A stretch of 64,000 nucleotides of DNA from Flavobacteriales bacterium (GTDB lineage Bacteria > Bacteroidota > Bacteroidia > Flavobacteriales_F > PHOS-HE28). Under the pieces are notes generated by a model. It saw only the letters and a list, made by a program, of their open reading frames with translations, did no database searches and had not been told where the DNA came from. Where the stretch lies: positions 72,948 to 136,947 of the forward strand of contig JADJVC010000001.1 in the NCBI GenBank assembly GCA_016710685.1, read 5' to 3'. The stretch's first letter is position 1; every line of letters begins with the position of its first letter. Shown one piece after another: positions 1 through 64,000 of this stretch. The position numbers and the translations under genes are program-made.

Positions 1-370
1 TTGGAACAAAGTAGCGGAACTCGATGACCTGCGCGCCATGGACATCGGCATTATGCCCTTGCCGGATGATGATTGGGCCAGGGGCAAGTGTGGGCTGAAG
101 GGCCTGCAATACATGGCACTTGGCATTCCTTCGCTGATGAGCCCTGTAGGTGTGAACTGTGACATCATTCAGCACGGGATCAACGGTTTTTTACCAAGCA
201 ACGATGCCGAATGGGTGGCCGATATCTCCCGTTTGGTCGAAGATGCCGAGCTTCGCAGCTCCATTGGCCAGGCGGGACGCAACACCGTGGTGGAACAGTA
301 CAGCCTTCGCGCTTGGCAACAGCGCTACGTGGGCTTTTTCAATGAACTGATCGAACAACGCAAGAAATGA
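1..370 (+). CDS. glycosyltransferase family 1 protein, C-terminal part (5' end outside window)
   Basis: ORF runs to the window edge; the tail ([21 protein letters not shown]) resembles the GT1/GT4 C-terminal Rossmann domain. Confidence 0.55.
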
Positions 371-1482
371 CCGAAACCAATCCTCCGAAAGAAATCGAGC
401 TGTCCAACATCCATGAAGCCCTCGGTGCCAAAATGGTGCCCTTCGCCGGCTTTCTCATGCCCGTGCAATATTCCGGCGTGAACGATGAGCACCTCACCGT
501 GCGCAAAGCCGTCGGCGTGTTCGACGTTAGCCACATGGGCGAGTTCATCGTACGTGGACCCGGCGCACTGGACCTCATTCAAAAAGTGACCAGCAACGAT
601 GCCTCCAAGCTCACCACCGGCAAGGTGCAATACAGCTGCCTGCCGAATGACAAAGGCGGGATCGTGGACGACCTGCTGGTGTACAACATGCAGCACGGCG
701 ACGACACCCATTACGTGTTGGTGGTAAACGCCGGTAACATCCAAAAGGACTGGGACTGGATCAATGCGCGCAACACATTCGATGCTCAACTGGAAAACAT
801 CAGCGACCACATGTCGCTGCTGGCCGTGCAAGGCCCCAAAGCCACCGATACGCTGAAAGGCCTGTTCAAGGAAGACATTGGCGCCATGCCATATTACACC
901 GCCATGTACGCCGAGATGAAGGGCGTGGGCCTGGTGCTCATTTCTTCCACGGGCTACACCGGCGCTGGCGGATATGAGATCTACATGCCGAATCCGCTCG
1001 CGGAAAAAGCATGGAGCGCCATTTTCGAAGCTGGAAAGCCATTTGGCATCAAGCCTGCTGGCCTCGCTGCCCGCGACACCCTGCGCCTGGAAATGGGCTT
1101 CTGCCTCTACGGGAACGACATCGACGATACCACTTCGCCGCTGGAAGCCGGACTGGGCTGGATCACCAAATTCACCAAGGAATTCACCAACTCCGCTGCG
1201 CTGAAGGCTGAAAAGGAAGCGGGAGTGAAGAACAAATTGGTGGGCTTTGAACTGCTCGATCGCGGCATTCCGCGCCATGATTGCGCCATAGTGGATAGCG
1301 ACGGAAAAGTAATCGGCAGAGTGACCAGCGGCACCATGAGCCCCAGCATACAAAAGCCCATCGGCATGGCCTACGTGCCCAAGGAAATGAGCGCGCCGGG
1401 CACCGAAATTCTCGTGGACGTGCGCGGCAAAATGCTGAAAGGAATTGTGGTGAAAACGCCGTTTATTGAGGTCGCGAAGTGA
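367..1482 (+). CDS. gcvT: glycine cleavage system aminomethyltransferase T
   Basis: 371 aa; GcvT motifs ([29 protein letters not shown]) and typical length. Confidence 0.9.
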
Positions 1483-1586
1483 GAGTGGTGTTGGACATTG
1501 CAAGACTCAGACTCAAGCTCAGCTAGACCTGACTCAAGACTCACGACTCAAGACTCTGCTCTCTGTGCCTCTGTGGTGAATAAAAA

Positions 1587-2336
1587 ATGAAGGCTGTCTC
1601 CCGCAACACCGACTACAAATTCCGCGTGGAAGTGTGCTACACCCCCGGCCAGTTTCCGCTGTACAAGCAGGACATGGGCATCGTGGTGGTCATCGACATC
1701 CTGCGCGCCACCAGCGCCATGGTCGCAGCTTTTGAGCATGGGGTGAAGGACATCATTCCAGTGGCCACCATTGAGGAAGCGAGGCAGTACATCGGCCGCG
1801 AAGGCTACATCGCTGCCGCTGAACGCAACGGCGAGATCGTAGAGGGATTTCCTGTAGGCAATTCGCCGCTCGCCTTCAAGGCCATGGACCTGCGCGGAAA
1901 AACCATCGTGATCAGTACCACAAATGGAACACAGGCCATCAACACCGGACGCGAAGCGCGGAAGCTCGTGATCGGCTCGTTTCTCAACCTCAGTGCGCTT
2001 AGCAATTGGTTGCTTCAGCAAGACGATAACATCCTGTTGCTTTGCTCCGGCTGGAAGGACAAATTCAGTTTAGAGGACAGTGTTTTCGCCGGTGCGGTGA
2101 TGGAACGCTTGCTGGAAAGCGGTAAATTCGGCGTGGAAGAGGACAGTAGCATCGCTTCCAAATACCTGTACATGGCAGCCCGAGACAACTTTATGAGCAT
2201 CCTGAAAGCGGCGCCCCGCCGCAAAAGGCTTCAGCAATTGCACTTATTGGAAGACGTGAAGTACTGCCTTACGCCGGACCAAAGCAAAGCCATTCCTATT
2301 CTTCGCAACGGCCGGTTGGTCCTGCTCGAAAACTGA
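1587..2336 (+). CDS. 2-phosphosulfolactate phosphatase (ComB) family protein
   Basis: 249 aa; IDILRATSAM and TNGTQAI motifs typical of the ComB family. Confidence 0.65.
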   Translation: MKAVSRNTDYKFRVEVCYTPGQFPLYKQDMGIVVVIDILRATSAMVAAFEHGVKDIIPVATIEEARQYIGREGYIAAAERNGEIVEGFPVGNSPLAFKAMDLRGKTIVISTTNGTQAINTGREARKLVIGSFLNLSALSNWLLQQDDNILLLCSGWKDKFSLEDSVFAGAVMERLLESGKFGVEEDSSIASKYLYMAARDNFMSILKAAPRRKRLQQLHLLEDVKYCLTPDQSKAIPILRNGRLVLLEN

Positions 2337-2339
2337 ACC

Positions 2340-3353
2340 ATGAACCGTAAAACCGCGCTGCGCGCATTTGCCTTGTTCCTTGGCCTCGCCGTGGCGTGGC
2401 CGTTCTTCATGCAGCGCGATGCCGAGGCCTGGGGCTTCTATGGCCACCGCCGCATTAACCGCATGGCCGTCTTCACCCTGCCGCCCGCCATGTTCGGCTT
2501 CTACAAGCGCCACATCGATTATGTCACTGACCATGCCACCGACCCCGACAGCCGTCGCTATGCCGTAGCAGCCGAGGCTCCGCGTCACTACATCGACATT
2601 GATCATTACGTGCCGGCAGGGGAGGATCCCTTCAAGGAAGTGCCCAAAAAATGGGACCTTGCCGTGCAGAAATTCACTGAGGATACCTTGCAAGCTTATG
2701 GTATCGTGCCATGGCACATTCCGGTGATGTACGGCAGGCTCGTGAATGCATTTAAACGCGGCAGCGTGGACCGGATCCTCTACTACAGCGCGGAAATCGG
2801 CCACTACATTGGAGATGCCCACGTGCCCCTCCACACCACGGAGAACTACAACGGTGACATGACCGGCCAGCACGGCATCCACGCATTTTGGGAAACGCGT
2901 ATTCCGGAACTAAATGCCGATAGTTACGACCACTTCACCGGCCGCGCCCAGTACATCGCCGACCCGTTGGAAGCCGCCTGGGACGCCGTGATCGGTAGCC
3001 ATGCAGCATTAGACACCGTGTTCAGCAAGGAAAAAGAACTGCAGGCCACCTTCCCGGAAAGCGAGAAGTATGTCTACGAACAACGCGGACGCGGCAGCGT
3101 GCAGCTCTACTCCAAAGAATTCACGGCAGCGTACGAGCAAAGCATGGGCGGCATGGTGGAGCGCCGCATGAATGCCGCCATCATATCAGTGGGCAGCTTT
3201 TGGTACAGCGCGTGGGTAGATGCCGGCCAACCCGACTTGGACCACTTCGACCAAAAGGACGTGAGCGACAGCTTGAAACAAGTGCTGAAAGCCGAAGACG
3301 AGGAGCGCAAGAATTCCTCTAAGGCGTTCGGTAGGGAGGAGCCGAGTGAGTGA
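2340..3353 (+). CDS. S1/P1 nuclease family protein (zinc-dependent phospholipase C/nuclease superfamily), secreted
   Basis: Signal peptide followed by a WGxxGH N-terminus (WGFYGHRRIN) and His/Asp-rich metal ligands. Confidence 0.6.
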   Translation: MNRKTALRAFALFLGLAVAWPFFMQRDAEAWGFYGHRRINRMAVFTLPPAMFGFYKRHIDYVTDHATDPDSRRYAVAAEAPRHYIDIDHYVPAGEDPFKEVPKKWDLAVQKFTEDTLQAYGIVPWHIPVMYGRLVNAFKRGSVDRILYYSAEIGHYIGDAHVPLHTTENYNGDMTGQHGIHAFWETRIPELNADSYDHFTGRAQYIADPLEAAWDAVIGSHAALDTVFSKEKELQATFPESEKYVYEQRGRGSVQLYSKEFTAAYEQSMGGMVERRMNAAIISVGSFWYSAWVDAGQPDLDHFDQKDVSDSLKQVLKAEDEERKNSSKAFGREEPSE

Positions 3354-3359
3354 ATGTAT
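3224..3359. repeat. direct repeat copy 1 (136 bp), comprising the last ~43 codons and stop of the S1/P1 nuclease gene
   Basis: Near-identical to 4626..4761 with about 3 mismatches. Confidence 0.85.
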
Positions 3360-3401
3360 GCTCCTCAGGGGTCTCTCGAAAAGACCTGAAAATATAAATT
3401 T

Positions 3402-4590
3402 CTACTTCAGGAAAAGCTTCCCGGTCAGCGACGTCCCGTACGCGTTATCGATCCGGTACACATAGCTTCCGGCCACAAGATTCTTCCGCAGGAATACGCA
3501 CGACGGACCGTGGAATTCCTGCTGGCTCACGACTCTGCCGCTCATGTCGCTTACCGTGAGTTTGTGCGTGGCCGGTGATGTTTCGCTCAATTCAATTGTG
3601 GCTTGGGATAACACCGGGTTGGGGTAAACCCGCACTGCAGTTCCTGTATTGGCCATGTCGTGCGTGCTCAAATTTGGATTTTCCAAAATGGTGCGAAATT
3701 GTTCGAATGTGCCAGCGTCCATCAACGTGTGGCGGTACCCTCCAGCCCAGGTGTCTACGCCTAGAACATTGTAATTCACGTTGTCCGTTACCAAAATGCC
3801 ACTGCCACTCTCCCCGGGAACTCCAACCCAATTCTGTACGCCTACATAATTGGCGATACCAGCACTGCTGAGCACCACAGGCGTGGAGAAATGGTAAAGT
3901 GTGTCCCCGTTGTAAATAATGCTCGGGTCACCTGCAACATTGTCTGCCGGATAGGAGAACTTGTGGACAATTTTATCGTTGAAATAGGTGGAATCCGTGG
4001 TAAAGCCTAAGCCGATCCATCCGAGTTCTTCACCTAACGGATGTTCCAGCTCAATCAAAGCATTATCTCGTTCCCACTCCAATGGTACGTAGTAACGGAC
4101 CGCGCGAGCTCACCCGTAAATACACCGGATTCCGTTGTCAAAAAACTGGATTAAAGTCTATCTGCCCGGTGCGCCATTCCCCGCTGAACATATCCCGCAA
4201 GCAATGGGATGCGGTAAGGACATGCCAAGGCCCAACTAACTGTCCAGAGCATCGCGCCCAACTCGAATCAGCTTCAATCCTCCTTAATGCGCCAACGGCC
4301 CGTATGGGGTAGTCTGTCAACGAATTCATACTTGCGGCGGTTGGTGGCAGTTGATTTCCCGGACCGAGGTAGCCCGCAGGGGCGGCCATATTATCCAACG
4401 TTATCAAACCGGGCAGTGTGCCGATGCCATTTGATAAAAAGCCCGAAACCGAATCCGTGACAGCCACGGGATGGATCGTGTCCACTTCCTCCGTTACCGG
4501 GTTGTAGACTAAAATGGTGTTGTCCTGTGCCAATAGCGACAGTTGAAAGAGAGCGAAACCAAAAGAAATCAGTGCGCAACGAATTTGCAT
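3402..4590 (-). pseudogene. trypsin-like (S1) serine peptidase with T9SS C-terminal sorting domain, disrupted
   Basis: Signal peptide plus TASHC (His) in ORF 4138..4590; Asp region, GESGSG (Ser) and Por/T9SS CTD in ORF 3402..4082, which is in another frame. A TGA after a T6 run at 4138 and a second in-frame TGA mean at least 2 lesions are needed to join the parts. Confidence 0.7.
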
Positions 4591-4625
4591 TGACGATGAA
4601 CGAAGAGCAGGGGATTTTAGTACGT

Positions 4626-4761
4626 CGGCCAACCCGACTTGGACCACTTCGACCAAAAGGACGTGAGCGACAGCTTGAAACAAGTGCTGAAAGCCGAAGA
4701 CGAGGAGCGCAAGAATTCCTCCAAGGCGTTCGGGAGGGAGGAGCCGAGTGAGTGAGTGTAT
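4626..4761. repeat. direct repeat copy 2 (136 bp), an orphan duplicate of the nuclease gene 3' end
   Basis: Aligns to 3224..3359. Confidence 0.85.
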
Positions 4762-4789
4762 TCGGATTTCAGTTGCCCTCTGTCATTTC

Positions 4790-6238
4790 CTATTGCCGCG
4801 CCACTACCACACGTTGCAGTTGCCTGCTGCCGTTCTGCTCAAGCTCCAATAAGTACATGCCATCTGCAACGGCATTAAGGTCCATGCGGTGCACCGCAGC
4901 CATGGGCAGCACAGTTTTTACCAATGCGCCTTGCACTGAGTATAAGCGCAAGGTGCTGCCGGGTTGTACGCCGTCCAAGGAAATGTTCAGGAAGTCATTG
5001 GCAGGGTCGGGCCAAACACGGAACCGGCCTTCTTCATTTTCTGTGATCGCATTGAATTCGCCGATTTGGAAATCCGTGCTGTAGGTGGTGCCGGCGTAGT
5101 CCACCTGAAATTGCCAGTTGCCCGTTGGCCAAGTGGAGTTCACCACGTTGACCCATTGCGTATATGCCGTGGCGTAGTAGGGCCAAGGCGAAGTCCAGCT
5201 CCATTCTTCGAACAGCCCGTCGGGGCTGATGTTACGCATGGTATGAACGCTGGCCGAGTCGAGGTCGCGGTAGTAGATCTTGAAGATGATGGAGTCCCCG
5301 ACGTTGAAGCCGGTCTGCTCGTACGTGATCTCGGGCGTGGGACAATTGTAGTTGTCCAGTGTGGAATAGTGTGTGGAGATGTGGTTGACCTGCGGAATTG
5401 AATAGGCCGGTTGGACCGCCCACCAACTTTCGGTGCCATTCATGCTGTTGCACGGCCCCGCATAAGGGTCCACCACATTGTTGTTGGCGTCCATCACTTG
5501 AAAATGCAGGTGGGGATAGCTGCTGCTCCCACTGCTGCCGGCATTGCCGAGAAATTCCCCGGCCACTACCGTTTCGCCGATGCCTTTCGCGGTAACCGTG
5601 CCGGACTTCATGTGCCAATACCACGATTCGGAACCGTCGGAATGTTCCAGCACGATACCGTTCCAATCGGGACTTCCCGTGTTGCTGCACATCCGGTCGA
5701 AGTATCCGTCGCGCTTGTTGATGATCACACCGTCCGCTGCGGCGATGATCTCCATGTTCTCCTCGTCCATCTGTTTCCATCCATAGGGCCAGTAGACCAC
5801 GTCCGTTCCCGCATGGTTCCCGCTCGCCCAATCGTACGTGCGCGTGCCACAATCGTAATCCAGCACATGGTTGTTGGGCAACGGATCATGGTCCACCCCG
5901 AAACGCACGGCACTGTATCCGTAATCGTCAAACCCCGCGCGGGCCTGCGTTGGCCAGATGAACAGCGGGTGGTTACCGCCTCGGTCCACCTGCGGAAGTT
6001 CCGGGTGCTCGGCATGTACATGCTGGGCGTTCCGCTGATTTTCCAATGAAACCTCCTGCTGTTGTTCCAGCGAAATGCACGGTGCGTTTTCCACGGAAGG
6101 CGTGCCAAGGAAGCCTTTCCACCCGCTCGTACCGCTCGGTTCAAGGGGCTGAAGGTTTTGTGCCTCGGCGCCTTTCCATGCAGTGAGCACCAACAAAGTG
6201 CAGGCGGTCATGCGCCAAAATGCAGTTTTCCGTTTCAT
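4790..6238 (-). CDS. M23 family metallopeptidase with T9SS C-terminal sorting domain
   Basis: Signal peptide (MKRKTAFWRMTACTLLVLTAW); LytM/M23 motifs (HSDGSESWYWHM, GNAGSSGSSSYPHLHFQV); C-terminal CTD (LRLYSVQGALV..YLLELEQNG). The ORF's upstream ATG at 6295 is less likely. Confidence 0.75.
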   Translation of the reverse strand: MKRKTAFWRMTACTLLVLTAWKGAEAQNLQPLEPSGTSGWKGFLGTPSVENAPCISLEQQQEVSLENQRNAQHVHAEHPELPQVDRGGNHPLFIWPTQARAGFDDYGYSAVRFGVDHDPLPNNHVLDYDCGTRTYDWASGNHAGTDVVYWPYGWKQMDEENMEIIAAADGVIINKRDGYFDRMCSNTGSPDWNGIVLEHSDGSESWYWHMKSGTVTAKGIGETVVAGEFLGNAGSSGSSSYPHLHFQVMDANNNVVDPYAGPCNSMNGTESWWAVQPAYSIPQVNHISTHYSTLDNYNCPTPEITYEQTGFNVGDSIIFKIYYRDLDSASVHTMRNISPDGLFEEWSWTSPWPYYATAYTQWVNVVNSTWPTGNWQFQVDYAGTTYSTDFQIGEFNAITENEEGRFRVWPDPANDFLNISLDGVQPGSTLRLYSVQGALVKTVLPMAAVHRMDLNAVADGMYLLELEQNGSRQLQRVVVARQ

Positions 6239-6332
6239 TTCGGCGAGTTTTATCCGCCGAAAGTAGACTTTCTGATAGTCTCTGTCCATCCCCAAAAGGG
6301 GGGATGTGGTATTTTCTGCAAATCATTCCGGC

Positions 6333-7004
6333 CTAGAACCGGCCGATCTTCAACGTTACCCCGGCATTGAAGCCTCGCAGCGCGTCCTTCGGAGTTTCCG
6401 GTAGGGTGATGTCCGAAGTGTAGCGGTACGAAACTCCAAGGCCCAACCGCACCAGCTTGATCATGCTGAGCTCTAGCGCGATGCCTGGTTCAATAACGAA
6501 AAAGGCCTGTGCATCGCCGGTATTATACCGGGTTGGGCCGTTCGGTCGTCCCAAGCGGCTTTCGTAGGTCTCGTAAACCGCTCCACCAGCGCCGATGATC
6601 ACCGGTAAGGTAACGTGTATGGCACTGCGGTAGGCGATCACCGGCTCGATCAACAAGCCGCCATAGCCCATGCGGAATTGGCTGGTGTGCCGGACGAAAA
6701 TGCCTTCCTCCGCAAGATGTGAATCGTAGGCCGTGTTCGGTACGTCCGTCACCAGGCCAAAACCGGCGAATCCGAGTGTCACCCGATGGTCGATGATCCA
6801 GCCGCCACGCACGCCGGTGAGCAGCGCATCTTGGTCCATCACGCGTGTGTAATGCGCCGAAAGACCGCCCCAACCTCCGTTCGAGCGGCCGCTACCGGAG
6901 CCGATAAGCGTGTGCATGGGCAAGGTGTCGGTCTGGGCGTTCAGAAGGACCGGTAACGCAATTGCAAAGAGGAAAGCGGCGAAGGGAAATGGTTTGTGTC
7001 GCAT
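6333..7004 (-). CDS. hypothetical secreted/outer-membrane protein
   Basis: Signal peptide (FPFAAFLFAIALPVLLNAQ); Gly-rich with alternating hydrophobics, suggesting a beta-barrel. Confidence 0.5.
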   Translation of the reverse strand: MRHKPFPFAAFLFAIALPVLLNAQTDTLPMHTLIGSGSGRSNGGWGGLSAHYTRVMDQDALLTGVRGGWIIDHRVTLGFAGFGLVTDVPNTAYDSHLAEEGIFVRHTSQFRMGYGGLLIEPVIAYRSAIHVTLPVIIGAGGAVYETYESRLGRPNGPTRYNTGDAQAFFVIEPGIALELSMIKLVRLGLGVSYRYTSDITLPETPKDALRGFNAGVTLKIGRF

Positions 7005-7066
7005 GGTGCGGTGTTGTTTGCCCATATGACAAACACATCGCTGGAAACCCCTATGCGGTCGAAAAA

Positions 7067-7639
7067 TTAATTCTTCCCATGCCCCACCAATGCTCCTTCC
7101 AGCACCAGCAACTGCACCTTCAACACCGCTGCCACCGTGAGGCTGTCCCGCACTTCACCCCGCTGCACCATGGCGTACAGCTCCGCGAACGGCAATTTGC
7201 GCTGCTCCAGCTCCTCGTCATGATCCGGCTCCGGAGCATGAAAGGTGAGGCCCTGTGCCACGAAGATGATGGCCTGCTCGTCGCTGGCGCTGTTGCTCAG
7301 GTCCATTTGCAGGATCTCCGTCCATTGGTCCGCCTCAATGCCCACTTCTTCACGCAGCTCGCGCTTGGCACTTTCCATTGCCGGGATGTTGCGGTCTCCG
7401 CCGCCTTCGGGCATTTCCCAACTGTAAGCTTCCATGGGGTAGCGGTACTGCCCCACGATCCAGGTGTTCATGTCCTCATCCAGCGGGATCACGCCCACGG
7501 CGAGATTCTTGAAGTGGATCACGCCGTATACGCCCTGCTTCCCGCCGGGGTCGATCACTTCGTGGTGCGCCACGGAGATCCAGGGGGTTTCGTACGCCAA
7601 TTTCTCGCTCAGGGTGGTCCACGGACCGCGCTTCTTCAT
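7067..7639 (-). CDS. NUDIX hydrolase
   Basis: Nudix box GGGDRNIPAMESAKRELREEVG. Confidence 0.8.
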   Translation of the reverse strand: MKKRGPWTTLSEKLAYETPWISVAHHEVIDPGGKQGVYGVIHFKNLAVGVIPLDEDMNTWIVGQYRYPMEAYSWEMPEGGGDRNIPAMESAKRELREEVGIEADQWTEILQMDLSNSASDEQAIIFVAQGLTFHAPEPDHDEELEQRKLPFAELYAMVQRGEVRDSLTVAAVLKVQLLVLEGALVGHGKN

Positions 7640-7782
7640 GCGGCAAAGATGACAACGGGCTTTGTTTTACCGCAGAGGGCGCGGAGAACACAGAGGATCG
7701 TCATGGTGCTCTCCGGATTTTACCCCGTCCCTCGCGCCCGGCATTTCTCAGCGCTCTCCGCGCCCTCCGCGGTTTCACTTCG

Positions 7783-8547
7783 TCATCTCCGCGAGGGATC
7801 CAGCCGGAACATGATGTCAAGCTTCATCACGCTGCGTACCAATTGGCCGTCTTTCACCGCCGGTTGCCAGCAGAGCATGCGCACCAGTCGCATGGCCTCC
7901 GCATCACAGCCACCGCCCAGGAAATTCAAGGTACGTAGATTGCTCACACTGCCGGTGGTCTCCACCGTGAATTCGATCGTGACCTTGCCCTGGATGTCCA
8001 AGCGGAAGGCTTCCGGTGGGTACTTCAGGTTTTGCCCCAAATAATTCGGCAATTGGCGAAGCCCACCTTCGATCCGCGGGGTGGCCAAGGTGTCCGTTTC
8101 GCGATCGGTGTACAGCTTGTTCGATGCATCCTGGGGCAACGTGCTTTCCAGCGGCGGACAAGCTTTTTTCTTCGCTTGCAGCTTGGTGTACTTCTTCGCG
8201 TTGAAAGGGATCATGATGCTATGGTCCTTCTCGAAGACCGTGCCGTTCGCCGAGGCGGGCCTCCAGCGGAGCATGCGCGCCAAACGGAGTGCTTCCGCAT
8301 CGCAGGCGGGGTCCAACGGCAGGCTTACGCGCGCGTTTTGCACGGAACCGTCCTCCAGTATTTTGAAACTAATTCCCACCTCGCCATTCAGCCCAGTGGC
8401 TAATGCTTCCTGCGGAAAATGCTGCTCCTGCTCCAGGAACCAGTTCACGGCATCTTTGCCGCCCAACGGTTCGGGCGGGGTGAAGTCCTGCGCGGAAGCA
8501 AGCGTTGCCAGAAGGAGGAAAAAGGGGGGGAGAAGTATTCGCGCCAT
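7783..8547 (-). CDS. TonB C-terminal domain-containing protein (two TonB_C-like repeats)
   Basis: Signal peptide; two copies of the YP.EA...G.EG.V...F.V...G.V motif ending CDAEA(L/M)RL(A/V)RML(R/C)W(R/Q)PA. Confidence 0.55.
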   Translation of the reverse strand: MARILLPPFFLLLATLASAQDFTPPEPLGGKDAVNWFLEQEQHFPQEALATGLNGEVGISFKILEDGSVQNARVSLPLDPACDAEALRLARMLRWRPASANGTVFEKDHSIMIPFNAKKYTKLQAKKKACPPLESTLPQDASNKLYTDRETDTLATPRIEGGLRQLPNYLGQNLKYPPEAFRLDIQGKVTIEFTVETTGSVSNLRTLNFLGGGCDAEAMRLVRMLCWQPAVKDGQLVRSVMKLDIMFRLDPSRR

Positions 8548-8566
8548 GGTCCCGTAAATTTGCAGC

Positions 8567-9157
8567 ATGGCCGCCAAACCAACATTCGTCCCCGGTGATG
8601 AAGTTTCCTTCCTGAACGAGGTGGGCGGCGGCATGGTGTTGTCCCTGGTGGGCAAGGACCACGCCAAGGTACGTACGTTCGATGGCTTCGAGTTCGCAGT
8701 GCCGCTGAAAGAACTTGTGATGCGCGCCCAAAATTCCAGTTATGCCGTAAGCGACCACCACGCCCAGCTTCGCGCCAGCGACGACCGCATGATGGAGCGC
8801 ATTGAGCGCAACAAAGGTCGCGGTGGCTCATCGGCAAACGGCGGAACTGCCCCCAAACCCGTGGCCGACCCGCAAACGGTGGAGGTGGACTTGCATCTCC
8901 ACAAGTTGGTGGAGGACGAAAGCAAGTTGAGCGATGGTGAAAAACTCAGCTTTCAACTCGATTTTTTCGAGCGCCGCTTGAACACGGCCATCCGCGAACG
9001 CAAAAAGCGCGTCATAGTGATACACGGCGTGGGCGAAGGGATTCTGCGCGAAGAAGTGCGGAAGACCCTGCAGTTCTACGAAGGCGTCCGTTTCGATGAC
9101 GCCGACCCGCGCAAATACGGCTACGGCGCTACGGCTATTGAGATTTTGCATTATTGA
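8567..9157 (+). CDS. Smr/MutS2-type small endonuclease domain protein
   Basis: C-terminal Smr motif VIVIHGVGEGILREEV. Confidence 0.65.
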   Translation: MAAKPTFVPGDEVSFLNEVGGGMVLSLVGKDHAKVRTFDGFEFAVPLKELVMRAQNSSYAVSDHHAQLRASDDRMMERIERNKGRGGSSANGGTAPKPVADPQTVEVDLHLHKLVEDESKLSDGEKLSFQLDFFERRLNTAIRERKKRVIVIHGVGEGILREEVRKTLQFYEGVRFDDADPRKYGYGATAIEILHY

Positions 9158-9208
9158 GCGTTCGTTGCGCAGGGGCCCGAAGTGGAGACCTGCGAAGAAG
9201 TTCATTGA

Positions 9209-9643
9209 CATCCTGCGCACTGCTCCGCCGTTCTTTCCGCCGCATGGCGGGGAGGGAGGAAAGTCCGGGCAGCAAAGGGCACCGTGCTTCCTAACGGGAA
9301 GGGGCGCCGCTGGTGACGGTGGCGTTACGGAAAGTGCCACAGAAAGGGAAACCGCCGATCGTTGAAGTTGAAGTGAAGGCCCGCCTTCGCCAAGGCTTCG
9401 GCGAGGCAAGGATGAAAAGGTGGGGTAAGAGCCCACCAGTGCCCCGTGTGAGCGGGGCAGCTTGGTAAACCCCACGGGCTGAAAGACCAAATAAGCTGGA
9501 ACGCCTGCCGCAAGGCAGGCTAAGCGCGGCCCGCGTGATCCAGCGGGTAGGTCGATAGAGGCCGTGCGCGAGCACGGTCCCAGATAGATGGCGGAGGTCC
9601 GCCGCAAGGTGGATACAGGATCCGGCTTATAGGTGCGCAGGCT
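9209..9643 (+). ncRNA. rnpB: RNase P RNA, bacterial type A
   Basis: P4 strands GGAGGAAAGTCCGGGC and ACAGGATCCGGCTTAT; ACAGAAAGGGAAACCGCC, GGTAAGAGCCCACCAG and GGTAAACCCCAC conserved blocks; P1 pairing CCTGCGCAC/GTGCGCAGG. Confidence 0.85.
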
Positions 9644-9649
9644 TTTTTG

Positions 9650-9690
9650 CAAAGGCCCCGGCAGCAATGTTGGGGCCTTTTGCGATTTAA
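9650..9690 (+). terminator. rho-independent terminator after rnpB
   Basis: GGCCCC..GGGGCC hairpin followed by TTTTGCGATTT. Confidence 0.6.
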
Positions 9691-9857
9691 AGCCTTACCA
9701 CGCGCTCAGGTTTTTGCAGAGCATGCGTGCCGTAGGGATGTGCGATCTGCATAGGGCCTCTGGCCCGCCTCAAACGCTGTGAATCTAATTCCGTGTTTTG
9801 GACGGGAGCTCAATTCTTTAATGGGTTGTATAAAAGTGCGGAGGGAGTGGCTAGGGT

Positions 9858-11192
9858 TTAATTCCTATTGAACACCAGAGGCTTTGCAGGTGTAGTCTCG
9901 CGGATGTGGATCATTCCATTGAACTGCTCTTTGGCGATAATCCGGTCGGAACATCTCTTGTAATTCATGAAGACTGCTCCGATATCATAGGTCCGCTGTG
10001 GCGTTGTAAAAATGGGGTCATCAGTAGCGGAGAGGTCCATGAAGAACGCTACTTCCTTGGTTGTGTCAAAAGAGTTCGTCAACGTGTTCCTTTTGGATGG
10101 CGGTACCGTGCATGCCATCCGTCCTTTGTACATGTGCTTCCGCCGGAACACGTATTTGTAAGCCGTGCCATAAAGCGTGTTAGGTCCCTTGAAGGCTTGG
10201 AAGGAACCTTCGCTGAAGGTGAACCCGACCGCGTAATACTTCTCGTTGTAATCGTCCTTCAAGTATCCACCCATGGGGCGCATCACGGAGTTGTTAACGA
10301 TGGACTGGTTGATATGTCCGTTGTGCGCCCAAATGAACATTTTCGACTTCCGCTCCTGCTGGATCTGATGGATGTTGGCGGCCATGCAACTGTCGCGGAA
10401 GTTGTAGCCGGGGGAGAGGTTCTTTACCGCTTGGTCGAAGTTGTCAGAGCAGTGTTGCATCGTCAGGAACCGCGCGCTGGACGAGCTGGTTCGAATGGCC
10501 TCTTCATTCGTATTCAGCCAAGCCTCAAGGAGGGAATGCATCTGGTTCAACGTGTCGGAATAGTGCTGGTCCTTGTCCTGAAGTTTGTGGTAAAGTTCCA
10601 GTTCGGAATGTTGGACCACCGGGCTGATGATGGCTTGCAGTGCTTCCTTGTTCCCGATGTTCAACTTGCCGATGGACCGGCTCAAATACTGGATGGGTGT
10701 ATAAAAATTCTGCATGTCAAAGCCGTAGAACAGAACCTTGTCATCCTGCGCCCTTCCGGCGTTAAAGTCCTTGATCCAAAGTACAAGCTCCTTCATCTCT
10801 GCGTTCTGCCAAGTCCAGAAATCGAAATGCCTTAGAACGGAATCGATGTCACCGATGCCGGAATCGACATAGTCATTGATGGAACTGCATCCTCCGAACG
10901 AGTCTTCGATCCCGAAAATCCTATATCCGTGGTTCTGCACCAAATATTTGAAGGACTCCCGCTTGATGTCGAAGAACTCCTTTGTCCCATGTGTTGCTTC
11001 CCCCATGCCGAACACCAGCACATCGTCAAAACCGGCTTTAGACCGGAAGAAGTCGAAATAGAGGTTGGGGGCGCTTTTTTCGAAAGTATAGATTGTTTCA
11101 TCGGAGGATCCGATCTGCACTACCTCTTGGGAATCGGCCTTGCCAAAAAGGCATGCCATGAATAAGATGGAAAGGGGAGGTGCGATGGTCAT
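9858..11192 (-). CDS. erythromycin esterase (Ere) family protein
   Basis: 444 aa; family-typical N-terminus (VFGMGEATHGTKEF); lower GC than the flanks. Confidence 0.7.
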   Translation of the reverse strand: MTIAPPLSILFMACLFGKADSQEVVQIGSSDETIYTFEKSAPNLYFDFFRSKAGFDDVLVFGMGEATHGTKEFFDIKRESFKYLVQNHGYRIFGIEDSFGGCSSINDYVDSGIGDIDSVLRHFDFWTWQNAEMKELVLWIKDFNAGRAQDDKVLFYGFDMQNFYTPIQYLSRSIGKLNIGNKEALQAIISPVVQHSELELYHKLQDKDQHYSDTLNQMHSLLEAWLNTNEEAIRTSSSSARFLTMQHCSDNFDQAVKNLSPGYNFRDSCMAANIHQIQQERKSKMFIWAHNGHINQSIVNNSVMRPMGGYLKDDYNEKYYAVGFTFSEGSFQAFKGPNTLYGTAYKYVFRRKHMYKGRMACTVPPSKRNTLTNSFDTTKEVAFFMDLSATDDPIFTTPQRTYDIGAVFMNYKRCSDRIIAKEQFNGMIHIRETTPAKPLVFNRN

Positions 11193-11223
11193 GCAGGTGT
11201 GAAGGCGAGTCTTGGGTATTGTT

Positions 11224-11297
11224 ACAGTTGGACAGACTTCGCAAGTCTACTCCCCATACCGATAATGCCCAATCACCTTGTAGCCGAACAAACAATC
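11224..11297. repeat. 'A' repeat copy 1: palindrome AGACTTCGCAAGTCT plus duplicated DUF1287 3' end (encodes ..YKVIGHYRYGE)
   Basis: 74 bp with about 5 mismatches to 11482..11555. Confidence 0.85.
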
Positions 11298-11362
11298 GCT
11301 CGGCCTCCCGCAAGTGTTCCAGCCTTCCACATCGTGCGTTTCCACTTGGCTGGATCCCCAAT

Positions 11363-11485
11363 CTCTACCGCAAGTCTTCCCAGCCAACCAGAGATGGGGT
11401 TCCAGCATACTTAGCTGGGGCGACTTGTGGCAGCTCAGTCGTAGCGTACGGTCGCGTACCTGGAAGTCTTCAGACTTCAACACAG
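11363..11485. repeat. 'B' repeat copy 1 (123 bp)
   Basis: About 80% identical to 13223..13345; ends in the GGAAGTCTTCAGACTTC palindrome. Confidence 0.85.
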
Positions 11486-11555
11486 TTGGACAGACTTCGC
11501 AAGTCTACATCCCATACCGATAATGCCCAATAACCTTGAAGCTGAACAAACAATC
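11482..11555. repeat. 'A' repeat copy 2, covering the true 3' end of the DUF1287 gene plus 23 bp downstream
   Basis: See copy 1. Confidence 0.85.
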
Positions 11556-11933
11556 CTCAAGCACTTGCCCCGCACCAATGTTGTGGACCATCAAATGCCT
11601 TTTGCCATCCGCAGCCTTCCGGTTTGACACAATGCCAATGTGCGTGATGCCGCCTCCCAAGTTCCAACAAACAAGGTCTCCCGGCAGGTAGGTTTTCGGA
11701 TCTTGGAGAAGGTCCAGCTTCCTGTAGGCGCGGATCACAACATCGGTACACACGCCCTTGCTTGCCGGCACATCACCGTTCGGGTAGTCCAGCTTGAAGT
11801 AGGATGGATCGTAATGCACCGTTTGCTTCGTGAGCACTTCCGCAGAATCTGCGAGCTGGGTGTAGAAGTCAGTTTGACCTGAAACCGGAATGAGGGATAG
11901 TGACCAAAGCGATAGGAAGAGCAGAATTCTCAT
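11505..11933 (-). CDS. DUF1287 domain-containing protein, secreted
   Basis: Signal peptide; VHYDPSY..PNGDVP..GVCTDVVIRAY motif typical of DUF1287. Confidence 0.65.
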   Translation of the reverse strand: MRILLFLSLWSLSLIPVSGQTDFYTQLADSAEVLTKQTVHYDPSYFKLDYPNGDVPASKGVCTDVVIRAYRKLDLLQDPKTYLPGDLVCWNLGGGITHIGIVSNRKAADGKRHLMVHNIGAGQVLEDCLFSFKVIGHYRYGM

Positions 11934-12022
11934 CGTGCAGGAGTTATGCTACCCCCCTGTGTAATGGGTAACGGGCAAGGACACCGGAGCGTATTCACTC
12001 AAGTCCCGGTGTTGTCTTACCC

Positions 12023-13174
12023 CTAAAGCACAATGAACCTGATCTGTTCTGATGCATGATCCGTGATCACGTTCATCAGGTACACCCCGCTGGGTAGATC
12101 TTGAACATCAATGTTCGTCGTTCGCGCCTCAACACTTCCACTGGAGACCTTTGCACCAGTAACCGACAGGATCTCATAGGTTGTTCGCTCGCTGATCCGC
12201 GCAACGCTGAGGGTAATGCTTCCTTCACAAGGACTGGGGTATAGCTGATAGGAGACCTTGCTATCTAGAGCCATGGCATTGATACCGGTAGAGATATCCG
12301 GGCACGTGACATTGGTGAGGTAGTTGGACGCCACGGACGGAGTGTCCAGCAACAACGGGCAATAGCACGCATCGTCAATCAGGAAATGCTTCAGCCAGGA
12401 GAGGCCGATCTTGCCGACATATCCTTGGCCTCCTGTTGGACTGTTGGCTACTTCATGATCTCCATTCTCAATTTCAAAGATCAACTTGCTCGTTGTTTCC
12501 GGTGTCAGGTTGTAATGGATATCGGCATGTTGTGCCGGTGGTGCAATTACATCGTTCTCCGCACTGAAGATCAATACAGGGACAGGGTGGTCCAGTTCAG
12601 CAGCGGTGGTCTGGCTATCCAGCCAAGGACAGAGCGCCATAACGGCCTTTAAGGTCGGGTCTGCGGTCGCGGCAAGTTGTGCGCCGCCGCCACCCATGGA
12701 CCAACCACCAACTGCCATCCTATCGAGGTCCAGGTTGCCGACGAGCGGAGAACCGGATCTCGTGTTCTCCTCCGTTATGGTTACGATCGCATCCAGGAGG
12801 GCATCTCTTCTATCGTAAGGATCATCAAAGAGGCTATTGGTGCCTAAGGTCATGGCCACAATGCCATGCGAGGCCAAGAACGGACCCCAATCTTGGATCG
12901 ATGATTGAAAGGATATGAATCCGGGAACCATCGCAATGCTTGCAAAAGGGGGTGTTGCGTCCGTTGGGTAGTAGAGGGTGGCCCCCGAATAGTCCGGGCC
13001 ATTCCTCAAGCCGTTGGACTCGGTGAGGATACCTACGCTGTAAATTCCCGGGTCGGTAATGGAGTCCAGTGTCAACGGATCGCAGCTCTGTGCTTTGCTG
13101 GAACCAGCAAACATGGACAGACAAAGGAGCAGGTACATTCCTTTTGCGTGGACACACTTCTGGGTTCTGTTCAT
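12023..13174 (-). CDS. PETase-like polyesterase / dienelactone hydrolase family esterase with T9SS C-terminal sorting domain
   Basis: Collinear with IsPETase/cutinase-like enzymes: YYPTDA..IAMVPGF.SFQSSI.WGPFLASHGIVAMT, nucleophile elbow GWSMGGGG, FSAENDVIAP (Asp), FEIENGDHEVANS (His). C-terminal Por CTD (LYPSPCEGSITLSV..GVYLMNV). Alternative start at 13138. Confidence 0.8.
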   Translation of the reverse strand: MNRTQKCVHAKGMYLLLCLSMFAGSSKAQSCDPLTLDSITDPGIYSVGILTESNGLRNGPDYSGATLYYPTDATPPFASIAMVPGFISFQSSIQDWGPFLASHGIVAMTLGTNSLFDDPYDRRDALLDAIVTITEENTRSGSPLVGNLDLDRMAVGGWSMGGGGAQLAATADPTLKAVMALCPWLDSQTTAAELDHPVPVLIFSAENDVIAPPAQHADIHYNLTPETTSKLIFEIENGDHEVANSPTGGQGYVGKIGLSWLKHFLIDDACYCPLLLDTPSVASNYLTNVTCPDISTGINAMALDSKVSYQLYPSPCEGSITLSVARISERTTYEILSVTGAKVSSGSVEARTTNIDVQDLPSGVYLMNVITDHASEQIRFIVL

Positions 13175-13222
13175 TGCTCTTTGTTGAATGGGTCGAAGAT
13201 ATCGAATGCAAACGCGACCATG

Positions 13223-13345
13223 CTCTACCGCACGTCTTCCCAGCCAACCCGATCTGGAGTTCCAACAAACAGAGCTGGGGCGACTTGTGGCACCTCAGTC
13301 TTGATGTACGGTTGTTCTGCTGGAAGTCTTCAGACTTCAACACAG
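13223..13345. repeat. 'B' repeat copy 2 (123 bp), 48 bp upstream of the PETase-like gene
   Basis: Aligns to 11363..11485. Confidence 0.85.
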
Positions 13346-13532
13346 ACCGGTAACTCAGCAATAGCTTTGGATTTCAGAAGCCCACAAGTCGCTCCGGCCT
13401 GTACTTGGCAAGAACACACTTTATTACTGGGCCGGGAAGGCTTTAGGGAGGGCTGGAGAGGGTGGGTAACATTGTGCTCCCGACAAGCAACCCGTTCAAC
13501 GGAACATACTGCACCGGAGGAGGAAATCTCGT

Positions 13533-14441
13533 TCAAGCAACGGCTTTGATCACCGCGCCGATATGGTTCATGGCTTTGCCGTAGGTCTCTATGCCATGTC
13601 CCACCTGATGGAAGACCTTCACATCCTTAAGCGTCTTGATGTGCTTTTTCGCATTTTCAATGGACCTTTGGAACGGAAAGAGCAGGTCCTTATCCCCTTC
13701 AAGTAGGTAGGTGTCCACTTTAACCTCTCCCAACTGACCGTTCATATAATATGGCTTTTGCGTCTTGTCCTTATAGCGACTGATGGCGAACAACTCATAG
13801 TCGACCAACAAGTTCTCGCTCGCTGTGGACAGGGTGTGTTCCGGTTTTGAGAATACTGCTTTGTCCAGGAATTTTCGCACGTTTGCTGCAGTTGGTTGGA
13901 TGATCGGGAGCAGATTATAATAGAGGTTTTTCGGAGTCATTGAAAACGGCTGCAAGCAGCCGGGGTTCAAGAGGAAGGCGGCTTTCACCTTTTCAGGCTG
14001 TACAATACCAAGCTTCATGCAGATCAGCCCACCGAACGATGCGCCTGCAACAAAAGTCTTCTCGACCCCTAAATGGTCCAATATTTCAGCTGCCCAAATT
14101 CCGTAATCCAATGAATGAATGTCCGGCGTGTCCCCATGGCTCAGATTGGGCAGTCCGTTGGTCTCCACCATAAAGATGCGCAATTTGCTGTTCAAGTTGT
14201 CCAGCCCTCTATCCAGGTCCCAGATCAATGAGGTCGTTCGTGCACCAGGAAAAATAACGAGCGTTTCAACATCGGGCTCCGCCGTGTTCAGGCCCCAAAC
14301 ATGTGTCTTGCCAAGGGAGGACGGGACTTCAAAGCGTTCGTAGTTTCTCGCGTTATGTGCCTCCAGCTGTTCCACCCATTTTTCAAAGGAGCGAACGTCC
14401 GCTTTCTCATCCTTGAACTTCGATTTGCTCTTAATCTTCAT
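13533..14441 (-). CDS. alpha/beta hydrolase fold protein
   Basis: 302 aa; GASFGG nucleophile elbow, C-terminal His; lower GC. Confidence 0.65.
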   Translation of the reverse strand: MKIKSKSKFKDEKADVRSFEKWVEQLEAHNARNYERFEVPSSLGKTHVWGLNTAEPDVETLVIFPGARTTSLIWDLDRGLDNLNSKLRIFMVETNGLPNLSHGDTPDIHSLDYGIWAAEILDHLGVEKTFVAGASFGGLICMKLGIVQPEKVKAAFLLNPGCLQPFSMTPKNLYYNLLPIIQPTAANVRKFLDKAVFSKPEHTLSTASENLLVDYELFAISRYKDKTQKPYYMNGQLGEVKVDTYLLEGDKDLLFPFQRSIENAKKHIKTLKDVKVFHQVGHGIETYGKAMNHIGAVIKAVA

Positions 14442-14598
14442 TTGCGCTCCTCGTCTGGTTCGGTTTCCTTCAAAGCTGCGAATTTATCGGCCATCTCAAT
14501 TAGTGCATTTACCAATTGGTGTCAGTACCAATGAAACCTAGCAATTTAATGCTGTGCCCAGTTTCTCCGCCGTTCTGGTGGAAGACACTGCGAGGAAC

Positions 14599-17166
14599 TC
14601 AATACAACAACTCATTCCCACCCCCAAAAGGCTTCCGCAGCTCGTACTTCAGATCGTGCAGCACACTCGCCTTCACGTTGATCCGGAACGTAAAGCTTTT
14701 CCGCACGCCCAATGGGATCACGTTCGCGTTGAATTCCCAGCAGTGCAGGTCCCAGTAGAGGTTGAGCGAGGTGGGCGTCCATTCGCCGGCTTCCATGTCG
14801 TAGCCGCTGCTGAAGCCGAGTTTCCAGTATTTGAGGATGTTGAGGTCGCCGCTGAAGAGCACGCTTTGCGTTTGCTGTTCGGTGTATTCGGCTACTTGGT
14901 ACGCCCGCGCCATGGACCAGCTGTAGTTGACGCGCACATGCCACGGGATGCTGAAATTCACCTTCGCGCCTTTGCTGGGGTCGGCTTCCGCTACGACTTG
15001 GTCGTCGCTGCTGCTTCCCGCGAGGGGCTTGCCGTAGCGCTTGCTTTGCAGCTCGAAGCCCAGGGCGGCGTTGGCGTTCGTTAAATGCGCGAGCGCGCCG
15101 TCCGCCGTGCGTGCGGAGCGGTTGATGCGCTGGCCCAACGCGTTGGTGGCATACGGGTCGAAGGCTGCGGCAACGTTCAGGTCCAGGAAGTTGAACAGGC
15201 GCGTGCGGGCAGCGGTGCTCACGGGCGACCAGCGCACGGAATCCTTCAGCAGGTCGTAGTTGGCGTTGATGCCTAAGTAGTCCAGCAATTTCAGCTTTTT
15301 CATTACCGCTTCACCTTTGGCATCGGGCTTTTTGGACAGCACTTTTCCTTCGAGGCTTTGCACAAGGCCTAGTGAAACAAGCCCGCTGGCGTTGGGGTTT
15401 GGCGTGCCGTAAATGCCGATGTCGTAGGGCGAATAGGAACTCTCCGCTCCGCTTGGGCCGTAGGGGCCGAAGATGCGCGTGTCGTTTCCCGGCAGATAGG
15501 TGAGCGCGGCGCTGGGCGTAATGACGTGGCGGATCTGTTTCAGCCTTCCGCCGCGGAACACGTACATGCCGTAAAGCTTGCTGGTGGCGGTGGCGCCGAT
15601 GCTCCAGTCGAAGGTGTTGTTGATGCCGGCAACGGTGTCGGTGAGCAGCGTGTCCGTGGCCTGCACGTAGGTTTTTCGCAGGGCATCGAAGTAGGTGCGG
15701 TCGGTGATGTTGAGCTGCGGATTCAGCGTGAAGGCGCGCGTTTTGAACGAGGTGCTCACCGTGCCGGTATGCCGCACACCGTTGCGCATGCGGTCCAGCA
15801 AATTCGGGATGTTGGCAATGCTGATCTGGTCTTCCGTGGTGTTGAGCCGGTTCTCGAAAACGCTGCTCCACGTTACGCCGATGTTCTCGTACCACTTCGG
15901 CGCACCGGCCGCAGGCTTGCCGAACCACGTGCCGGGGAAGAAGCGCTGCACGTTGAAATTCACCGAGGGCAGCGTTACGTCGAAGGTGCGGTTAAGCGTG
16001 TTCTGGCTGTGCCGCGCGCCCACGCTCAGGCTGTACGGTTTGCCCGTCCACAGGTGGTTCCAGGTGATGTTGCTCTGGAAGGTGTTGCTCAAATAATCCT
16101 GCGTGGTGCTGTTGAAGTTGTTGGTGAAATTCTGGCTGGAACCCGCGTTCACGCTGGCGTTAAAGCGGTCGGTGAGGCTGGCTTTGGGGTCGAGCAAATG
16201 GTTCCAGCGGATAAAAAACGTACGCTGCTCGCTGAAATCCGGGTATTCCTGAATGCTGTTGAGCTTGTCGCTGTACTGCAGGTCCATGGAGCCGCTGAAG
16301 CGGTAGCGCTGCTTGTAGCGCGTTACGGAGCGCAGGCCCCAACTGCCCCGGCTGTAGATGTCCGCCGTGAGCTGCTCGTCGAAGTTGTCGCCCAGGGGCA
16401 GATAATAGCCGCCGTTCAGCAGGTACAAGCCGTATTGGTCGCTGGTGCCCCAACTGGGAATGAGCAGGCCCGCGCTGCCGCCCTTGTGGTTGGGGAAGAG
16501 GCCGAAAGGCACCACCAACGGCGTGGGAATTTTGCCGATCTTCATGTACGCGGGCCCCGCTACGATCTTGTCGTCCGGTATCACGATCATGCGGCTTACG
16601 GCGAACTGGTAGTGGGGGTGGGGCCGGTCGCACGTGGTGAGCCTGCCGCCCAAGCTGTGTATTTCGCCGTTCGCGTGGCGCTTGCTTACGCGGGCCAGCG
16701 CATAGAGCTGCGATTCCTGCGTGCGCACTTCCTTGATCAAGCCTTCCTTGGTGTCGAAATTGTAGCGGATGCTGTCCGCCGTTACGTCTTGACCGCCTTG
16801 CGTGAACGTGGGCGCGCCCGCTGGGTTTCCGGTGCTGTCCAAGGTGCCGAATGCCTGCACTTCGTTCTTCGCCAAGTCCAGCAAAATGCGGTCCGCCTGC
16901 AGCACCACATCCCCGTATTCCACCTTGGCGGCACCAAAGAGGTACACGGTTTGCAAGGCCACGTCGTATCGCATGCTGTCGCGCGCACTGTACTTCACTT
17001 CATCCCCCAAGCCTTGCGCCTGTGCGGACATCCCCGCCATTCCTAACAATACCGTGATGAAAATGCACCTCGCCACGCTGGAAAGCCTCACCACGGTGGG
17101 GCTACCTTCGCGCTCGCCGCTGAAAAGGGCGGCACGGATCGCGGTTATGCGGGGTGAAAAAATCAT
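14599..17166 (-). CDS. lptD: LPS-assembly protein LptD-like (OstA N-terminal domain plus large beta-barrel)
   Basis: 855 aa; OstA-like N-terminus (YDVALQTVYLFGAAKVEYGDVVLQADRILLD); typical Bacteroidota LptD length. Probable true start near 17040 (MAGMSAQAQG). Confidence 0.7.
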   Translation of the reverse strand: MIFSPRITAIRAALFSGEREGSPTVVRLSSVARCIFITVLLGMAGMSAQAQGLGDEVKYSARDSMRYDVALQTVYLFGAAKVEYGDVVLQADRILLDLAKNEVQAFGTLDSTGNPAGAPTFTQGGQDVTADSIRYNFDTKEGLIKEVRTQESQLYALARVSKRHANGEIHSLGGRLTTCDRPHPHYQFAVSRMIVIPDDKIVAGPAYMKIGKIPTPLVVPFGLFPNHKGGSAGLLIPSWGTSDQYGLYLLNGGYYLPLGDNFDEQLTADIYSRGSWGLRSVTRYKQRYRFSGSMDLQYSDKLNSIQEYPDFSEQRTFFIRWNHLLDPKASLTDRFNASVNAGSSQNFTNNFNSTTQDYLSNTFQSNITWNHLWTGKPYSLSVGARHSQNTLNRTFDVTLPSVNFNVQRFFPGTWFGKPAAGAPKWYENIGVTWSSVFENRLNTTEDQISIANIPNLLDRMRNGVRHTGTVSTSFKTRAFTLNPQLNITDRTYFDALRKTYVQATDTLLTDTVAGINNTFDWSIGATATSKLYGMYVFRGGRLKQIRHVITPSAALTYLPGNDTRIFGPYGPSGAESSYSPYDIGIYGTPNPNASGLVSLGLVQSLEGKVLSKKPDAKGEAVMKKLKLLDYLGINANYDLLKDSVRWSPVSTAARTRLFNFLDLNVAAAFDPYATNALGQRINRSARTADGALAHLTNANAALGFELQSKRYGKPLAGSSSDDQVVAEADPSKGAKVNFSIPWHVRVNYSWSMARAYQVAEYTEQQTQSVLFSGDLNILKYWKLGFSSGYDMEAGEWTPTSLNLYWDLHCWEFNANVIPLGVRKSFTFRINVKASVLHDLKYELRKPFGGGNELLY

Positions 17167-18385
17167 TCAATTCTTTGGCGGCGCTGCGGCGCCGAAAGTA
17201 GCTGTTGCACGCTGTGCGGGCCTGAACGCGCCGATGGGCGCAGCATTGCGTGCGGTGGTTTTTCCGGCGATTTTTGTTTTCGGTATGGCGCAAATTTTCG
17301 CTCAGGGGTCGCCGAGCGGAGTCGAGGCGCCCCCTAAGGACGCCAACTACGTAGGCACCGTGGTGCTGGACGCAGGCCACGGCGGCAAAGATCCCGGCAA
17401 CCTCGGCACCAAACGCTACAAGACCACCGAGAAGGATGTCGCGCTGGCTGTTACGCTCGCGGTGGGCAAGTACATCAACGAGAATTTGCCCGACGTGAAG
17501 GTGCTCTACACCCGGGAGGACGACCGCTTCATCGAACTGATGGAGCGCAACAACATCGCCAACCGCAACAAGGCCGACGTCTTCATCAGCATCCACTGCA
17601 ACGCCAACAGCAACGCGGACCCGCACGGTTGCGAAACCTATGTGATGGGCCTGCACAAAACCGAGGCCAACATGAAGGTGGCCATGAAGGAGAACGAATC
17701 CATCCTGCTGGAAGCGGACCATGCATTGAAATACGACGGTTACGACCCGAAGGACCCCGAGAGCATGATCGCGTTGAGCCTGCGCCAGAACGCTTACATC
17801 GACCACAGCCTGCTGCTGAGCTCACTCGTACAAGAACAGTTCAAAGAGCGCGTGGGCCGCGTGAACCGGGGGGTGAAGCAGGCCGGTTTCCTTGTGATCA
17901 GCTACACCACCATGCCTGCGGTGCTCATCGAGCTGGGTTTCCTCACCAATGCCAACGAGGAAGACTTCCTGCAAAGCAAAAAAGGGCAGGATTACATGGC
18001 TTCCGCGATCTACCGCGCCTTCAAGGACTACAAGAACCAGATAGAGCACAAGGACGTTTCCTTCGCACCCGCCAAGCCCGACAGCGCAGCCGTGGATTCG
18101 GCGAAAGCCGCTGCCAGCAAGGGTTCCGGCGTGGTGTTCAAAGTCCAGATCATCACCAGCAGCAAGCAGATCCCGAAGGGTTCGTCCAAGTTCAACGGCC
18201 TGGATGCGGAGGAAATGAAAGCCTCCGACCTGTGGAAATACAGCGTGGGTGCCGAACCAACGCTGCAAGCTGCGCGTATTGTCCAGGAGAAATGCAAGGC
18301 CAAAGGCTTCACCGGCGCTTTCATCACGGCGTGGAAGGACGGAAAACGCATCGAACTTCAACAAGCCGTTAACTTGGGCCGGTAA
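17147..18385 (+). CDS. N-acetylmuramoyl-L-alanine amidase (Amidase_3) with C-terminal SPOR domain
   Basis: VVLDAGHGG..DPG, ISIHCNA and GFLTNANEE motifs; C-terminal SPOR-like fold; alternative start 17234 with a cleaner signal peptide. Confidence 0.8.
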   Translation: MRGEKIIQFFGGAAAPKVAVARCAGLNAPMGAALRAVVFPAIFVFGMAQIFAQGSPSGVEAPPKDANYVGTVVLDAGHGGKDPGNLGTKRYKTTEKDVALAVTLAVGKYINENLPDVKVLYTREDDRFIELMERNNIANRNKADVFISIHCNANSNADPHGCETYVMGLHKTEANMKVAMKENESILLEADHALKYDGYDPKDPESMIALSLRQNAYIDHSLLLSSLVQEQFKERVGRVNRGVKQAGFLVISYTTMPAVLIELGFLTNANEEDFLQSKKGQDYMASAIYRAFKDYKNQIEHKDVSFAPAKPDSAAVDSAKAAASKGSGVVFKVQIITSSKQIPKGSSKFNGLDAEEMKASDLWKYSVGAEPTLQAARIVQEKCKAKGFTGAFITAWKDGKRIELQQAVNLGR

Positions 18386-18421
18386 TTTCCGGACCGCGAA
18401 CACTTAGCACCCCCCATTCCT

Positions 18422-19444
18422 TTGCCAGCTTTCAAACGCCAGTATTCCATTGCCCTCATGGTCCTCGGGGGCATTGTGCTGCTCATCTTCGGCATTAACT
18501 ACCTCAAGGGGTTGGACCTGCTGCAGCGCCGAAACATTTACCACGCGGTGTATCCCGATGTTTCGGGCATCAACGATGCCACGCCAGTGGTGTACCACGG
18601 CTATAAAGTGGGTCAGGTGATCGGTACGGAATTGATGCCCGACGGCAGCGGTCGCATCGATGTTTCCTTCCAGATCAATGAAGACCGGCTGAAGATCACC
18701 AAGGACTCCAAGGCCGAACTCTTCAGCGCGGACCTGTTCAGCCGCGCTGTGCGCATACAGCTTGGCACAGGAGCACTTGCCGAACGCGGAGATACCCTGC
18801 ACGGCGGTGCGGAAATGAGCCTTACGGAATCGGTAAGCTCGCAGATCGACCCGCTGAAAAGGAAAGCCGAAACCATGCTCGCCAACGTGGATTCTGTGCT
18901 AACTTCCTTCCAGTTGATCCTGAATGAAAATGCGCGCGGCGATATTGATGCCAGCTTCACCAACCTGCGCGGCACGCTGGAGAACATCAACGCCACCACG
19001 AAGAAACTGGATGACCTGGTGGGCAAGGAAAGCAACCGCATCAGCAGCATCATGGCCAATGTGGACAAGGTGAGCGGGAATTTGGCCGCGAACAATGAGC
19101 ACCTTACCAACATCCTCGCCAACGCGGACAGCGCCACCGCGGCGCTCGCCAACGGCCGCCTGGAACGCATGATGGCCAACCTCGAAGGCACTTCCAATGA
19201 GCTAAAGGCCACCATGGACAAGATCAACGGTGGCGAAGGCACGCTGGGCAAGTTGATGACCGACGACAGCCTCTATGTGAACCTCAACGCCGCCACGCAT
19301 CAGATGGACCTGTTGATGGAAGATCTCCGCTTAAACCCGCACCGCTACCTCAGCATTTTCGGTCGCAAAGACAAATTGCCCAAGCTGAGCGGCAGCGACG
19401 TTGAACGCATCCGCGAAGCCTATCCACCGAAGACAACGCCATGA
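18422..19444 (+). CDS. MlaD/MCE family protein
   Basis: N-terminal transmembrane helix plus Mce domain, followed by a long coiled-coil tail. Confidence 0.7.
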   Translation: MPAFKRQYSIALMVLGGIVLLIFGINYLKGLDLLQRRNIYHAVYPDVSGINDATPVVYHGYKVGQVIGTELMPDGSGRIDVSFQINEDRLKITKDSKAELFSADLFSRAVRIQLGTGALAERGDTLHGGAEMSLTESVSSQIDPLKRKAETMLANVDSVLTSFQLILNENARGDIDASFTNLRGTLENINATTKKLDDLVGKESNRISSIMANVDKVSGNLAANNEHLTNILANADSATAALANGRLERMMANLEGTSNELKATMDKINGGEGTLGKLMTDDSLYVNLNAATHQMDLLMEDLRLNPHRYLSIFGRKDKLPKLSGSDVERIREAYPPKTTP

Positions 19445-20766
19445 GCCTTGCGTCGATCGTCTTTTTGCTCGTGTTTATCGCCGCCGCATGGTGGTTCGCC
19501 CGCAACGTGCAACGCATCCGCCGCAACATTCTGCTGGGCCGCGATGTGGATCGCACCGACCGCCCCGCGGAGCGTTGGGCGCTGATGGCGAAAGTGGCGC
19601 TGGGCCAAAGTAAAATGGTGGTGCGGCCCGTCGCCGGATTGCTGCACATCGTGGTGTACGCTGGCTTCGTCATCATCAACATTGAAGTGCTGGAGATCAT
19701 CATTGACGGCATCTTCGGAACACACCGCGTGCTGAGCTTCTTGGGTGGTTTCTACAACTTCCTCATTGGCAGCTTTGAGATCCTTGCCGTGCTCACGTGG
19801 TTGGGCTGCGCAATTTTCCTCGCACGCCGTTTCATCATGCGCATCAAGCGTTTCTGGAGTCCGGAAATGACCGCGTGGCCCCGCACGGATGCGGCACTGA
19901 TCCTCACGTTCGAGATCTTGTTGATGTCTGCCTTCCTGCTGATGAACGCCGCCGACCACACCTTGCAGGGCATGGGCGCGGAGCATTACGTCGTTGCCGG
20001 CGCTTTCCCCATGAGCGCGCACCTCGCGCAGCTTTTCAACTTTGGCAGCCTTTCACCCTCAACCCTTATCGGCATTGAGCGTTTCTGCTGGTGGTTCCAC
20101 ATTATTGGTATCCTCGGTTTCCTCAATTACCTGCCGTACAGCAAGCACTTCCACATTCTGCTGGCATTCCCCAACGTGTGGTACAGCAAGCTGAAGCCGA
20201 AGACGGAAATGTCGGAAATGCCGCGTGTAACAGGGGAGGTAAAGAGCATGTTGGACCCGTCCATCGCGCCGCCCACGCCGCCCGCGGAACCCGTGAACGG
20301 CCTGCCGCCCGAGCACTTCGGCGCCAAGGACGTCTTCGACCTATCGTGGAAAAGCCTGATGGATGCGTACACCTGCACCGAGTGCGGGCGCTGCACCAGC
20401 GAATGCCCGGCCAACATCACCGGCAAGCTCCTCAGCCCGCGCAAGATCATGATGGACACCCGCGACCGCTTGGAGGAAGTGGGCAAGGTGATGGACGCCA
20501 AAGGCAAGTGGGAGGATGATGGCAAGAGCCTCTTCAGCCACATCAGTGAAGAAGAATTGTGGGCATGCACAACGTGCAACGCCTGCACGCAAGCCTGTCC
20601 GGTGAATATCGATCCCGTGGAAATTATTCTGGACATGCGTCGCTTCTTGGTGATGGAAGAAAGCAAAGCCCGCCAAGAACTGAATGCCATGTTCACCACG
20701 ATTGAAAATAACGGTGCTGCTTGGGCTTTCGGGCCTGATCAACGCATGAAGTGGACGGAAGAATGA
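19441..20766 (+). CDS. (Fe-S)-binding protein: membrane domain plus 2x[4Fe-4S] ferredoxin-type domain
   Basis: CTECGRCTSECP and CTTCNACTQACP cluster motifs; N-terminal transmembrane helices. Confidence 0.7.
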   Translation: MSLASIVFLLVFIAAAWWFARNVQRIRRNILLGRDVDRTDRPAERWALMAKVALGQSKMVVRPVAGLLHIVVYAGFVIINIEVLEIIIDGIFGTHRVLSFLGGFYNFLIGSFEILAVLTWLGCAIFLARRFIMRIKRFWSPEMTAWPRTDAALILTFEILLMSAFLLMNAADHTLQGMGAEHYVVAGAFPMSAHLAQLFNFGSLSPSTLIGIERFCWWFHIIGILGFLNYLPYSKHFHILLAFPNVWYSKLKPKTEMSEMPRVTGEVKSMLDPSIAPPTPPAEPVNGLPPEHFGAKDVFDLSWKSLMDAYTCTECGRCTSECPANITGKLLSPRKIMMDTRDRLEEVGKVMDAKGKWEDDGKSLFSHISEEELWACTTCNACTQACPVNIDPVEIILDMRRFLVMEESKARQELNAMFTTIENNGAAWAFGPDQRMKWTEE

Positions 20767-20812
20767 ACTGCGTTAGTCCAAGTTTTTCATTTTTCCTTTT
20801 GCATTTTTCATT

Positions 20813-21612
20813 TTGCATTCGATGAGCGACCCCATCAAAATCCCCACAATGGCCGAATTCGCGGCCAGCGGCGAAGTGCCTGAAGTCCTCTTTTGGGTAG
20901 GCTGCATGGGCAGTTTCGACGACCGTGCACGCAAGATTTCCAAGGCCTTTGTCCGCATCATGACTGCCGCGAAGGTGAAGTTCGCTGTGCTGGGGCAGGA
21001 GGAAGGTTGCACCGGCGACCCTGCGCGTAGGGCCGGCAACGAGTTTCTGTTCCAGATGCAAGCCTTGCAGAACGTCACCGTGCTGAACGGCTACGGCGTG
21101 AAGCGCATCGTAACCGCGTGCCCGCACTGCTTCAACACCATCAAGAACGAATACCCGCGCTGGGCGGCCAGTATGAGGTGATGCACCACACGCAGTTCAT
21201 CAACACCCTGCTGAAGGAAGGCCGCATCACCGTTGACGGTGGCAGCTTCAAGGGCAAGCGCATAACCTTCCACGATCCGTGCTACTTGGGTCGCGGCAAT
21301 GCTGAGTATGAGGCTCCGCGCGAAGTGCTGTTGAAACTGGATGCCGCACTGGTGGAAATGAAACGTAGCCGCGCAACGGGCCTTTGCTGCGGCGCAGGCG
21401 GCGCACAGATGTTCAAGGAAGCCGAACCCGGCAAGAAGGAAGTGAACGTGGAACGCACCGAGGAAGCCATTGATACCGGCGCGACCATTGTGGCTGCTGG
21501 CTGTCCTTTCTGCAACACCATGCTCAACGACGGCGTGAAGCACTTCAACAAGGAAGGCACCGTGGTGGTGAAGGACGTCGCGGAGCTGATCGCGGAGGCT
21601 GGGGATCTGTAG
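20813..21612 (+). CDS. CCG (cysteine-rich) domain (Fe-S)-binding protein, interrupted by a -1 frameshift near 21150
   Basis: Two CCG motifs (CPHCFN, CPFCN) split between ORFs 20813..21181 and 21118..21612. One base appears missing after 'gaatacccg', which would otherwise read ..NEYPALGGQYEV.. Confidence 0.65.
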
Positions 21613-21624
21613 TTTCCTCAGCGA

Positions 21625-21652
21625 TCTCACGAAGCGGGGCCGATCCATATCG
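21625..21652 (+). terminator. hairpin terminator after the CCG gene
   Basis: GGGCCGATCCATATCGGCCC. Confidence 0.5.
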
Positions 21653-21959
21653 GCCCTGAGGTCAGGTGATAAAGTTTTTGTCCACAGATTACGCGGATGG
21701 ACACAGATGTTTGCCCGCGTTGCGGGCGGTAAACGACCTTCACCGGACCCGGCCGAATGCCGAAGGCATTATCTGTGAAATCTGTGTAATCTGTGGACGA
21801 ATTGTCGCCACTCCCGGTTTTCAATGAATCCGGAATTTCGGTGGACGGCAAAGCATAGATCCATAGCTGGACTCGAAAGAAATCTGCTTCATCCATCATT
21901 ATTTTATCGCCGATCCGCTTTTTTCCCGTTCCTTTCCAATAGGTAACAGGATAAAGTAG

Positions 21960-24026
21960 ATGCGCAAGCACGACGACCTGGCCAGTGCAATTACCCGGTC
22001 GCCGATGATCCGTGTGGTCGTGCCGTTCATTTTCGGTTTGCTGATCGCGCAATTATTCCCGTTTTCGTGGGGCTGGTACTGGGGTTTCTTGGTAGTTGCT
22101 TTTGCCGTTGCCTACTGGCTTTGGGCCACTGGGCTGAGTTATGCCTCGCGCTGGATGCCCGGAGTTGGCTTTATGCTGCTTTTCGTGGCCATGGGCGGAT
22201 TGCGGCAACGCTTGGCATACGTGCAGTTGCGACCAGACCACATCCAAAATATCGGGCAGGATGCCGAAGGATTCGAGGTGCAGATAGCCGAACTTTCCTC
22301 CGTGAAAGAGCGCACATTCCGCGCATGGGCCGATGTGAAAACCGCGCTGGTGCAAGGGAAACCGGTGCCTGCGGAAGGCCGTGTGCTGCTCACGTTGATG
22401 CGCGACAGTTTGCACGCCGTTCCAGCCCAAGGGGACCGGCTGCTTATACGTGGCCTGCTGGAACCCATAAACCGCACACCGGATCCCGGTGGGTTTGATC
22501 AACGCCTTTGGGCCGCGTACCACGGAGCTGCCTTTGCACTTTTCGCGCCGGCGGAAAAATGGCAACTCGTCCACGCCAACAAGCTCGGCTCCGGCTTCTT
22601 TGCGGATGCGCGTACCAGCGTTGCCGTTTGGCTGCGCGATGCCGGACTACCGCCGCGCGAAAGGGCATTGGCCAAGGCGATCCTGCTGGGCATGCGCGAC
22701 GAGCTGGAGCCTGAGCAAAACCAAGCCTTCGTGCGCAGTGGCACCATCCATGTGCTGGCCGTGAGCGGAACACACGTGGGCATCATCTACATCGCCGTGT
22801 TGTGGGCCATGATGCGCCTGGGGAAGGGGAAGCGGGCACGCCTTGTGCGCGGCGCAATCGCCTTGTGCGCGCTCTGGATGTACGCGGGGATCACCGGGTT
22901 TACGCCATCCGTGCTTCGCGCCACCACCATGTTTTCCTTGTTCACCATCGCGGAAATGGTGCAATGGCGCATTGAATCCATCAACAACCTTGCTGCCGCT
23001 GCTTTCCTGCTCTTGATGTGGGACCCGGCAATGCTCGGCCAACTGGGCTTCCAGCTTTCCTTCTTGGCCGTGCTGGGCATCGCGGTGTTCTATAAACCGA
23101 TCAATTTGGCTTGGACACCACCCAATTCCGTCGCGGCCTTTTTCTGGTCCTTGATAGCGGTGAGCCTTGCCGCACAGGCATTCACAATTCCACTTTGCTT
23201 GTATATGTTCCATGCATTTCCCGTGTGGTTCCTGCCGGCGAACATGGCCATCGTGACCTTGGTGGGCTTCGGTGTTTACGGCGCCATTGCTGTGGTGGTG
23301 TTGCACGCAGTACCAGTGCTCGGCCCCATGCTTTCGGTGGCGCTGAAATGGCTGCTGATGCTGCTCGGTATGTCCACGGGTTTTTTCGCTTCCCTGCCGG
23401 GCGCATATCCCGCCGTGCGCATCGGCTGGTGGGGCATGGTGGGCATGTACGCGTTGCTCGTGTTCTTTGCATCGTGGGTGTTGCAAGGCCGAAAAGAATC
23501 CCGCAGCATCACCTTGGGCTTGTTGGCGGTTCTGCTTTGCGGTTGGGCATGGACGGCGCATATACGCAATGAGCAAACGGTGTTCACCGTGTACGATGAC
23601 AGGGATGGAACGATGTGCTCCGTGCTGGAAGGGCGGACCTTGCACGTATACCGCACCATGGCCAGCGATCGCTCGGATGCCAAGATCGAGGCCCACGCGC
23701 GCAATGCCGGTATAGCGCATGTCGTGGTCTGCGACAGCCTGCCGGAATGGGTCAACGTGCAAGGCCGGAAAGTTGCGCTGCTCTCCGCAACACGAATACC
23801 CGCACCATGGGATTCCGCGAGCAACGTCGTTGAAGTTGTGCTCTATGGCGATGGCCGCATGGCCAAGCGTTTCTCCGAAAATCTTCAACCGGACAGCACT
23901 TCGAAATGGGTCTTCGCATCAAGTCTGTCTTCCTACGCCCGCCGGGACTTGCGCAAATGGACGGAGGAAAATGCCCTCGGTTCTTTCGACATGCGCGCAG
24001 CCGGTGCGTATGTTAGTCCCAGATGA
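21960..24026 (+). CDS. comEC: ComEC/Rec2 family DNA internalization channel protein
   Basis: 688 aa polytopic membrane protein with a competence domain (HVLAVSGTHVGII). Confidence 0.8.
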   Translation: MRKHDDLASAITRSPMIRVVVPFIFGLLIAQLFPFSWGWYWGFLVVAFAVAYWLWATGLSYASRWMPGVGFMLLFVAMGGLRQRLAYVQLRPDHIQNIGQDAEGFEVQIAELSSVKERTFRAWADVKTALVQGKPVPAEGRVLLTLMRDSLHAVPAQGDRLLIRGLLEPINRTPDPGGFDQRLWAAYHGAAFALFAPAEKWQLVHANKLGSGFFADARTSVAVWLRDAGLPPRERALAKAILLGMRDELEPEQNQAFVRSGTIHVLAVSGTHVGIIYIAVLWAMMRLGKGKRARLVRGAIALCALWMYAGITGFTPSVLRATTMFSLFTIAEMVQWRIESINNLAAAAFLLLMWDPAMLGQLGFQLSFLAVLGIAVFYKPINLAWTPPNSVAAFFWSLIAVSLAAQAFTIPLCLYMFHAFPVWFLPANMAIVTLVGFGVYGAIAVVVLHAVPVLGPMLSVALKWLLMLLGMSTGFFASLPGAYPAVRIGWWGMVGMYALLVFFASWVLQGRKESRSITLGLLAVLLCGWAWTAHIRNEQTVFTVYDDRDGTMCSVLEGRTLHVYRTMASDRSDAKIEAHARNAGIAHVVVCDSLPEWVNVQGRKVALLSATRIPAPWDSASNVVEVVLYGDGRMAKRFSENLQPDSTSKWVFASSLSSYARRDLRKWTEENALGSFDMRAAGAYVSPR

Positions 24027-24385
24027 TCGTCGAAGGAATCCGCTGGAAGCGCGTGGAAGGCGGAAGCCCCGATACGCTGGGCGACGGTGAATTGATGCGC
24101 GCCAACGTGGCCGGAAAGACCTTGTGCATCGTGCGCAACGGGGGCAAACTGCACGCCCTGTTGGACCGTTGTCCGCACCAAGGCAGCAGCTTTATCGGCG
24201 GATGGTGCGAAGGCGGCGACATCATTTGCCCGTTGCACCGCATGGGATTCAACTTGGCAACAGGCCGCAACCGCGGAGGTGGCACGGACAGTGCAGAAGT
24301 ATTCCCCGTGGAAGAGCGCCCGGACGGTGTTTACATCGGCTTCGCCTACACCACCTTCAAGATCTTCGGGGTGGAGCTGTGGTAG
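24023..24385 (+). CDS. Rieske [2Fe-2S] domain protein (NirD-like)
   Basis: CPHQG...CPLH motifs; start overlaps the comEC stop (ATGA). Confidence 0.75.
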   Translation: MIVEGIRWKRVEGGSPDTLGDGELMRANVAGKTLCIVRNGGKLHALLDRCPHQGSSFIGGWCEGGDIICPLHRMGFNLATGRNRGGGTDSAEVFPVEERPDGVYIGFAYTTFKIFGVELW

Positions 24386-24392
24386 TGGTGAA

Positions 24393-25256
24393 CTATAATT
24401 CGTCTAACCGGAACGTCTCTTTCACGCGCACACCTTTTTCCGTCTGTTCCACGGTGGCGCATTCCGTTACGCTGTCGTGCTCGAAGAACAGGATGTGCCC
24501 TTCCGCCGCGGCTTTCTCCAGCACCGGCACTTTTTCCTGCATGCTCAACAGCGGCCGCGTGTCGTAGCCGATCACCCACGGAACGGGGATGTGGTGCTTG
24601 CTCGGCATCAGGTCCGCGAGGTAAACCAACGTTTTGCCTTTGTACTGAATGTGCGGCACCATCATCGCGTCCGTGTGGCCATTCACCATCAACACGTCAA
24701 AGCCCGGAAAAAGCGCTTTCACGTATGGCGTTTCCGTTTCGCCTTTCCGATCCGCGTTAACGAATTTCAACTGGCCACTTTCTTGGATGGGCAGGATGTT
24801 CTCCTTCAGAAAACTTGCCTTTTCGCGGGCGTTCGGCTTGGTGGCCCATTCCCAATGGAACCGGTTGCTCCAGTACGTTGCGTTCTTAAAAGCGGGCACC
24901 AATTTGTCGCCCACGCGTTTGATGCTGCCACCGCAATGGTCAAAGTGCAGGTGCGTCAAAAAAACGTCCGTGATGTCGTCCGGTGTAAAGCCTTTTGCTT
25001 TCAACGATCCTTCCAACGTGGCATCGCCGTGCAGGTCGTAGTGGCCGAAAAATTTCGCGTCCTGTTTGTCTCCGAGTCCATTGTCGATCAGGATCAACCG
25101 GCCCTCGTCTTCCACCAATAAGCAGCGCATCGCCCATGAACACATGTTGCGCTCGTCCGCCGGATGCACCTTGCTCCACAACACTTTAGGCACCACGCCG
25201 AACATGGCGCCACCGTCCAACTTGAACAATCCGGTATCGATCGTATGCAATTTCAT
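24393..25256 (-). CDS. MBL-fold metallo-hydrolase
   Basis: THLHFDHCGG motif. Confidence 0.75.
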   Translation of the reverse strand: MKLHTIDTGLFKLDGGAMFGVVPKVLWSKVHPADERNMCSWAMRCLLVEDEGRLILIDNGLGDKQDAKFFGHYDLHGDATLEGSLKAKGFTPDDITDVFLTHLHFDHCGGSIKRVGDKLVPAFKNATYWSNRFHWEWATKPNAREKASFLKENILPIQESGQLKFVNADRKGETETPYVKALFPGFDVLMVNGHTDAMMVPHIQYKGKTLVYLADLMPSKHHIPVPWVIGYDTRPLLSMQEKVPVLEKAAAEGHILFFEHDSVTECATVEQTEKGVRVKETFRLDEL

Positions 25257-25350
25257 GTAGGGTCGGCGCGGGTTTGGCTGCGCCGGTGTTGGCCAAAGGT
25301 CGGGATTTATTTAGCGCCGACTGTTCGCAAACCCCTCTTCTCCGGTCACC

Positions 25351-27153
25351 TTAGACCATAAAGTAATAGCCTTGGTCCTGCATTTCGCCATGCTTGCGGG
25401 GACAATGCGTACACACGTCGCTGCCCACGATCTCATAGGCGCGCTTCACGGCCATCATGGTGCTGCTGTAGCGCACCTTTTGCTCGCGGAAAACTTCCGC
25501 CCGCAGCAGGTCGGCGCCGGTGCGCTGCATCATTTCGAACAAATCGTCGTTCACCCCGCACAACAGGACCTCTATGCCGCGGTCTTCGGTGCGTTGCACC
25601 AGGTCGCTGAGCAAATGCAGGCATACGGCATCGGGGTTGCGCGCCCTCTTAAGACGCAGGACGAGCACACGCGTTTGTGCGGTCAATCGGCTTTCAATGG
25701 TGCGGAAGTGTGCTTCCAATGTGGTCGCGCTGCTGAAGAACATCTCACCTTCCAGCCCGAAAATGAGGATACGGCTGCATTCGGGGTCGTCCGCCATGCG
25801 CTCGGCGATCACGCGGTCCTTGGTAACTGTGAATTCGGTGAGCAACATGCGGCCTGCGCGCGGCACGGCGAGCAGGAAGGAGAGGAACACGCCGATCAAT
25901 ACGCAGAATTCAATGGAAATGAACATTGCGCTTAACGCAGTTGCCAGCACGATCCCCGCATCAAATTTTGAGGCCCGCAAGTGGTAGCGCAGGGCTTTAG
26001 GGTCGATCAGCCGAAGGCCGGTTAGAATGAGGATGCCGGCCAAGCAGGCTTTGGGGATGAATTGCGCATAGGGCGCGAACAGCACCACGATCAAAGCCAC
26101 TGCCGCCGCGGAGAAAATGCCCGACCATTGCGTGCGCGCGCCGGCCTGCACGTTGATGGCGCTACGCGTGATGGACCCGGAACCCGGGATGCCCTTGAAC
26201 AGGCCTGCGCCCACGTTGGCTAAACCTTCGGAGAGGCAGATCTGGTTGAGGTCCAATTGCTGCCGAGTTGTGGTGGCAATGCTTTTGGACATGGCGATGG
26301 CTTCCAGCAGGCCCAATGTGCCGATAGCCAAGGCGGACGGGCCAAGGCTCTGTAACAGGGCCTCGTCGAAATGCGGCATGTGGAAGGAGGGGAGCTTCGC
26401 AGGGATATGCCCCACAACGCCCACGCTACCTTGATGCCACAGCCATGTGACGAATGAAACGCCGATCACTGTGACCAATAGTTCCGGAAATAATTTCCAG
26501 CCCACCATCTTCTTCAATTTCCGCAGGCCCAGCAAGAGTCCGATGGACCCCAGACCAACAGCAAGTGTGGACGGGTCAACGCTGCCGCCTTGCGTCATGG
26601 AATGCCAGAAACGCATCACGAAAGGTTCATGTACATCGCCCTTGTAACTCAGGCCCAGCAGGTGTTTCATCTGGTCCATCACCAGCAGTACGGAGGCCCC
26701 TGCCGTAAAGCCCACCACCACGGAATGCGAGATGTAGCGCGTAAGGTCACCGATTCGGAGCACGGCGATTACCACTTGCAATACGCCGATCATCAAGGCC
26801 AGCACCAGCACCGCGTTGATCTTGTCCTCCATCAAAGGGATCATGGCCGTGGCCGAGAGCACCGCGATGGAAATGGCGTTGGTGGGGCCGTTGATCAATT
26901 GCCGGCTGCTGGCGAAGAACGCCCCGATGGCCGTCATCACAACGGCGGTGTATAGCCCGTATTCCGCCGGAACGCCCGCCACCAGTGCGTATGCTACTGC
27001 TTGTGGCACCGCGACCGCGGCTACTGAAAGACCAGCCAACAGGTCGGCGCGCGCAACGTGTCCATTGTATTTCCGCAAGCTGTCCAAAGCCGGGAAGTAC
27101 CGCCACCACCCTTGGGGGAACTCGTCGATTTTCCGGGCGGTAGCCTGAGCCAT
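25351..27153 (-). CDS. SulP family inorganic anion transporter with STAS domain
   Basis: Sulfate-transporter transmembrane core plus C-terminal STAS; the ORF's upstream ATG at 27192 is also possible. Confidence 0.8.
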   Translation of the reverse strand: MAQATARKIDEFPQGWWRYFPALDSLRKYNGHVARADLLAGLSVAAVAVPQAVAYALVAGVPAEYGLYTAVVMTAIGAFFASSRQLINGPTNAISIAVLSATAMIPLMEDKINAVLVLALMIGVLQVVIAVLRIGDLTRYISHSVVVGFTAGASVLLVMDQMKHLLGLSYKGDVHEPFVMRFWHSMTQGGSVDPSTLAVGLGSIGLLLGLRKLKKMVGWKLFPELLVTVIGVSFVTWLWHQGSVGVVGHIPAKLPSFHMPHFDEALLQSLGPSALAIGTLGLLEAIAMSKSIATTTRQQLDLNQICLSEGLANVGAGLFKGIPGSGSITRSAINVQAGARTQWSGIFSAAAVALIVVLFAPYAQFIPKACLAGILILTGLRLIDPKALRYHLRASKFDAGIVLATALSAMFISIEFCVLIGVFLSFLLAVPRAGRMLLTEFTVTKDRVIAERMADDPECSRILIFGLEGEMFFSSATTLEAHFRTIESRLTAQTRVLVLRLKRARNPDAVCLHLLSDLVQRTEDRGIEVLLCGVNDDLFEMMQRTGADLLRAEVFREQKVRYSSTMMAVKRAYEIVGSDVCTHCPRKHGEMQDQGYYFMV

Positions 27154-27425
27154 GGTGCAAGTATCGCGAATTTCCAGCCGGGGGGTGGTCAACCAAGGCC
27201 CGATGCTGTTTGCGAAATAAGTCGTTTACGATAGTTTGGACGACAACGTTCCAGCGGTGAAGTGGTTCATTCCCGTCTCGCGCAAGAATGAAATGCCCAG
27301 GACTGGATTGGCTTCGCCGGACCAGGTTTAGCCGTGAAGTGGATCAAGCCCATTCGCTTCGCTCACGGGCATTTTTCATGCCCTTCCCAGTTCAAGCTTC
27401 GCTTGACTGGTCGGTCATGAAAAAA

Positions 27426-27452
27426 GCCCTGCCGCTTCGCGACAGGGCTTGA
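27426..27452 (-). terminator. terminator hairpin downstream of tRNA-Leu
   Basis: AAGCCCTG..CAGGGCTT followed by a T-run on the minus strand. Confidence 0.55.
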
Positions 27453-27460
27453 TCATCAAG

Positions 27461-27544
27461 TGCCCAGGACTGGACTCGAACCAGCACAGCCTTTCGGCCA
27501 CACGCCCCTCAAGCGTGCGTGTCTACCAATTTCACCACCTGGGC
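27461..27544 (-). tRNA. tRNA-Leu (anticodon GAG)
   Basis: GCCCAGG acceptor, D-arm, anticodon loop TTGAGGG, long variable arm, GGTTCGAGTCC T-arm; CCA not encoded. Confidence 0.85.
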
Positions 27545-27587
27545 AAGGGGGCGCAAATATAGAAGTCTGAAGCATTGCTGAAACCCT

Positions 27588-28946
27588 TCACTCTTTCAGC
27601 AGTTGCGCCACGAGCCGTCGACCGCCGACCTGTGCCACCACCGTGTAGTGGCCGGGTGCCAATTGGGCTACGGAGATCCGTTCTGCGCCAGTCACCTTTA
27701 AAACTGGCCGGCCTGTGGCGTCCAAAACTGTGATCTGCGTTATGCGCACATTCTCCGGAAGGCGCAATTCCACTTGGTCTTCCGCAGGATTGGGCACCAA
27801 CACCAAACCGGTTCCGTTCAGGTTCACTTTGGAAATGCCGACTGAGCAATCCAGCGCATTGATGTGCGCCCAGATCTGGTCATTGAGCACCGTGGCTACG
27901 GGCACGGGGCCGCCAGCGGCATTGCCGAGCCGCACCAAAACCATGTCCCGGCTGGGCACCACGTTGATCAGTTGGTCGTCCTTGCCCAAGCCGTTGTATG
28001 CGTCCGCAGGCTCATTTGGCATCAACGGACCCTGAAAGACAAATTGCGTTTGCGGCAGCATGTATGTGGGCTGCCCGTTCAACCACCAGAGGTAGCCGTA
28101 GCTCTGGTTCAATGCTTGCGAGGGTGTGGTGGCCGTTTGAAAATACGCGGAGTCGTGCATAATGGTGTCCGTGTCCCACACCATGCGGTTCAACGCCAAC
28201 AAACCAAAGCGGGCTGCGCTGCGGGCCGTGCTCCAAAACACTTTATTGTAATCAGTCGGCAACCAGAAACCGTCCATTCCGATGGGGTTGCGCAACCGGT
28301 TGTTGAAATATAGGCTAAAGAATTGGCCGGTCGCATCAGCCACCACATCGTGCAATAAGGTGTACGGCGCATTGTGGTAAGCCCAACGTTCGCCGGGGTC
28401 CGCGAGGTAGGAAAGGCACGCGGGGTCCGTGCAATACACATCCCCGGCGCCATCGTCCAAGCCGGTTGTCATATTGAGTTGGTGACGTACCGTAATAGCG
28501 GCTTCCTGTGCCGGGGTTTCTGCCGTCCAGCCCGAGCCGAGATATAGTTGCGTTGGATCGTTGATGTCCAAGTAGCCGTCTTCTTGCGCCAAGCCGACGA
28601 TGGTGCTTGTGAGCGTTTTGCCCGCGCTGGCCCAATACCACAAGCTGTCCTGCGTGAAGGTGCCGCTGTAATGCTCCAGCAAAATGCGGCCGTGGTAAAG
28701 CAGAATGAATGCTTTGGTGCCGTTGGTGTCCAGAAAATTGTACAGCGAGTCGATGCGGTTGTTGCACCAGCCCAGCTCAGCGGGGTCGGTGGTTTCCCAA
28801 GTGCTTCCTGCCACGGGTGGCGGGAAGTAGGAGGTTTGGGCGTTGGATTTTTCCGCGTGTGATAGCAGCACGAAAAGCAGCAACGCGCTTAACAAGCATG
28901 GCACTTTCCGGAACGCTTCGGTAGCTCGCCGATTTTCAATCCTCAT
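27588..28946 (-). CDS. serine hydrolase (class C beta-lactamase/PBP-like family) with T9SS C-terminal sorting domain
   Basis: SxxK (ASAGKT) motif and CTD (VLVPNPAEDQVEL..GHYTVVAQ). Confidence 0.7.
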   Translation of the reverse strand: MRIENRRATEAFRKVPCLLSALLLFVLLSHAEKSNAQTSYFPPPVAGSTWETTDPAELGWCNNRIDSLYNFLDTNGTKAFILLYHGRILLEHYSGTFTQDSLWYWASAGKTLTSTIVGLAQEDGYLDINDPTQLYLGSGWTAETPAQEAAITVRHQLNMTTGLDDGAGDVYCTDPACLSYLADPGERWAYHNAPYTLLHDVVADATGQFFSLYFNNRLRNPIGMDGFWLPTDYNKVFWSTARSAARFGLLALNRMVWDTDTIMHDSAYFQTATTPSQALNQSYGYLWWLNGQPTYMLPQTQFVFQGPLMPNEPADAYNGLGKDDQLINVVPSRDMVLVRLGNAAGGPVPVATVLNDQIWAHINALDCSVGISKVNLNGTGLVLVPNPAEDQVELRLPENVRITQITVLDATGRPVLKVTGAERISVAQLAPGHYTVVAQVGGRRLVAQLLKE

Positions 28947-29430
28947 TTTCCTGTATCGTTAACTTCTTGATCCGCACCAACGGCCCCGGACACATTAGCC
29001 CGTGGCACGCCGCGCAGGTTTGCACCAGGCTATTGAACACCTCGTTACGTTCTGATGCCGGCGCGGCATACAAAGCGTCAAGCTGGCCCAGCCACGCCTG
29101 TGCATACGGGTCAAACGTGCGGTGTTCCACCATGCCCGGTGTGGCTTCCGCAGTCATTATGGCCTTGAATCGAACCGGATAGACGGGCAACTCTTTCCCT
29201 GCGGAAACAAGCTTTCCGGTGGAATCGGCGAAGGCTGTCATGTCACGCATCAAAAGGGCCAATTGGCTCGTAGGCGGCGGATCGCCTTTTACCACGCGCA
29301 CGCTTTTCGCCGGTGGTGGCGCAGGCGCAGCTTCGGCCATGCGGCTGGTACAGGCGTGCAGCACCATCGCGGTCGCGACCAGGCCGAAGTAGAAGGTGCT
29401 TCTCACTTTTGAAGGTTGGTTGGTGTGCAT
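28936..29430 (-). CDS. hypothetical lipoprotein with CxxCH motif (possible c-type haem site)
   Basis: Lipobox-like signal (LHACTS); CAACH near the C-terminus; start at the internal ATG at 29430. Confidence 0.45.
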   Translation of the reverse strand: MHTNQPSKVRSTFYFGLVATAMVLHACTSRMAEAAPAPPPAKSVRVVKGDPPPTSQLALLMRDMTAFADSTGKLVSAGKELPVYPVRFKAIMTAEATPGMVEHRTFDPYAQAWLGQLDALYAAPASERNEVFNSLVQTCAACHGLMCPGPLVRIKKLTIQENED

Positions 29431-29507
29431 GTTCGGTCGTTCTTTGTTCACCTGCCAAGCTGGCCGATTAGGTATCACGGCCCGAAGTTCGCGTATCCGC
29501 ACCGAAA

Positions 29508-30269
29508 ATGCACCGAATTGAATCGCTCCCCGTCGACCATGACCGGCGAAGGCTGCTAACGGCCCTGCTTCCGCCCGCCATGGCGGTGGCGCTGATGTGG
29601 ATCGTGCTGGGATTCGACCTCGTGTACCATCTCGGTCTTTCCCGGTTCGGCATTCTGCCGCGCACGTTGGAGGGCTTGCGCGGCATCCTATTCGCACCGT
29701 TCCTGCACGGCGGCGTGGACCATTTGCTCAGCAATAGCATGCCTTTGCTTGTGTTGGGCTGGTTTACCGTGTACTTCTATCCGAAGGCCAGCGGCAAGGT
29801 GGTCCTTGTGAGCTGGTTGGCCACCGGGCTTTGGGTGTGGGTGTTTGGCCGCGACAGCCACCACATCGGTGCCAGCGGCGTGGTGTACGCCTTGGCAGGC
29901 TTCGTGTTTTTCAGCGGCTTGTTCCGCAGGCGCATCGCTTTGATGGCCGTTTCGTTGATCGTTGTATTCCTCTACGGAAGTATGTGGTGGGGCATACTGC
30001 CCATCCAGCCGGGAGTGAGTTGGGAAAGTCACCTCTTCGGCGGCATAGTGGGCAGCATCATGGCCTGGTTCTACCGGAAAGTGCCGCCGGCACACGTGCC
30101 GCCACCACGCGTATATGACGACGAGGAAGAAGAGGACGGTGAAGTTGAACTAGCCGCATTCAATGATCCGGGAGACGAGCAACCTCTAACACCGGACCTG
30201 GGCCCTCAGGAGCGACCTGATCCCATGTATGATCCTTCGCGGACGAGCAGCACTTATCCTTGGGAGTGA
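29508..30269 (+). CDS. rhomboid family intramembrane serine protease
   Basis: GASGVVYAL (Ser) and HLFGGIVG (His) motifs in transmembrane segments. Confidence 0.75.
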   Translation: MHRIESLPVDHDRRRLLTALLPPAMAVALMWIVLGFDLVYHLGLSRFGILPRTLEGLRGILFAPFLHGGVDHLLSNSMPLLVLGWFTVYFYPKASGKVVLVSWLATGLWVWVFGRDSHHIGASGVVYALAGFVFFSGLFRRRIALMAVSLIVVFLYGSMWWGILPIQPGVSWESHLFGGIVGSIMAWFYRKVPPAHVPPPRVYDDEEEEDGEVELAAFNDPGDEQPLTPDLGPQERPDPMYDPSRTSSTYPWE

Positions 30270-30405
30270 GCAGGAAATTGCGGTTGGCGGTAGTAGGATG
30301 TCGGCAGTAATAGCACTGACCGGTGCATCGGTGCTCGATACTTCTTACTCACAACTGCGAACGAGAATCACTTACCGGATCAATGTTTAACATTAAATAT
30401 CTATT

Positions 30406-33400
30406 TTGGCATTGAATTGGTCAACAAATACCCGACAGCAGATGCAACTCCATAACCCCCTGAAGCGTTTCGCATTTTGTCTATTGCTCATTGCCCCGCT
30501 GCATGGACTCTTCGCCCAAGGCTGTACCAACAGCATTAAAAACCCCAATGGCTTTACCACGCCGGACACGTTGGGAAACGTGAAGGTCATCTCGAACTGC
30601 TCCTACACGAACGAGTATTCCGCAGTGGGGCCGAGTATTGCCGGACGGAGCTATAGATTCACGCTGAGCGGAAGCAGCGCGTACATTACCGTGCATGAGG
30701 GCACATCAGACGGGCCCATTATCGCGTATGGCCCTTCTCCAGTCACAGCGACGGCCACAGTGTCGGACTTTCTGTTCGCTCATTGGACATGGGATTCAGA
30801 ATGCACCTTTGTAGTGGGTTGCAAAACCTCCAAGGTAAAATTGCTGCTGGACTGCACCCCGCCGGCGGCCACGGTAACTGTAGAGGACAGTTGCAGCATC
30901 AACGCATTCTTTCTTAGTGTGAACATTTCGGACTACGGCGATGGCACCGGCTCGGATATCATACATACCGTGGACAACGGAACACCGGACACCCTGTTTG
31001 CCGCGCCGCTCGGCGTTTCTTTAATTGGTCCTTTCCCCCTGGGCAATCGGTGGATGTTACCGTAACGCACAGCAGCAACCCCTTGTGCAATGCCCAATTC
31101 AACGAAAACCACTCGAACGAGTGCCCCGAGCCCATCAGTTGCGGCGAGCCAACGCTAGTGGACAGCTATTGCTTCGGCCTCCATGACTACCATGAATGGC
31201 GTTGGCAGAACACCGACCCCGGCGGCACCGTGGCCTTGTTGTTCAATTCCGGCACGCTCTACGCGCCTGGATCCACCCAGCTTACCATTTATGACGGGAA
31301 CGACAATACCGGAGCGATCTTGTTCCAAAACCAAGTAGCAATGGACCTGTCCGACACGCTAATTCAAACCACGGGTCCGAACATGTACATGGAGTTGGAC
31401 GCGTTGCCCAACTATTTCGGCAGCTGTCAAGATGGTCTTTATGTCCCGTGGAACTGGACCGTGGGCTGCCTTGATTGTATTCCTGCAACTGCGAAGTATG
31501 AAGTGGTCACCGACTGTAACGCACAGACGTTCCAAGTGGACGTGCACCTCACCGACTTGGGAAGCCAGGCCCTGGTGCAATTGACCAATGATGCCGGTGC
31601 GCCCATGTTAACGGCCACCACACCGGGCACCTACACGGTGGGGCCGTTCCCGAATGACGCACCAGTAATTATTTCCATTCCGAACAACATCAATAGCCTG
31701 TGCAGCACGCATTCACCGGTGCTCACCAATCCGCTTTGCCCCACCTATATTCCGTGCGGTGCTCCCCCGGTGGACATGGCCTATTGCTACCACAACTTCG
31801 ACGAGCACTCCTGGCATTGGCAGTCCAGCGACGAAATGAGTTCCTTATCCATCGCCTTTTCGGCAGGCACGATTCAAAGTGCGATATGGGACAGCTTGTT
31901 CATTTATAACGCTGCGGATGATTCGGATCCGAGTACGCTGCTGTACATGCACACCATGATAAGCCAAGAGGATCTGGCCGGCTTACAATTTACTGCCGGT
32001 AGTGGCCATATGTTCATGAAGGTCATCTCTGATTGGATCGGTAGCTGTGACCAAGGAAGTGAGACCGAATGGGCCTGGCAGGTCGCCTGCTTGGATTGCA
32101 TCCAACCGCAGGCTGACTTCACGGTAAACACCGATTGCGACGCACAGCAGTTTACCGTGGACGTGCATGTGGGCGTGCTGGGTACCGACAGCACGTTGGA
32201 CATCACCAACGATTATGATCCACTAATGGTCACCACGGCCACGGACACCGGCGTATACACCATCGGGCCATTCCCGATCACCACTGAGGTTGTATTCACG
32301 TTGGTGAATGATTTCAACAGCCTTTGCAACTTGGTTTCCGATGTGGTCACCAATCCGCTTTGCCCCAGTTTTATCAATTGTGGCGAGCCAGCACTCAACC
32401 TGAGCTACTGCTATGGCAACTATGATCTCCATACTTGGCATTGGCAGAACACCATTCCCACCGGTTCCCTTACGGTGAACTTTCTTTCAGGAACAATAGG
32501 CGCACCAGGTACTTTCGGTGATAATCTGAAAATTTACGATGGGGTTGACAACACCGCACCGTTACTGGCCCAAAACTCGTCCCCACTGAACCTCGCCGGG
32601 GTTACAGTTCAATCCACCGGCCCGGACATGTACATGGAGTTGAATTCCTTGAACAGTCAAGTCCTGAGTTGCGCCGATGGACAAAATGCCCCATGGGATT
32701 GGACCGTGGGCTGTAATGATTGTGCGCCGGCCACGGCAACTTTTGCCGTATTGCTGGAATGCGATTCCAACAGGTACTATGTGGATGTCGACATCACAGC
32801 AATGGGTAGTGCTCCGGTACTCGAGATCATCAACGACAATGGCGCGCCACCTGTCAACGCCAACAGCACCGGTACCTATTCCGTGGGGCCGTTCGACAAT
32901 GGCACCAATACCGTGGTGACTGTACAGAATAATTTGAACCACGTGTGCAATTTGCTGTCGGCAGTGCTAACGGACGCGCTCTGCCCGGACACCTTGGAAT
33001 GTGAAGATGCTCCGGTTACAGAGACCTACTGCTATACAAACCACGACGATCACACATGGCATTGGTATTGCGCGTGCGGCAATAACCTGCTATTGGATTT
33101 TTCCGCAGGAACCATCGAGAGCTACTCATACGATCCTTTTTGGATTTACGATGGGCCGGACAATAACGCGCCAGTATTGTATCACAACTTCGGCGGTACG
33201 GACGATATTGACCTGTCCACCTTGTCGTTCCTATCCACGGGAAGCGACCTATACATGGAAATGTCATCCGATTATGTCGCGAGCTGCGAAGACGGACTAC
33301 AGGATGAATGGGTATGGACGGTGGGCTGCGATGGTACCACCGTGGTCAATGAAGGTGGAGCAGTGGATTTCGTGATGTACCCCAACCCGGCAACAAACGA

Positions 33401-33611
33401 ACTCTACTTACGCCTACCCGGCGATACAAATGGAACTACGGAGATCAAGATCCTGGATGCGGCTGGCCGGATAGTCCTTCTGGACAAATTCACTGCCAAA
33501 GGAGCGAACCTGAACACCTTCGACTTACATGGCTTGCAAAATGGGACCTACAGTGTGATAGTAACCGCCTCGAACTGGGTGAAAGCCCAGCGTTTGCAGG
33601 TAATCCATTGA
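30406..33611 (+). CDS. large Cys-rich tandem-repeat surface protein with T9SS C-terminal sorting domain (frameshifted at ~31036)
   Basis: Signal peptide; 5 repeats of ~210 aa (CGEP..YCY..H.W.WQ ... SC.DG..W.WTVGC.DC ... TDC.AQ.F.VDVH ... GPFP ... NSLCN...TNPLCP); Por CTD at the end. ORFs 30406..31065 and 31050..33611 join if the ccccc run at 31034-31038 gains 1 base. Confidence 0.7.
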
Positions 33612-33822
33612 GTGGCGGACGAACCGTCCGTTCGACCACTCCGAAGCAGCGTCAAATTGGAATGCTGCTGAAAATATAGTGTAGCAGTCGGTAGCAGCAG
33701 TTGTAAGCAGTATCGGGAGTTTCCGGTACCCGATACCCTGTACCAGAATCACCAATCAACAATCCGCATTTCTCCGCGCCTCTGCGCCTCAGCGTCAAAA
33801 AAAACTCAGCGCCTCTTTGGCT

Positions 33823-36744
33823 TCACTCGCACTCGATCAAAACCTCATCCGTGAAAATGAACGAAGCATCACCCTTTCCAGGATGCCACGCCGGACAAGG
33901 CCCCGGATTCTTAGCGATCACCTTGATGTAACGGGCGTGCTTGTCGAGCAATTCCGTCATCATCTCCATCCTTTGGGAGCCGCCGGAATCACGGGGCACG
34001 GTGTTTTCAACCGTTGCGCTGCTCCATGTGCGGCCGTTGGTACTCCACGCGAACTGCACGCTTTCCGGGTACCAGATCCACGACCAAGCATCCTGCAGCA
34101 CGCTAAGGCCTAAGCGCTTGATCACCTTCACGCTGCCGAGGTCCATGGTGGCCACAACATCCTCGCCCAAGTAGCCCTGCCAGCCGCCGGTGCGCCAATC
34201 CTGCGCGCCGCGCACGCCATCGATCAAAGCGATCTCGCCAGCAGCTGCGTATTGAGTACTCCATTTGCTCTCCACGGTCATGGTGCGCGCCGGGTCCAGC
34301 CATGCGTAATGCGCCGTGATGACGGGACTTTTGTTGACCCCGTTCACCGTGATGGCTTTCAAGGTCGTAGTCGTGTCAATGGTGAAAGGCTCCCAGTAAA
34401 TGATGCTGTTTGGCGTAGGCTGGCTGCCATCCACCGTGTAGAAAATGCTGTCGCTGGGCCGCAAGGTGCTCAAGCTGATCGCCATCGGGCCGGTGAATCC
34501 TTCCGAAGGTGCCGTGATCACTGGAGAATTCGGGGGATACTTGCGGTCGTTGTCGCTCAATACTTGCATGGTCGGTCGCAGCATCGGGTGCACAGGCCGG
34601 TCGCTCGGGCGCCATTCGCTGGTGAGGTCCAACTTCAAGTCCATCCCTTTCATCAAGGTGGAATAGGAGATTTCCTCTATCAGCCCTTTTAATTCGTTCA
34701 GTTCGGTGGAGCCGATATACCGCGCGCCGTCCTGGCCGCCGAAGCACCGCACATTCACCTCGTTCCCGTTGGACAAGTGGATGCGGTACGCGTGGAACAA
34801 TGGCGCGTGCAGCTCGAAGCGCGGGTCGCCGGGCGCGATCTGGTAAAGGCCCAGTGCGCCTATCACGTACCAAGCGCTCATTTGGCCGCAATCCTCGTTG
34901 CCGCTCAGCCCGTCGGGGTCGTCGTGGTAGAGTTCGTTCAGGATGCGGTCAACCATCCGCTGCGCCTTGTCCGGCCGGCCCACCTGGTCGTACATCCAGG
35001 CCATGGCGTGGCTGGGTTCGTTACCGTGCGCGTATTGTCCGATCAAGCCCGTGATGTCGCTCTGGTCGCGGCCATGCGTTTGGTCTTTCGCGCTGAAGAG
35101 TTCGTCCAAACGCTGTTCAACACCGCCTTTGCCCGCATTTTTCAAAGCACGGTCCAAGCCTGCCACGTCCTGTGGAACGAAAGTGCTGTACTGCCAAGCA
35201 TTGGCTTCGGTGTAATCGAAGTTCACCTCGAAGGGATCGAACGGGCCTTTGAAACCGCCGTTATAGCGGGCTTGGAAAAAGCCCGATGCCGGATTGAAAA
35301 CGTTGCGCCAATTGCTGGCACGATCGAAGAACACGGTGGCCACGCTGTCCTTGCCCATGGCCTTCGCCATCTTCGCGATGCACCAGTCGTCATAGGCGTA
35401 TTCCAGCGTGCGGCTCACGCTTTCGCTCTGGTCTTCGCTGCTGATGTAGCCCTTTGCGCGCAAGGCGTTCAGGCCGGGTTCATCGCGGTCCGCGCTCGCC
35501 GTCATGGCCTTCAGCGCCAGCTCCGCATCGAAGCCGCGAATGCCTTTCAAATATGCGTCGGCGATCACGCTCACACTGTGGTAGCCGATCATGCAATCCG
35601 TTTCATTCCCCCAGAGCTCCCACACCGGCAAACGGCCCGTCTGCGTATAGATATCGAGGAAGGTTTTGATGAAGTCCACCGTGCGGTCCGGTTCCAGAAT
35701 GGTGAACAGCGGATGCTCGGCGCGGAAGGTGTCCCACAGGCTGAAAACGGTGTAAACATCGTGGTCCGCCGTATGCACTTTGCCGTCGTTGCCACGGTAT
35801 TTGCGGTCCACGTCATTGAAGAGGTAGGGGACGAGCAAGCTGTGGTAGAGCGCCGTGTAGAAAATGCGTTGTTGCTCGCGCGTGCCACCTTGCACTTCAA
35901 TGCGGCCCAGTTCCTTGTTCCATGCGGCTTCGGCGTTTTTTTTCACGGCATCAAAATCCCACCCACTTATTTCCGCTTCCAAATTCTTGCGCGCACCTTC
36001 TACGCTCACCGCGCTGATGCCCACTTTCACCAGTGTTTCCTTGCCATTGCCCAATTGAAGAATGGCCTTGGTGCTGTCGGAATGGTCCTTCAACAACGTT
36101 ACGTTTTCGCTGAACTGGATGCAGTAGAACAGCCGCTGGTCGCGGGCCCAGGAAGAACTGCTGCGCTCCCCGCAGATCTCTTGCGGACCGCTCTGCCGGA
36201 TGGAACTCCGCGTCAGCCGGTCGCGGTGCCGAAGATCCAGCACAAAGGAGCGCTCCTGCGGATTCGTGAAGCGATAACGGTGCATGCCCGCACGGGCAGT
36301 GGCCGTGAGTTCCACGTCCACATCGGGGTCGTCCAAATGCACCTTGTAGTAGCCGGCATGCGCTTCTTCGCGCCGGTGCGAAAAGTGAGAACGGTACTCC
36401 TCCGGCTTCGTGGTAAGGCCGCCGCTCAACGGCATCAGCAGCACATCGCAAAGGTCCGAAACGCCGGTGCCGCTCAAGTGCGTGTGGCTGAATCCGTAGA
36501 TCAGGCTGTCGCTGTAGTGATAGCCTCCGCAGCCGTCCCATTCCTGCGGATCGGTGCGCGTATCGGGGCTTAACTGCACCATGCCGAAGGGCACGCAAGC
36601 GCCGGGAAACGTATGCCCATGGCCGCCGGTGCCAACGAAGGGGTTCACTAGTTCGGTGGCGAAGTTCGTGGCCCATGTGGTGGTGTCCTGCGCGTGAAGG
36701 ATCGCGGGGGAGAAGAGGAGCGCGATGAGTGTCCTTTTGAACAT
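33823..36744 (-). CDS. GH92 family alpha-1,2-mannosidase with C-terminal F5/8 type C (discoidin) domain
   Basis: GH92 N-terminal and catalytic blocks (GGHGHTFPGA, GYHSVSVIADAY); C-terminal ~200 aa discoidin-like. Confidence 0.8.
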   Translation of the reverse strand: MFKRTLIALLFSPAILHAQDTTTWATNFATELVNPFVGTGGHGHTFPGACVPFGMVQLSPDTRTDPQEWDGCGGYHYSDSLIYGFSHTHLSGTGVSDLCDVLLMPLSGGLTTKPEEYRSHFSHRREEAHAGYYKVHLDDPDVDVELTATARAGMHRYRFTNPQERSFVLDLRHRDRLTRSSIRQSGPQEICGERSSSSWARDQRLFYCIQFSENVTLLKDHSDSTKAILQLGNGKETLVKVGISAVSVEGARKNLEAEISGWDFDAVKKNAEAAWNKELGRIEVQGGTREQQRIFYTALYHSLLVPYLFNDVDRKYRGNDGKVHTADHDVYTVFSLWDTFRAEHPLFTILEPDRTVDFIKTFLDIYTQTGRLPVWELWGNETDCMIGYHSVSVIADAYLKGIRGFDAELALKAMTASADRDEPGLNALRAKGYISSEDQSESVSRTLEYAYDDWCIAKMAKAMGKDSVATVFFDRASNWRNVFNPASGFFQARYNGGFKGPFDPFEVNFDYTEANAWQYSTFVPQDVAGLDRALKNAGKGGVEQRLDELFSAKDQTHGRDQSDITGLIGQYAHGNEPSHAMAWMYDQVGRPDKAQRMVDRILNELYHDDPDGLSGNEDCGQMSAWYVIGALGLYQIAPGDPRFELHAPLFHAYRIHLSNGNEVNVRCFGGQDGARYIGSTELNELKGLIEEISYSTLMKGMDLKLDLTSEWRPSDRPVHPMLRPTMQVLSDNDRKYPPNSPVITAPSEGFTGPMAISLSTLRPSDSIFYTVDGSQPTPNSIIYWEPFTIDTTTTLKAITVNGVNKSPVITAHYAWLDPARTMTVESKWSTQYAAAGEIALIDGVRGAQDWRTGGWQGYLGEDVVATMDLGSVKVIKRLGLSVLQDAWSWIWYPESVQFAWSTNGRTWSSATVENTVPRDSGGSQRMEMMTELLDKHARYIKVIAKNPGPCPAWHPGKGDASFIFTDEVLIECE

Positions 36745-36881
36745 TGGACGAAAATACGGGTTGGGGGTTCACCGCCAAGACGCTAAGCACGCCAAGGGAA
36801 CGCCAAGAAATGCAGCCGGTGAAATTTCAGAACGTTGCGGAGACGTTGCGTCCGTTGCGAGCGTTGCGGTTCAAATTCAAA

Positions 36882-37802
36882 TCAGATGGCGGTAAGCGCC
36901 GCAGCCCCAAGTATCGCCGAATCATCTTCCGGCAACGCCGATGTAACCAAGTCCACACGGCCGTGGTAGATGTTCAGCAGAAATTCGTTGAAGCGCTCCT
37001 GCAAGGGCACCATAAGCAAGTCACCGCTGCGCGCGATGCCACCGAAGAGCACGATGCGTTCCGGCCCCGTGATCGCCACCGCGTTTGCTAAGCCCACGCC
37101 GAGCCAACGTGCTGCATGGCGGAAGGTCTGAAGTGCAGCCGTGTCGCCTTTTTCCGCGGCGCGTGCAATGCAAAGCACACCTTCCTCCTTCAATACATCG
37201 GGATCTCCATCAAGCTCCTTGTACGTTTCCCGAAGCCCGCGAATGCTCACATACGCTTCCAAGCACCCTTTTCTTCCGCAGGTGCAATCGCGTCCGTCCA
37301 TCACGATGGTGGTGTGCCCGAGCTCGCCGGCATTGCCGCTGCTGCCCAGCATCAATTTGCTGTCCACGATGAAGCCGCTTCCAATGCCCGTACCCAGCGT
37401 TACCACAAGCAGGTCGGTCATGCCCTTGCCCGCACCATAGCACCATTCACCCAATGCTGCCGCATTTGCGTCGTTGCCTAACACACTGCGGATGCCGGTG
37501 CGTTCTTCAACCATACGCGCCAAGGGCACATCGTTCTTCCAAGGCAGGTTCGGTGCCTTTTCGATGATGCCGCTGAGCTGGTTGGCGTTGGGCGCACCGA
37601 TGCCGATGCCTTGCAACTGGTTATTGGTGGAAGGTGACTGGTGATTGGAACTGAGCCGCAGCGCTTCATTGGCCAGCGCATCCGCGAATGCGAATTCATC
37701 CGCGTGGCCCGTGGTGGGGATGCGCGTAGTGGCCGTCACTTTACCGTTCTCCACTAGGCCGATCTTGGTGGTGGTACCGCCGATGTCTATTCCGATGCGC
37801 AT
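36882..37802 (-). CDS. ROK family sugar kinase (glucokinase/mannokinase-like)
   Basis: IGIDIGGT at the N-terminus; Zn motif CTCGRKGC. Confidence 0.8.
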   Translation of the reverse strand: MRIGIDIGGTTTKIGLVENGKVTATTRIPTTGHADEFAFADALANEALRLSSNHQSPSTNNQLQGIGIGAPNANQLSGIIEKAPNLPWKNDVPLARMVEERTGIRSVLGNDANAAALGEWCYGAGKGMTDLLVVTLGTGIGSGFIVDSKLMLGSSGNAGELGHTTIVMDGRDCTCGRKGCLEAYVSIRGLRETYKELDGDPDVLKEEGVLCIARAAEKGDTAALQTFRHAARWLGVGLANAVAITGPERIVLFGGIARSGDLLMVPLQERFNEFLLNIYHGRVDLVTSALPEDDSAILGAAALTAI

Positions 37803-37957
37803 GGGTGAAGGTGGTGAACCGCAAATTGTTCTACCACTAAGGACGCGAAGAACGCTAAGAAAGAGTTAACCGCAGAGGGCGCGGAGAGCGCGGAGAAAAC
37901 AACAAGAAAATCGAGTGTGCCCAGCATTATCATCAATAATCATAACAATCATCAGTA

Positions 37958-39367
37958 TCAGCGTTCCATACCCAACGCCTTTCTACTTCCCGCAAAGCCG
38001 AACCAAGCCAAGTACACATAGCACAGCAGCGGCAACACAAAACTGATGTGCATCGCCGCGTCGCCCATGCTTTGCGACTGCAGGCCATCGATCAACAAGC
38101 CTTGGGCCAACGGGATCAATGCGCCGCCCAAGATCATCATTACCAACAGTGAGCTGCCTTGGCCGGTATCGCCTTTCAAGCCATCTATCGACAACGTGAA
38201 AATGTTGCTCCACAAAATGGAATTGAACAAGCCGATGGCCAAGATCGCCCATAGCGCCACCGCACCGCCCGTGGACATGGTGATGAGCAACAGCGCACCC
38301 GCTGCACAAGCAAAAATGCCGGTAACTCTGCCCGGCTTTCGCCCAGCGAAAATGAAGACGGCCATGTTCGCCGCGATCAAGACCGCCAATGGCCATAGGT
38401 GCTGTAAATTCAGTCCACCGCTTAGCCGGTTCACCAACCAAAGCAACGCGAACATCGCCGCGCCAACCAAGGCCAACATGCCATAACGCTGGATGCCGCT
38501 GAACCGGTCGCTTAGCGCCACCGCACCCAGGAAGCGGCCACACATGGCGCCGCCCCAATACAAGCTCAGGTAGTTTTTCGCGTCGCTGTGCGAAAGGCCA
38601 AGCACGCCTTTCATGCCTAAGAAGCCGATGATGAGGCTGCCGATGGCCACTTCAGCGCCCACGTAGCAAAAAATCGCGCCCATGCCATTGCGCAATTGGC
38701 GGTGCCGCAAAGCGTTCTGGCGGGCTTCCGTTGCTGCATGCGGCGGTTCGGGAAGCGCCGTGAAGTACACCCACACCGCCTGAAACACCAGCAATAAAGC
38801 GAAGAACGCATAGGGCCACCGCACCGCCGCATCGCCTTTGAACAGGTCGAAGATGAGCGTGCCTCCGATCAAAGGTGCCAGCGTGGTGCCCAGTGAATTG
38901 AAGCCCTGAGCGAGGTTCAGGCGACTACTGGCACCTTCGGCCGTGCCGATGATGGCGACAAATGGGTTGGCGGCGATCTGCAACAGCGTAAAGCCCAAGC
39001 CCAGCACGAAAAGCGCGGCGAGATAGAGCCCGTAAATGTGGACATATGTGGCCGGGACGAAGAGCGCACTGCCAACGGCACTCAACAGCAGGCCCGAGAT
39101 AAGTGCCCGTTTGTAGCCGATCTGCTGGATGGGGTCGCCATTCCTGCTGGAGTAAAGATAGTAGCCGAGCGAACCCAGGAAATACGCGCCGAAAAAGCAG
39201 AACTGCACCAGCATGCTCTGCCACCAGCCCAAGGTGAATACCGCCTTCAGGTGCGGTATCAGTATGTCGTTCATCACCGTCATGAACCCCCACATGAAGA
39301 AGAGCGTGGTGAGCACCGCCATGGGTTTGGCGATGGAGGGGGAGGGCGAACTGTTATGGTAAGACAT
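37958..39367 (-). CDS. MFS sugar:H+ symporter (FucP / glucose-galactose transporter family)
   Basis: 12-transmembrane-helix MFS with FucP-like N-terminus. Confidence 0.75.
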   Translation of the reverse strand: MSYHNSSPSPSIAKPMAVLTTLFFMWGFMTVMNDILIPHLKAVFTLGWWQSMLVQFCFFGAYFLGSLGYYLYSSRNGDPIQQIGYKRALISGLLLSAVGSALFVPATYVHIYGLYLAALFVLGLGFTLLQIAANPFVAIIGTAEGASSRLNLAQGFNSLGTTLAPLIGGTLIFDLFKGDAAVRWPYAFFALLLVFQAVWVYFTALPEPPHAATEARQNALRHRQLRNGMGAIFCYVGAEVAIGSLIIGFLGMKGVLGLSHSDAKNYLSLYWGGAMCGRFLGAVALSDRFSGIQRYGMLALVGAAMFALLWLVNRLSGGLNLQHLWPLAVLIAANMAVFIFAGRKPGRVTGIFACAAGALLLITMSTGGAVALWAILAIGLFNSILWSNIFTLSIDGLKGDTGQGSSLLVMMILGGALIPLAQGLLIDGLQSQSMGDAAMHISFVLPLLCYVYLAWFGFAGSRKALGMER

Positions 39368-39453
39368 GTTATCGGGGGGATGGCAAGGATAGTTCGTTTG
39401 GCGATTAGAAGGTCACGTGCCTAACTTTCGGCCCAAATCCTAACCCAAACAAC

Positions 39454-40437
39454 ATGAAACACATTACACTTCTGGCCGCGATGGCCGTAACTACCGCAGC
39501 GGTCGCACAGCGCGAAGCTGCTCCGATGGGCCATTTCACTGCCCCGCACTTCCAGTTTAACGCGGACCGTACTCCCACGGACACTTTGGTGCCTGCCAGC
39601 TTTATGGATGCAGGGTCCACATTGACCGTGTACGGTGTAACCGATGGTGGTTATGTCGCTGGGACGAACGCATATGGCGATTTGGCCAAAGTGCAAAATT
39701 TCGAAACCACGGGTGCCGTCTTTGTTGAACAGATCCTGCTCGGTTTTGGCGCGAAAGACGAGAATGGCAGCCCGAACTCCTTGCTGCATGTCCGTGTATA
39801 CGGATTGGACGGTCCTGGGACCAACAGCCTTGGTGACGCGACCAATGCGCCCAGCACCATCATGGCCAACGTGGATATCCCTGTGAGTTCCTGCGACACC
39901 GCTGGCATCACCGTAGCAACCTTCAATCCCGCTGTTGCTGTCAACGGAGCCTTCGGAGCCGGTATTGACTTCACCGCTCTGGCAGCAGGTGTTGAACTTG
40001 GATTGATCACTACCACCGATGGAGACATGGGTACCGCGGACGACCAGAACTGGGAGCTGTGGAGCGATAACACTTGGTTCACGCTCACCGCAGCTTGGCC
40101 ATTGAACCTTGACATGTTAATCTGGCCAGTGATCGGTGACGGCATCGCCGGCATCAACGACAACGCCACCGTGAACAACATGCGCATGAGCTTCATCGGC
40201 AGCAACCCTGCGGACAAGAACATCACTGTTGCTTACGAAATGCTTCAGGCTGCCAATGCACGTTTGATCGTGCTCGACGGCAAAGGCGCGAAGGTGGTGG
40301 ATCAGAAATTTGGCCAAACCGCTACCGGCATGCACCAGTCCGAGTTGAACGTGAGCGAGTGGAGCAATGGCACGTACTACGTGTCCATCCTCGCCAACGG
40401 CAACCCTATCACCAAGAAATTGGTTGTGCAGCACTAA
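39454..40437 (+). CDS. hypothetical secreted protein with T9SS C-terminal sorting domain
   Basis: Signal peptide; CTD (ITVAYEMLQAANARLIVLD..GTYYVSIL). Confidence 0.6.
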   Translation: MKHITLLAAMAVTTAAVAQREAAPMGHFTAPHFQFNADRTPTDTLVPASFMDAGSTLTVYGVTDGGYVAGTNAYGDLAKVQNFETTGAVFVEQILLGFGAKDENGSPNSLLHVRVYGLDGPGTNSLGDATNAPSTIMANVDIPVSSCDTAGITVATFNPAVAVNGAFGAGIDFTALAAGVELGLITTTDGDMGTADDQNWELWSDNTWFTLTAAWPLNLDMLIWPVIGDGIAGINDNATVNNMRMSFIGSNPADKNITVAYEMLQAANARLIVLDGKGAKVVDQKFGQTATGMHQSELNVSEWSNGTYYVSILANGNPITKKLVVQH

Positions 40438-40461
40438 GCTTCACTTCTGAACTTTGGAAAA

Positions 40462-40492
40462 GGCTCCCTCGGGAGCCTTTTCTGTTTTTGGG
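40462..40492 (+). terminator. rho-independent terminator
   Basis: AGGCTCCC-TC-GGGAGCCT stem followed by a T-run. Confidence 0.6.
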
Positions 40493-40663
40493 ACAACTGC
40501 TAAGGCTTGTTTTGAACCGCAACGGCACAGGTGCGCAACGGACGGACGGATACAGACGTGCTTGACATCCTAACCGCAGGACGCGCCGGACGCTGGAGTG
40601 GTTCCGAACGTCGCGTGCGTTGCGGTAAATATTCAACAGTCCGGCAGACGGGCAACGAACGCT

Positions 40664-41626
40664 TCACCAAGCAGCCCGCAACAAGCCCAGCAGCTCATCT
40701 TCCTTGGGTGCTGTGGCCACTAATTTCTTGTCGGAATTTTTGCTCCCATCATACGTCCCGCTAGTAGTGGCCTGAGTCGGCATCGGGGGAGGGGTGGCCT
40801 TTTCCAGCTTAGGCGACGCTTTGGCAAGGTCATCCTCGGCTTCATCGGCTATGGCGGGGTTTTGCAATACGGCACCACCTGCCGGTTGTGTGCGCTCCCT
40901 TTCTGTGGTCTTGGCCCGAGCGGTTTCGTTCGATTGGACGTTATCGTATTTCTGCGTTTCAACTAACTCTTCGACTCGACCAATTGCGGAGGCATCTTGT
41001 TCATGGGAAGCTGGTTCAACAACCGATGCCGTTGCGTTTTGCTTGGCTTCTGAATCATATTGACCCGGTGCTTGAGCAGGCTCCATCGGCGCGCTTTCGC
41101 TTGCCGTAGTGCGCGTGTCAACGCTCGCACTATTCGTGTCCATCAGCCCGCCGACCGTTTCAGTCGCAGCAGGAGCAACGGGTTCTGCCGGAGCTTCCTT
41201 CTTCACCTCTTTCAATTCCGCCAACACTTTGTTTCCATCCGTTTCCATGTTCCGCAAGGTGAGCAACGATGCGAACACCAGCACGGCCACCGTTCCCAGG
41301 GCCAGTGCGGGCCGCCAGTACTGCGCGGGCTGTTTCGGCATAAGGAAACCGCCCACGCTGTTCAACCAGATCTGCCATTGCGGCTTTTGCTGATCGCGGA
41401 ACGCTTGCAACACATGCGCGCGCACTTTCGGGGGGGCATCCATCGTGCCTTGCGCCGTGCGGTCTTCGCGCACATGCAACAGCAGCGCGCGCATCCGCTC
41501 GTATTCCGCGCGGTCGGCGAGGTGGCGCAAGGCGTAAGCACGCTCTTCCTCCAGCAGCTCGTCGAAGCGCCGCTCCAGCATCAAATGCTCCAGGTCTTCG
41601 GGGTCGTATCGTTCCGTGGGTTCCAT
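40664..41626 (-). CDS. putative anti-sigma factor (single transmembrane helix, Ala/Pro/Glu-rich periplasmic tail)
   Basis: Immediately downstream of the ECF sigma factor; central transmembrane helix (LALGTVAVLVFASLL); low-complexity tail. Confidence 0.55.
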   Translation of the reverse strand: MEPTERYDPEDLEHLMLERRFDELLEEERAYALRHLADRAEYERMRALLLHVREDRTAQGTMDAPPKVRAHVLQAFRDQQKPQWQIWLNSVGGFLMPKQPAQYWRPALALGTVAVLVFASLLTLRNMETDGNKVLAELKEVKKEAPAEPVAPAATETVGGLMDTNSASVDTRTTASESAPMEPAQAPGQYDSEAKQNATASVVEPASHEQDASAIGRVEELVETQKYDNVQSNETARAKTTERERTQPAGGAVLQNPAIADEAEDDLAKASPKLEKATPPPMPTQATTSGTYDGSKNSDKKLVATAPKEDELLGLLRAAW

Positions 41627-41637
41627 GTTACAATGCG

Positions 41638-42246
41638 CTACCGGCGTGCGGTGGGCGCGGTTTCCGTGGGGTTAGGGTTGAATTCGGGCATGCGTTCCGC
41701 CAGCTTCTTCACGGTATAGAAGAGGCGGCTTTTTACGGTGCCTTCGCTGATGCCGAACACGTCGGCGATCTCTTTGATCGACATGTCCTCGTGGTGCCGC
41801 ATCACGAAGGTGGCCTTGTGGTCCGGGTCGATCTTTTCCAGTTCCTCCTCCAGCCGCAGGCTGAAGCGCGCCCGGTCCACTTCCACGCCAGCATTGGGCT
41901 GCACGTGGCCGTTGTGCTCGGCCTTCAGTTCCGGCACCGCCGCCGTGCGCGTGGCCATGCGGCGGTATTCGTTCTTGCACATGTTGTTCGCCACGCTGTA
42001 AAGCCACGTGCGGAAAGGCCGCTCGGGGTTGTAGCTGCCCGGCTTCTGTGCGATCTTGGTGAAGAGGTCCTGCAAGAAGTCCTCGGCGCGCTCGCGGTCG
42101 TGCCACAACATCCGGTGGAAGTAGGTGAGCAGCTTGCGCTGGTAGCGGTCGTAAAGCACGGTGAAGGCCCGTTCGTTGCCGCGCACCACAAGCTCCATCA
42201 GGCGCTCGTCGCTTTGGTCCACGGGGTCGGTGCGGAAAAGGCCCAT
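41638..42246 (-). CDS. RNA polymerase ECF sigma factor (sigma-70 family)
   Basis: Region 2 (FLQDLF..TWLYSVANN) and region 4 helix-turn-helix (MSIKEIADVFGISEGTVKSRL). Confidence 0.85.
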   Translation of the reverse strand: MGLFRTDPVDQSDERLMELVVRGNERAFTVLYDRYQRKLLTYFHRMLWHDRERAEDFLQDLFTKIAQKPGSYNPERPFRTWLYSVANNMCKNEYRRMATRTAAVPELKAEHNGHVQPNAGVEVDRARFSLRLEEELEKIDPDHKATFVMRHHEDMSIKEIADVFGISEGTVKSRLFYTVKKLAERMPEFNPNPTETAPTARR

Positions 42247-42250
42247 GCGT

Positions 42251-43357
42251 TTAGCGAAGAACGCCCGCTTTTTGTAGGTCTTTCAAGGCTCCGGTGGCCT
42301 TTGCCATTCGCTCCAGCTCGGCCTCCAACGCTGTGGCCTTGGCTGTTTCGCCCGCTGCGCGATACTGACCGAGGAGCACAGCGCCCGGCAACAAATAGTT
42401 GTGGCTGAGCGGACCGGCATCCATCGGCTTTTTCATAGCGGCCCAATGCTGCGCGAGCAGGGCATCATCGTCAAGTTTGGCAGGACCAACACGGAATGCC
42501 GCGCCTACTGCATGCAGTTGGCCGGGAAAAGCATCCAGCCAAGTTCTGTCCAAGCTCAGCGCGAAGTACACCGGACGTGTGCTGGAGCGCAGCAGACCCT
42601 TGGCGAAGTCAGGGCCAGCGGCAGAAACCGGGCCCGTGGCACCGGCCTGCTGCCAAGTGCGTTGCCGGTAGCCGAGGTCCGCCAGCAGGCGCCGGTCCAC
42701 GATGAGCAAGCCCGGCTTCGCAGCGCTCTGCACCTGTTGCACCACCGCGGGCTGCGTGTCCATGTCGCCGTTGGTGAAGAGGATGCCGTCCGCAGGCAGG
42801 CTCAACAATACATCCGCAGCGGCGGCCTTCAACGCAGGTGCGACTTCGCCGCGCCTTTGCATTTCGCCCGTCCACTTTTTTAACTCCGTGGCATCGCCGT
42901 CCAGCATCGCCTTGGAGAGCATCGGCGCCAGCAACTCCGTGCGCTCCGGGGCCAAGTTGTAGGCCGTATGCAGCTCGCTGAACGCAGTGGCCTTTGGGAA
43001 GTCCACAAAGTAGTCCGCCAAGTGCTGCTCGAAGCTGCCCGGTGCGGTGGCCTTTATCTCATCCGCGATCTGGTTCAATTGGACTTGGTCCGAAGGCTTC
43101 AAAACCCCATTGTTGTTGCTGATCATGGCATTCTGCTCACTGCGCAGCCAGTTCAACTGGATCAGTGCATTGCTCGGCACATCGGTGTTGGCATCCTTCC
43201 ACTGGGCGGCCTGCGTGTTGGCCACGTTGTTGTCCCAGCCGCCCTGCAGCACGTTCACCGGCGGTGGAGGCGAGGGAGCCGCTTCTTTATCTTGCGCTTG
43301 GGCCGCGCCCAGCAAGGGCAGCAGTGCCAGCAGGAAGATCAGGGAGAGCCTGTTCAT
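42251..43357 (-). CDS. hypothetical secreted protein
   Basis: Signal peptide (MNRLSLIFLLALLPLLGAAQA); no recognisable domain. Confidence 0.5.
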   Translation of the reverse strand: MNRLSLIFLLALLPLLGAAQAQDKEAAPSPPPPVNVLQGGWDNNVANTQAAQWKDANTDVPSNALIQLNWLRSEQNAMISNNNGVLKPSDQVQLNQIADEIKATAPGSFEQHLADYFVDFPKATAFSELHTAYNLAPERTELLAPMLSKAMLDGDATELKKWTGEMQRRGEVAPALKAAAADVLLSLPADGILFTNGDMDTQPAVVQQVQSAAKPGLLIVDRRLLADLGYRQRTWQQAGATGPVSAAGPDFAKGLLRSSTRPVYFALSLDRTWLDAFPGQLHAVGAAFRVGPAKLDDDALLAQHWAAMKKPMDAGPLSHNYLLPGAVLLGQYRAAGETAKATALEAELERMAKATGALKDLQKAGVLR

Positions 43358-43582
43358 GGTTCGGGTTTCGTGGGGCTGTACACGCAAATTGGGGATGGGT
43401 TCAAAGTTCGTTAGGAATTAATAGGGGTGTCAGGTTCCCCGCCAAAGCGCCTTGGCGACGGCGGGTTGTCAATTGTGAGACGGCTATGGAGTAACTTCAA
43501 CACCTGATCATTGCTCGTCATAAAATTCGGCGTTGTCAGCGTTCCAACATTCAGCGTTCCAACCCAGCCCTACCTTTGCCAC

Positions 43583-43859
43583 CATGGAACACGATGAAGC
43601 CCGCGACCGCATGCGCAAGGCCCTCGACATGGTCCACAAATGGCCTGCGGTATATATGTTCAAGTTCATCTTCGAACCGGAGCAGGAGCGCCTGGACGCT
43701 GTGTTGGCACTTTTCCCACCTGAAGCAGAAATCCTCCGCAAGTACAGCAAAGCCGGCAAGTACCTCAGCCTTACAGCCCGCGAAGTGATGCTGAGCGCCG
43801 ATGAAGTCGTAGCGCGCTACGACAAGGCCGCCAAGATCAAGGGCGTTATCGTCCTTTAG
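43583..43859 (+). CDS. DUF493 (YbeD-like) family protein
   Basis: ~92 aa with WPAVYMFKFI motif. Confidence 0.55.
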
Positions 43860-43865
43860 TGCCCC

Positions 43866-44243
43866 ATGTTCGACACCTTACGTACCACCTTGCTCATCAC
43901 GCTGGCCATTCTCGTGGTCGCCGTTGCCATCCGCCGCTACAAGCAGTATATCCGCGAGCAACATACGCCCGTGCCCCGCCATGCGGAACTCCTGAACGTT
44001 GAGGTGGTCTACCATCCATTGCGCGTGCATGTGCTGGTGCGCCTTCCGCGCGAAGAGGAGGTGTTCCCAGCAGTGTTGGGGGCAGACCATTCCCAATTAA
44101 CGAGTTGGCCAGCCATGCGCTTGGGCGCCGGTTCGCACGAACTGGAATTTCCCCTCGCCGCGGATGCCGATGGCGATCTTCACTTTGAACTGGGCAGTTC
44201 CACTCAACGTACGGAGCGCCGCTTCACGGTGCGCAACGCATGA
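43866..44243 (+). CDS. hypothetical membrane-anchored protein
   Basis: N-terminal transmembrane helix; ORF only. Confidence 0.35.
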   Translation: MFDTLRTTLLITLAILVVAVAIRRYKQYIREQHTPVPRHAELLNVEVVYHPLRVHVLVRLPREEEVFPAVLGADHSQLTSWPAMRLGAGSHELEFPLAADADGDLHFELGSSTQRTERRFTVRNA

Positions 44244-44887
44244 AACGCGTGCTGACGGCTTTAATGGTGTTGGCGGTTTCAGCAACGGCATACGCGCAAC
44301 GCGTGCCCGACCCCAAGCCGGCGGCGCAGGGATTCTTGGTACTTCCAGTCGCGCTGGGAAACCCCGTTTTCTCCAATCTCACTTCCGTACTGGCCCAAGT
44401 GGACGGCTGCTTTCAACTGCCCGTTTACAAAGGCTTAGGCCTCGGTGTTGGGGTGAATGCCAGCTTCTTCGAGTTGAACGAGTTCGGCTTGGGGGCGCAG
44501 ACACAGACCCAGGGCTTCGTGAACCGCATTCTCTACTACGGAAAGCTCAATTACGTGCATTACACCGGCCCAGTGACTTTCGTGCAATTGGATGCCAAAT
44601 TCGGCCCCAGCTCGTGGAACTGGAACTGCAGCACCTGCACGGAAAGTGCCCGCCAGCCGGGCTTTCATTGGGGAGTTGATGCTGGATATTTCGTGCACGC
44701 CTCGCCCAACCTCGCCTTCGGCCTTACCGTAGGATACGATGCCGACAACACCAGCTTTGGCCCGGACGTGATCGGCCTGGAGCGTTTTCCCGGTCGCACG
44801 GATACGGGGTCGCCGTACCGTTTCCTCACTGTGGGCTTGGGTTTCAGCACGGGCTTCGCGAAGGCGAGCGGGGAGGGGATGTGGTGA
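44240..44887 (+). CDS. hypothetical outer-membrane beta-barrel-like protein
   Basis: Signal peptide; alternating hydrophobic pattern; terminal aromatic residue. Confidence 0.45.
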   Translation: MKRVLTALMVLAVSATAYAQRVPDPKPAAQGFLVLPVALGNPVFSNLTSVLAQVDGCFQLPVYKGLGLGVGVNASFFELNEFGLGAQTQTQGFVNRILYYGKLNYVHYTGPVTFVQLDAKFGPSSWNWNCSTCTESARQPGFHWGVDAGYFVHASPNLAFGLTVGYDADNTSFGPDVIGLERFPGRTDTGSPYRFLTVGLGFSTGFAKASGEGMW

Positions 44888-44888
44888 G

Positions 44889-45290
44889 TTAGTTGTTAGT
44901 TTTTAGTTGTCAGTTGTCCGGCGTGCTGCCGACGGCGCGCGGGCACAGCGGCCGTTGAGCAAATAGCACATGAGCAACAAGCCCTACTGAACAAGCAGGT
45001 ATAGTCACCCCTTCTCCTTGGGAGAAGGGGCCGGGGGATGAGGGCATTGAGGCCGTAGTGCAAATATCACGGCACGGAAGGTCCCGCTGAAGAAGCAGGA
45101 CGGGTCACCCCTTCTCCTTGGGTGCGGTTCGAGCGCAGCCGAGAACGGGGCCGGGAGATGAGGGCAATGCTACTAAGCGCCAAAGGCGCGCACCTCGCTA
45201 CGCCCGCACTACAAGAGTGACCGGGCCTTCGGCCACTGAGGCCTGACGAACGAACGTCTAACAACCGATAATCGACAACTGAGAACTATG
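44889..45290. repeat. structured intergenic element: ~30-bp terminal inverted repeats flanking two ~110-bp tandem units, each with a CCCCTTCTCC/GGAGAAGGGG hairpin
   Basis: TTAGTTGTTAG..AGTTGTCAGTTGTC versus TAACAACCGATAATCGACAACTGAGAAC; internal units 44970..45080 and 45081..45190. Confidence 0.6.
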
Positions 45291-47886
45291 CCTCAGAATC
45301 AGCCCCACCATCTTCACCCTTGCCAACTTTCTTCTTGGCCTTGGTTACTTTGATGGTTACGTCGCTCTTGTCCTTGTTCAGGCCAACCACGATTTTGTCG
45401 CCATCTTCAACGTGCTGGTTGATGATCTCCTCGGCCATGGGGTCTTCGATGTACTTCTGGATCGCGCGCTTCAATGGGCGTGCGCCGAATTTCTCATCGT
45501 AGCCTTTTTCCGCAAGGAAATCCTTGGCCTCATCGGTGAGCTTCAGGTCGTAGCCCAGTTCGCTGATGCGCTTGTACACATAACCCAACTCGATGTCGAT
45601 GATCTTGTGGATGTCCTCCCGTTTCAGGGAGTTGAACATGATGATGTCGTCGATCCGGTTCAGGAACTCGGGTGCGAAGGCTTTCTTCAACGCTTTTTCC
45701 ACAATGCTGCGGTTGGCGTCCGTGGTGCCTTCCACCTTGGCCTTCGTGCCGAAGCCTACGCCTGCGCCATACTCCTGCAGGTCGCGTGCACCGATGTTGG
45801 AGGTCATGATGATGATGCTGTTCCGGAAGTCGATTCTGCGGCCCAGGCTGTCGGTCATCTGGCCATCGTCCAGCGCTTGCAGCAGGAGGTTGAATACATC
45901 GGGGTGCGCTTTTTCGATCTCATCCAGCAGGATGATGGCGTAAGGCCTGCGGCGCACTTTTTCGGTTAGCTGGCCGCCTTCTTCGTAGCCCACGTAGCCG
46001 GGAGGCGCACCAATGAGGCGGCTCACGGAGAATTTCTCCATGTATTCGCTCATGTCGATGCGGATCAACGCATCGTCCGTGTCGAACATGTAACGCGCCA
46101 GTTCCTTGGCGAGCTGCGTTTTGCCCACGCCGGTGGGACCCAGGAAAATGAAGCTGCCGATGGGGCGGTTGGGGTCTTTCAGCCCGGCACGGTTGCGGCG
46201 GATGGCTTTCACCACTTTGGTGACGGCCTCTTCCTGCCCGATCACTTTGCCCTCCATTTCCTCCTTCATCCGCTGCAGCTTGCCACTTTCCTTTTCGGCG
46301 ATGCGCTGCACGGGTATGCCGCTCATCATGGCCACTACCTCAGCCACGTTGTCCTCGCTTACCTCGGTGCGGTTGCTGCGGCTTTCTTCTTCCCATTTTT
46401 TCTTGGCGGCTTCCAGCTCTTCAAGCAGAATACGCTCGCGGTCGCGCAGCTTGGCGGCTTCTTCGTAGCGCTGGCTGCGCACCACTTTGTTCTTTTCCTC
46501 TTTTACTTCTTCGATCTTCGCTTCCACGTCCAAAATGGCCTGCGGCACCACGATGTTGCTGATGTGGACACGGCTGCCCGCTTCGTCCAAGGCATCAATG
46601 GCTTTGTCCGGCAGGTGGCGGTCGGTGATGTAGCGATTGGTGAGCTTTACACAAGCGGCTATGGCTTCCGGCGTATAGTCCACGTTGTGGTGCTCCTCGT
46701 ATTTCTCCTTGATGTTGTTGAGGATCTGGATGGTCTCATCCACGCTGGTGGGTTCAACGATCACCTTCTGGAAGCGACGCTCCAAAGCGCCGTCCTTTTC
46801 GATGTACTGGCGGAATTCGTCCAAGGTGGTGGCACCGATGCACTGGATCTCGCCACGCGCCAACGCGGGCTTGAACATGTTGCTGGCATCCAGCGATCCG
46901 GATGCGCCGCCCGCGCCCACGATGGTGTGGATCTCGTCGATGAAAAGGATAACGTCAGGGCTGTTTTCCAACTCGTGCATTACGGCCTTCATGCGCTCTT
47001 CAAACTGGCCACGGTATTTCGTTCCCGCTACCAAGCTGGCAATGTCCAACGCTACGATCCGCTTGCCAAACAGCACGCGGCTCACTTTGCGTTGGATGAT
47101 CCGCAGGGCCAAGCCTTCGGCGATGGCGCTTTTGCCCACACCGGGTTCACCGATCAACACGGGGTTGTTCTTCTTCCGGCGTGAAAGGATCTGGCTTACA
47201 CGCTCGATCTCTTTTTCCCGGCCCACAATGGGATCGAGCTTGCCGTCCTCTGCCATTTTGGTGAGGTCACGACCGAAATTGTCCAGCACGGGCGTCTTGC
47301 TCTTGCTGTCTCCGGGCTTCTTCGCGGCGCCGCCGGCACCGCCGCCGCTGAAGCCTTGTCCGCCGCTCTCCTCATCGTCATCGTCGGTGCTTTGCGGACC
47401 TTGTGCCTTTGGCCGTGGACGGGGTGCGATGGAGGTGGGGCCGTCGCCAGCAAGGATAGTCTCCACTTCATGCTTCACGCCTTCATAGTCCACATGGAAC
47501 TTGTGCAGGGCGCGCGTGGCGAGGTTGTCTTGGTCTTTCAGCATGCTCAATAAAACGTGCTCGGTGTCGATCTGTGGGCTTTTGAAGAGCTTCGCTTCGA
47601 GGAAGGTGATCTTCAACATTTTCTCGGCCTGTTTCACCAAGGTGATCTTGTCTTTTTCCGGCGGACGCATGCCACTGGCAGGTTCCATGGCACCTTCCAC
47701 CATTTTGCGCAGGTCCTCCAAGTCCACGTCCATGTGGCGGAGGATCTTCACCGCGTTGCCTTCGCCATCGCGGATCAGGCCCAACAGAATGTGCTCAATG
47801 CCAATGCGGGTGTGCCCCAAGCGCAAGGCTTCTTCACGGCTGAAACCGATGACCTCGCGTACGCGGGGGGAGAATTTTGCGTCCAT
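45286..47886 (-). CDS. clpC: ATP-dependent Clp protease ATP-binding subunit (ClpC-like AAA+ chaperone)
   Basis: Double Clp_N domain, two AAA+ modules, short UVR-like middle domain (QRYEEAAKLRDRERILLEELE). Confidence 0.8.
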   Translation of the reverse strand: MDAKFSPRVREVIGFSREEALRLGHTRIGIEHILLGLIRDGEGNAVKILRHMDVDLEDLRKMVEGAMEPASGMRPPEKDKITLVKQAEKMLKITFLEAKLFKSPQIDTEHVLLSMLKDQDNLATRALHKFHVDYEGVKHEVETILAGDGPTSIAPRPRPKAQGPQSTDDDDEESGGQGFSGGGAGGAAKKPGDSKSKTPVLDNFGRDLTKMAEDGKLDPIVGREKEIERVSQILSRRKKNNPVLIGEPGVGKSAIAEGLALRIIQRKVSRVLFGKRIVALDIASLVAGTKYRGQFEERMKAVMHELENSPDVILFIDEIHTIVGAGGASGSLDASNMFKPALARGEIQCIGATTLDEFRQYIEKDGALERRFQKVIVEPTSVDETIQILNNIKEKYEEHHNVDYTPEAIAACVKLTNRYITDRHLPDKAIDALDEAGSRVHISNIVVPQAILDVEAKIEEVKEEKNKVVRSQRYEEAAKLRDRERILLEELEAAKKKWEEESRSNRTEVSEDNVAEVVAMMSGIPVQRIAEKESGKLQRMKEEMEGKVIGQEEAVTKVVKAIRRNRAGLKDPNRPIGSFIFLGPTGVGKTQLAKELARYMFDTDDALIRIDMSEYMEKFSVSRLIGAPPGYVGYEEGGQLTEKVRRRPYAIILLDEIEKAHPDVFNLLLQALDDGQMTDSLGRRIDFRNSIIIMTSNIGARDLQEYGAGVGFGTKAKVEGTTDANRSIVEKALKKAFAPEFLNRIDDIIMFNSLKREDIHKIIDIELGYVYKRISELGYDLKLTDEAKDFLAEKGYDEKFGARPLKRAIQKYIEDPMAEEIINQHVEDGDKIVVGLNKDKSDVTIKVTKAKKKVGKGEDGGADSEA

Positions 47887-48144
47887 GCTCTACAGTTCGT
47901 TCTATGCGCCTTCCGGCGGATTGTTCATTGATAACGCAGAAGGCAAGCACAAGTTACACGCCTTCTTGGGCGGCAAGCTATCCCTGCCGATCGTCCGCGC
48001 ACTTTCCAAAGGTTGCGGTTTTTTCCACAAAGTTGTTCCCGTTGTGGAAAAACCGGTGGTTCCGGATCGTGCTTTAAGGGTACCTTCGGGGCCGCTTTCG
48101 CAAGGCATGTCCAATAACCGTGCGAGACCTGACAACAGAACATA

Positions 48145-50727
48145 ATGGCAGAAGGAGGAGAAAAGATCATCCCGATCAACATTGAAGACGAAATGAAGAC
48201 CGCCTACATCGACTATTCGATGTCGGTGATCGTGGCAAGGGCATTGCCTGACGTGCGCGACGGCCTGAAGCCAGTACACCGCCGTGTGCTCTTCGGCATG
48301 GAAGGGCTTGGCATGTCCAGCGGCCGTCCGTACAAGAAAAGCGCCCGTCTGGTGGGTGAAGTGCTCGGTAAGTACCACCCCCACGGTGATCAAAGCGTAT
48401 ACGATGCCATGGTGCGCATGGCCCAGGAGTGGAGCATGCGCTACCAGCTCGTGGACGGCCAAGGCAACTTCGGCAGCATCGATGGTGACAGTCCGGCAGC
48501 GATGCGTTACACCGAGGTGCGCATGCGCAAGTTTGCCGAAGAGGTGATGGCCGACCTCGACAAGGAGACGGTGGACATGCGCCCCACCTTCGACGATACG
48601 CTCGAAGAACCCACGGTTATGCCAACGCGCGTCCCCAACCTGCTGGTAAACGGCGGGTCAGGCATCGCCGTAGGTATGGCCACCAACATGCCGCCGCACA
48701 ACCTCACCGAGGTCTGCAACGGCATTATGGCCTACATCGAGAACCGCGACATCGACGTGGCGGGTTTGATGGAGCACATCAAAGGTCCCGACTTTCCAAC
48801 AGGCGGCATCATCTACGGAACCGATGGCGTTCGGGAAGCCTACGAGACCGGCCGTGGTCGCGTGGTACTGCGTGCAAAGTGCCACATTGAAGAAGATCCT
48901 AAGACCGGCCGCGAAACGATCATCGTAACCGAGATTCCCTTCCAAGTGAACAAAGCTGTGCAGCTCTACAAAGGTGTTGCGGACTTGGTTAACGACAAGC
49001 GGATCGAGGGCATCAGCGACGTGAACGACTACAGCGACCGTAAGGGTATTCGCTTAGCGTACGACGTGAAGCGGGAGGCCATGGGTACCGTGGTACTCAA
49101 CCAGTTGTACAAGTACAGCTCACTGCAAACCAGCTTCAGCGTAAACAACATTGCGCTGGTGCATGGCCGCCCGGTTCTGTTGGGCCTCAAGCCTATGATC
49201 CACCACTTCGTGGAACACCGGCATGATGTGGTAGTGCGCCGCACGAAGTTCGATCTGCGCAAAGCGGAAGAACGTGCCCACATCTTAGAAGGTCTGTTGA
49301 TCGCGCTGGACCATTTGGACGAAGTGATCAAACTGATCCGCGCCAGCCAAACACCAGACATTGCTCGCGAGGGATTGATGAGCACCTTCGGCCTCAGCGA
49401 GATCCAAGCCCGCGCCATTCTGGACATGCGCCTGCAGCGCCTCACCGGCCTGGAGCGCGACAAGATCCGTGAAGAGCATGCCGAGTTGATGAAGCTCATT
49501 GACCACCTCCGGGCGATCCTCGCCAACGAGAGCATGCGGTATGACATCATCAAGGCGGAGACCTTGGAGATCCGCGACAAATACGGCGACGAGCGCCGCA
49601 CCCAGATCGTGCATTCCAGCGGTGACATGAGCATGGAAGACCTCATAGCGGATGACGCCGTGGTGGTCACCATCAGCCACTTGGGCTACATCAAGCGCAC
49701 CAGCCTGAACGAATTCCGCACACAAGGGCGCGGCGGCGTGGGCAGCCGTGGCAGTACCACCCGCGATGAGGACTTCCTGGAGCACCTCTTCGTGGCAACC
49801 AACCACAATTACTTGCTCATCTTCACCCAGAAAGGTCGCTGCTATTGGATGCGCGTCTTCGACATTCCGGAAGGCAGCCGCCAAAGCAAGGGCCGCGCCA
49901 TCCAGAACATGGTGCAGCTGGAAGGCGACGACAAAGTGCTCGCCTACATCAACGTGACCGACCTGAAGACCGAAGAATATTTGGAGAACCATTTCGTGGT
50001 GCTCGTAACCAAGAAGGGCGTGATCAAGAAGACAACGCTGAAAGCCTACAGTCGTCCGCGTTCCAACGGCATCATCGCGGTGAACATCCGCGAAGGCGAC
50101 GAACTGCTGGAAGCCAAGCTCACCAGTGGAACCAGCCACATTGTCATTGCCAGTAAAGCGGGCAAGGCCGTCCACTTTGAAGAAGATCGCGTGCGGCCCA
50201 TGGGCCGCAATGCCAGCGGCGTGCGCGGTATGATGCTCGCCGACGACAAGGACGAAGTAGTAGGCATGGTGACGTTGGACGGGGAGGAGTCCGCCACCAC
50301 ACAAGTGCTCGTTGTAAGTGAAAAGGGCTACGGAAAGCGCAGCCCTGTTGACGATTACCGAATCACCAACCGTGGCGGAAAAGGCGTGAAGACCATTCAG
50401 GTCACCGACAAGACCGGACCGCTCATCGCCATCAAGTCCGTGAAAGAGGACGACCAGTTGATGATCATCAACCGCAGCGGCATTACCATCCGGATGAACC
50501 TGACTGAAATGCGCGTGCTGGGCCGTGCCACACAAGGTGTGCGCCTCATCGAACTGCGCAAAAACGACTCCATTGCTGCCGTAGCGAAGGTGGACAGCAG
50601 CCTCGCGGAAGATGAAGAAAGCGAGAATGGTGAGGGCGCCGAGGGAGCTGAAGGCAGCGGAGAAAACCCCGGCCAGAGCGGAGAAAGTGAGAATGGCACC
50701 GAAATTGAAGGTACCCCGGAAGCATGA
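48145..50727 (+). CDS. gyrA: DNA gyrase subunit A
   Basis: Full-length GyrA with active-site Tyr region (AMRYTEVRM) and C-terminal beta-pinwheel repeats. Confidence 0.95.
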
Positions 50728-50744
50728 CCCAAGTAACACTTAAC

Positions 50745-51917
50745 ATGAAACAGTTTTTCATTGCGGCCGCATTGGCCGTCCCGTTCGCCCTGCACGCGCA
50801 GAACAGCGCCGTGGTAAGCGCCTATAACTACATGGGCGACGGCGACTACGACAAAGCCGCCGAGTACATTGAACCGGCAGTTACCAATGAAACCACGGCC
50901 GGTAAGGAAAAGACCTGGCGCTACCGCGGTGCCATCTATGCCCACATCGCAATGGGTACCGACGAGGCACTGAAGGCCAAGTACCCCAATTCGGCAGACA
51001 AGGCCGTTGAAAGCTACATCAAAGCTAAAGAGCTCGACACCAAGGACAGCTACAAGGAAGAGAACGACCGCGCTTTGCTCAATTTGCAGATCACAGCGCT
51101 GAACGGTGGTAACGACGCTTTCAACAAGAAAGACTACGACAAGGCCATCGCCGGTTACATGCAAAGCGAGAAGATCGCCAAGGCTTTCGGGCAGGTGGAC
51201 AGCAACGCCGTGTTCAACAGCGCACTGGCCTACGAAGCCAAGGGAGACACCAGCATGGCCATGCAGCAGTACGAAAAGTGCATCCAGATCGGTTACGACA
51301 AGCCCGAAGTGTACCGCTACCTCGCCACCATGAAGAAGCGCACCGGCGACTTGGATGGAGCTATCGCCACCACCAGGGCCGGCTTGGCCAAGTACGGCGA
51401 AAACAAGGAAATGATGCTGGACCTCGTGGCCTTCCTGCTGGATGCTAACCGCATGGATGAAGCGGAGACCAGCGTGAAAGCCGCCATTGATAAGGATCCC
51501 ACCAACCCCGTGCTCTACTCCGTGCTCGGCAGCCTGTACGACGGCAAGGCCAACCCGCAAGAAGGCACTGTGGCCGAAGCCGACATGGTAAAATGGTACG
51601 ACCTGGCGGAAGCTGCTTACAAAAAGAGCATTGAAGTGGATCCAACCTTCTTCGACAGCTACTACAACATCGGTGTGCTCTACAACAACCGCGCGGCCTT
51701 CGAATACGAAAAGTGCAACGCCATCAAGGACGACGCGAAGTACAGCGCTTGCAAGAAAGCCGCAGACGAGATCTACCTCAAGACCATTCCATACTTCGAA
51801 AAGGCCCACGAACTGAAGCCTGACGACCGCGCCAGCATGGAGCAACTGAAGAAACTCTACGCCAAAACCGCCGACACGGAAAAGTACAACGCCATCAAAA
51901 AGGAACTGGGCGAATAA
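50745..51917 (+). CDS. tetratricopeptide repeat (TPR) protein, secreted
   Basis: Signal peptide followed by multiple TPR-like helices. Confidence 0.7.
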   Translation: MKQFFIAAALAVPFALHAQNSAVVSAYNYMGDGDYDKAAEYIEPAVTNETTAGKEKTWRYRGAIYAHIAMGTDEALKAKYPNSADKAVESYIKAKELDTKDSYKEENDRALLNLQITALNGGNDAFNKKDYDKAIAGYMQSEKIAKAFGQVDSNAVFNSALAYEAKGDTSMAMQQYEKCIQIGYDKPEVYRYLATMKKRTGDLDGAIATTRAGLAKYGENKEMMLDLVAFLLDANRMDEAETSVKAAIDKDPTNPVLYSVLGSLYDGKANPQEGTVAEADMVKWYDLAEAAYKKSIEVDPTFFDSYYNIGVLYNNRAAFEYEKCNAIKDDAKYSACKKAADEIYLKTIPYFEKAHELKPDDRASMEQLKKLYAKTADTEKYNAIKKELGE

Positions 51918-51936
51918 GCTTTTGCTCCTTCATCAT

Positions 51937-51968
51937 AGAAAAGCCCGGCCGCAAGCCGGGCTTTTCTG
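51937..51968 (+). terminator. rho-independent terminator
   Basis: AAAGCCCGGC-CGCA-GCCGGGCTTTTCT. Confidence 0.65.
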
Positions 51969-51974
51969 TAAGCA

Positions 51975-52105
51975 CCTGTATGCTTGCGGCACGCGGGCTC
52001 GGCTTTTTGCCGAGTGGACTCAGCTTAGGGCTTCCAGCATGCCTCCGGCACGCAGGCCCGCTTTTACGCACGCACCCGCTCGGGTTTTTCCCGAGTGGGC
52101 TCAGC
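51975..52105. repeat. two tandem ~65-bp hairpin-containing repeat units
   Basis: CGGCACGC(G/A)GGC..CTCGG(C/G)TTTTT(G/C)CCGAGTGG(A/G)CTCAGC(T/G)TAGGGC(T/C)TCC repeated. Confidence 0.6.
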
Positions 52106-52216
52106 GTAGGGCCTCCGGCCCGTCTCAACTGCATCTTTTTCATTTCCAAACAACTGTCACCTTTCCCGGTTGATACATTTGCGCCCCTAAATTCCTTTTC
52201 AGGAAAACGAACACCC

Positions 52217-53209
52217 ATGACTTTTAACCCCATTGACGCTTGGCTGCAGATGAAAGAGCAGCTGCCCCCGTTGGCCATCGAGGGCATCGGCATCAAGTAC
52301 GTGTATCCCATTTTCCTTGGTCTCTTGCTGTTGGAATACTTCAACGCCAAGGACCTTTACAACATCAAGGAAACGTGGGCCAGTTTCGTGATCTTGGTAG
52401 GTGCCACGGTGATCCGGGTGCTCACGAACGTCTTCGAGATCACGCTCTATTTCTTCCTCTTCCACTTGGCTGAGCCGTTGCGTGAACAATACTTGGGCTA
52501 CAGCACGTTGGGCTTTGCTTGGTACGTCTGGATCATTTGCCTGTTCGCGGATGACCACAACTTCTACTGGCACCACCGGCTTAGCCACAACATCCGGGTG
52601 CTCTGGGCGGCACACTTGCCGCACCATTCTGCGAAGACCTTCAACCTCACGGTAAGCATCCGCAACGGTTGGTTCATCACCTTGTTCAAGCCAATTTACT
52701 GGCTGTGGTTGCCACTATTGGGCTTTGAGCCGATCATGATCGCCACCGTCCTCATCGTCAATTCCTTTTACCAGTTCTTTTTGCACTCGCAATTGGTTCC
52801 GTCGCTGCCACTTTACGAGCGGATTTTCAACACGCCCTACATCCACACCGTACACCACAGCAGCAACACGGAATACTTGGATAAGAACCACGGCGGCATC
52901 TTCAGCTTCTGGGACCGCATTTATGGCACTTGGCAAGCACCGATCAAAGGGTTGAAACCCAAGTACGGCATCAGCCACGATCCCGGCACGGACAACCCCA
53001 TAACCCACAACCTATTCGAGTTCCAAGAGATCTGGAAGGACGTGAAGAAGGCCCCCGGCTTGAGGAATAAGCTCATGTACATCTTCGGCCCTCCCGGCTG
53101 GAGCCACGATGGCAGCAGCATGACCAGCAAGCAGCTACAGAAGGAGCTGGCAGCGGCCAAGGCCGCGGGAACTGCAGTGCCTGAGCACACGTTTATCCGT
53201 TCGAATTGA
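52217..53209 (+). CDS. sterol desaturase / fatty acid hydroxylase superfamily protein
   Basis: His boxes HHRLSH, HLPHHS, HTVHH in a membrane protein. Confidence 0.75.
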   Translation: MTFNPIDAWLQMKEQLPPLAIEGIGIKYVYPIFLGLLLLEYFNAKDLYNIKETWASFVILVGATVIRVLTNVFEITLYFFLFHLAEPLREQYLGYSTLGFAWYVWIICLFADDHNFYWHHRLSHNIRVLWAAHLPHHSAKTFNLTVSIRNGWFITLFKPIYWLWLPLLGFEPIMIATVLIVNSFYQFFLHSQLVPSLPLYERIFNTPYIHTVHHSSNTEYLDKNHGGIFSFWDRIYGTWQAPIKGLKPKYGISHDPGTDNPITHNLFEFQEIWKDVKKAPGLRNKLMYIFGPPGWSHDGSSMTSKQLQKELAAAKAAGTAVPEHTFIRSN

Positions 53210-53422
53210 GCGGGCATTAGGCGATAAGGCGCTGATTACGGCTTGTCTTAAGTCGGAATTTAAGATTCTGAGGGTAGTGGAGAAAAACCGCATGGAGATG
53301 TGACGGGCCGCTTTACCCTGCGCGATCTGTTGATGATTGGGATACGGCAACCGCAGTCCCGACCTTTGTACCCTCGCCTCCGCAGAATAGAACATCTCAT
53401 CAACCGCTACGGCGGAACAAGC

Positions 53423-54469
53423 ATGTCCCAAACAAAAGCCTACGCCGCAAAAAGCGCCACTTCAGACCTTGGACCGATCACCATTGAGCGCCGCGCCCCC
53501 GGCCCGCACGATGTCGCCATTGACATTGCTTTTTGTGGTGTGTGCCACTCCGATGTGCATTCGGCCCGTAACGAATGGGGCGGCACGCGCTATCCGATCG
53601 TTCCCGGACACGAAATTGTGGGCACGGTTACAGCTGTGGGCAGCGAAGTTTCTCGCTGGAAGGTGGGCCAACAGGTAGGCGTGGGCTGCATGGTGAACAG
53701 CTGCCGGACCTGTGCTTCCTGCATAGAACACGAAGAGCAATTCTGCGAGAATGGCATGACGGGCACCTACAATTCCGTAGACCGCTACGGTGACGGAACG
53801 GTGACCAACGGAGGCTATTCAACCGGCATCACCGTGAATGAAGATTTCGTTTTGCGCATTCCCGAAGGCATGCCGCTGGACCGTACCGCACCGCTGTTAT
53901 GCGCGGGCATCACCACCTATTCGCCCTTGCACCGTTTCGGGGTGAAAGCAGGCGATAAGGTGGGCATTGTGGGCCTCGGTGGCTTGGGCCACATGAGCGT
54001 GAAGATCGCCAAGGCCATGGGCGCGCACGTCACCATGATCAGCCATTCCGCAAGCAAGCAGGCCGATGCCGAACGTTTGGGCGCCGATGATTTCCTGCTC
54101 TCAAAGGATGCTGATGCCTTCAAGAAGAACGCGAAACGTTTCGACTTCATCCTCGACACCGTTTCCGCGCCGCATGACTACAACGCTTACCTCGGTATGC
54201 TGCGCCGGGGCGGCACCATGGTGCTGGTAGGCATGCCCGATGCATCACCCATCCATGCCGGGTCTTTGGTGCTCCAACGCCGTCAACTGGCCGGTTCGCT
54301 TATCGGGGGCATTAAGGAAACTCAGGAAATGCTGGATTTCTGCGCCAAGCACAAGGTGCTCAGCGACATTGAGCTGATCCCCATGGACCAGATCAACACG
54401 GCTTACGAGCGCATGCTGAAAAGCGATGTGCGCTACCGGTTTGTGATTGATATGAAGTCGTTGGGGTAG
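53423..54469 (+). CDS. NAD(P)-dependent Zn alcohol dehydrogenase (cinnamyl-ADH/YahK-like)
   Basis: GVCHSD..PGHE catalytic Zn site, CxxCxxC structural Zn site, GLGGLGH cofactor motif. Confidence 0.85.
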   Translation: MSQTKAYAAKSATSDLGPITIERRAPGPHDVAIDIAFCGVCHSDVHSARNEWGGTRYPIVPGHEIVGTVTAVGSEVSRWKVGQQVGVGCMVNSCRTCASCIEHEEQFCENGMTGTYNSVDRYGDGTVTNGGYSTGITVNEDFVLRIPEGMPLDRTAPLLCAGITTYSPLHRFGVKAGDKVGIVGLGGLGHMSVKIAKAMGAHVTMISHSASKQADAERLGADDFLLSKDADAFKKNAKRFDFILDTVSAPHDYNAYLGMLRRGGTMVLVGMPDASPIHAGSLVLQRRQLAGSLIGGIKETQEMLDFCAKHKVLSDIELIPMDQINTAYERMLKSDVRYRFVIDMKSLG

Positions 54470-54475
54470 GGGGGA

Positions 54476-56929
54476 TTAAACGCTCACCTTCACTTTTCTC
54501 CCAGCGATCTTCTTCTCCACCTCCGCAATAGCCCGCTTCGTCTTCAACAAACTGTCCGGCGTTACGCTGATGGAGTCGATGCCCAGTTCCACCAAGAACT
54601 GCGCGAAGTCTGGAAAGTCGCTGGGACCTTGGCCGCAAATGCCCACTTTAGTACCGGTGCGCTTGGCGGTTTCGATCAGCATTTTCAGCATGCGCTTTAC
54701 CGCCGGGTTGCGTTCGTCGTAAAGGTGTGATACCAATGCGCTGTCGCGGTCCAGGCCCAGTGTGAGCTGGGTAAGGTCGTTACTGCCGATGGAGAAGCCA
54801 TCGATGTGTGCGCTGAATTCCTCGGCCATGATGATATTGCTGGGGATCTCCGCCATCAGGAAGAGCTCAAGGCCCTCTTTGCCGCGCTCCAGACCGTATT
54901 CCTTCATTACTGCCGTAACGCTCTGCAGCTCTTCCACCGTGCGGCAGAAAGGCACCATTACCACAACGTTCTTCAGGCCCATCTTTTCACGTACACGGCG
55001 AATGGCCTTGCATTCCAGCCCGAATGCTTCTTTGTACGTATCGCTGTAGTAGCGCGATGCGCCGCGCCAGCCGATCATGGGGTTTTCTTCTTCCGGCTCA
55101 AAGTGTTCGCCGCCCAAGAGGTTCTTGTATTCGTTGCTCTTGAAATCGCTGAAGCGCACGATAACCTTGTTGGGGTAGAAGGCCGCAGCGATCTTGGCAA
55201 TGCCGTAGCTGAGGCGCTTGATGAAGAAGGTCTCTTCGTCCTGATAGCCGTTGATCAAGTAACTGATCTTGCCGCTGAGCGCCACATCGCCAAGCTCTTT
55301 GTGCTGGAGCAGGGCCAGCGGGTGCGCTTGAATGTAGTTGTTGATGATGAACTCCTCACGCGCCAAGCCTACGCCGGCGTTGGGAAGGCCCGCGAACTTG
55401 AAGGCCAAGTCCGGGCTGGCCACGTTCAGCATGATCGGCGTTTTAGTGGTCGGGATGTCGGACAACAGCGTTTCTTCCACCGTGGAAGGAATGAGGCCGT
55501 GGTAGATGATGCCGACGTCGCCTTCGCAGCAGCTCGCTGTCACTTCCATGCCGGTATCCAGCAAGTCCGTGGCATTGTTGCAACCTACAATGGCGGGCAC
55601 GCCCATTTCACGTGCTACAATGGCCGCATGGCACGTACGTCCGCCTTTGTTGGTGATGATTGCGCTGGCCTTTTTCATGATCGGCTCCCAATCCGGGTCG
55701 GTCATGTCGGTTACCAGCACGTCGCCTTGCTGAAAATCTTTGCCGTCGCCATCGCCACCGCGACCGTCCAAACTGTACAGAATGCGGACCCGACCACTGC
55801 CTACGCGGTCGCCAATGGCGATGCCGCGCGTTACTTCCTTGACGCCCTCGGGCTTGTCGATCTTGTATTCCACCACGCGGTCGCTTGCCTTGTTGCTGTG
55901 GATGGTTTCCGGGCGCGCCTGTACAATGAAGAGCTCCTTCGTCAATCCGTCCACGGCCCATTCCACGTCCATAGGGCACCAATGGCCCTTGAGGTCGCTG
56001 TAGTATTTTTCAATGGCGGCCACGCTGCGCGCCACTTCCAACGCCTGCTCATCGGTAATGCAGAAGCGGTTGCGCTGTGCACGTTCCACGGGAATGGTGA
56101 GCGTGGGCTTGCCCGGCTCCACTCCGTAGACCATTTTGCGGTCCTTGTGGCCGATCTTTTTCTCAATAATGCTACTGAAGCCTTCCGCCAACGTGGGCTT
56201 GAAGACGATCCATTCATCCGGATTTACAGCACCCTGTACCACCATTTCCCCCAAGCCGTAGCTGCCGTTGATCAGCACCACGTCCTTGAATCCGCTCTCG
56301 GTGTCGAGGCTGAAGGCCACGCCGCTGCTGCCCACATCGGAGCGCACCATTTTCTGGATGCCCACGCTGAGGCCCACCTGAAAATGGTCGTAGCCTAAGC
56401 TTTCGCGGTACACGATGGCACGGTCGGTGAAGAGCGATGCGAAACAGTTGCGCACCGCGCTGATGAGGTCTTGGTGGCCACGGATGTTGAGGTAGGTCTC
56501 TTGCTGCCCCGCGAATGAAGCATCCGGAAGGTCTTCCGCGGTGGCGCTGGAACGCACGGCCACGTCGGTGGCTTCCTGCCCGTATTTCAGCGACATTTCA
56601 TCATAGCGGGCCATGATCCCTTTCCAGATCTCCTCCGGGAATTTCCCGTTCTTGATCAGTGTACGGACCGCCAATCCCGTGCGGCGGATGTTCTCCACGT
56701 CGTCCACGTCCAAGCCCGCCACGATGTCCCGGATCTTCTGGTCCAGCACGTTGTGCGCGATGAAAGCTTCGTAACTGGCCACTGTTACCACAAAACCGCC
56801 GGGTACTTGCACGCCGAGCTTCCCGAGGTTTTGGATCATCTCCCCGAGGCTGGCGTTTTTGCCACCCACAGTGGGGATGTCGCTCAATTCAACTTCATGG
56901 AGCCACTTGAGGTAGGGTGCTTTGGCCAT
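54476..56929 (-). CDS. ppsA: phosphoenolpyruvate synthase
   Basis: Collinear with PpsA (VGGKNASLGEM, AVRSSATAEDLPDASFAGQQETYLN, phosphohistidine and PEP-utilising domains); the upstream in-frame extension to 57157 is unlikely. Confidence 0.9.
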   Translation of the reverse strand: MAKAPYLKWLHEVELSDIPTVGGKNASLGEMIQNLGKLGVQVPGGFVVTVASYEAFIAHNVLDQKIRDIVAGLDVDDVENIRRTGLAVRTLIKNGKFPEEIWKGIMARYDEMSLKYGQEATDVAVRSSATAEDLPDASFAGQQETYLNIRGHQDLISAVRNCFASLFTDRAIVYRESLGYDHFQVGLSVGIQKMVRSDVGSSGVAFSLDTESGFKDVVLINGSYGLGEMVVQGAVNPDEWIVFKPTLAEGFSSIIEKKIGHKDRKMVYGVEPGKPTLTIPVERAQRNRFCITDEQALEVARSVAAIEKYYSDLKGHWCPMDVEWAVDGLTKELFIVQARPETIHSNKASDRVVEYKIDKPEGVKEVTRGIAIGDRVGSGRVRILYSLDGRGGDGDGKDFQQGDVLVTDMTDPDWEPIMKKASAIITNKGGRTCHAAIVAREMGVPAIVGCNNATDLLDTGMEVTASCCEGDVGIIYHGLIPSTVEETLLSDIPTTKTPIMLNVASPDLAFKFAGLPNAGVGLAREEFIINNYIQAHPLALLQHKELGDVALSGKISYLINGYQDEETFFIKRLSYGIAKIAAAFYPNKVIVRFSDFKSNEYKNLLGGEHFEPEEENPMIGWRGASRYYSDTYKEAFGLECKAIRRVREKMGLKNVVVMVPFCRTVEELQSVTAVMKEYGLERGKEGLELFLMAEIPSNIIMAEEFSAHIDGFSIGSNDLTQLTLGLDRDSALVSHLYDERNPAVKRMLKMLIETAKRTGTKVGICGQGPSDFPDFAQFLVELGIDSISVTPDSLLKTKRAIAEVEKKIAGRKVKVSV

Positions 56930-57153
56930 TTTGTTCTCGATTTGCTTGATGGATCGTGGGGCTGCTTGAACGGAAAGTCCGGCGCAAAGGTTGAAATTCC
57001 TTTGGAAAGAATTTTGGCTGTTCTTACGCTGGGGATCCGATCGCGCGGCCCGTAAGCGAATGCCGTGCCACGGTAGGCTGGTGCATCCGCACCGTAAAAC
57101 AACAAGGGCACGGTGTACGCCGTGCCCTCGGGGGAAATTCAAGAAGGAATTTA

Positions 57154-57561
57154 TCACTGCCGGATGAAACGTGAGCGTTGCTGGCGCCCCGTGCGGTCCA
57201 CCACATCTACGATGTACGTGCCCACCCGACCAATGTCGAAGGTGAGGCGCTTGGCACCATTGAGGGCGTTATCGCGCAGGATCAAGCGGCCATTCAGGTC
57301 CCGCACTTCGATAGTCAGCATGCCGTCCGGGCAATCCGCCGTTACGGCGCCGGTAGTGGGTACGGGGTACATGCGCAAGCTGGTGCTGCCCGTTTGCGAG
57401 GAGATCAATGTGGCCATTTCACCCGGTGCTTCCAGGGCCGCTTCAACGGAAGGGGCCGTAGCATTGCGCTCCAAGGCAGGCTGCTGTGTTTCAATGTTCT
57501 GCTGTGCCTGTGCGGTGGCCGTGAATAGTAAGGCGGTTGCGAAGAGTAGGGTTGCTTTCAT
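57154..57561 (-). CDS. small secreted protein with T9SS C-terminal sorting domain
   Basis: Signal peptide (MKATLLFATALLFTATAQA) plus CTD (MYPVPTTGAVT..GTYIVDVV). Confidence 0.55.
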   Translation of the reverse strand: MKATLLFATALLFTATAQAQQNIETQQPALERNATAPSVEAALEAPGEMATLISSQTGSTSLRMYPVPTTGAVTADCPDGMLTIEVRDLNGRLILRDNALNGAKRLTFDIGRVGTYIVDVVDRTGRQQRSRFIRQ

Positions 57562-57653
57562 GGGGGAGTGTTCTTGGTTTAGCCATGCTACGTAGAGGCC
57601 GGGAAAAAGGTTTCGCCCTTCCGAATGACTATCTTTCACGAAACCCGATCGAC

Positions 57654-57872
57654 ATGACAACCAAACGGGCCCGTATCCGCAAGGGCAACAAGAAACCCGC
57701 CACGAAGGCAAGTGCCACAGCCAACACCCGTGCGAAGCGCAAAGCCGTGACCGCAGCGCGAATACAAGCCGAAGCTCGCAAAGCAGCCGCGTTGGTGAAG
57801 GCCGCCGCCAAACCTTCAACCTCAACCAAAGTGGCAAAGAAGAAAACGGCAGCGAAGGCAATTGCAAAGTAG
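57654..57872 (+). CDS. histone H1-like Lys/Ala-rich DNA-binding protein
   Basis: 72 aa, very basic, KKxAxK repeats. Confidence 0.55.
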   Translation: MTTKRARIRKGNKKPATKASATANTRAKRKAVTAARIQAEARKAAALVKAAAKPSTSTKVAKKKTAAKAIAK

Positions 57873-57924
57873 CAACCAGTGTTGGCTTGGCCGCCAAGGC
57901 GAACGGGGGGCCTCCTGGCTGTTA

Positions 57925-58281
57925 TTAGGCCGGCTTGAACAACTCCGGCGTGGGATTCTTCAGCACCACATAGGCACGCCGCCATGGGTCATCGCCCAGC
58001 ATGCGCCATTTGTGAGCGGTGCCCGAGGTGTCCAAGGCCAGCAACACATCGCCGGGCCGAAGGATGAAGGTGCTGCCGTCGTGCATGGTGAATTCCAGCG
58101 TGCCGCATAGTGTGATCACGTACTGCGCTTCCGGTGCCGTATGCCAGTCGTAGCTGCCATGCGCCGGGGTTTCCTTGAAGTGGATGGAGACCACCTTTTC
58201 CGTTGCCAGTTCCTTTACCGTGCCTTCCTCAAAATGGGAATTGCCGTCCGCACCGGTGTATAGCTTGATCGCCTTTATCAT
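57925..58281 (-). CDS. cupin domain protein
   Basis: Small beta-barrel cupin-like sequence (GDVLLALD, HKWRMLGD). Confidence 0.5.
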   Translation of the reverse strand: MIKAIKLYTGADGNSHFEEGTVKELATEKVVSIHFKETPAHGSYDWHTAPEAQYVITLCGTLEFTMHDGSTFILRPGDVLLALDTSGTAHKWRMLGDDPWRRAYVVLKNPTPELFKPA

Positions 58282-58355
58282 GCTGCAAAGTTCGGTTGCG
58301 AAATCAACGGCCTGCCGAAAACCAACAACCAACCGCCTGCAGGGCCGTATCAGGT

Positions 58356-59450
58356 ATGTCCACCAAAGTCCTCAAGCCCATGCGCTCCAGCGCCCATATC
58401 TTTCGCACACCTACCGTGGAAATTCATAGCGACAACCATATCGCACTAAAGAAACCGAATTACCCGGTGGTGGATGGCCTTGCGCGCTATTTGGCCAAAC
58501 ATGGCCGAAATACGAAGATCCCCATTGCCTACGAGGACCTTTTGCGCCACGATGGCCTGATGGCCCAGACCGACCCGGACGGTAAGGAAACGCTGTGGAC
58601 TACCGTGATGCTTCGGCCTTCGGAAATGCAGGATACGCACGACCGTCTTGTGGAACTGTATCAAGTGTTGATCGGATATGGCCGCACTTTACCTTACCTG
58701 CGCGTGGCCAGCATCGATTTCTGCGGATATGGCAACAGCCAGCCGTTCCGCATCAAGATCCTCAATCAGATCAACGACAACCACGACTACTACTACATTA
58801 AAAAAGCTGATGCCAGCCGCGTGTACGGTCTGGAACTGGAGCACCTGCTCAGCCCTAACAAGATCAATTACATCTGCACCGGCACCACTTTGGTGGAGGA
58901 GCACATCATAGGGGTGCCCGGCGACGATTTCATGAAGGACCCACAGAAATACGGTGGCAATTTCAACCCCGTTCGTCTGTGTAAAGAATTCGTGAAGTTC
59001 AACGAACGCTGCTTCGTGCGCCTGCTCGGCGACATGCGTGCCTACAACTTCGTCGTGGACGTCACGCAGGATTTCGACCAGGCGCAGTACCGCCTACGCA
59101 GCATCGATTTTGACCAGCAGAGCTTCGAGGGCCGGCACCGCATTTACCTGCCGCAGTTTTACAAGGAAAACCTCGCTTTCGTGGAATATGCCGGGCAATT
59201 CATAAGCCCGGAAACTGCGGAACAGTATGCCCAAGAAGAGCGTTCCCTGTTAAGGAAACGCTACCAAGTGGCCGCCGATCAAGTAAAGGAACTACTGGAT
59301 GTAATGCGCAACGCAGAGATCAGCCTTCCGGAGCATGTGGAATTACTGCGCAACGAATTGGCCCAGTATCACAACCATCCCGCTTTCAGGAACTGCACCA
59401 CCATGGGCGATATTTTGGCCATGCAGTTGAAGGTGATGTTGGGAGTGTGA
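58356..59450 (+). CDS. hypothetical protein
   Basis: 365-aa ORF with good coding character; no recognisable domain. Confidence 0.5.
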   Translation: MSTKVLKPMRSSAHIFRTPTVEIHSDNHIALKKPNYPVVDGLARYLAKHGRNTKIPIAYEDLLRHDGLMAQTDPDGKETLWTTVMLRPSEMQDTHDRLVELYQVLIGYGRTLPYLRVASIDFCGYGNSQPFRIKILNQINDNHDYYYIKKADASRVYGLELEHLLSPNKINYICTGTTLVEEHIIGVPGDDFMKDPQKYGGNFNPVRLCKEFVKFNERCFVRLLGDMRAYNFVVDVTQDFDQAQYRLRSIDFDQQSFEGRHRIYLPQFYKENLAFVEYAGQFISPETAEQYAQEERSLLRKRYQVAADQVKELLDVMRNAEISLPEHVELLRNELAQYHNHPAFRNCTTMGDILAMQLKVMLGV

Positions 59451-59462
59451 AGCGCACCGCCC

Positions 59463-60476
59463 TCAAAGGCTCACATAAGACCGCCGCACACCGTTGCGCT
59501 TGAACTTGTAGCTGATCTCGAAGGTGAAATAGCTGAACGAGTCCGGCAGCCCGGGATTGCCCCGTCGGCTTGTGAACTTGCCTGCCTTTCCGTTGGAACC
59601 CCAACCAGTGGGGTCGCTGATGTAGCGCGCCAAATATTGTTGCGTGCTATCCGCATACATTTTACCGATTTCGTCATAAGTAGCGTAGCGGTCGCTCACT
59701 CCGTCCAACAGGTCGGTGAAGAACATGTAGTAGCTGAATTCCGCACCCACGGCCAATTCCCGCGTTACCATGTAGCGGATGCCGAAGCCCACCGGGATGC
59801 CCACATGCCAAGGGCTGGGCTTGTCCAGCACTTTCGCTTCCTGACCTAAGCCGTTGCCTTCCGTTGCCCAATCATACAGGTCGGTCTCGTAGTTGCCGTC
59901 CTGCCCGACCACTTGGCCGCTTACATCGCCGCGCGGCTTGTCGCGCACTGTGCCATCTTCCCAGAAAAAATAGCGATTTGAAAGGTCCTGAGAACCGTTG
60001 AACAAGTCCGCCTTCGGCCTGCCGTAAAACAAGCCCACGCCGATGAAGCTGTAAGCGAAGAATTTTTGCTCGTACAAAGGCTGGAACGGCTCACGGTACA
60101 TGTTGAGCACCAAGTGCTGGCTAATGCCGAACAGGTCGTTCCGGAAGTTCAGCCCGCGCCGGTAGTTGCGGAGTTCAATACCTGATTTCCCGCCCGTGGG
60201 GTCTACTTCGTTATAACCCAACCGGTGCCAGCTCAGCCGCGTTTCCGTCGTGAGCGCGCGGGTGATGTAGCGCTTGGGATTGTTCAAGTAGTCCCTGAAG
60301 GTGATGGACATGGCCGGCCGGATCCCGTTCCACTGCACCGCTCCGTCCCAGTTGCCGAGGTCGCCGGAAAAATGGTCCCCGCCCACGGCGAGGCCTACTT
60401 CCAAATTACGTTGGGCGCTAACAGGTTGGGCGAAAACGAGCGCGGCTAAGAAAAAGTAGAGTACGGGTTTGCGCAT
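59463..60476 (-). CDS. hypothetical outer-membrane beta-barrel protein
   Basis: Signal peptide (MRKPVLYFFLAALVFAQPVSAQ); barrel-like periodicity. Confidence 0.5.
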   Translation of the reverse strand: MRKPVLYFFLAALVFAQPVSAQRNLEVGLAVGGDHFSGDLGNWDGAVQWNGIRPAMSITFRDYLNNPKRYITRALTTETRLSWHRLGYNEVDPTGGKSGIELRNYRRGLNFRNDLFGISQHLVLNMYREPFQPLYEQKFFAYSFIGVGLFYGRPKADLFNGSQDLSNRYFFWEDGTVRDKPRGDVSGQVVGQDGNYETDLYDWATEGNGLGQEAKVLDKPSPWHVGIPVGFGIRYMVTRELAVGAEFSYYMFFTDLLDGVSDRYATYDEIGKMYADSTQQYLARYISDPTGWGSNGKAGKFTSRRGNPGLPDSFSYFTFEISYKFKRNGVRRSYVSL

Positions 60477-60556
60477 GGAGACCTGTTTTTTCACAATTCG
60501 GGCAAGTAAATGTAGGACGCAAAAACCCGGCCACGGTTGCCCGCCACCGCAAGTTG

Positions 60557-61231
60557 TCAACGCGGCCCAAAAATGGACGTGCCGACTCGCACCATGGTTG
60601 AACCGGCGGCGAGCGCTTGGTCCAAGTCTCCGCTCATGCCCATGGAAAGCTCCGTGAAGTGCGCCAGAAGCGGTAATCCCAGTGCATTTACGCTGCGGTG
60701 CAACGCCGCCAAGCCGTTGTATTCAGCCTCCACTTGTGCATTGTCCTCCGTGTTGGAGGCCATGCCCATTAAGCCACAAAACCGGATATTTTTCCAGCGT
60801 TCCAAGGGCGTTTCCACCAGCAAGGGCGCAATATCCTCCGGGGAAAAGCCATGCTTGGTTTCCTCCTGGGCAATGTGGACTTGCAAGAGCACGTCGATGG
60901 TGCGCCCAGCCTGTGCAGCACGTTTGTCCAGCTCGTCCAGCAGTGCGCGGCTGTCTGCGCCATGCACCAAATGCACGAATGGCGCGAGGTATTTTACCTT
61001 GTTGCTTTGCAGGTGCCCAATGAAGTGCCAGCGAATGTCTTCCGGCAGTTGTGGCTGCTTGTCACGTAATTCCTGCGGATAGTTCTCCCCGAAATCCCGG
61101 TGGCCTAGATCGTACAGGGCTTTGATCTCCTCCACGGTGCGCTTCTTGCTCACGGCCACCAGCAGTACGCCTTGCGGCAAGGCATCCTTCACCTTATGGT
61201 AGCGCTGCGCTAAGCCAGCGGGATCCATCAA
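60557..61231 (-). CDS. yggS: YggS family pyridoxal-phosphate homeostasis protein
   Basis: AVSKKRTVEEI (PLP Lys) motif; ~224 aa. Confidence 0.8.
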   Translation of the reverse strand: MMDPAGLAQRYHKVKDALPQGVLLVAVSKKRTVEEIKALYDLGHRDFGENYPQELRDKQPQLPEDIRWHFIGHLQSNKVKYLAPFVHLVHGADSRALLDELDKRAAQAGRTIDVLLQVHIAQEETKHGFSPEDIAPLLVETPLERWKNIRFCGLMGMASNTEDNAQVEAEYNGLAALHRSVNALGLPLLAHFTELSMGMSGDLDQALAAGSTMVRVGTSIFGPR

Positions 61232-62448
61232 TTATCCTTCAAGGAATAAATGGTGAGGCCACTGCGCAACTTCGGTTCTACCCAGGTTGTCTTGGGCGGC
61301 ATCATTCCGCGTGCGTCGGCTACTGCGGCTAAGCTTTCGAAGGGAACAGCACACAGGTTGAAGGCCACATCGGCTTTGCCTGAGTCCACGAGCTTGTCCA
61401 ACGCGGCCATTGGGTCGGTGCCGGGGATGAACCGTATGCGCGGATCGGTGCGCAGGTCGGCAATGCCGAGCAGCGGACCCAGAACGGCGCTGCTGAGCAT
61501 GGAGGCATCCAACGCTTCGGTGACGTTAGCCCCGGCGGTTTTAGGCAGTTCAAGCAAGTGCCAACCGACTTGTGTGCGCACCTGGACATGGCCTGCTGGG
61601 GCGCACCGTTCCGGGCCGTTCGGCAAGGCGGTCAATCGGCCCGTCTTACCGAGTGCTTCAAGGAACGAAGCAGGGGAGTGGCCGTTCAAGCCCGAAACCA
61701 CGCGGTCGAAATTGAAGATGTGCAGTTGCGTTTGTGGCACCATGTACGCCAAGCACCAGGCCTTGGGGTCTTCGCCCTGCGCGCCGGTGGTCATGGCCAA
61801 ACGCGCGCTACTGGCACTGCGGTGGTGCCCGTCGGCGATGTAGAGCGCGTCCAATTGCTTGAAGTGCCCTACCAGAGCATCTATCTCGGAAGGGGCGTCG
61901 ACCTTCCAGAACCGGTGGCGAATCTTGTCCGTAGTGCAGAAGTCGTAGAGGGTGTTGCCTTTTGCAAGTTCAGCCAATCGCACTTCCAGATCCGGAGAGC
62001 CGGGTACCGCCAGCAGTACTGGTTCCGCGTTGATCCCGGTATGCTCCAGATACTCCGTGAATATCTCCTCCCGCGCCGTAAGTGTTTGTTCATGGACTTT
62101 TACGCGGCCTTCGTCGTAGTCGGCCACGCTTACCGCGCCGATCAAGCCCATCGATGTAAAAGTCGCACAGCTTTGTTCGTACAGGTAGAAGGCCGGTTTT
62201 TCTTCGCGCTGCAAAAATCCTTCTTGCGTAAACTCATCGAATTTCCGGCGAACGGCATCGAAATGCTCGGCCCGTGTGAGTCCCGCGCGGTCGTGGTCCG
62301 CATGCACGATGTGCAGGAAGGAGTAGGGGTTGCCCGCGAGTTTTTCGCGCAGCTGCTCGGGCGTGTACGTTAGGAAGGAGCGCGAACCCACCAAATGCGC
62401 GGTGTGCGGTGCGGGCCGCCATGCACGGAACGGCCTTACCCGGATCAT
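61228..62448 (-). CDS. DUF1015 domain-containing protein
   Basis: Family-typical N-terminus (MIRVRPFRAWRP); ~406 aa. Confidence 0.65.
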   Translation of the reverse strand: MIRVRPFRAWRPAPHTAHLVGSRSFLTYTPEQLREKLAGNPYSFLHIVHADHDRAGLTRAEHFDAVRRKFDEFTQEGFLQREEKPAFYLYEQSCATFTSMGLIGAVSVADYDEGRVKVHEQTLTAREEIFTEYLEHTGINAEPVLLAVPGSPDLEVRLAELAKGNTLYDFCTTDKIRHRFWKVDAPSEIDALVGHFKQLDALYIADGHHRSASSARLAMTTGAQGEDPKAWCLAYMVPQTQLHIFNFDRVVSGLNGHSPASFLEALGKTGRLTALPNGPERCAPAGHVQVRTQVGWHLLELPKTAGANVTEALDASMLSSAVLGPLLGIADLRTDPRIRFIPGTDPMAALDKLVDSGKADVAFNLCAVPFESLAAVADARGMMPPKTTWVEPKLRSGLTIYSLKDN

Positions 62449-63431
62449 CCGCGGCCTACGGTCACTTCATCGCGAAAGGCCACCAACAACTCCACCAGTT
62501 CGTCGCCGATGCGCTCTTGTGCCTCCAATGTGGCCGCGCCGATGTGAGGGCTCAAGCTTACGTTGGGGTGTGCCAATAGGTCGGCACGTGGGGTGGGTTC
62601 GTTCTCGAACACGTCCAAGGCTGCCGCTTTCACCGTTCCGGAATTCAGGGCTTTCAGCAGTTCTTCCTCGTCGATGGAGTTGCCGCGCGCTGTGTTTATC
62701 ACCAGCATGCCTTTTTTCATCTGCGCGAATTCTTGTGCGCCCAACAAAGGGGCACCGTCTTCCGTGGCGGGAACGTGCAAGGTGATGGCGTCGCAGGAAT
62801 GGAGCAGTTCCTCCATGGGCACCATTTTCACCCCAATGCGCACCGTGTCGCCGTTGAATTGCACTTCAAGATGGTCCGCCGTGGCACTTCGGTCATAGTA
62901 GACCACCTTCATGCCGTTGCCGATCGCGTACCGCGCCACCCATTTACCAATACGTCCGAAACCAACAATGCCCAACGTTTTTCCGCGCAGCTCGGCACCT
63001 TTGCCGTAGCTCTTCTTCATCTCTTTGAAAGCTGCCGCATCGTGGCCTTCCACGCACATGCGGCGATTGGACTTGTACAGGTCGCGAACCAGACCGAAGA
63101 GGTGTGCCATCACCAGCTCAGCCACACTGATGCTGCTGCTGGCCGGTGTGTTCACCACGCGGATGCCCTTGCCCCGCGCGTACGTAACGTCGATGTTGTC
63201 CATGCCAACGCCGCCGCGCCCGATGAGCTTCAGCCCCGGACAGGCATCAATAAGGTCTTTGCGCACCTTGGTGGCGCTGCGCACCAGCAGAGCTTCTACT
63301 TTTTCCTTGTTGATGAAGGCCACCAGTTCTTCCTGCGGCACAAAATTCACCGTGATGGTGAACCCTTGTTCTTTGAAGGCCGCTTGGGCCTGTGCCGAAA
63401 TTCCGTCGTTCGCGTGTACGCGCATGTTCAA
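62445..63431 (-). CDS. serA: D-3-phosphoglycerate dehydrogenase / D-2-hydroxyacid dehydrogenase
   Basis: GIVGFGRIGK NAD motif; catalytic R/E/H; lies next to serC. Confidence 0.8.
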   Translation of the reverse strand: MNMRVHANDGISAQAQAAFKEQGFTITVNFVPQEELVAFINKEKVEALLVRSATKVRKDLIDACPGLKLIGRGGVGMDNIDVTYARGKGIRVVNTPASSSISVAELVMAHLFGLVRDLYKSNRRMCVEGHDAAAFKEMKKSYGKGAELRGKTLGIVGFGRIGKWVARYAIGNGMKVVYYDRSATADHLEVQFNGDTVRIGVKMVPMEELLHSCDAITLHVPATEDGAPLLGAQEFAQMKKGMLVINTARGNSIDEEELLKALNSGTVKAAALDVFENEPTPRADLLAHPNVSLSPHIGAATLEAQERIGDELVELLVAFRDEVTVGRG

Positions 63432-64000
63432 CCGTTCTTTTTTGCAAATTCCTCCATAACGTCAGTCAACGCCTTTACGCTTTCCAACGGCAAAGCGTTG
63501 TACATGCTGGCGCGGTAGCCACCAACGCTGCGGTGCCCACGGATGCCGCTGATGCCGGCTTCTTTCCACATCGCATCAAAAGCGGGCTCCAACGCTGCGT
63601 CCTTCATTACAAAGGTGGGGTTCATTTCGCTGCGGTCTTCTTTGGCGGTGGTGCCTTGGAAGAGGGGCAAGCGGTCAATCGTGCTGTAGATCAATTCAGA
63701 TTTTGCCGCGTTGCGCTTGGCGATCTCCGCGATGCCGCCGATGCGTTTCATCCACTCCAAGGTGAGCATGGTAACGTACACCGGGAATACGGGTGGTGTG
63801 TTGTACATGCTGTCTTTGGCGGCGTGGTTCGCAAGGTCCATCATGGGGCTTAAGGTTTTGCCCGTTTTGCCCACGGCATCCGGATTGAACAGGTACATGG
63901 TGGCACCGGCCGGTCCCATGTTTTTCTGCGCGCCGGCATAGATCATTGCGAAATCCTTCACGTTCACCGGGCGGCTGAAGATGTCGCTGCTCATGTCGCA
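63428..64000 (-). CDS. serC: phosphoserine aminotransferase, C-terminal part (5' end beyond window)
   Basis: Collinear with the SerC C-terminal half (GAQKNMGPAG, GHRSVGGYRASMYNALPLESV). Confidence 0.85.
   Translation of the reverse strand, partial: CDMSSDIFSRPVNVKDFAMIYAGAQKNMGPAGATMYLFNPDAVGKTGKTLSPMMDLANHAAKDSMYNTPPVFPVYVTMLTLEWMKRIGGIAEIAKRNAAKSELIYSTIDRLPLFQGTTAKEDRSEMNPTFVMKDAALEPAFDAMWKEAGISGIRGHRSVGGYRASMYNALPLESVKALTDVMEEFAKKNG

Follow-up and report, generated by a model that had tools for sequence, protein, structure and literature searches.

The 3′ end of an S1/P1 nuclease gene occurs twice, in the same orientation, on either side of a predicted trypsin-like protease gene in the window, which is the whole 64,000-nucleotide stretch of Flavobacteriales DNA analysed here. 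The structure is a species-specific, fixed rearrangement scar that is now inactive by itself. The chances are roughly even that the repeat is the scar of a single additive (that is, non-replacing) recombination event, a displacement, at a variable locus abutting a conserved gene.

Anatomy of the repeat and its cargo

The two copies, R1 and R2 (Table 1), are identical at 133/136 positions, and the longest exact match between them runs for 96 nt. The earlier note had described just such a repeat of the nuclease 3′ end including the stop codon, and its extent is confirmed. R1 and R2 form the longest direct repeat of the 64-kb window, which holds no third copy, and chance cannot produce a repeat of this kind. 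The 3 mismatches between R1 and R2 lie at positions 3320 (T/C), 3332 (T/G) and 3354 (A/G); those at 3320 and 3332 fall in third codon positions and are both synonymous, and position 3354 is G in three closely related strains (L167, L168 and L171). The similarity of R2 to the nuclease gene begins abruptly at 4626, inside coding sequence, and a recombination junction is placed at 4625/4626, where it would mark the left end of the orphan copy. On the right, homology of the two flanks stops at 3359/3360, 6 nt past the nuclease stop codon; such divergence at the repeat end is expected if each copy was carried along with its own downstream allele. Faint similarity to the nuclease gene left of R2 was dismissed as chance, since this stretch encodes the protease signal peptide.

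Table 1 Features of the nuclease–NUDIX region, in window coordinates
Feature	Coordinates	Strand	Description
S1/P1 nuclease gene	2340..3353	+	337 aa, intact; PF02265, E 7e-8; last 130 nt in R1
R1	3224..3359	+	Joined to nuclease gene; 127 nt coding, stop codon 3351-3353 and 6 nt
Spacer, R1 to protease stop codon	3360..3401	.	42 bp
Predicted trypsin-like serine protease gene with T9SS C-terminal sorting domain	3402..4590	-	395 aa when intact
Spacer, protease ATG to R2	4591..4625	.	35 bp
R2	4626..4761	+	Orphan copy of nuclease 3′ end, without upstream gene body
M23 peptidase gene with T9SS sorting domain	4790..6295	-	PF01551 and PF18962; first gene after R2
230-aa ORF	6333..7025	-	No family match; in species-specific nuclease–NUDIX block; absent in L011
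NUDIX hydrolase gene	7067..7639	-	Synteny with L011 resumes from window position 7095 onwards

The nuclease is strongly conserved: an identical protein was found on at least 22 contigs, and its C-terminal tail is kept across about 130 relatives. The interval between the copies (3360-4625, 1266 bp) holds a single gene, the minus-strand protease, as the earlier note had proposed. On sequence grounds the product is a predicted trypsin-like protease (S1/PA clan) with a type T9SS sorting domain: the intact conspecific protein scores 25.1 bits against PF00089 (cut-off 20.6) and 30.5 bits against PF18962 (cut-off 27), and 13 family members keep the predicted catalytic residues H129, D175 and S261 with little or no variation. 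The Bacteroidetes-type TAnnTTTG motif is absent from the 210 nt upstream of the gene. GC content is 50-53% in the protease and 54-60% in the flanks, a difference that is not decisive. Beyond R2, the M23 peptidase has a closest homologue of only 52% identity, in a different gene context, and an M23 peptidase lies next to the nuclease in none of the heterospecific relatives. The block that it leads would represent a displaced resident allele.

Regulatory or structural functions for the repeat found no support. Promoter and terminator scans and folding at the boundaries of repeat and cargo never exceeded shuffled controls, so no promoter or terminator role is claimed for R2. Folding of the 42-bp spacer gave no significant structure (z -1.2), and an Rfam search detected no RNA family in or near the repeat. 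The JGI annotation places a 38-aa in-frame ORF with a TTG start at R2; this tail ORF called by pipelines is a scar and no gene.

Conservation among conspecific and related genomes

On 16/16 distinct conspecific contigs from independent JGI, ENA and NCBI assemblies, apparently built from long reads as well as short reads, R1 and R2 stand equally far apart and enclose an uninterrupted 395-aa protease gene. No empty site occurs among these contigs (0/16), and a gapped-pattern scan of the metagenome_contigs collection, combining the nuclease left flank with the M23-side right flank, returned 0 matches in a set that holds only one conspecific contig, so that this negative counts for very little. 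The earlier note had seen a signature of mobility here, to be given up if relatives carried the two repeats around an intact protease; the 16 contigs show exactly this. They also bear on chimeric joining of strain variants through the shared tail. The window and its relatives are metagenome assemblies, and a patch of lesions private to the window may be a consensus error, but the junctions, the spacing and the copy-specific differences recur in 16 distinct contigs from three sources, and a shared k-mer cannot create the 4625/4626 junction. An assembly artefact is already refuted as the origin of the repeat and keeps almost no probability.

In the nearest other species (L011), whose shared genes are about 81-84% identical to the window at the DNA level, the nuclease gene is followed by 446 bp with a Hva1_TUDOR mini-gene and then by the NUDIX gene. 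L011 has one tail copy and lacks the protease, the second copy, the M23 peptidase and the 230-aa ORF. Because all conspecifics share the structure and L011 lacks these four parts, the structure is taken as a fixed scar of this one species. The expectation that relatives would have one repeat copy and no protease is thus borne out by L011, except that the M23 peptidase and the 230-aa ORF are missing there too, and by none of the conspecifics. Right after the nuclease stop codon, almost each of about 150 relatives has a different region, and the locus is therefore a variable site beside a conserved anchor. Neither of the postulated parental alleles (nuclease followed by protease, and nuclease followed by M23 peptidase) was found among these relatives.

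The absences in L011 also weigh on a tandem duplication, aborted or in part deleted again, of a segment reaching from the nuclease tail through the protease; the earlier note had offered an aborted one as an origin. It would account for direct repeats of the same orientation at a 1.4-kb spacing. However, doubling of tail plus protease predicts two protease copies, an extra deletion ending exactly 6 nt past the stop codon would be needed, and the sister species is without protease and M23 peptidase altogether. With several extra exact deletions to be assumed, this is the least economical reading, and it is highly improbable.

Lesions of the protease gene in the window

In the window itself the protease gene falls apart into two ORFs, 3402..4082 and 4138..4683. 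Alignment to the intact copies of conspecifics located the lesions: a TGA stop on the minus strand (4110-4112 on the plus strand) that stems from a C at 4111, two missense changes (4123 and 4126), and a +1 frameshift caused by one additional A in the run 4140-4145 (T6 on the coding strand). The earlier note had correctly seen the frameshift and the in-frame TGA, to which the two missense changes are added, and had concluded that the cargo gene is decaying. That conclusion does not hold. All four lesions lie within one 30-bp patch (4111-4140) that is private to the window sequence and missing from the three closest strains L167, L168 and L171, one of them 99.4% identical, which otherwise share the protease allele of the window. 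The patch is not progressive decay; a single very recent event in one strain and a consensus error are about equally likely. An argument for relaxed selection from the substitutions that had seemed private to the window protease (14/37) was discarded, as those outside the 30-bp patch all occur in L167, L168 and L171 too. A pseudogene call from a single sequence needs population context, and the protease is intact in every other strain sampled.

Tail copies at other loci

Tail duplications at the nuclease gene recur in an independent lineage. On a single 2.9-kb co-assembly contig, L032 carries its own nuclease tail in three copies, with partial support from L034 only. Copy 1 runs into 38 bp whose opening stretch of about 23 nt corresponds to the spacer of the 'empty' L102 allele; copy 2 adjoins a 164-aa ORF without a break, as does the real nuclease gene in L105 and L034; and the flank after copy 3 is another one again. 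L034 carries the ORF164 homologue and a decayed tail copy. Two of the three units of L032 match single alleles of related strains (L102, L105), and the tail copy there came with its cargo and hence is not a target-site duplication. The left boundary of the tail copy lies 130 nt before the stop codon in the window and 66 nt before it in L032. A perfect 55-bp tandem duplication inside the nuclease tail of L044, possibly an assembly error, was set aside.

The window has a second gene-tail duplication at a distance of 8 kb: positions 11224-11297 repeat the 3′ end of a DUF1287 gene (11482-11555), and this copy is decayed in some strains. It argues for a general process over one specific to the nuclease site.

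Origin of the repeat

Displacement would start from DNA of a related strain that carried a nuclease 3′ end with the protease gene directly downstream, and that entered the resident chromosome by recombination between homologous stretches of the nuclease gene. The incoming DNA could have been a circularised fragment, joined by a single crossover inside the 136-bp tail, or it could have recombined homologously upstream and been joined illegitimately at a point 35 bp upstream of the protease start codon. The incoming tail (R1) would then complete the nuclease gene, with the protease next to it, and the resident tail (R2) would be orphaned and pushed 1.4 kb downstream together with the M23 peptidase, the 230-aa ORF and the NUDIX gene. 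Recombination between R1 and R2 could in principle loop the protease out again; no such allele was seen. We infer both the block that arrived last and the recombination route. The parallel stack of tail copies in L032, the variable site beside a conserved anchor, the lack of mobility genes and the DUF1287 tail copy speak for displacement. Against it, neither parental allele was found, and this uncultured lineage is not known to be naturally transformable.

The order of arrival draws on the differences between the copies. L011, as outgroup, has the R2 state at 3320 and 3354 and matches neither copy at 3332. Over these two or three sites only, the comparison weakly suggests that R1 derives from a diverged functional allele and that R2 is ancestral-looking; two synonymous coding differences are what would be expected if R1 were such an allele.

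Another point against displacement is that protease orthologues occupy other loci, so that the gene could have been translocated within the genome, without a nuclease tail. The orthologues in related species are 55-65% identical and lie in other neighbourhoods, with SnoaL, acetyltransferase, MDR, TPP-enzyme and methylase genes, of which the TPP-enzyme and methylase genes are found downstream of the nuclease in other species. The contexts surveyed for M23 and protease homologues included no allele with an adjoining nuclease, and an attempt to rebuild the ancestral locus from them was abandoned because gene order is too scrambled.

These orthologues lend some weight to an illegitimate or replicative insertion in situ, in which template switching, in the course of replication or repair, transferred or duplicated the protease from another place in the same genome. 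A return of synthesis to the original template 136 bp upstream would leave a long target duplication, with both copies derived from the resident tail. The cargo fits this origin in being one tightly trimmed gene with flanks of 42 bp and 35 bp, as does the lack of mobility genes, and the DUF1287 tail copy demonstrates local dispersed duplications in this genome. Yet the protease has no known donor locus or paralogue, with 65% identity in its next best match, and no clear microhomology was found at 4625/4626. R2, which would be unconstrained after such an insertion, has fewer derived states than the constrained R1, and the tail copy of L032 arrived together with cargo. We regard insertion in situ as unlikely.

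If displacement is the true origin, additive stacking of alleles on the 3′ end of a conserved gene is not confined to polymorphic-toxin loci, the Rhs, CDI and T6SS clusters from which it is known, and also shapes ordinary accessory-gene sites in uncultured Flavobacteriales of wastewater-type metagenomes, and orphan gene tails could help to reconstruct the succession of genes that came to such sites.

Searches for a mobile element

Elements that insert at gene ends can leave a repeat of this shape. Phage 21 and the e14 element integrate into the 3′ end of icd and bring a replacement 3′ end, and tycheposons are reportedly islands that integrate at tRNA and gene ends. The window resembles such insertions in its duplicated 3′ end, intact gene, original end at the far side and mostly synonymous differences, and differs in having no integrase, no element-like genes, no presence/absence variation across the 16 conspecific contigs and no relatives in the collections of viruses, phages and plasmids. 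A site-specific origin would make the locus the remnant of an integrative element with a tyrosine recombinase, for which the nuclease 3′ end served as attB and which brought a replacement 3′ end in attP; R1 and R2 would be attL and attR, and the element either lost its integrase and most of its cargo to later deletion or was a cargo-only satellite mobilised in trans. The direct repeats do duplicate the nuclease 3′ end, R1 completes the nuclease ORF, and the block of identity ends just past the stop codon. The locus is hypervariable, R2 looks ancestral and R1 derived, and with L032 a second lineage has tail duplications at this gene.

The searches themselves were negative. Recombinase, integrase and transposase families were absent from called genes within 10 kb on either side of the nuclease in ten conspecific loci; the bounded segment holds the protease only, with no integrase or recombinase inside or adjacent. 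The cargo ends have no terminal inverted repeats, viral contigs gave no match for the tail sequence or the protease, and phages and plasmids gave no blastn match. Further evidence against a site-specific element comes from the first unit of L032, whose 'cargo' is a mere 38 bp of ordinary spacer, from the unequal left boundaries of the tail copies, and from the DUF1287 tail duplication, which at an unrelated gene counts against a dedicated att site. A site-specific element is, on balance, improbable. The earlier note had interpreted the locus as a footprint of homologous or site-specific recombination by insertion or excision. Recombination still accounts for a repeat around DNA that is absent from L011, and the part of the proposal that concerns mobility is not supported, with no recombinase gene within 10 kb and no empty locus among the 16 conspecific contigs.

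Two other kinds of element fit poorly. Insertion of a transposon, IS or MITE does not fit a locus without inverted repeats or transposase and with a duplication of 136 bp versus 2-14 bp. An integron cassette is disfavoured by a repeat that consists of the coding sequence of the neighbouring gene, by the lack of a significant fold at the boundaries, and by the lack of an integrase within 10 kb of the nuclease. We further considered the nuclease tail as the landing pad of a gene-capture system, integron-like or tycheposon-satellite-like, in which a recombinase acting in trans stacks tail-bounded single-gene cassettes. The window and L032/L034 would then be two independent arrays in Flavobacteriales, a prospect that we hold to be decidedly remote.

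Comparison with known displacement systems

Exactly the topology of the window, with a homologous segment flanking the insert on both sides, results from Campbell-type insertion-duplication by a single crossover with circular DNA. That reaction is mainly a laboratory tool, and a natural source of circles at this locus would have to be supposed. For C-terminal displacement in Rhs genes, homologous recombination with circular intermediates has been proposed (Jackson et al. 2009, PMC2935791). The window is like the orphan modules of Rhs and CDI loci in that near-identical partial 3′ copies stand as direct repeats before displaced, unrelated modules, without mobility genes; R2, with 98% identity to R1, stands directly before the M23-led block. 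It is unlike them in its anchor, a housekeeping-type secreted S1/P1 nuclease with an invariable tail and no toxin/immunity logic, and in its modules, which are separate whole genes, the protease being on the opposite strand. Given the conserved nuclease tail and a cargo of protease and peptidase, the window would share the displacement mechanism and is not a member of the Rhs, CDI or T6SS toxin families.

For the T6SS effector-immunity arrays of V. cholerae, illegitimate recombination that homology facilitates has been proposed (Kirchberger et al. 2017, PMC5361080). There, as would be the case in the window, the incoming module is anchored by homology to the upstream gene and joined illegitimately at its other end, and the resident module shifts downstream. 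The window differs in offering no selective rationale comparable to the keeping of immunity genes. Single, unstacked alleles, as in relatives of strains with such arrays, occur in strains related to L032 (L102 and L105), whereas for the window neither single allele turned up among about 150 relatives. The window has one displaced unit, another difference from the Rhs arrays, compared with three units in L032.

Repeat structure and its conservation within the species

The end of an S1/P1 nuclease gene is present twice, once in place (R1) and once as an orphan copy (R2) beyond a protease gene. The direct repeat described in the earlier note is real, as is its account of the interval as holding the protease alone. 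The two 136-nt copies agree at 133/136 positions, 96 of them in one unbroken stretch, and their likeness breaks off sharply at both edges; a third copy, sought across the 64-kb window, was not found. The predicted His/Asp/Ser triad of the protease is kept across 13 family members.

Coordinates of features in the window and in related loci
Feature	Coordinates	Strand	Details
S1/P1 nuclease gene	2340..3353		PF02265; 3' end is R1
R1	3224-3359		127 nt of nuclease coding sequence, TGA at 3351-3353 and 6 nt beyond
R1/R2 difference	3320 (T/C)		Synonymous third codon position
R1/R2 difference	3332 (T/G)		Synonymous third codon position
R1/R2 difference	3354 (A/G)		1 nt past nuclease stop
Protease gene	3402..4590	minus	Trypsin-like serine protease, T9SS C-terminal sorting domain; sole gene in 1,266 bp between R1 and R2
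Lesion	4111		C for G vs conspecific contigs; TGA on coding strand
Lesions	4123, 4126		C for G vs conspecific contigs; Ser-to-Cys, Pro-to-Arg
Lesion	4140-4145 (run)		One extra A vs conspecific contigs
R2	4626-4761		Orphan copy
M23 peptidase gene	4790..6295	minus	T9SS domain; next after R2
230-aa ORF			Between M23 peptidase and NUDIX; no family match
NUDIX gene			After 230-aa ORF
RNase P RNA	9212-9645	plus	Bacterial class A; 255 bits
DUF1287 tail copy	11224-11297		
DUF1287 3' end	11482-11555		
tRNA gene	27461-27544	minus	
L032 array	1790-2535		Tail copies at 1790-1855, 1894-1959, 2470-2535
L034 post-nuclease region	1959-2531		
L105 post-nuclease region (single allele)	954-1526		
L102 post-nuclease region ('empty' allele)	6333-6375		

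Conspecific contigs were gathered by exact matches to the nuclease, NUDIX and ComB-like proteins and through a protease cluster representative, with one extra locus from a metagenome scan (n = 16 distinct contigs from JGI, ENA and NCBI assemblies). All 16 carry R1 and R2 at 1,401-bp spacing; the differences at 3320 and 3332 are fixed among them, and R1 position 3354 varies. The structure is fixed in the species, and an assembly artefact has a negligible probability. The earlier note had suggested mobility; both copies at the same spacing, with an intact protease, in all 16 conspecific contigs is the outcome which that note itself had said would count against it. A search for an empty-site pattern (an allele lacking the protease segment, with a single tail copy) gave 0 matches, which carries no weight as the collection held just one conspecific contig.

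Lesions private to the window

The protease reading frame is split in the window by a stop and a frameshift, as previously described, and four sites in the gene set the window apart from every conspecific contig compared. A first tally placed in the protease 14 of the 37 window-private changes counted over 9.6 kb, an apparent excess that vanished when closer strains came to light (L167, L168 and L171/L185, the last from GCA_049290415.1 and 99.4% identical to the window). Each of these encodes an unbroken 395-aa protease and shares the window's allele at all but the four lesion positions, so the lesions form one private 30-bp patch, which arose in one very recent event or is an error in the consensus. 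Contrary to the earlier proposal, the gene is not decaying in the population; it is intact in all 16 conspecific contigs. Two of the three private protease substitutions, 4123 and 4126, bring the match between 4121-4133 and its inverted complement at 3990-4002, a distance of 118 nt, from 9/13 up to 11/13; quasi-palindrome template-switch mutation would give this pattern, and chance could also account for it. Set against all ten contigs L001-L010, window 1-11,700 has just one other private indel, at 6311, where a run separating the start of the M23 gene from the 230-aa ORF differs as T4 versus T5 (L185 also has T5); both private indels sit in homopolymers.

DNA absent from the sister species

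Scans of GTDB species representatives and metagenome contigs yielded ~150 nuclease-orthologue loci of other species, none with the protease, M23 peptidase or 230-aa ORF near the nuclease. In the closest (L011; nuclease protein 95% identical, DNA of the shared genes ~81-84%), the nuclease is followed by 446 bp with a Hva1_TUDOR mini-gene and then NUDIX. Homology with the window ends at the nuclease stop codon and restarts at 7095, so the whole interval 3354-7094, R2 included, is specific to the window's species. The reading proposed earlier is supported in part: a scar of recombination surrounds DNA that the sister species lacks. Mobility is not supported; there is no mobility signature and the structure is fixed in the species.

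Sequence past the nuclease stop codon varies between almost all species. Protease orthologues (55-65% identical) lie in other gene contexts, and the nearest M23 homologue, just 52% identical, is at another place. At loci L013, L014, L033 and L091, genes for a TPP-dependent enzyme and a DNA methylase either come shortly after the nuclease, as in several related species, or adjoin the protease orthologue instead, as in MAG GCA_041691695.1, hinting that the protease was once part of the same variable neighbourhood.

Proposed displacement and its alternatives

The structure may work like a displacement array. For C-terminal displacement at rhs loci, the proposed route is homologous recombination by way of circular intermediates (PMC2935791); for the stacking of effector-immunity modules in T6SS clusters of V. 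cholerae, it is homology-facilitated illegitimate recombination (PMC5361080). The window matches both in having a partial, near-identical copy of a conserved gene's 3' region before a displaced unrelated module, and likewise in its absence of mobility genes. The invariant tail of the anchor gene and a cargo of ordinary secreted hydrolases place the structure outside the Rhs, CDI and T6SS toxin families.

We give about even chances to displacement by an incoming fragment carrying a nuclease tail and the protease. Homology with the resident chromosome would have let such a fragment recombine either in the tail or in the body of the gene, the latter route needing an illegitimate join at 4625/4626; R1 would have become the functional nuclease end, and the resident tail R2 would have shifted downstream with the M23, 230-aa ORF and NUDIX genes. 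L011 shares the R2 base at two of the three differing sites (3320, 3354) and at 3332 has the base of neither; this polarity, with both coding differences synonymous, would weakly favour displacement. Insertion by template switching in situ, leaving a long target duplication, is a less probable origin, and tandem duplication followed by deletions is highly improbable.

The R1/R2 arrangement also resembles the attL/attR of an element inserted in a gene 3' end, which a remnant or satellite of a site-specific integrative element would leave; a recombinase and relatives elsewhere define such elements, and neither was found for the window structure. Genes called up to 10 kb to each side of the nuclease at ten conspecific loci include no recombinase or transposase family, the cargo ends bear no terminal inverted repeats, and no relatives of the tail or protease were found in viral contigs, phages or plasmids. 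The repeat/protease region held no RNA family, and no structure, promoter or terminator signal above shuffled controls. Such an element is unlikely, and a dedicated cassette-capture site served by a recombinase in trans is more doubtful still. The origins weighed for the repeat leave a small part of the probability unassigned.

Parallel arrays

Searching all related loci for extra copies of their own nuclease tail singled out a lineage with a nuclease ~70% identical to that of the window. At its locus L032 the final 66 nt of the gene, stop codon included, occur three times. After copy 1 come 38 bp whose first ~23 nt match the post-nuclease spacer of an 'empty' relative, L102. Copy 2 leads into a secreted ORF of 164 aa (no family match), with the post-stop flank found after the genuine nuclease gene in L105 and L034, and copy 3 into a different flank and the conserved downstream gene. 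L034 has the ORF homologue and then a decayed tail copy. As these alternative alleles occur singly in related genomes, the array stacks alternative versions of the sequence at the post-nuclease site, and each version has retained a piece of nuclease tail at its left end. In this lineage the tail copy came together with its cargo and is not a target-site duplication. Structures of this type are already known; the window adds an example, and a second Flavobacteriales lineage shows it again at the same gene.

A second gene-tail duplication in the window involves DUF1287: the last 51 nt of the gene and a 23-nt hairpin-containing flank recur 258 nt away at 93% identity, directly upstream of an erythromycin-esterase-like gene. 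Only 22 nt of this copy remain in strains L001, L003 and L171. Between the DUF1287 copies, a 128-nt stretch (11358-11485) has an 83%-identical counterpart in the next intergenic region (13218-13345).

Other features

Long ORFs listed over 8828-9667 are spurious given the RNase P RNA there. In L044, another relative, 55 bp of the nuclease tail are perfectly duplicated in tandem (8844-8954), which shifts the tail reading frame; the duplication could be real or a hybrid-assembly error. Intergenic regions 1490-1567 and 7658-7777 contain short GACTCA/GCAGAG-type units and imperfect palindromes (for example, arms 7669-7695 and 7747-7773) and are the sites of greatest indel difference among conspecific contigs; in L029, L100 and L104, palindromes of a similar kind, rich in GAGTG, come after the nuclease gene.

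Follow-up and report, generated by a model that had tools for sequence, protein, structure and literature searches.

Mosaic variability of a hydrolase-gene interval between rnpB and lptD in an uncultured Flavobacteriales chromosome

The window considered in this study is the whole 64,000-nt stretch analysed from contig JADJVC010000001.1 (GCA_016710685.1) of a Flavobacteriales bacterium, whose genome is known here from these 64 kb. Between the RNase P RNA gene rnpB and lptD lies a 4.9-kb interval with four minus-strand genes, and Pfam profiles bear out the families that a preliminary description had proposed for them (Ere-family, DUF1287, PETase-like esterase and alpha/beta hydrolase). The features are as follows:

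9212..9645, plus strand: rnpB, bacterial RNase P RNA class A (Rfam RF00010, 255.4 bits, E 4.6e-82)
9640..9717, plus strand: terminator-like hairpin 3' of rnpB with the last bases homologous to sister species L001 (fold and blastn)
9858..11192, minus strand: Ere-family (PF05139) esterase-like gene (Pfam Erythro_esteras, 1e-52, 179.5 bits)
11224..11297, no strand: 74-nt direct duplicate of the DUF1287 3' end plus small hairpin, a copy of 11482-11555 (repeat family D2, 93% identity)
11359..11484, minus strand: REPIN-like palindrome copy A, between DUF1287 and Ere (repeat family D1; CM R1, 122.8 bits)
11505..11933, minus strand: DUF1287 gene (Pfam PF06940)
12023..13174, minus strand: PET30-like esterase gene with PETase (PF12740) and Por_Secre_tail domains (Pfam)
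13219..13344, minus strand: REPIN-like copy B, 44 nt upstream of the esterase start codon (CM R1, 114.2 bits)
13318..13456, plus strand: REPIN-like copy C, inverted (CM R1, 103.6 bits)
13533..14441, minus strand: alpha/beta hydrolase gene, abh (Pfam Abhydrolase_1/Hydrolase_4)
14599..17166, minus strand: lptD (LptD_2, 449.9 bits, 1e-134)

The same four genes were found in more than 10 independent assemblies of the window species, and the arrangement is therefore not a misassembly. The interval was compared with a set of 80 related loci (species) around lptD, all of the sequences being metagenome assemblies. Three blocks align with L001 by blastn (7095-9717, 12024-13209 and 14599-20767; LptD 91% at the amino-acid level). 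The conserved left anchor is rnpB, which is 86% identical to the L001 copy, and the conserved right anchor is lptD, with homology to both L001 and the conspecific contig L117 restarting exactly at the lptD stop codon. Between the anchors, 9718-12023 (Ere and DUF1287) and 13210-14598 are without counterpart in L001, five other L001 genes taking the place of the former stretch. The four genes show the uneven presence that the preliminary description had anticipated for an insertion: three of them are absent from the site in L001, which instead carries a CHU_C T9SS protein, an ECF sigma factor, three unknown ORFs and a beta-lactamase-family gene, and abh is missing even within the window species. 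The latter polymorphism is a 1,291-nt segment (13307-14597) lacking in L117, which is 96.7-98.2% identical to the window; in L117 the lptD stop is followed by 8-9 nt of filler and then by the 3' part of REPIN-like copy B, which places one breakpoint at the lptD stop and the other (13306|13307) inside copy B. Three segments, each with its own history, make up this mosaic interval: Ere with DUF1287, the esterase, and abh.

Genomic islands integrate at tRNA or tmRNA genes, and the preliminary description had read the interval as an island inserted at rnpB. A single, old island that integrated site-specifically at the rnpB 3' end and lost its integrase and att repeats would account for variable DNA that begins at 9718, about 70 nt after rnpB and right past the terminator hairpin (9640-9694, -35.1 kcal/mol, z -5.7), for a GC content below that of the flanks, and for the three genes missing from L001. 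The same description had noted no mobility functions, and in agreement gene and profile searches found no integrase or transposase in the interval, while a repeat search found no att-like repeat and, for the rnpB 3' end, no copy of more than 14 nt; no plasmid or phage similarity of the interval was found either. These results speak against a single island, as do the internal gene shared with L001, the internal polymorphic segment and the differing divergence of the segments. Relatives in which lptD directly follows rnpB had been expected to confirm an insertion, yet no such empty site occurs among the 80 related loci: a distance of up to 10 kb between rnpB and lptD is confined to L001 and L035 (8.9 kb in the latter), both of which have other genes in between. 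Additionally, the second boundary falls exactly at the lptD stop, and the lptD 3' flank is a clade-wide breakpoint with at least five arrangements, none matching the window; towards amiC, the lptD neighbourhood is conserved in almost every one of the 80 loci reaching that far. By this comparison, the lptD side is a breakpoint no less than the rnpB side. What stands of the island proposal is variable, lower-GC accessory DNA; one insertion at rnpB gives way to the three-segment mosaic and is regarded as highly improbable.

The origin of the cargo also bears on this question. Orthologues of Ere (81% and 77%) and of abh (82% and 81%, one of the two sharing a MAG with locus L008) occur at another locus in relatives, in the conserved neighbourhood Methyltransf_10 ... 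Glyoxalase_6 ... Ere ... LemA-DUF2207. Because these 77-82% orthologues sit at another conserved locus, Ere and abh are not foreign to the clade, which is a further argument against a single island, and since that neighbourhood is different and widely conserved, at least a relocation must therefore have occurred; the genes here may be relocated single copies or extra copies. The abh protein, which has no signal peptide, has 1398 homologues at E <= 1e-20, the best 120 of which are all at least 72% identical and span several orders as well as Ignavibacteriota, which marks it as a member of a very conserved, Bacteroidota-wide family. The Ere-family protein begins with a signal or lipoprotein-like peptide, and a signal peptide is likewise present in the DUF1287 protein. 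In alignment with conspecific contigs, the window DUF1287 gene has lost 153 bp in frame from its interior (junction 11715|11714), encoding 142 aa vs. 193 aa in conspecific gene calls, and its PF06940 match is split into two stretches with a profile gap between them. Beside this gene, the two D2 copies (11224-11297 and 11482-11555) together bracket REPIN-like copy A, and an extra 53 nt at the duplicate is missing from the conspecific contigs L092, L093 and L096.

The esterase is the sole interval gene common to the window and L001, within a homologous block of 91% nucleotide identity. The encoded protein (PETase 192.6 bits, Por_Secre_tail 41 bits) ends in a T9SS type-A sorting domain, carries a GWSMGG motif at residue 157 and has PDB 7PZJ as its best structural match (E 2.9e-112). 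Two of the four proteins had been thought to carry T9SS sorting domains; only the esterase does so, and none was detected in the Ere, DUF1287 and abh proteins at E <= 0.01 with Pfam and NCBIfam. Between the window and L001, the esterase dS is 0.22 vs. 0.59-1.14 for five flanking core genes, by a simple Nei-Gojobori count that is near saturation for the flanking genes, with dN being equal (about 0.06) for both and lptD showing no identity gradient. The low esterase dS points to a recent exchange between the window species and L001.

The drop in GC noted after the rnpB terminator was confirmed: in 500-nt windows, GC is 0.48-0.56 over 9750-14750 vs. 0.58-0.63 on either side, and the four genes range from 0.492 to 0.531 vs. 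0.575 +/- 0.024 for the 46 other window genes (z -1.8 to -3.4; Mann-Whitney p = 5e-5). Codon usage deviates just mildly, with GC3 z of -0.6 to -1.9 and synonymous-codon likelihood z of -0.4 to -1.9, and equally low GC occurs elsewhere in the window, notably in T9SS cargo genes at 3402-4082 and 31050-33611. Much of the dip in Ere and abh is located at codon positions 1 and 2, where GC is likewise low in every orthologue from other genomes, suggesting that it stems partly from protein composition; their GC3 lies 0.06-0.11 below that of the orthologues, which would leave room for transfer from a somewhat lower-GC relative.

The shared GC1 and GC2 deficit, together with the mild codon-usage deviation, is also what would be expected without any transfer, from an ancestral, vertically inherited rnpB-lptD cluster shaped by differential loss, with nothing more than protein composition and low expression behind the GC dip. 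The truncated REPIN in L117, which suggests deletion and not insertion, and the phylum-wide conservation of the abh family agree with such a history. It is judged unlikely, however, given that the esterase dS is 3-5 times below that of the flanking core genes, that of 80 species only L001 and L035 share the rnpB-lptD linkage with the window species, that the Ere and abh orthologues keep their own widely conserved neighbourhood, and that an ancestor with both gene sets would have held about 12 genes and then undergone many losses.

The three palindromes belong to a REPIN-like, RAYT-associated family. CM R1 detected three copies in the interval and none elsewhere in the 64-kb window, and none in 77 of the 80 related lptD loci; copy A folds with z -4.1, and copies B and C are fused via a common small hairpin. 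Two other species, L003 and L064, have this repeat immediately after lptD, the latter with the same inverted-then-direct pair. Metagenome contigs yielded 104 distinct copies of the unit, a structured palindrome with 95.9% of cells paired and compensatory changes in 13 of 22 pairs, and at least 12 contigs carry a RAYT gene between inverted copies. The literature search found no earlier description of this family. REPIN-flanked single-stranded cassettes excised and reinserted by the tyrosine transposase could be proposed to move the genes, in keeping with repeats that adjoin DUF1287 and abh, one indel breakpoint within a repeat, and the copies after lptD in L003 and L064. Against this, no interval gene sits between two REPINs as transposon cargo would, the remaining breakpoints (lptD stop, esterase stop, 9717) fall outside repeats, no REPIN accompanies abh or Ere at their other locus except for a weak partial match at a contig end, and the 64-kb window contains no RAYT gene; this mechanism is considered very unlikely.

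Combined, the results favour, with fair but far from full confidence, a fast-changing gene-turnover hotspot of clade-native hydrolase genes, mosaic in structure and not one delivered element. The hotspot would extend from one conserved anchor, the rnpB terminator, to another, the lptD stop codon, with three or more segments that recombination added, exchanged or removed independently of each other, and with breakpoints at gene ends and in small repeats. The anatomy, mosaic structure, polymorphism, low esterase dS and repeat-family identity are established by the data; the direction of each event and recombination as the mechanism are inferred, the polarity of most events being tentative because L001 is the sole relative sharing both anchors. 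The cargo would come from the clade's own accessory gene pool and comprise two secreted proteins, one Ere-family esterase-like and one DUF1287, together with a PET30-type polyester/carboxyl esterase exported by the T9SS and a cytoplasmic, highly conserved alpha/beta hydrolase. With gaps of 89-358 nt and genes that do not travel together in relatives, the four probably form separate transcription units and do not make up a single pathway. Their lower GC would combine the AT-leaning amino-acid composition of the families with a somewhat lower GC3, as is usual for accessory and T9SS-cargo genes of this genome. The three REPIN-like palindromes would mark permissive DNA, a single breakpoint within one of them suggesting the link between repeats and rearrangement.

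Several known systems can be compared with these features. PET30 (Kaistella jeonii; PDB 7PZJ) and PET27 (Aequorivita sp.) are T9SS-exported promiscuous esterases with weak PET-hydrolysing activity (PMC8767016); the window protein, a predicted esterase, matches them over the full length including the C-terminal sorting domain, has an N-terminal signal peptide and keeps the GWSMGG serine motif and the Asp and His positions, but scores below the NCBIfam BHET-hydrolase equivalog cut-off (147 vs. 520 bits). The Ere-family protein shares Pfam PF05139 with EreA/B/C/D over the full profile length and differs in its signal or lipoprotein-like N-terminus; as an EreA/B/D resistance enzyme it was rejected at 30-48 bits vs. 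NCBIfam cut-offs of 750-800, and no macrolide-resistance reading is warranted. REPINs are REP doublets mobilised by REP-associated tyrosine transposases, of which TnpAREP subclasses 2.4 and 2.6 are present in Bacteroidetes (PMC6006769, PMC3116915). The window family resembles them in being an imperfect palindrome of about 130 nt with two conserved inverted arms and a variable loop, intergenic, in either orientation and often in inverted pairs and clusters, and in its single-gene Y1 transposase, which reaches the NCBIfam equivalog cut-off for RAYT and has inverted copies on both sides; it differs in having a further 6-bp hairpin some 45 nt upstream of the long one, in a GTAG tag that the window copies carry but the family as a whole does not conserve, and in its low density near lptD (3 in 64 kb). 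Like islands that integrate at tRNA or tmRNA genes, the interval combines lower GC with a position beside the 3' end of a stable-RNA gene, but it has no integrase, duplicated RNA 3' end or single-block structure, and no empty site in relatives. Relative to plasticity zones and integrase-free hotspots, one anchor is a stable-RNA gene, rnpB, and the cargo consists of orthologues of genes at another conserved locus instead of clade-foreign genes; the likeness lies in two conserved anchors around content that varies by species and strain, and in a mosaic, lower-GC composition with accessory or secreted functions and no mobility genes. Overall, the interval would thus represent an ordinary gene-turnover hotspot.

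Rfam and profile searches placed four minus-strand genes between rnpB and lptD, as the preliminary description had read them, with spacing of 89-358 nt between the genes. The interval and its two anchors comprise the following features:

9212-9645, plus strand, rnpB, class-A RNase P RNA (Rfam, 255 bits)
9640-9694, strong hairpin after rnpB (-35 kcal/mol, z -5.7)
9858-11192, minus strand, Ere-family gene (PF05139, 179 bits)
11505-11933, minus strand, DUF1287 gene (142 aa in the window)
12023-13174, minus strand, PETase-like esterase gene (PF12740, 193 bits, and a Por_Secre_tail T9SS domain)
13533-14441, minus strand, alpha/beta hydrolase gene (abh)
17166 (start) to 14599 (stop), minus strand, lptD (LptD_2, 450 bits)

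These genes had been described as one lower-GC hydrolase island inserted downstream of rnpB, with direct rnpB-lptD adjacency in relatives as the proposed test. An LptD scan of GTDB species representatives returned 80 loci, all from uncultured Flavobacteriales or Bacteroidota MAGs, and rnpB abuts lptD in none of these 80 related loci; the predicted empty site is therefore absent from the sample. Only two of the loci have rnpB within 10 kb of lptD, both with other genes between: the sister-species locus L001 (LptD 91% identical at the amino acid level) and L035, where rnpB lies 8.9 kb from lptD and the intervening ORFs are unrelated. The described absence of an integrase or transposase was confirmed by a scan of 9650-14600 covering every ORF of 80 aa or longer, which returned hydrolase and DUF families only. 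The same holds for the absence of an att duplication of rnpB: a repeat search and blastn-short with the final 225 nt of the rnpB region gave matches of at most 14 nt (E >= 1.7), at chance level, in or beyond the interval. No meaningful similarity pointing to a plasmid or phage origin was found. Across the 80 loci, the amiC/MlaD-like/Fe-S side of lptD is kept in nearly all of those reaching that far, and the opposite (3') side takes at least five arrangements, marking a recurrent synteny breakpoint. A simple inversion was tested by seeking the genes from the other species' lptD 3' flanks across the 64-kb window, and none was found there.

Comparison of the window with L001 by blastn gave three homologous blocks:

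7095-9717, 81% identical to L001, containing tonB, smr, rnpB and its hairpin
12024-13209, 91% identical to L001, containing the esterase gene and 35 nt upstream
14599-20767, 84% identical to L001, beginning exactly at the lptD stop codon

The two segments between the blocks are unrelated to the DNA at the counterpart positions of L001. At the first (9718-12023) the window carries Ere, a repeat and DUF1287, and L001 carries an ECF sigma factor, three unknown ORFs and a beta-lactamase-family gene; at the second (13210-14598) the window carries repeats and abh, and L001 carries a CHU_C T9SS protein. Between the window and L001, dS is 0.22 for the esterase gene; for the flanking genes it is 0.59 (lptD), 1.06 (smr), 1.14 (tonB) and, in two genes beyond amiC, 0.96 and 1.11. 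dN is about 0.06 throughout the esterase and the flanking genes, and third-position identity runs at 0.77-0.92 along the esterase gene and is flat at 0.63-0.79 along lptD. Because codon bias is weak (GC3 0.60), codon selection is not the cause of the low esterase dS, and the simplest reading of these values is that the esterase gene was exchanged between the window species and that of L001 after the two species split. The CHU_C-esterase pair of L001 was found again in another contig (L216) and, away from lptD, in L217 (79% homologue), suggesting that the arrangement of the L001 type came first. On the other side of the NUDIX-tonB-smr-rnpB block, a second variable region (3354-7094), which encodes T9SS trypsin-like and M23 peptidases and a 230-aa unknown protein, is without counterpart at the corresponding place in L001.

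Within the species, contigs were fetched by exact match to the Smr or abh protein from more than 10 samples or assemblies (JGI, ENA, NCBI MAGs and Logan). The order tonB-smr-rnpB-Ere-DUF1287-esterase-abh-lptD was present in all contigs so fetched, at 97-100% nucleotide identity, and its recurrence in more than 10 independent samples or assemblies indicates that the arrangement is not an assembly artefact. The 100% identity of abh among conspecifics was considered as a sign of a sweep, a reading discarded as circular given that contigs had been chosen by exact abh protein match. Several conspecific metagenome contigs (L091, L094 and L098), in which lptD and its neighbours were called as many short fragments and nucleotide identity falls to 80-87%, are probably low-quality or chimeric assemblies and should be used with care. 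A PIN_3/DUF6364 toxin-antitoxin-like pair lies between a competence gene and CCG-domain genes in L092 (1730-2736) and is missing from the window and the other contigs.

The conspecific contig L117 lacks abh. Over rnpB, Ere, DUF1287 and the esterase gene, its identity to the window is 96.7-98.2%. After its lptD stop codon come 8-9 bases of unrelated sequence, which lead into the 3' part of repeat B, one of three REPIN-like palindromes (A, B and C) in the interval, and the esterase gene. The missing DNA corresponds to window positions 13307-14597 (1,291 nt), comprising abh, repeat C and the 5' part of repeat B. Since L117 keeps only a truncated repeat, it would be more parsimonious for the abh segment to have been deleted in L117 than inserted in the window lineage. 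Additionally, DUF1287 carries a 153-bp in-frame deletion of ~51 codons in the window (junction 11715/11714; 142 vs. 193 aa); this deletion occurs in the window only, all conspecific contigs having the 193-aa gene, and may represent a decaying gene or a strain variant. The window and two conspecific contigs (L081 and L082) share a 53-74-nt duplication of the DUF1287 3' end, beyond repeat A.

Elsewhere in the window, a 136-bp direct repeat (3224-3359 and 4626-4761; 98% identical), which copies the 3' end of an S1/P1-nuclease gene (2340-3353) and is also present in L081, encloses ~1.27 kb of lower-GC DNA with a gene for a T9SS-tailed protein (3402-4082) and an ORF of very atypical codon usage (4138-4683). 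The 3224-4761 region resembles an insertion with target duplication more closely than the rnpB-lptD interval does.

The drop in GC content described after rnpB was evident, and the deviation in codon usage and GC3 was only mild. Sliding GC falls from 0.58-0.63 in the flanks to 0.48-0.56 over about 9750-14750, and the interval genes have a GC content of 0.492-0.531 vs. 0.575 +/- 0.024 for the 46 other window genes (z -1.8 to -3.4; Mann-Whitney p = 5e-5). Their GC3 is 0.60-0.68 vs. 0.715 +/- 0.061 (z -0.6 to -1.9), and the z-scores of their synonymous-codon likelihood are -0.4 to -1.9; in these measures, which matter for a foreign origin, the signal is weaker. Much of the dip in Ere and abh lies at codon positions 1 and 2, where their orthologues in other genomes are equally low, and the GC3 of the window copies is 0.06-0.11 lower. 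Amino-acid composition common to these orthologues thus accounts for some of the dip. The L001 interval is likewise lower in GC, and other window genes, notably the T9SS cargo genes at 3402-4082 and 31050-33611, are as low as the interval genes. Apart from the interval, a lower-GC patch (0.53) at 30406-33611 codes for a T9SS cargo protein of 853 aa that has InlK/NOMO-like beta-sandwich domains. In the window genome, low GC goes with secreted accessory genes generally, and a GC dip beside a stable-RNA gene is not by itself a sign of an integrated island.

Homologues of Ere (81% in L101 and 77% in L102) and of abh (82% in L107, which belongs to the same MAG as the lptD locus L008, and 81% in L106) all occur in one recurring neighbourhood other than rnpB-lptD:

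ADH - Methyltransf_10 - [abh - VIT1] - 93 aa - Glyoxalase_6 - unknown - Ere - [beta-lactamase] - LemA - DUF2207 - [abh - LRR]

In L103, from a genome of 38% GC, abh, Ere and Methyltransf_10 lie within 13 kb of each other. Both genes are native to the clade. A recent import of abh from a 38%-GC donor was considered on the basis of its 76% identity to the L103 copy, and was rejected because family members from Cytophagales, Chitinophagales, Saprospiraceae, Flavobacterium and Ignavibacteriota all share 72-82% identity (best 120 of 1398 homologues). The abh protein belongs to a 302-aa family strongly conserved over several Bacteroidota orders and Ignavibacteriota/Kapaibacteria (homologues P0121-P0240); this conservation is unusually strong for an uncharacterised protein annotated as 'pimeloyl-ACP methyl ester carboxylesterase', yet the gene is dispensable in L117.

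With respect to function, the Ere-family protein satisfies only the broad Pfam family PF05139, not the equivalog or exception models. It is not a macrolide-resistance esterase, because its scores against the NCBIfam EreA, EreB and EreD models (47.7, 46.8 and 30.4 bits) are far below their cut-offs of 750-800. The esterase scores 192.6 bits against PF12740 (gathering threshold 28) and, for its type-A sorting domain, 41.1 against Por_Secre_tail (27) and 35.5 against TIGR04183 (23). Its Ser-Asp-His triad is present, with a G-W-S-M-G-G nucleophile motif (GWSMGG at residues 157-162, ENDVIAP at 206 and GDHEVAN at 238, aligning with the PET30 residues in 7PZJ). PET30 of Kaistella jeonii (PDB 7PZJ) is close to it over the full length, sorting domain included (E 2.9e-112). 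The NCBIfam BHET-hydrolase equivalog scored 147, its threshold being 520. Given the full-length PET30 match and the conservation of the serine motif and of the Asp and His positions, the esterase is predicted to be exported by the T9SS and is expected to have promiscuous carboxyl/polyester esterase activity. A look-up of the exact protein sequence, with two alternative starts, found no record. Two of the four proteins had been thought to be T9SS cargo, which was not borne out: a C-terminal Por_Secre_tail/CHU_C domain is found in the 12023-13174 protein only. The L001 interval does contain two genes with a T9SS C-terminal domain, encoding the CHU_C protein and the esterase. The interval genes are probably independent accessory hydrolases rather than one pathway, since spacers separate them and they do not co-occur in relatives.

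The palindromes of the interval consist of a 128-nt direct repeat (11358-11485 and 13218-13345; 83% identity), detected by repeat search, and a third, inverted copy at 13318-13456, detected by profile searches. The latter also located copies directly 3' of lptD in two other species (L003 and L064); in L064 they are arranged as an inverted-then-direct pair, matching the layout that follows abh in the window. The unit comprises a 6-bp hairpin (GAAGTC-TGAA-GACTTC) and a long imperfect hairpin with arms CCACAAGTCGCCCCAGC and GCTGGGAAGACTTGCGG and a variable loop of ~30 nt. In a check of the GTAG/CGTC tetranucleotide at the hairpin foot, window copies A and B terminate in ...GCGGTAGAG, and the sequence in other copies is GCGGCAGCG, GCGAGAGCG or GCGGGTGCC. 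Scanning the window and 1.45 Mb of lptD loci with a covariance model added no further copy; in metagenome contigs, a pattern scan followed by the covariance model yielded 140 matches (104 distinct) on ~64 contigs. In their alignment, 95.9% of cells are paired and 13 of 22 pairs show compensatory changes, a covariation reached by 0/500 shuffles, with slid controls pairing at most 48%; fitting the alignment to the model biases it somewhat in favour of this result. One viral contig (L215) has a match to the pattern, a candidate copy of the repeat at most. Rfam searches of the repeats and the interval, at gathering and permissive thresholds, returned rnpB only.

The copies are intergenic, in both orientations relative to their neighbours, and often form "-,+" pairs ~75 nt apart or clusters of four. 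Two contigs (L151 1162-1878 and L212 3529-4245) each contain four REPIN-like units of alternating orientation in ~720 nt of gene-free, BIME-like DNA. Y1_Tnp matches were obtained for 5 of the 73 ORFs flanking repeats; the proteins are ~160 aa long and score 79.4, 82.6 and 94.8 bits against the NCBIfam RAYT (REP-associated tyrosine transposase) model NF047646, whose cut-off is 80. A RAYT gene lies between or beside repeat copies on at least 12 contigs, with an inverted repeat pair on both sides on at least seven (e.g., L181, L155, L127, L186, L124 and L180); no RAYT gene was found in the 64-kb window. The repeat was also considered as a gene-specific cis-regulatory RNA (5' UTR or terminator), a reading rejected on account of the lack of orientation bias (43/26 upstream, 28/33 downstream) and the flanking of RAYT genes. 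Likewise, an integron attC-like cassette site, considered in view of arrays with ~1-kb spacing, was rejected given the lack of R''/R' boxes (RYYYAAC/GTTRRRY) in the aligned copies inspected by eye, by the alternating orientation of copies and by the Y1 transposase as the associated enzyme. The repeat and the Y1 gene carry the signature of a REPIN-RAYT system, and the family, having no Rfam match, appears to have been uncatalogued in Bacteroidota so far.

Combined, the results suggest that the interval is an ordinary integrase-free gene-turnover hotspot, or plasticity zone. The same core flanks hold different content (window vs. L001; window vs. conspecific L117), and segments within them have independent histories, as seen in the esterase dS, the abh polymorphism and the Ere and abh orthologues elsewhere. 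Dispensable DNA would lie between the rnpB terminator and the lptD stop codon, and within it single genes or short segments would be replaced, exchanged with sister species or deleted, with breakpoints at gene ends and one inside a REPIN. A role of the REPINs in these rearrangements is an unlikely possibility, suggested by that one junction and by the presence of the repeat right behind lptD in three species. It seems rather improbable that the palindromes, with a RAYT acting in trans, relocate individual accessory genes (abh, the PET30-like esterase and Ere) among a few permissive chromosomal sites in this Flavobacteriales clade, of which the lptD 3' end may be a preferred one for landing; if true, a domesticated transposase would serve as a gene-relocation device without classical mobile-element genes.

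These findings do not overturn current understanding. Three details are somewhat interesting: the inter-species exchange of a PET30-like gene, the within-species abh indel and the new REPIN-RAYT family. The interval provides a worked example, drawn from many metagenome samples, of accessory hydrolases, including a PET30-type secreted esterase, being reshuffled among uncultured Flavobacteriales through sister-species exchange and within-species presence/absence, with recognisable mobile-element genes absent. Compared with the integrative islands of stable-RNA genes, a distinct composition is present here, and the integrase, the att repeat and the empty site are all missing; together with the mosaic of separate histories, this argues against one island integrated at rnpB, so that the preliminary description was largely right in its observation and not in this interpretation. 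The repeats, by comparison, share with REPIN-RAYT systems (REPIN definition: PMC3116915) the palindromic arms with covariation, the many dispersed copies and a RAYT gene flanked by inverted copies. Those reported from Bacteroidetes include TnpAREP subclasses 2.4 and 2.6, whose gene is flanked by "atypical secondary structures" (PMC6006769), and the covariance model and ~100 distinct copies assembled here could be used for REPIN biology outside Proteobacteria.

Follow-up and report, generated by a model that had tools for sequence, protein, structure and literature searches.

The window analyzed here, a 64-kb stretch (64,000 nucleotides) of DNA from a Flavobacteriales bacterium, contains a low-GC island in which genes for an erythromycin-esterase-family (Ere) protein, a DUF1287 protein, a PETase-like hydrolase and an alpha/beta hydrolase are interspersed with repeats (Table 1). 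A preliminary description, made from the letters of the window alone, had assigned the same gene identities, and our assignments (Erythro_esteras, DUF1287, PETase with Por_Secre_tail, and alpha/beta hydrolase) all agree with it. There is no exact match on record to the PETase-like protein or to the DUF1287 protein of the window. The same description had reported a B module repeated ahead of the PETase-like and Ere genes, an A repeat comprising the last 17 codons of DUF1287, and recurring palindromes.

Table 1. Genes and repeat features of the island, in window coordinates
Feature	Position	Strand	Remarks
Erythromycin-esterase-family (Ere) gene	9858..11192	-	Downstream of B1-x-A1; Pfam PF05139, E 2e-52
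A1, orphan A copy	11224..11297	-	Abuts the conserved leader (TGTAACAATACC...) of the Ere gene itself; unrelated loci L063 and L064 conserve this leader too
Segment x, the 60-nt stretch separating B1 from A1	11298..11357	-	Degenerate REP 3' arm GGCTGGAACACTTGCGGGAGG, by eye
Probable REP copy B1 (Type I)	11351..11485	-	HP1, linker and long bulged HP2; covariance model R1 105 bits, E 7e-27; nhmmer E 1e-33
HP2 of B1	11368..11430	-	Minus-strand arms CCACAAGTCGCCCCAGC (11430-11414) and GCTGGGAAGACTTGCGG (11384-11368)
HP1 of B1	11463..11478	.	GAAGTCTTCAGACTTC, the palindrome of the preliminary description; stem of 6-8 bp, YGAA loop; core stem invariant in 33/33 family members
A2, genuine 3' end of DUF1287	11482..11555	-	16 codons plus stop, and 23 nt with P1; homology to L062 stops at 11483, the A2/B1 junction
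P1 palindrome	11492..11506	.	AGACTTGCGAAGTCT (6-3-6); found in the locus of this species only; imperfect ortholog AGAATTGTGAAGTCT in L062
DUF1287 gene	11505..11933	-	Apparent 153-bp in-frame deletion relative to all other strains, at a haplotype switch (region 11650-11780); may be real or an assembly chimera
PETase-like hydrolase gene	12023..13174	-	PETase plus Por_Secre_tail (T9SS sorting domain); conserved core of the locus
Probable REP copy B2 (Type I)	13211..13345	-	R1 99 bits
Probable third REP copy (Type II-like), decayed	13316..13464	+	Inverted relative to B2; R1 39 bits, E 1e-8; nhmmer E 5e-9
Alpha/beta hydrolase gene	13533..14441	-	Missing from strains L003, L020 and L065

The duplication of B was confirmed. 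An ungapped alignment of positions 11358-11485 (B1) with 13218-13345 (B2) gave 83% identity over 128 nt, and the 123-nt core delimited previously is 83.7% identical between the two copies. B2 ends 43 nt before the ATG of the PETase-like gene (13174), or 48 nt before it if the earlier limits are used. The recurring palindromes are equally genuine: GGAAGTCTTCAGACTTC lies at 11462-11478 and at 13322-13338, with as many matches in 0 of 100 shuffles, and a second palindrome, P1 (AGACTTCGCAAGTCT), is found at 11234-11248 and again at the end of DUF1287, where it overlaps the TAG stop codon by 2 nt. AAGTCT/AGACTT half-sites are concentrated in this region, 9 of the 17 in the whole 64 kb falling within positions 11150-13600, where about 0.65 would be expected. 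Our searches also recovered a decayed, inverted third B-type copy that had been overlooked; it stands head to head with B2 and has HP1 in common with it, so that the two form a doublet. Beyond these three copies, all within the single low-GC island, blastn, nhmmer and covariance-model searches of the 64 kb found no extra copies of A or B. B1 and B2 were unchanged across at least 14 strain contigs, and recent movement was not evident.

Outside the window, B belongs to a dispersed family. A pattern built from its two conserved blocks matched 4 GTDB genomes, against 0.36 expected by our own arithmetic, and 40 metagenome stretches; every match with a named organism came from Flavobacteriales, Cryomorpha or Bacteroidetes MAGs, and viral contigs gave 0 matches. 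Using nhmmer, we obtained 120 matches representing 66 distinct copies from 44 public loci, which align with B across the full 135 nt at approximately 65 to 72% identity. The unit of about 135 nt is composed of one short hairpin, HP1 (GAAGTCYGAAGACTTC, the palindrome noted previously), and one long bulged hairpin, HP2. There are two subtypes, Type I and Type II, in which HP1 differs (GAAGTC... or GCAGTC...) and HP2 is common to both. At least six copies were located in two stretches (L022 and L031) of one 317-kb contig from a relative. Family members occur in either orientation relative to neighboring genes, as judged from crude ORF calls, and lie between convergent genes at L032, L033 and L057; L031 contains a gene-free head-to-tail array with a period of 122 nt, and L032 and L056 contain alternating arrays. 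Because B is open in several frames, we considered that it might be a coding remnant and rejected this, as its 78-aa ORF had no Pfam match and no coherent similarity to proteins.

Both hairpins are conserved. Across the family, 93.8% of stem cells pair, compared with 28-43% when the partners are slid, and 14 cells carry double changes, a number equalled in 0 of 500 shuffles. Among 65 distinct copies, one HP1 pair was AT in 41 and CG in 19, and several HP2 pairs had AT, TA or GC alternatives. Some compensatory changes are present in both stems; as expected of a young family with a conserved sequence, covariation is modest. The hairpins include a conserved A-C mismatch and a GC/AA internal loop. 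Counts of G-T against A-C were not decisive for the choice of strand. DNA folding of B1 (-23.0 kcal/mol, z -2.5) predicted both hairpins; the arms of HP2 are interrupted by a 2x2 internal loop and joined by a terminal loop of 29 nt. HP1 and HP2 were predicted in B2 as well. The fold of B2 was weak (-18.6 kcal/mol, z -0.3), and that of the third copy, which carries the arm CCACAAGTCGCTCCGGC at 13382-13398, came to -18.1 kcal/mol (z -0.16). No GTAG or CGTC tag was found at the hairpin foot, where the consensus flanks are ...GGTGTGAAGTC... and ...GCGGGAGCG.

A gene for a REP-associated tyrosine transposase (RAYT) accompanies the family. The same layout, rc(Type II) - ORF - Type I, recurs in seven independent loci (L019, L022, L025, L034, L042, L044 and L054), where a 182-aa ORF stands between a Type II copy in inverted orientation and a Type I copy; at L025, the distance from HP1 to the ORF is 19 nt on the ATG side and 5 nt on the stop-codon side. 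The protein scored 90.7 bits against NCBIfam NF047646 REP_Tyr_transpos (cut-off 80) and 31.9 bits against Pfam PF01797 Y1_Tnp (cut-off 23), and it contains the RAYT motifs NHVH (SNHVHLI) and YLHDNP (LNYLHDNP). Its score against the curated IS200 model was 26 bits, below the cut-off of 55. A copy adjacent to this RAYT gene folded with -32.4 kcal/mol (z -4.5), and HP1 and HP2 were both predicted; the weaker folds of the three window copies point to their decay. Head-to-head doublets retain the RAYT leader, which at L053 is fused to the last RAYT codons; these doublets are deletion derivatives of the RAYT unit. In the sampled loci, solo and doublet copies were far more numerous than RAYT-linked ones. 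The 64-kb window contained no RAYT gene, the best tblastn match having E 0.19 and the HUH...Y..NP motif being absent, and none was found in the sister loci of 21 kb (L001-L013).

We conclude that B1, B2 and the decayed inverted third copy are REP-type elements, repetitive extragenic palindromes of the REPIN-forming sort and non-autonomous relatives of a RAYT-bearing mobile unit, and assign this reading a probability of about 85%. The window copies belong to the dispersed family, carry its two conserved hairpins and are connected through it to a RAYT gene. The mobile unit of related Flavobacteriales consists of a RAYT gene of the HUH/Y1 family between two inverted two-hairpin copies of about 135 nt, and the GAAGTCT/AGACTTC palindromes are the stems of the REP hairpins. 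In the mechanism we propose, modeled on E. coli TnpA(REP) and IS200/IS605, such hairpins would form in single-stranded DNA, be bound and cut by the RAYT protein, and be copied into other intergenic sites; we infer from these systems that the RAYT protein acts on B hairpins. The copies in the window are probably old relics that are no longer mobile.

Like the REP, BIME and REPIN sequences of E. coli and Pseudomonas with their RAYTs, members of the B family are palindromic repeats outside genes, found singly, as head-to-head doublets and in clusters, with inverted copies around one small HUH/Y1 transposase gene and doublets as its non-autonomous derivatives. They differ from those REPs, which measure 20-40 nt, in having a unit of about 135 nt with two different hairpins, in lacking a GTAG/CGTC tag, in the two distinct subtypes that flank the RAYT gene and in the Flavobacteriales host. 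A close description is that of TnpA(REP) subclass 2.6 (RAYT group 5; Quentin et al. 2018, PMC6006769), given there as mostly from Bacteroidetes, with a mean length of 179 aa and the motifs NH[LIV]H and YIH[QN]NP. Our 182-aa protein comes from the same phylum, its NHVH fits the first motif and its YLHDNP is close to the second, a placement made by motifs and description alone. According to the same account, the flanks of subclass 2.6 genes form "atypical secondary structures", copies of which are found at other genomic sites (PMC6006769). The missing tag is in keeping with such structures and therefore argues against a canonical REP, not against a RAYT-associated class. In its treatment of this subclass, that study appears to give neither the B sequence family nor the two subtypes nor deletion-derived doublets (PMC6006769). 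The present analysis provides an explicit description, in sequence and structure, of a REP family for the little-studied RAYTs of Bacteroidetes, for which "atypical secondary structures" had been known before. Repeats of the ERIC, Correia and BOX type resemble B, being intergenic imperfect palindromes of approximately 100-150 nt that are polymorphic between strains. These families, unlike the B family, are not known to be flanked by a transposase gene dedicated to them.

An alternative is that the unit is an active insertion sequence of the IS200/IS605 type and that solo copies are MITE-like derivatives of the PATE kind, not products of a domesticated REP-RAYT system. The two systems do have features in common: IS200/IS605 elements and PATEs share with the B family a Y1 transposase, subterminal hairpin recognition elements and internally deleted non-autonomous copies. 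The protein lies within the Y1_Tnp superfamily, the origin of doublets by internal deletion of a full unit is that of classic MITEs, and multiple RAYT fragments are present on the single contig of L054. We nevertheless consider this reading improbable, since the protein clears the curated REP_Tyr_transpos equivalog threshold (90.7 against 80) but stays below that of IS200 (26 against 55), no tnpB is present with the RAYT gene, and solo and doublet copies far exceed RAYT-linked ones in the sampled loci. Its tyrosine motif is likewise Y...NP, which is found in class 2 TnpA(REP), and not the Y...Q of class 1 (PMC6006769).

It is very improbable that B is a structured RNA, by origin or by later adaptation, serving as a leader, an sRNA or a shaper of transcript 3' ends. 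The two conserved hairpins with some compensatory changes would suit such a role, as would the position of HP1 of B1, which begins 26 nt past the DUF1287 stop codon, and E. coli REPs can stabilize upstream mRNA or attenuate transcription. Rfam 15, however, gave no relevant match to B at gathering score or at E ≤ 10, the orientation of copies relative to neighboring genes is inconsistent, and the RAYT link accounts for the structure of B without invoking RNA. An RNA function is also compatible with B as a REP element, of which it would then be a side effect; B may influence transcript ends in this way.

The preliminary description had put forward, as one of two candidate explanations, a duplicated promoter or operator module in which the palindromes serve as sites for a dimeric regulator that co-regulates secreted hydrolases. 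Within the island, this has some appeal: B2 and B1 lie upstream of, and co-oriented with, hydrolase genes, at 43 nt from the PETase-like ATG and 166 nt from the Ere ATG; P1 and HP1 are perfect palindromes with the common half-site AAGTCT; and at L015 a copy lies between divergent genes, about 100 nt ahead of one for a signal-peptide protein. The proposal did not withstand comparison with the rest of the family, whose copies are placed between convergent genes, in gene-free or alternating arrays, in both orientations and to either side of a transposase gene. Within the window itself, the third copy is directed into the 3' end of the hydrolase gene. A double-stranded operator would not require the intrastrand pairing that compensatory changes maintain, and in the relatives L011 and L058 the PETase gene has kept its leader of 35 nt but B is absent. 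We regard a promoter or operator module as very unlikely.

Least credible is the view that B is an attC-like site and the island an integron-like cassette array without an integrase (CALIN): attC sites are, like B, imperfect palindromes of about 60-140 nt between co-oriented accessory genes and act as folded single strands (as REPs do by inference), the genes here are co-oriented and separated by an imperfect palindrome of 120-130 nt, GTCCAAC (RYYYAAC) and GTTGGCT stand 110 nt apart around B1, and the gene content between LptD and rnpB differs among relatives with boundaries that coincide with repeats, but GTTGGCT is not GTTRRRY, the L boxes adjacent to the putative R boxes do not pair (no L''/L'), the conserved hairpins of B are internal and not terminal, its copies are conserved in sequence across genomes where attC sites are alike in structure only, they point either way and also form arrays devoid of genes, and the associated enzyme is a RAYT, not IntI. 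In sister contigs, none of the genes called up to 10 kb to each side gave an integrase-family Pfam match. B is ordinary selfish DNA, neither a promoter switch nor an integron-like cassette site. The tempting reading of a regulatory switch or a new integron beside a PETase-like gene is thereby replaced by a concrete and testable one.

Part of the cassette proposal nevertheless stands. The attC architecture (R''/L''...L'/R') and, among the genes called nearby in sister contigs, an integrase are absent, and the copies resemble one another in sequence too. The repeats do lie at the edges of gene modules that differ among relatives, and they themselves vary between strains; the palindromes are probably hairpins that serve a mobile-DNA system with its own single-strand DNA recombinase, here a RAYT, a HUH tyrosine transposase, and not an integrase. 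The PETase-like gene is about 90% identical, from 35 nt 5' of its ATG through its stop codon, in the relatives L011, L013 and L058, which lack B, and homology of this module starts within about 10 nt of the 3' end of B2. Homology of the DUF1287 module with L062 stops exactly at the 5' end of B1, where L062 carries a different palindromic doublet. In the strains L003, L020 and L065, the first 39 nt of B2 are gone along with the hydrolase gene, and this strain-specific loss thus ends inside B2. These module edges at B1 and B2, the endpoint of the hydrolase loss and the bracketing of B1 by A led us to consider REP hairpins as break-and-join points for the exchange of accessory genes in the LptD-rnpB hot spot. 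This is unlikely on present evidence; if true, a RAYT/REP system would drive cassette-like gene turnover. In annotating or engineering these PETase-like loci, the repeats are likely to cause rearrangements between strains and errors of assembly.

The A repeat is real, with 93% identity between its two copies over 74 nt; its coding part is 16 codons plus the stop codon. A stands outside the REP family and represents a local duplication of the 3' end of DUF1287, polymorphic among strains, whose copies enclose B1 and a putative REP fragment. P1, which is part of A, folds as a DNA hairpin of -4.7 kcal/mol (z -2.5). We looked for P1 beside B-family members elsewhere and saw it in the locus of this species only; given this and its imperfect ortholog in L062, we rejected P1 as a feature of the B family and regard it as ancestral 3' flank of DUF1287. 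Segment x has an orthologous stretch in L065 that gave a weak nhmmer match (model positions 84-127, E 0.038); inspection by eye found no codon-wise similarity to DUF1287 beyond A, and x was rejected as part of a longer decayed pseudogene. Nor are A1 and A2 the template and variable repeats of a diversity-generating retroelement, as their differences show no specificity for adenine and no reverse transcriptase came to light in the vicinity. Import of A1 together with Ere is not supported, the nearest two non-orthologous Ere loci (L063 and L064) being without DUF1287. Most likely, A arose by illegitimate joining, or by duplication followed by gene conversion, amid gene turnover at this LptD-rnpB hot spot. 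The duplicated stretch of L003 may take in the first few nucleotides of B1, which favors an internal duplication; the 7% divergence and mosaic substitutions of A are equally compatible with import from another strain. A1 occurs in 6 of the strain contigs and has undergone an internal deletion in 9.

The preliminary description had reported two copies of a repeat, B, two of a second repeat, A, and recurrent palindromes, and these observations were confirmed. In a blast-type comparison over the whole stretch, the copies of B were 83% identical across 128 nt without gaps, bearing out the earlier estimate of ~80%, and the copies of A were 93% identical across 74 nt; no other copy of either was found in the 64 kb. 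The palindromes lay where they had been placed and were more numerous than chance expects, and 9 of the window's 17 AAGTCT/AGACTT half-sites fell inside 2.4 kb. The interpretation, however, is replaced. We consider it very probable (about 85%) that B and the palindromes are repetitive extragenic palindromes (REPs) of a Bacteroidetes REP-associated tyrosine transposase (RAYT) family, with three decaying copies in this hot spot of gene turnover, and that A reflects local rearrangement about one of those copies.

B had no match in Rfam. We searched public databases with a pattern from its conserved blocks (GAAGTCTGAAGACTTC, 25-45 nt, ACAAGTC), which matched four stretches in GTDB species genomes, against 0.36 expected by chance according to our own arithmetic; three of the four were in Cryomorpha or Flavobacteriales MAGs. 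A slightly relaxed pattern gave 40 matching stretches among metagenome contigs and no match among viral contigs, and a profile built on six copies gave 120 hits (66 distinct sequences). Family copies aligned along the whole ~135-nt unit, with ~65-72% identity to B. The unit opens with hairpin HP1 (GTGAAGTC-YGAA-GACTTCAC), followed by a variable linker of 33-37 nt and hairpin HP2 (CCCACAAGTC-GC-CCCGGC, a ~29-nt loop, GCCGG-GAA-GACTTGCGGG, with AGCG next), which contains a conserved A-C mismatch and a 2x2 internal loop. HP2 is common to two subtypes: Type I, including B1 and B2, has this HP1, and Type II has GGCAGTCTGAAGACTGCC. Copies occurred as singlets, as head-to-head doublets of Type II and Type I separated by 40-80 nt (loci L021, L033, L039, L049, L052, L053 and L057), as head-to-tail arrays with a 122-nt period (L031) and as alternating arrays (L032/L056 and L014).

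Several of these matches had features of their own. The fourth GTDB match, L016 from an "uncultured Bacteroidetes" MAG, was dropped as a family member: this AT-rich genome carries a tandem array (L016:1000-1240) of ~12 units of 21-22 nt (CATCACAAGTCTTCAGACTTC), each holding the HP1 palindrome and CACAAGTC. At L051:2522-2678, L025:1649-1812, L052:1260-1424 and L040:7468-7655, the HP2 loop accommodates an additional GC-rich palindrome of ~20 nt (containing GCCTGCGGCAGGCAGGC), as if a second small element were nesting in REP loops. In a Cryomorpha ignava MAG (L014:89-6172), two REP doublets repeating at 361 nt are located downstream of an ORF of 1028 aa, by eye a putative RHS/YD-repeat protein, and adjoin a 335-aa ORF that looks like a putative IS30-type transposase.

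In seven loci (L019, L022, L025, L034, L042, L044 and L054), the 530-580 nt separating an inverted Type II copy from a Type I copy contain a conserved ORF. The 182-aa product from L025 scored 90.7 bits against NCBIfam NF047646, "REP-associated tyrosine transposase" (cut-off, 80), and 31.9 bits against Pfam Y1_Tnp (cut-off, 23); against the IS200 model it reached 26 bits, under the cut-off of 55. Its nearest solved relatives are IS200/IS605-family transposases, and it has the HUH motif SNHVHLI and the tyrosine motif LNYLHDNP. Inverted copies around a RAYT gene are the REP/REPIN-RAYT arrangement, REPINs being REP doublets. A leader preceding the RAYT start codon (CCGCACGGAACTACCTTCGGAGC) is retained in the head-to-head doublets, and in L053 it is fused directly to the final RAYT codons (GGAGCCGTATTGA); the doublets are thus internal-deletion derivatives of the RAYT unit. 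In its motifs and general description, the L025 unit matches TnpA(REP) subclass 2.6 (RAYT group 5), characterized as mainly from Bacteroidetes, with a mean of 179 aa and the motifs NH[LIV]H and YIH[QN]NP (PMC6006769). In Bertels et al., group 5 was associated with 16-mers in the flanks that equal those of insertion sequences in frequency (PMC5581495). An explicit two-hairpin, two-subtype family with deletion-derived doublets refines flanks termed "atypical" in the literature.

Across 33 Type I copies, 93.8% of the cells in a 24-pair structure were standard pairs, compared with 28-43% when the 3' partners were slid, and 14 cells had changed on both sides, a number reached in none of 500 shuffles. 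Individual pair changes were counted in 65 distinct copies in a covariance-model alignment, which was fitted to the model and so leans towards structure. One HP1 pair was A-T in 41 copies and C-G in 19, which is the Type I/Type II difference; in HP2, C-G had become A-T or T-A (3), G-C had become A-T (3) and A-T had become C-G (3). The CCCCAGC/GCTGGG of the window is a compensated variant of CCCCGGC/GCCGGG. The youth of the family keeps covariation modest, and the pattern is still the one expected where intrastrand pairing matters.

The covariance model recovered exactly three copies in the window, in a region (LptD through Ere, an erythromycin-esterase-family gene) whose genes all lie on the minus strand. 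G+C content is 50-53% over 9700-14550, compared with 58-60% on either flank.

Features of the LptD-rnpB region (window coordinates)
Feature	Position	Strand	Remarks
LptD	14599-17166	-	
Alpha/beta hydrolase	13533-14441	-	
Third copy, Type II-like	13316-13464	+	Covariance model 39 bits, E 1e-8; head to head with B2, HP1 in common
B2	13211-13345	-	Covariance model 99 bits
PETase-like hydrolase with T9SS sorting domain	12023-13174	-	
DUF1287	11505-11933	-	
A2	11482-11555		True DUF1287 3' end
B1	11351-11485	-	Covariance model 105 bits
A1	11224-11297		Orphan near Ere
Ere	9858-11192	-	
RNase P RNA gene (rnpB)	9212-9645	+	

No RAYT was found in the window (best tblastn E, 0.19; no HUH...Y..NP motif). 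Folding of single-stranded DNA gave -32.4 kcal/mol (z -4.5) for the copy next to the RAYT in L025 and, for the window copies, -23.0 (B1; z -2.5), -18.6 (B2; z -0.3) and -18.1 kcal/mol (third copy; z -0.2). B1 and B2 differ by 17% yet are invariant among strains, and we infer that they are old copies that have lost mobility.

The sister set comprised 14 contigs, from JGI metagenomes and the NCBI MAG GCA_049663405.1 (Flavobacteriales bacterium), encoding a 99%-identical PETase-like protein. B1 and B2 were unchanged in all sister contigs, and the differences lay elsewhere. Missing from L003, L020 and L065 were the hydrolase gene and the first 39 nt of B2. Besides the window, only L003, L020 and L065-L067 had a complete A1; in L001, L002 and L004-L009 most of it was replaced by 21 nt, and L010 terminates within B1, so that its coverage stops short of the A1 region. 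At L002:12015-12052, the replacement forms a perfect small hairpin (CCGGG-GAATTAT-CCCGG), which suggests a templated repair event of the quasi-palindrome type. An in-frame stretch of 153 bp (51 codons), present in every other strain contig, is missing from DUF1287 in the window; the junction is at ~11714 (11700-11730), and two GACCT repeats flank the deletion. At this private deletion the window switches between two strain haplotypes, being nearest L002 to the left (99.1% versus 96.7%) and L065 to the right (99.0% versus 98.1%); the mosaic is either genuine recombination or a chimera of metagenome assembly.

Farther relatives (L011, L013 and L058; ~88-90% identical) retain the LptD...rnpB/Smr frame and the PETase gene, from 35 nt before its ATG through the stop codon, but have different neighbors (CHU_C, an ECF sigma factor, a beta-lactamase and YkuD) and no B. 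The locus is thus a gene-turnover hot spot, and B at the LptD-rnpB site is specific to one lineage. Across the clade, the interval (window 9212-14598; L011, L013 and L058-L062) has collinear flanks and gene sets that vary by relative, drawn from CHU_C, PETase, DUF1287, YkuD, ECF sigma factor, beta-lactamase, Ere and alpha/beta hydrolase. Module boundaries coincide with the repeats, which is compatible with REP hairpins serving as joints for gene exchange, although we regard such a role as unlikely.

The same data speak against both earlier readings of B. A duplicated promoter or operator module is very improbable: members of the family occur between convergent genes (L032, L033 and L057) and in gene-less arrays, in both orientations (the ORF calls that give the orientation of neighboring genes being crude) and flanking the transposase gene, the third window copy points into the hydrolase gene at its 3' end, and B is absent from relatives that retain the PETase gene with its short leader. 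An attC-like integron site can practically be dismissed, since the candidate R boxes at B1 lack pairing L boxes, the conserved stems are internal, family copies are alike in sequence and, as originally stated, no integrase is nearby (none among the genes called within 10 kb).

The palindrome of A, P1 (AGACTTGCGAAGTCT), did not occur beyond this species. In L062, a relative whose PETase and DUF1287 are 95% and 90% identical, the DUF1287 3' flank reads TAGAATTGTGAAGTCTTTCCAACTG and homology to the window ends at 11483, the exact A2/B1 junction; P1 is therefore ancestral DUF1287 flank and no piece of the REP family. Beyond that point L062 has another palindromic doublet (GACCCTGCGG / CCGCAGGGTC), and the site just after CCAACTG has received palindromic repeats twice. 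This doublet (L062:1675-1790; CCCGTAGGGTCTC...GTGACCCTGCGG...CCGCAGGGTCCTC...GAGACCCTGCGGGAGG) lies exactly at B1's position downstream of DUF1287, it is similar at its 3' end to the REP 3' arm, and it may belong to a second REP family that shares this insertion point.

At its opposite boundary, A1 stops precisely where Ere's own leader (TGTAACAATACC) starts, and this leader is also conserved in L063 and L064, two unrelated Ere loci. Together, the two boundaries indicate that A1 and A2 bracket B1 and a 60-nt stretch beside it, which contains a degenerate REP 3' arm (a weak match). IS200-type transposition makes no target duplication, and A is therefore no target-site duplication. The data accommodate two origins. 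One is duplication of the end of DUF1287 within the locus, in favor of which the duplicated stretch in L003 may take in the first nucleotides of B1 (CCAACTGTGT); the other is illegitimate joining of an incoming fragment (DUF1287 3' end-Ere) anchored by homology in rnpB/Smr. The 51 coding nucleotides exist in three versions (window A2, window A1 and L002/L003 A2), and the mosaic distribution of the 5-7 positions at which these differ is suggestive of gene conversion between A copies. The short Ere leader (TTGTAACAATRCC, ~25 nt, ATG) recurs at window 11193-11223, L063:4930-4965 and L064:4390-4425, in loci otherwise unrelated, and may serve Ere as a promoter or translation signal of its own.

Follow-up and report, generated by a model that had tools for sequence, protein, structure and literature searches.

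A predicted PETase-like polyesterase with a T9SS sorting domain from an uncultured Flavobacteriales lineage

A 64,000-nucleotide stretch of DNA from an uncultured Flavobacteriales bacterium (here called the window) contains an open reading frame that had been proposed to encode a PETase-like polyesterase fused to a T9SS sorting domain. The locus raises the question of what such a protein would do outside the cell, how it would get there, and how far its resemblance to PET hydrolases extends to PET itself. One minus-strand ORF, spanning exactly 12023..13174 with an ATG start and a TAG stop, encodes the 383-aa protein. Some database entries take Met13 or Met21 as the start (371 and 363 aa), and Met1 is the sole one of these starts kept in an orthologue of 88% identity, which has Thr13 and Leu21. 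Exact-sequence look-ups found no record of the 383-aa sequence, and a 99% identical variant, P0001, stood in for it in record-based comparisons; the two differ at four positions in all, every one in the sorting domain. GenBank already holds proteins 99% identical to it under generic names, the catalytic domain is 100% identical to a variant present on at least 14 contigs, and more than 1300 homologues are detectable. The ORF is under purifying selection: compared with the 88% orthologue, dN/dS is 0.27 for the whole gene and about 0.17 in the catalytic domain, while the sorting domain, at 0.29-0.42, evolves faster.

To assign the protein to a family, we used profile, sequence and structure comparisons. 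The Pfam PETase profile (PF12740) matched aa 56-283 with 192.6 bits (cut-off 28, E 1.1e-56). The best sequence match in the PDB was 7PZJ (E 2.9e-112), over aa 14-369 with the sorting domain included; this entry is the Kaistella jeonii esterase PET30 (PMC8767016). An AlphaFold (AF2) model had a pLDDT of 86, with the core above 90, and Foldseek superposed the predicted fold on 7pzj at an rmsd of 1.5 Å (TMt 0.90, 57% identity) and on IsPETase structures at about 2.0 Å (TMt 0.89). IsPETase, PET2, LCC, Ple629, PET44 and PE-H-like enzymes were all recovered at 1.8-3.2 Å with a probability of 1.00. The alpha/beta-hydrolase fold, as modelled, is superposable on solved PET hydrolases, and profile, fold, nucleophile elbow and triad positions agree in placing the predicted protein in the PETase-like / polyesterase-lipase-cutinase family (PF12740). 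The motifs quoted in the original prediction, namely LYYPTDATPPFASIAMVPGFISFQSSIQDWGPFLASHG, GGWSMGGGG, ENDVIAP and FEIENGDHEVANS, are all present in the translation of 12023-13174, and the IsPETase string set beside them, FLEINGGSHSCANS, was correct when compared with our IsPETase query, which matches PDB 6qgc_A at each of its 290 residues. BLASTP of the two proteins gave 42% identity over 219 aa (E 1e-44) with only 4 gap positions, so the description of the protein as collinear with IsPETase holds; the catalytic domains are 41% identical. The coordinates of the predicted features are collected in Table 1.

Table 1. Predicted features of the 383-aa protein and their positions in the window
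Feature	Position	Strand	Basis
Complete CDS, PETase-like serine esterase with T9SS sorting domain	12023..13174	-	ORF, Pfam PF12740 + PF18962
Predicted Sec (signal peptidase I type) signal peptide, aa 1-28, predicted cleavage Ala28/Gln29	13091..13174	-	By inspection
Catalytic alpha/beta-hydrolase (PETase-like / polyesterase-lipase-cutinase) domain, aa 29-294	12293..13090	-	pLDDT mostly >90, Foldseek
Cys31 codon, candidate partner of Cys270	13082..13084	-	Pairing inferred only
Phe86 codon, putative oxyanion-hole backbone and one face of aromatic clamp	12917..12919	-	= IsPETase Tyr87, PET30 Phe80
Ser159 codon, predicted nucleophile in G-W-S-M-G	12698..12700	-	= IsPETase Ser160, PET30 Ser153; alignments
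Met160 codon, Phe-Met-Trp triplet with Phe86 and Trp184	12695..12697	-	Alignments
Trp184 codon, Phe-Met-Trp triplet with Phe86 and Met160	12623..12625	-	Alignments
Asp208 codon, predicted catalytic acid	12551..12553	-	= IsPETase Asp206, PET30 Asp198; alignments
His240 codon, predicted catalytic base	12455..12457	-	= IsPETase His237, PET30 His230; alignments
C-terminal cysteine cluster Cys270, Cys272, Cys291	12302..12367	-	Conservation; Cys272-Cys291 = PET30 C262-C285
Flexible linker, aa 295-307, likely sorting-domain removal region	12254..12292	-	pLDDT <50, between two Pfam domains
T9SS type A C-terminal sorting domain (Por_Secre_tail), aa 308-383, predicted seven-strand beta-sandwich	12026..12253	-	PF18962, TIGR04183

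For the triad, whose mapping on a structure model was a check named in the original prediction, alignment with IsPETase and PET30 put Ser159, Asp208 and His240 at the canonical positions, and their codons were confirmed at the coordinates of Table 1. In the model, Ser159 lies between strand 148-158 and helix 160-171, as in a nucleophile elbow, Asp208 comes after strand 200-205, and every triad residue follows its expected strand. Each of the three is invariant among the aligned relatives (77/77), and Met160, Trp158 and Trp184 vary little or not at all in the same set. His240 is followed by Glu241 and Val242. Glu occupies position 241 in only 2 of the 77 relatives, Ser in 39; this residue, rare next to the catalytic His, puts a negative charge at the cleft. 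Among 152 relatives, the binding triplet is most often YMW (69) or FMW (63), with FMY in 11; PET27 has F-M-W and PET30 F-M-Y (PMC8767016). Ala205 and Val242 align with Cys203 and Cys239 of IsPETase, meaning that the active-site disulfide is absent. Homology and modelling suggest a mechanism in which His240 and Asp208 would activate Ser159 of the GWSMG elbow for attack on ester carbonyls, with a putative oxyanion hole made up of the main-chain NH groups of Phe86 and Met160; an aromatic clamp of Phe86 and Trp184 may hold the substrate ring or acyl chain.

Cysteines elsewhere in the protein are strongly conserved, with Cys31, Cys270, Cys272 and Cys291 invariant in 77/77 relatives. The predicted Cys272-Cys291 disulfide corresponds in the alignment to C262-C285 of PET30, which was observed in the crystal (PMC8767016). 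Cys31 and Cys270 possibly form a second pair. As PET30 residues 1-27 are absent from 7PZJ, the N-terminal cysteine has never been seen in a structure. Co-loss of cysteines was considered as proof of a C31-C270 pairing and proved uninformative, since 139 of 152 sequences keep all four and the exceptions are mostly fragments.

Next to the characterised enzymes, the protein has the features of the bacteroidetal PET27/PET30 type, with a PorC domain and a signal peptide, a Phe-Met-(Trp/Tyr/Ala) triplet and, by alignment, one C-terminal disulfide. The architecture that the original prediction had assigned to it was borne out in that the best structure match is PET30 itself and PF12740 as well as PF18962/TIGR04183 score above their cut-offs. 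In an NJ tree of catalytic domains, built without bootstrap support, it fell into a sister clade of proteins from uncultured Flavobacteriales, Chitinophagales, Saprospiraceae, Crocinitomicaceae and UBA1494, outside the Aequorivita/Kaistella subcluster of characterised enzymes. It is 50-53% identical overall to PET27-30, which are 61-89% identical among themselves. By these comparisons, the protein is a member of the wider PET27/PET30 lineage and not of the characterised subcluster, and it is best described from its sequence as an ordinary member of a large, already described esterase family.

PET30 (WP_039353427, Kaistella jeonii; PDB 7PZJ; PMC8767016) has in common with it the signal peptide, PETase-like domain, linker and seven-strand PorC, the Ser-Asp-His triad, GWSMG, a Phe at the Tyr87 position, the C-terminal disulfide and the N-terminal Cys plus CxC. 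It likewise lacks the active-site disulfide, with Gly195/Val232 where the alignment places Ala205/Val242. Their overall identity is 51.5%, against 57.6% for the catalytic domains alone; they belong to different clades and differ at Trp184 (Tyr178 in PET30), Ile210 (Thr200) and Glu241 (Ser231); the loop after Trp184 is also longer by 4 residues in the 383-aa protein. PET27 (WP_111881932, Aequorivita sp. CIP111184) has the same architecture and an identical Phe-Met-Trp triplet, and it too lacks the active-site disulfide. It is 62.2% identical in the catalytic domain, 50.8% overall and about 19% in the sorting domain, and has Thr in place of Ile at position 210 and Ser in place of Glu at 241. Whereas PET27 comes from marine/Antarctic Flavobacteriaceae, the 383-aa protein comes from an uncultured Flavobacteriales lineage of 57% GC.

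IsPETase (Ideonella/Piscinibacter sakaiensis, PDB 6EQE/6QGC), a type IIb enzyme, shares the fold and GWSMG with Trp at X1, and equivalents of its Met161, Trp185 and Ile208 are present (Ile208 = Ile210). Between the catalytic His and the Gly-Lys that comes after it, the alignment has no gap, which would suggest the longer type II loop reportedly described by Joo and colleagues in 2018. Unlike IsPETase, whose host belongs to the Pseudomonadota, the 383-aa protein of this Bacteroidota host has an extra N-terminal Cys, a CxC motif and the T9SS sorting domain. In the scheme of Joo et al. 2018, as summarised in PMC8767016 and PMC13396203, the marks of type IIb in IsPETase are two disulfides, one of which (Cys203-Cys239) adjoins the active site, together with Trp159, Ser238 and Tyr87. 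We rejected a type IIb assignment: the equivalent of Trp159 is present (Trp158), but Ala205/Val242 replace the cysteines, and Glu241 and Phe86 replace Ser238 and Tyr87. Type III (halophilic) PETases carry the pentapeptide G-H-S-Q-G, with Thr/Tyr replacing the aromatic clamp (PMC13396203), and GWSMG and the Phe86/Trp184 clamp rule out this type. The BHET hydrolase BdeA equivalog model (NCBIfam NF051441) gave 147.1 bits against a cut-off of 520; the protein is related to BdeA without being an equivalog.

With regard to export, the sorting domain had been said to replace the usual secretion signal; in fact, a classical Sec signal peptide is kept, as in PET27 and PET30. By inspection, it has a basic n-region (R3, K6, K11), a hydrophobic core at aa 13-24 and an SKA|QS c-region, and no lipobox was found in the N-terminal region. 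Relatives show 'AQxC' as the family consensus at the predicted cleavage site, and the SignalP sites of PET27 and PET30 are at the equivalent position, 23-24 (PMC8767016). At the other end of the protein, Por_Secre_tail (PF18962) matched aa 311-381 with 41.1 bits (cut-off 27) and the NCBIfam T9SS type A sorting domain (TIGR04183) scored 35.5 bits (cut-off 23). Seven strands are predicted for this domain at a pLDDT of about 80-90, matching the '7x beta' PorC of PET27 and PET30 (PMC8767016). Pro313, Pro315 (LYPSP) and Tyr365 (GVY) are invariant in the family, which has the pattern LYP(N/S)P and G-x-Y.

T9SS type A cargo in general (compare de Diego et al. 2016, cited in PMC8767016) has a Sec signal, a flexible linker and a C-terminal beta-sandwich of about 70-80 aa. 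The same succession of Sec signal, linker and beta-sandwich is seen here, and the segment contains several cargo genes. The passenger here is a PETase-like esterase and no protease, glycosidase or adhesin; examples of T9SS type A cargo are the TIGR04183-bearing gingipains of P. gingivalis and the secreted glycoside hydrolases of F. johnsoniae. Cargo needs both an N-terminal signal peptide and a sorting domain, and it ends up either released or attached to the surface. Four other ORFs of the window (4790-6295, 3402-4082, 31050-33611 and 39454-40437) also have a Por_Secre_tail, and several sorting-domain ORFs together are the usual pattern in T9SS-bearing Bacteroidota. These four would suggest that the organism uses a T9SS, a point on which 64 kb is too little to decide. 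No T9SS machinery genes (gldKLMN, sprA, porV, porU type) were found among the window ORFs scanned, which carries no weight in a window as small as this.

T9SS-dependent export is quite probable from the sequence features. The precursor would pass through Sec by means of its 28-residue signal peptide, and signal peptidase I would cut at Ala28|Gln29. The catalytic domain may then fold in the periplasm, stabilised by Cys272-Cys291 and possibly by a second staple, Cys31-Cys270. The sorting domain would be cut off in the flexible linker, a role assigned to the linker from general knowledge of T9SS cargo, and the enzyme would then be released or attached to the cell surface, in the latter case perhaps through a lipid anchor. 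The original prediction had leaned towards the cell surface; a T9SS sorting domain can lead to either fate.

Taken together, sequence and model indicate that the 383-aa protein is very probably an exported serine carboxylesterase/polyesterase of the bacteroidetal PET27/PET30 type, and analogy with its relatives lets us expect esterase/polyesterase activity with much confidence. PET27-30 all cleave pNP-C6/C10, tributyrin, Impranil, PCL and BHET (PMC8767016). By analogy, likely substrates are pNP esters of short to medium chain length, tributyrin, polycaprolactone, polyester-polyurethane and BHET, and the physiological target is probably insoluble, either a natural polyester or a lipidic ester. 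PET is a separate matter. Relative to IsPETase, PET activity is 4.7-fold lower in PET27 and about 253-fold lower in PET30, the other active bacteroidetal enzyme, and PET28 and PET29, although active on PCL, BHET and Impranil, leave PET foil intact (PMC8767016). Both have the key residues unchanged, and PET29, which does not differ from PET27 at any key position compared and shares 89% identity with it, is nevertheless PET-negative, so PET activity of the 383-aa protein is not inferable from such likeness. Measurable hydrolysis of PET film is possible but somewhat doubtful by analogy, and activity of this kind, if any, would be slow and promiscuous.

Several of these features could be joined into a stronger reading, that of a distinct structural subtype in non-marine/uncultured Bacteroidota (Flavobacteriales, Chitinophagales, Saprospiraceae) with PET activity at least equal to that of PET27. 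The subtype would have a type II-like cleft (Trp at X1, Phe/Trp clamp, Ile210), no active-site disulfide and two remote disulfides, one of them an unseen N-terminal Cys31-Cys270 staple. This staple would tie the third mature residue to the last helix and would have escaped notice in 7PZJ, which lacks residues 1-27. We consider this reading as a whole unlikely.

The more modest alternative is slightly favoured: a secreted esterase for natural aliphatic polyesters or lipids (cutin/suberin fragments, PHA-like material, acylglycerols) with no detectable activity on PET film, for which 'PETase' is a label of family membership only. The PET-foil negatives PET28 and PET29, at 74-89% identity to PET27, speak for it, as do the loss of the IsPETase active-site disulfide (Ala205/Val242), Glu241 in place of Ser238, and a host lineage known only from uncultured MAGs and metagenome contigs, so that there is no link to plastic. 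Against it, the Phe86/Trp184 clamp, Trp158, Met160 and Ile210 together make up a PET27-like configuration, and PET27 is the more active of the two bacteroidetal enzymes. As it differs on the PET question only, it refines the reading of the protein as a PET27/PET30-type esterase. A dienelactone hydrolase (EC 3.1.1.45) acting on small lactones of aromatic catabolism, as the JGI/IMG name of the 99% identical cluster has it, is very improbable: a weak match to Pfam DLH (PF01738; 22.5 bits against a cut-off of 21, aa 149-227) has to be set against the far higher score of the PETase family, the protein bears export signals, and no catabolic genes are conserved alongside in 80 genomes. Classical dienelactone hydrolases have a Cys nucleophile, whereas here it would be Ser159 in GWSMG. 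PET93 and PET94, PET-active flavobacterial enzymes of dienelactone-hydrolase type with slow promiscuous PET turnover, share the Bacteroidota origin, the Ser-Asp-His triad and secretion, but they have a Tyr-Met-Trp triplet, lack a PorC/T9SS domain and lie outside the PET27/PET30 cluster (PMC13188925); the 383-aa protein has PorC and lies inside the lineage.

Two further alternatives concern the C-terminal domain and the state of the gene. If the beta-sandwich were a substrate-binding or cell-attachment module, the protein would be periplasmic or exported by another route. This would agree with the lack of T9SS machinery genes among the window ORFs scanned, with the faster evolution of the domain and with the finding that deletion of PorC leaves activity unchanged, PET30 catalysis included (PMC8767016). 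We nevertheless consider it quite unlikely, as both curated models of the T9SS sorting domain are matched above cut-off, the LYP(N/S)P and G-x-Y signatures are invariant across the family, the domain is terminal and follows a disordered linker, the same domain ends four further ORFs of the window, and the window is too small for absent machinery genes to count. The idea that the gene is decaying, or a copy without function, in an islet prone to recombination derives from its surroundings: the 4 kb around the gene have a GC of 0.515 as against about 0.575, with intergenic repeats and population indels, and two neighbours in the window are damaged (DUF1287 has lost 51 aa, and a cargo gene with a sorting domain is frameshifted). 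It is scarcely credible for an ORF that is full length, with its catalytic and structural residues all intact, a catalytic domain shared unchanged by at least 14 contigs and the low dN/dS reported above. The PETase-like gene is also the only occupant of its slot that is conserved in the 88% sister genome, where the other genes differ.

If expressed and active, the PET27/PET30-type esterase described here would be the first characterised member of the sister clade to PET27/PET30. Its combination of a PET27-like Phe-Met-Trp triplet with an IsPETase-like Ile210 would offer a comparison point for the differences in PET activity among close homologues, and the locus adds evidence that T9SS-exported PETase-like esterases are widespread in Bacteroidota beyond marine Flavobacteriaceae. 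No concept is changed, as the architecture and fold, the mechanism and the global distribution have been in the literature since 2022. 'PETase-like polyesterase, T9SS cargo' would be a better annotation than 'dienelactone hydrolase' or 'T9SS type A sorting domain-containing protein'.

Finally, we considered whether the neighbouring genes might be linked to this one. An operon or functional linkage with the alpha/beta hydrolase at 13533-14441, DUF1287 at 11505-11933 or the Ere-like esterase at 9858-11192 was rejected, as tblastn placed none of the three close to the homologue in any of 80 species-level genomes and the slot holds other genes in the 88% sister genome; one 99% identical contig is without the alpha/beta hydrolase neighbour. 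In L008 and L009/L010 the gene is accompanied by a GMC oxidoreductase or another esterase; this was likewise rejected as a conserved partnership, recurring only in one Crocinitomicaceae lineage, L015. Scans identified no promoter: matches to sigma-70 promoters and terminators were at or below shuffle expectation, and the region upstream of the gene has no copy of the Bacteroidota -7 motif TAnnTTTG on the coding strand, a motif that is under-represented window-wide. A 128-nt repeat (D1) sits upstream of both the PETase-like and the Ere-like gene. It was rejected as a shared leader or riboswitch, having no Rfam match and being absent from the sister genome. When folding was compared with shuffles, a single copy did better (z -3.6 vs -1.0), and D1 is treated as a lineage-specific palindromic repeat.

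The original prediction of a PETase-like enzyme fused to a T9SS sorting domain was confirmed far beyond chance. A single long minus-strand open reading frame (383 aa, ATG start, TAG stop) occupies the claimed interval, and its translation contains every motif quoted. The comparison string from the Ideonella enzyme IsPETase was also correct (the sequence used matches PDB 6qgc_A in all 290 residues), and BLASTP bore out the collinearity with 42% identity over 219 residues and 4 gap positions. The sorting domain matched TIGR04183 (T9SS type A) in NCBIfam at 35.5 bits against a cut-off of 23. Met1 is the only start kept in the 88% orthologue, and some database entries for the protein start at Met13 or Met21. 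We calculated dN/dS against the 88% and 85% orthologues, resulting in 0.25-0.27 overall and 0.17-0.18 for the catalytic domain. P0001, a 99%-identical variant carried by 14 or more contigs of several metagenomes and also by the NCBI MAG GCA_049663405.1, has a 100% identical catalytic domain; its four differences all fall within the sorting domain. Judged from its sequence, the gene is intact and was identified correctly as encoding a predicted PETase-like polyesterase of the T9SS type.

The top PDB sequence match, by a wide margin, was 7pzj_A (E = 2.9e-112; residues 14-369, C-terminal domain included), followed by 7cwq, PET2, IsPETase variants, Ple628/629 and PE-H (E ~1e-55 to 1e-47). 7PZJ is PET30, an esterase of Kaistella jeonii; PET30 and PET27 (Aequorivita sp.) were described as the first PET-active enzymes of Bacteroidetes, and both carry a PorC/T9SS domain (PMC8767016). 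We built an AlphaFold2 model from a 77-sequence alignment (mean pLDDT 86), with the catalytic core mostly above 90, a seven-stranded C-terminal beta-domain at ~80-90, and residues 295-307 below 50. Foldseek against the PDB again placed 7pzj at the top (rmsd 1.5 A, target TM 0.90, 57% identity), ahead of dozens of IsPETase structures at ~2.0 A and then PET2, PET44, Ple629 and LCC.

The proposed Ser-Asp-His triad held at residue level: Ser159 (GWSMG), Asp208 and His240 align with S160/D206/H237 of IsPETase and S153/D198/H230 of PET30, are invariant in 77 of 77 relatives, and each follow directly on the expected strand in the model. The substrate-binding triplet, Phe86-Met160-Trp184, is identical to that of PET27 and unlike those of PET30 (F-M-Y) and IsPETase (Y-M-W). 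Ala205/Val242 stand in place of the IsPETase active-site disulfide, paralleled by Gly/Val in PET30, and Ile210 corresponds to Ile208 of IsPETase, a position at which both PET27 and PET30 carry Thr. Glu241, next after the catalytic His, was found in only 2 of 77 sequences, most relatives having Ser there. The sorting domain does not replace the usual secretion signal, as had been proposed, but comes on top of a predicted N-terminal Sec signal peptide (residues 1-28; R3/K6/K11, hydrophobic core 13-24, cleavage between SKA and QS). The family consensus at the cleavage point is AQxC, and SignalP places cleavage of PET27 and PET30 at the equivalent position, 23-24 (PMC8767016).

Four cysteines (31, 270, 272 and 291) are invariant in the 77-sequence alignment, and 139 of 152 relatives have all four. 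Cys272-Cys291 is the counterpart of the PET30 disulfide C262-C285. Cys31 (residue 3 of the predicted mature protein) and Cys270 (part of a CxC motif in the last helix) are kept throughout the bacteroidetal clade, PET27-30 included, while IsPETase lacks both; the two may form a second disulfide of this enzyme class. 7PZJ lacks residues 1-27, which is why such a bond has so far escaped observation.

We took the sequences of PET27, PET28, PET29 and PET30 from their genomes and found identities to the window protein of 50.8% (PET27), 51.5% (PET30) and 52.9% (PET29) over the full length and 62.2%, 57.6% and 63.4%, respectively, over the catalytic domain, against 37% and 41% for IsPETase. In a neighbour-joining tree of catalytic domains (no bootstrap), the protein belongs to a clade that is sister to the Aequorivita/Kaistella cluster, among uncultured Flavobacteriales, Chitinophagales, Saprospiraceae, Crocinitomicaceae and UBA1494 (58-88% identity); its near relatives are all MAGs labelled Flavobacteriales bacterium. 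The family comprises 1306 proteins at E < 1e-20, the majority with the same two-domain architecture, and at least 485 loci among species-representative genomes. By sequence, the protein is a new member of an already known PETase-like class, from a clade adjoining PET27/PET30.

All four enzymes PET27-30 accept pNP-C6/C10, tributyrin, Impranil DLN, PCL and BHET as substrates for hydrolysis, and PorC deletion does not affect activity (PMC8767016); general polyesterase activity of the window protein is a safe prediction by analogy. PET film is a different matter. Of these four, TPA release from PET foil is confined to PET27 and PET30, at levels 4.7-fold and ~253-fold below that of IsPETase, respectively; PET29 is PET-negative (PMC8767016). 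Because PET29 is 89% identical to PET27, with the same residue at every key position tabulated, PET-film activity cannot safely be inferred from homology. The biotechnological interest originally proposed thus stands only in modest form, PET activity in the lineage being weak and unpredictable and homologues abundant. We consider it improbable that the enzyme represents a structural subtype of its own that is stapled by an N-terminal disulfide and has useful activity on PET.

The gene has an LptD_2-family outer-membrane protein gene on one side and RNase P RNA/Smr on the other, and sits in a stretch of GC ~0.515 vs ~0.575 in the rest of the window (~57% overall). This stretch also holds genes for an alpha/beta hydrolase, a DUF1287 protein and an erythromycin-esterase-family (Ere-like) protein, none of which was again a neighbour of the homologue in any of 80 genomes. 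The LptD_2-to-Smr slot of the 88% sister MAG instead contains a CHU_C protein, a sigma factor and a beta-lactamase-family protein, so that it looks like a variable islet with the PETase-like gene as its single conserved occupant. A 1.29-kb segment with the hydrolase gene is missing from a near-identical (99%) metagenome contig, L003, in which the PETase-like gene directly follows the LptD_2 gene. As neighbours do not recur, slot content varies and L003 lacks the hydrolase, the PETase-like gene stands alone; what resembles an "esterase cluster" is an islet specific to the lineage and marked by repeats and indels. One segment boundary (13306) lies inside a copy of the repeat D1, which suggests that the hydrolase gene was gained or lost in association with the repeat.

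Coordinates of features in the window
Feature	Position	Strand	Remark
PETase-like gene	12023-13174	-	
Cys31 codon	13082-13084		
Cys270 codon	12365-12367		
LptD_2-family gene	14599-17166		
Low-GC stretch	10000-14000		
Alpha/beta-hydrolase gene	13533-14441	-	
Segment missing from L003	13306-14598		
DUF1287 gene	11505-11933	-	
Ere-like gene	9858-11192		
RNase P RNA	9212-9645	+	bacterial class A, 255 bits, full length
ORF over RNase P RNA	8828-9667	-	spurious
M23 peptidase, Por_Secre_tail	4790-6295	-	intact
Internalin-like repeats, Por_Secre_tail	31050-33611	+	853 aa, intact
Por_Secre_tail as single domain	39454-40437	+	327 aa, intact
ORF ending in Por_Secre_tail	3402-4082		part of next
T9SS cargo gene	3402-4589	-	395 aa, frameshifted around 4145
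S1-P1-nuclease-like gene	2340-3353	+	
D1 copies	11358-11485, 13218-13345		
74-nt direct repeat	11224-11297, 11482-11555		93% identical
136-nt repeat	3224-3359, 4626-4761		97.8% identical

RNase P RNA lies immediately downstream of the islet, and the minus-strand ORF is spurious because it overlaps this RNA. In the DUF1287 gene, 153 bp (51 aa) are deleted in frame, with GACCT microhomology at the junction near 11714, which leaves 142 aa vs 193 aa on five 97-99% identical contigs; variation in the population or collapse during assembly could explain the difference.

In some of the more distant homologue loci, a GMC oxidoreductase gene follows the PETase-like gene: L008 (9172-10746; 71% identity) and L009/L010 (9219-12485; 58%). 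The Crocinitomicaceae lineage adds an acyl-ACP thioesterase and another esterase (Abhydrolase_3). Such lineages may have a cluster for the utilisation of hydroxy fatty acids or polyesters, which the window lacks.

A Por_Secre_tail domain ends four other ORFs of the window, and the source organism, on this sequence evidence, appears to make T9SS cargo; none of the window ORFs scanned was a T9SS machinery gene. Surface attachment, which the original reading favoured, is one of two possible fates of the secreted enzyme. The 64 kb hold five T9SS cargo genes, counting the PETase-like gene and a frameshifted one with a faint trypsin-like match. The frameshift is one extra T (T5 to T6 run) relative to near-identical contigs; the gene is a pseudogene in this strain unless the extra base is a sequencing error in the homopolymer.

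D1 is a palindromic element of ~125 nt (copies 83% identical) with a GAAGTC-TGAA-GACTTC hairpin and a long imperfect hairpin, lying on the coding strand upstream of the Ere-like and PETase-like genes. It had no Rfam match and no counterpart in the 88% sister genome, and folded better than shuffles in only one copy (z -3.6 vs -1.0). A REP/MITE-like repeat specific to the lineage is the probable explanation. The second copy of the 74-nt repeat consists of the DUF1287 gene 3' end and the start of D1. The first, found only in the window and L003, alters the upstream region of the Ere-like gene and possibly its start; the protein has 444 aa in the window vs 473 aa in calls elsewhere. The 136-nt repeat is a second case of a gene 3' end duplicated into an intergenic region, one copy being the 3' end of the S1-P1-nuclease-like gene and the other lying between two T9SS cargo genes.
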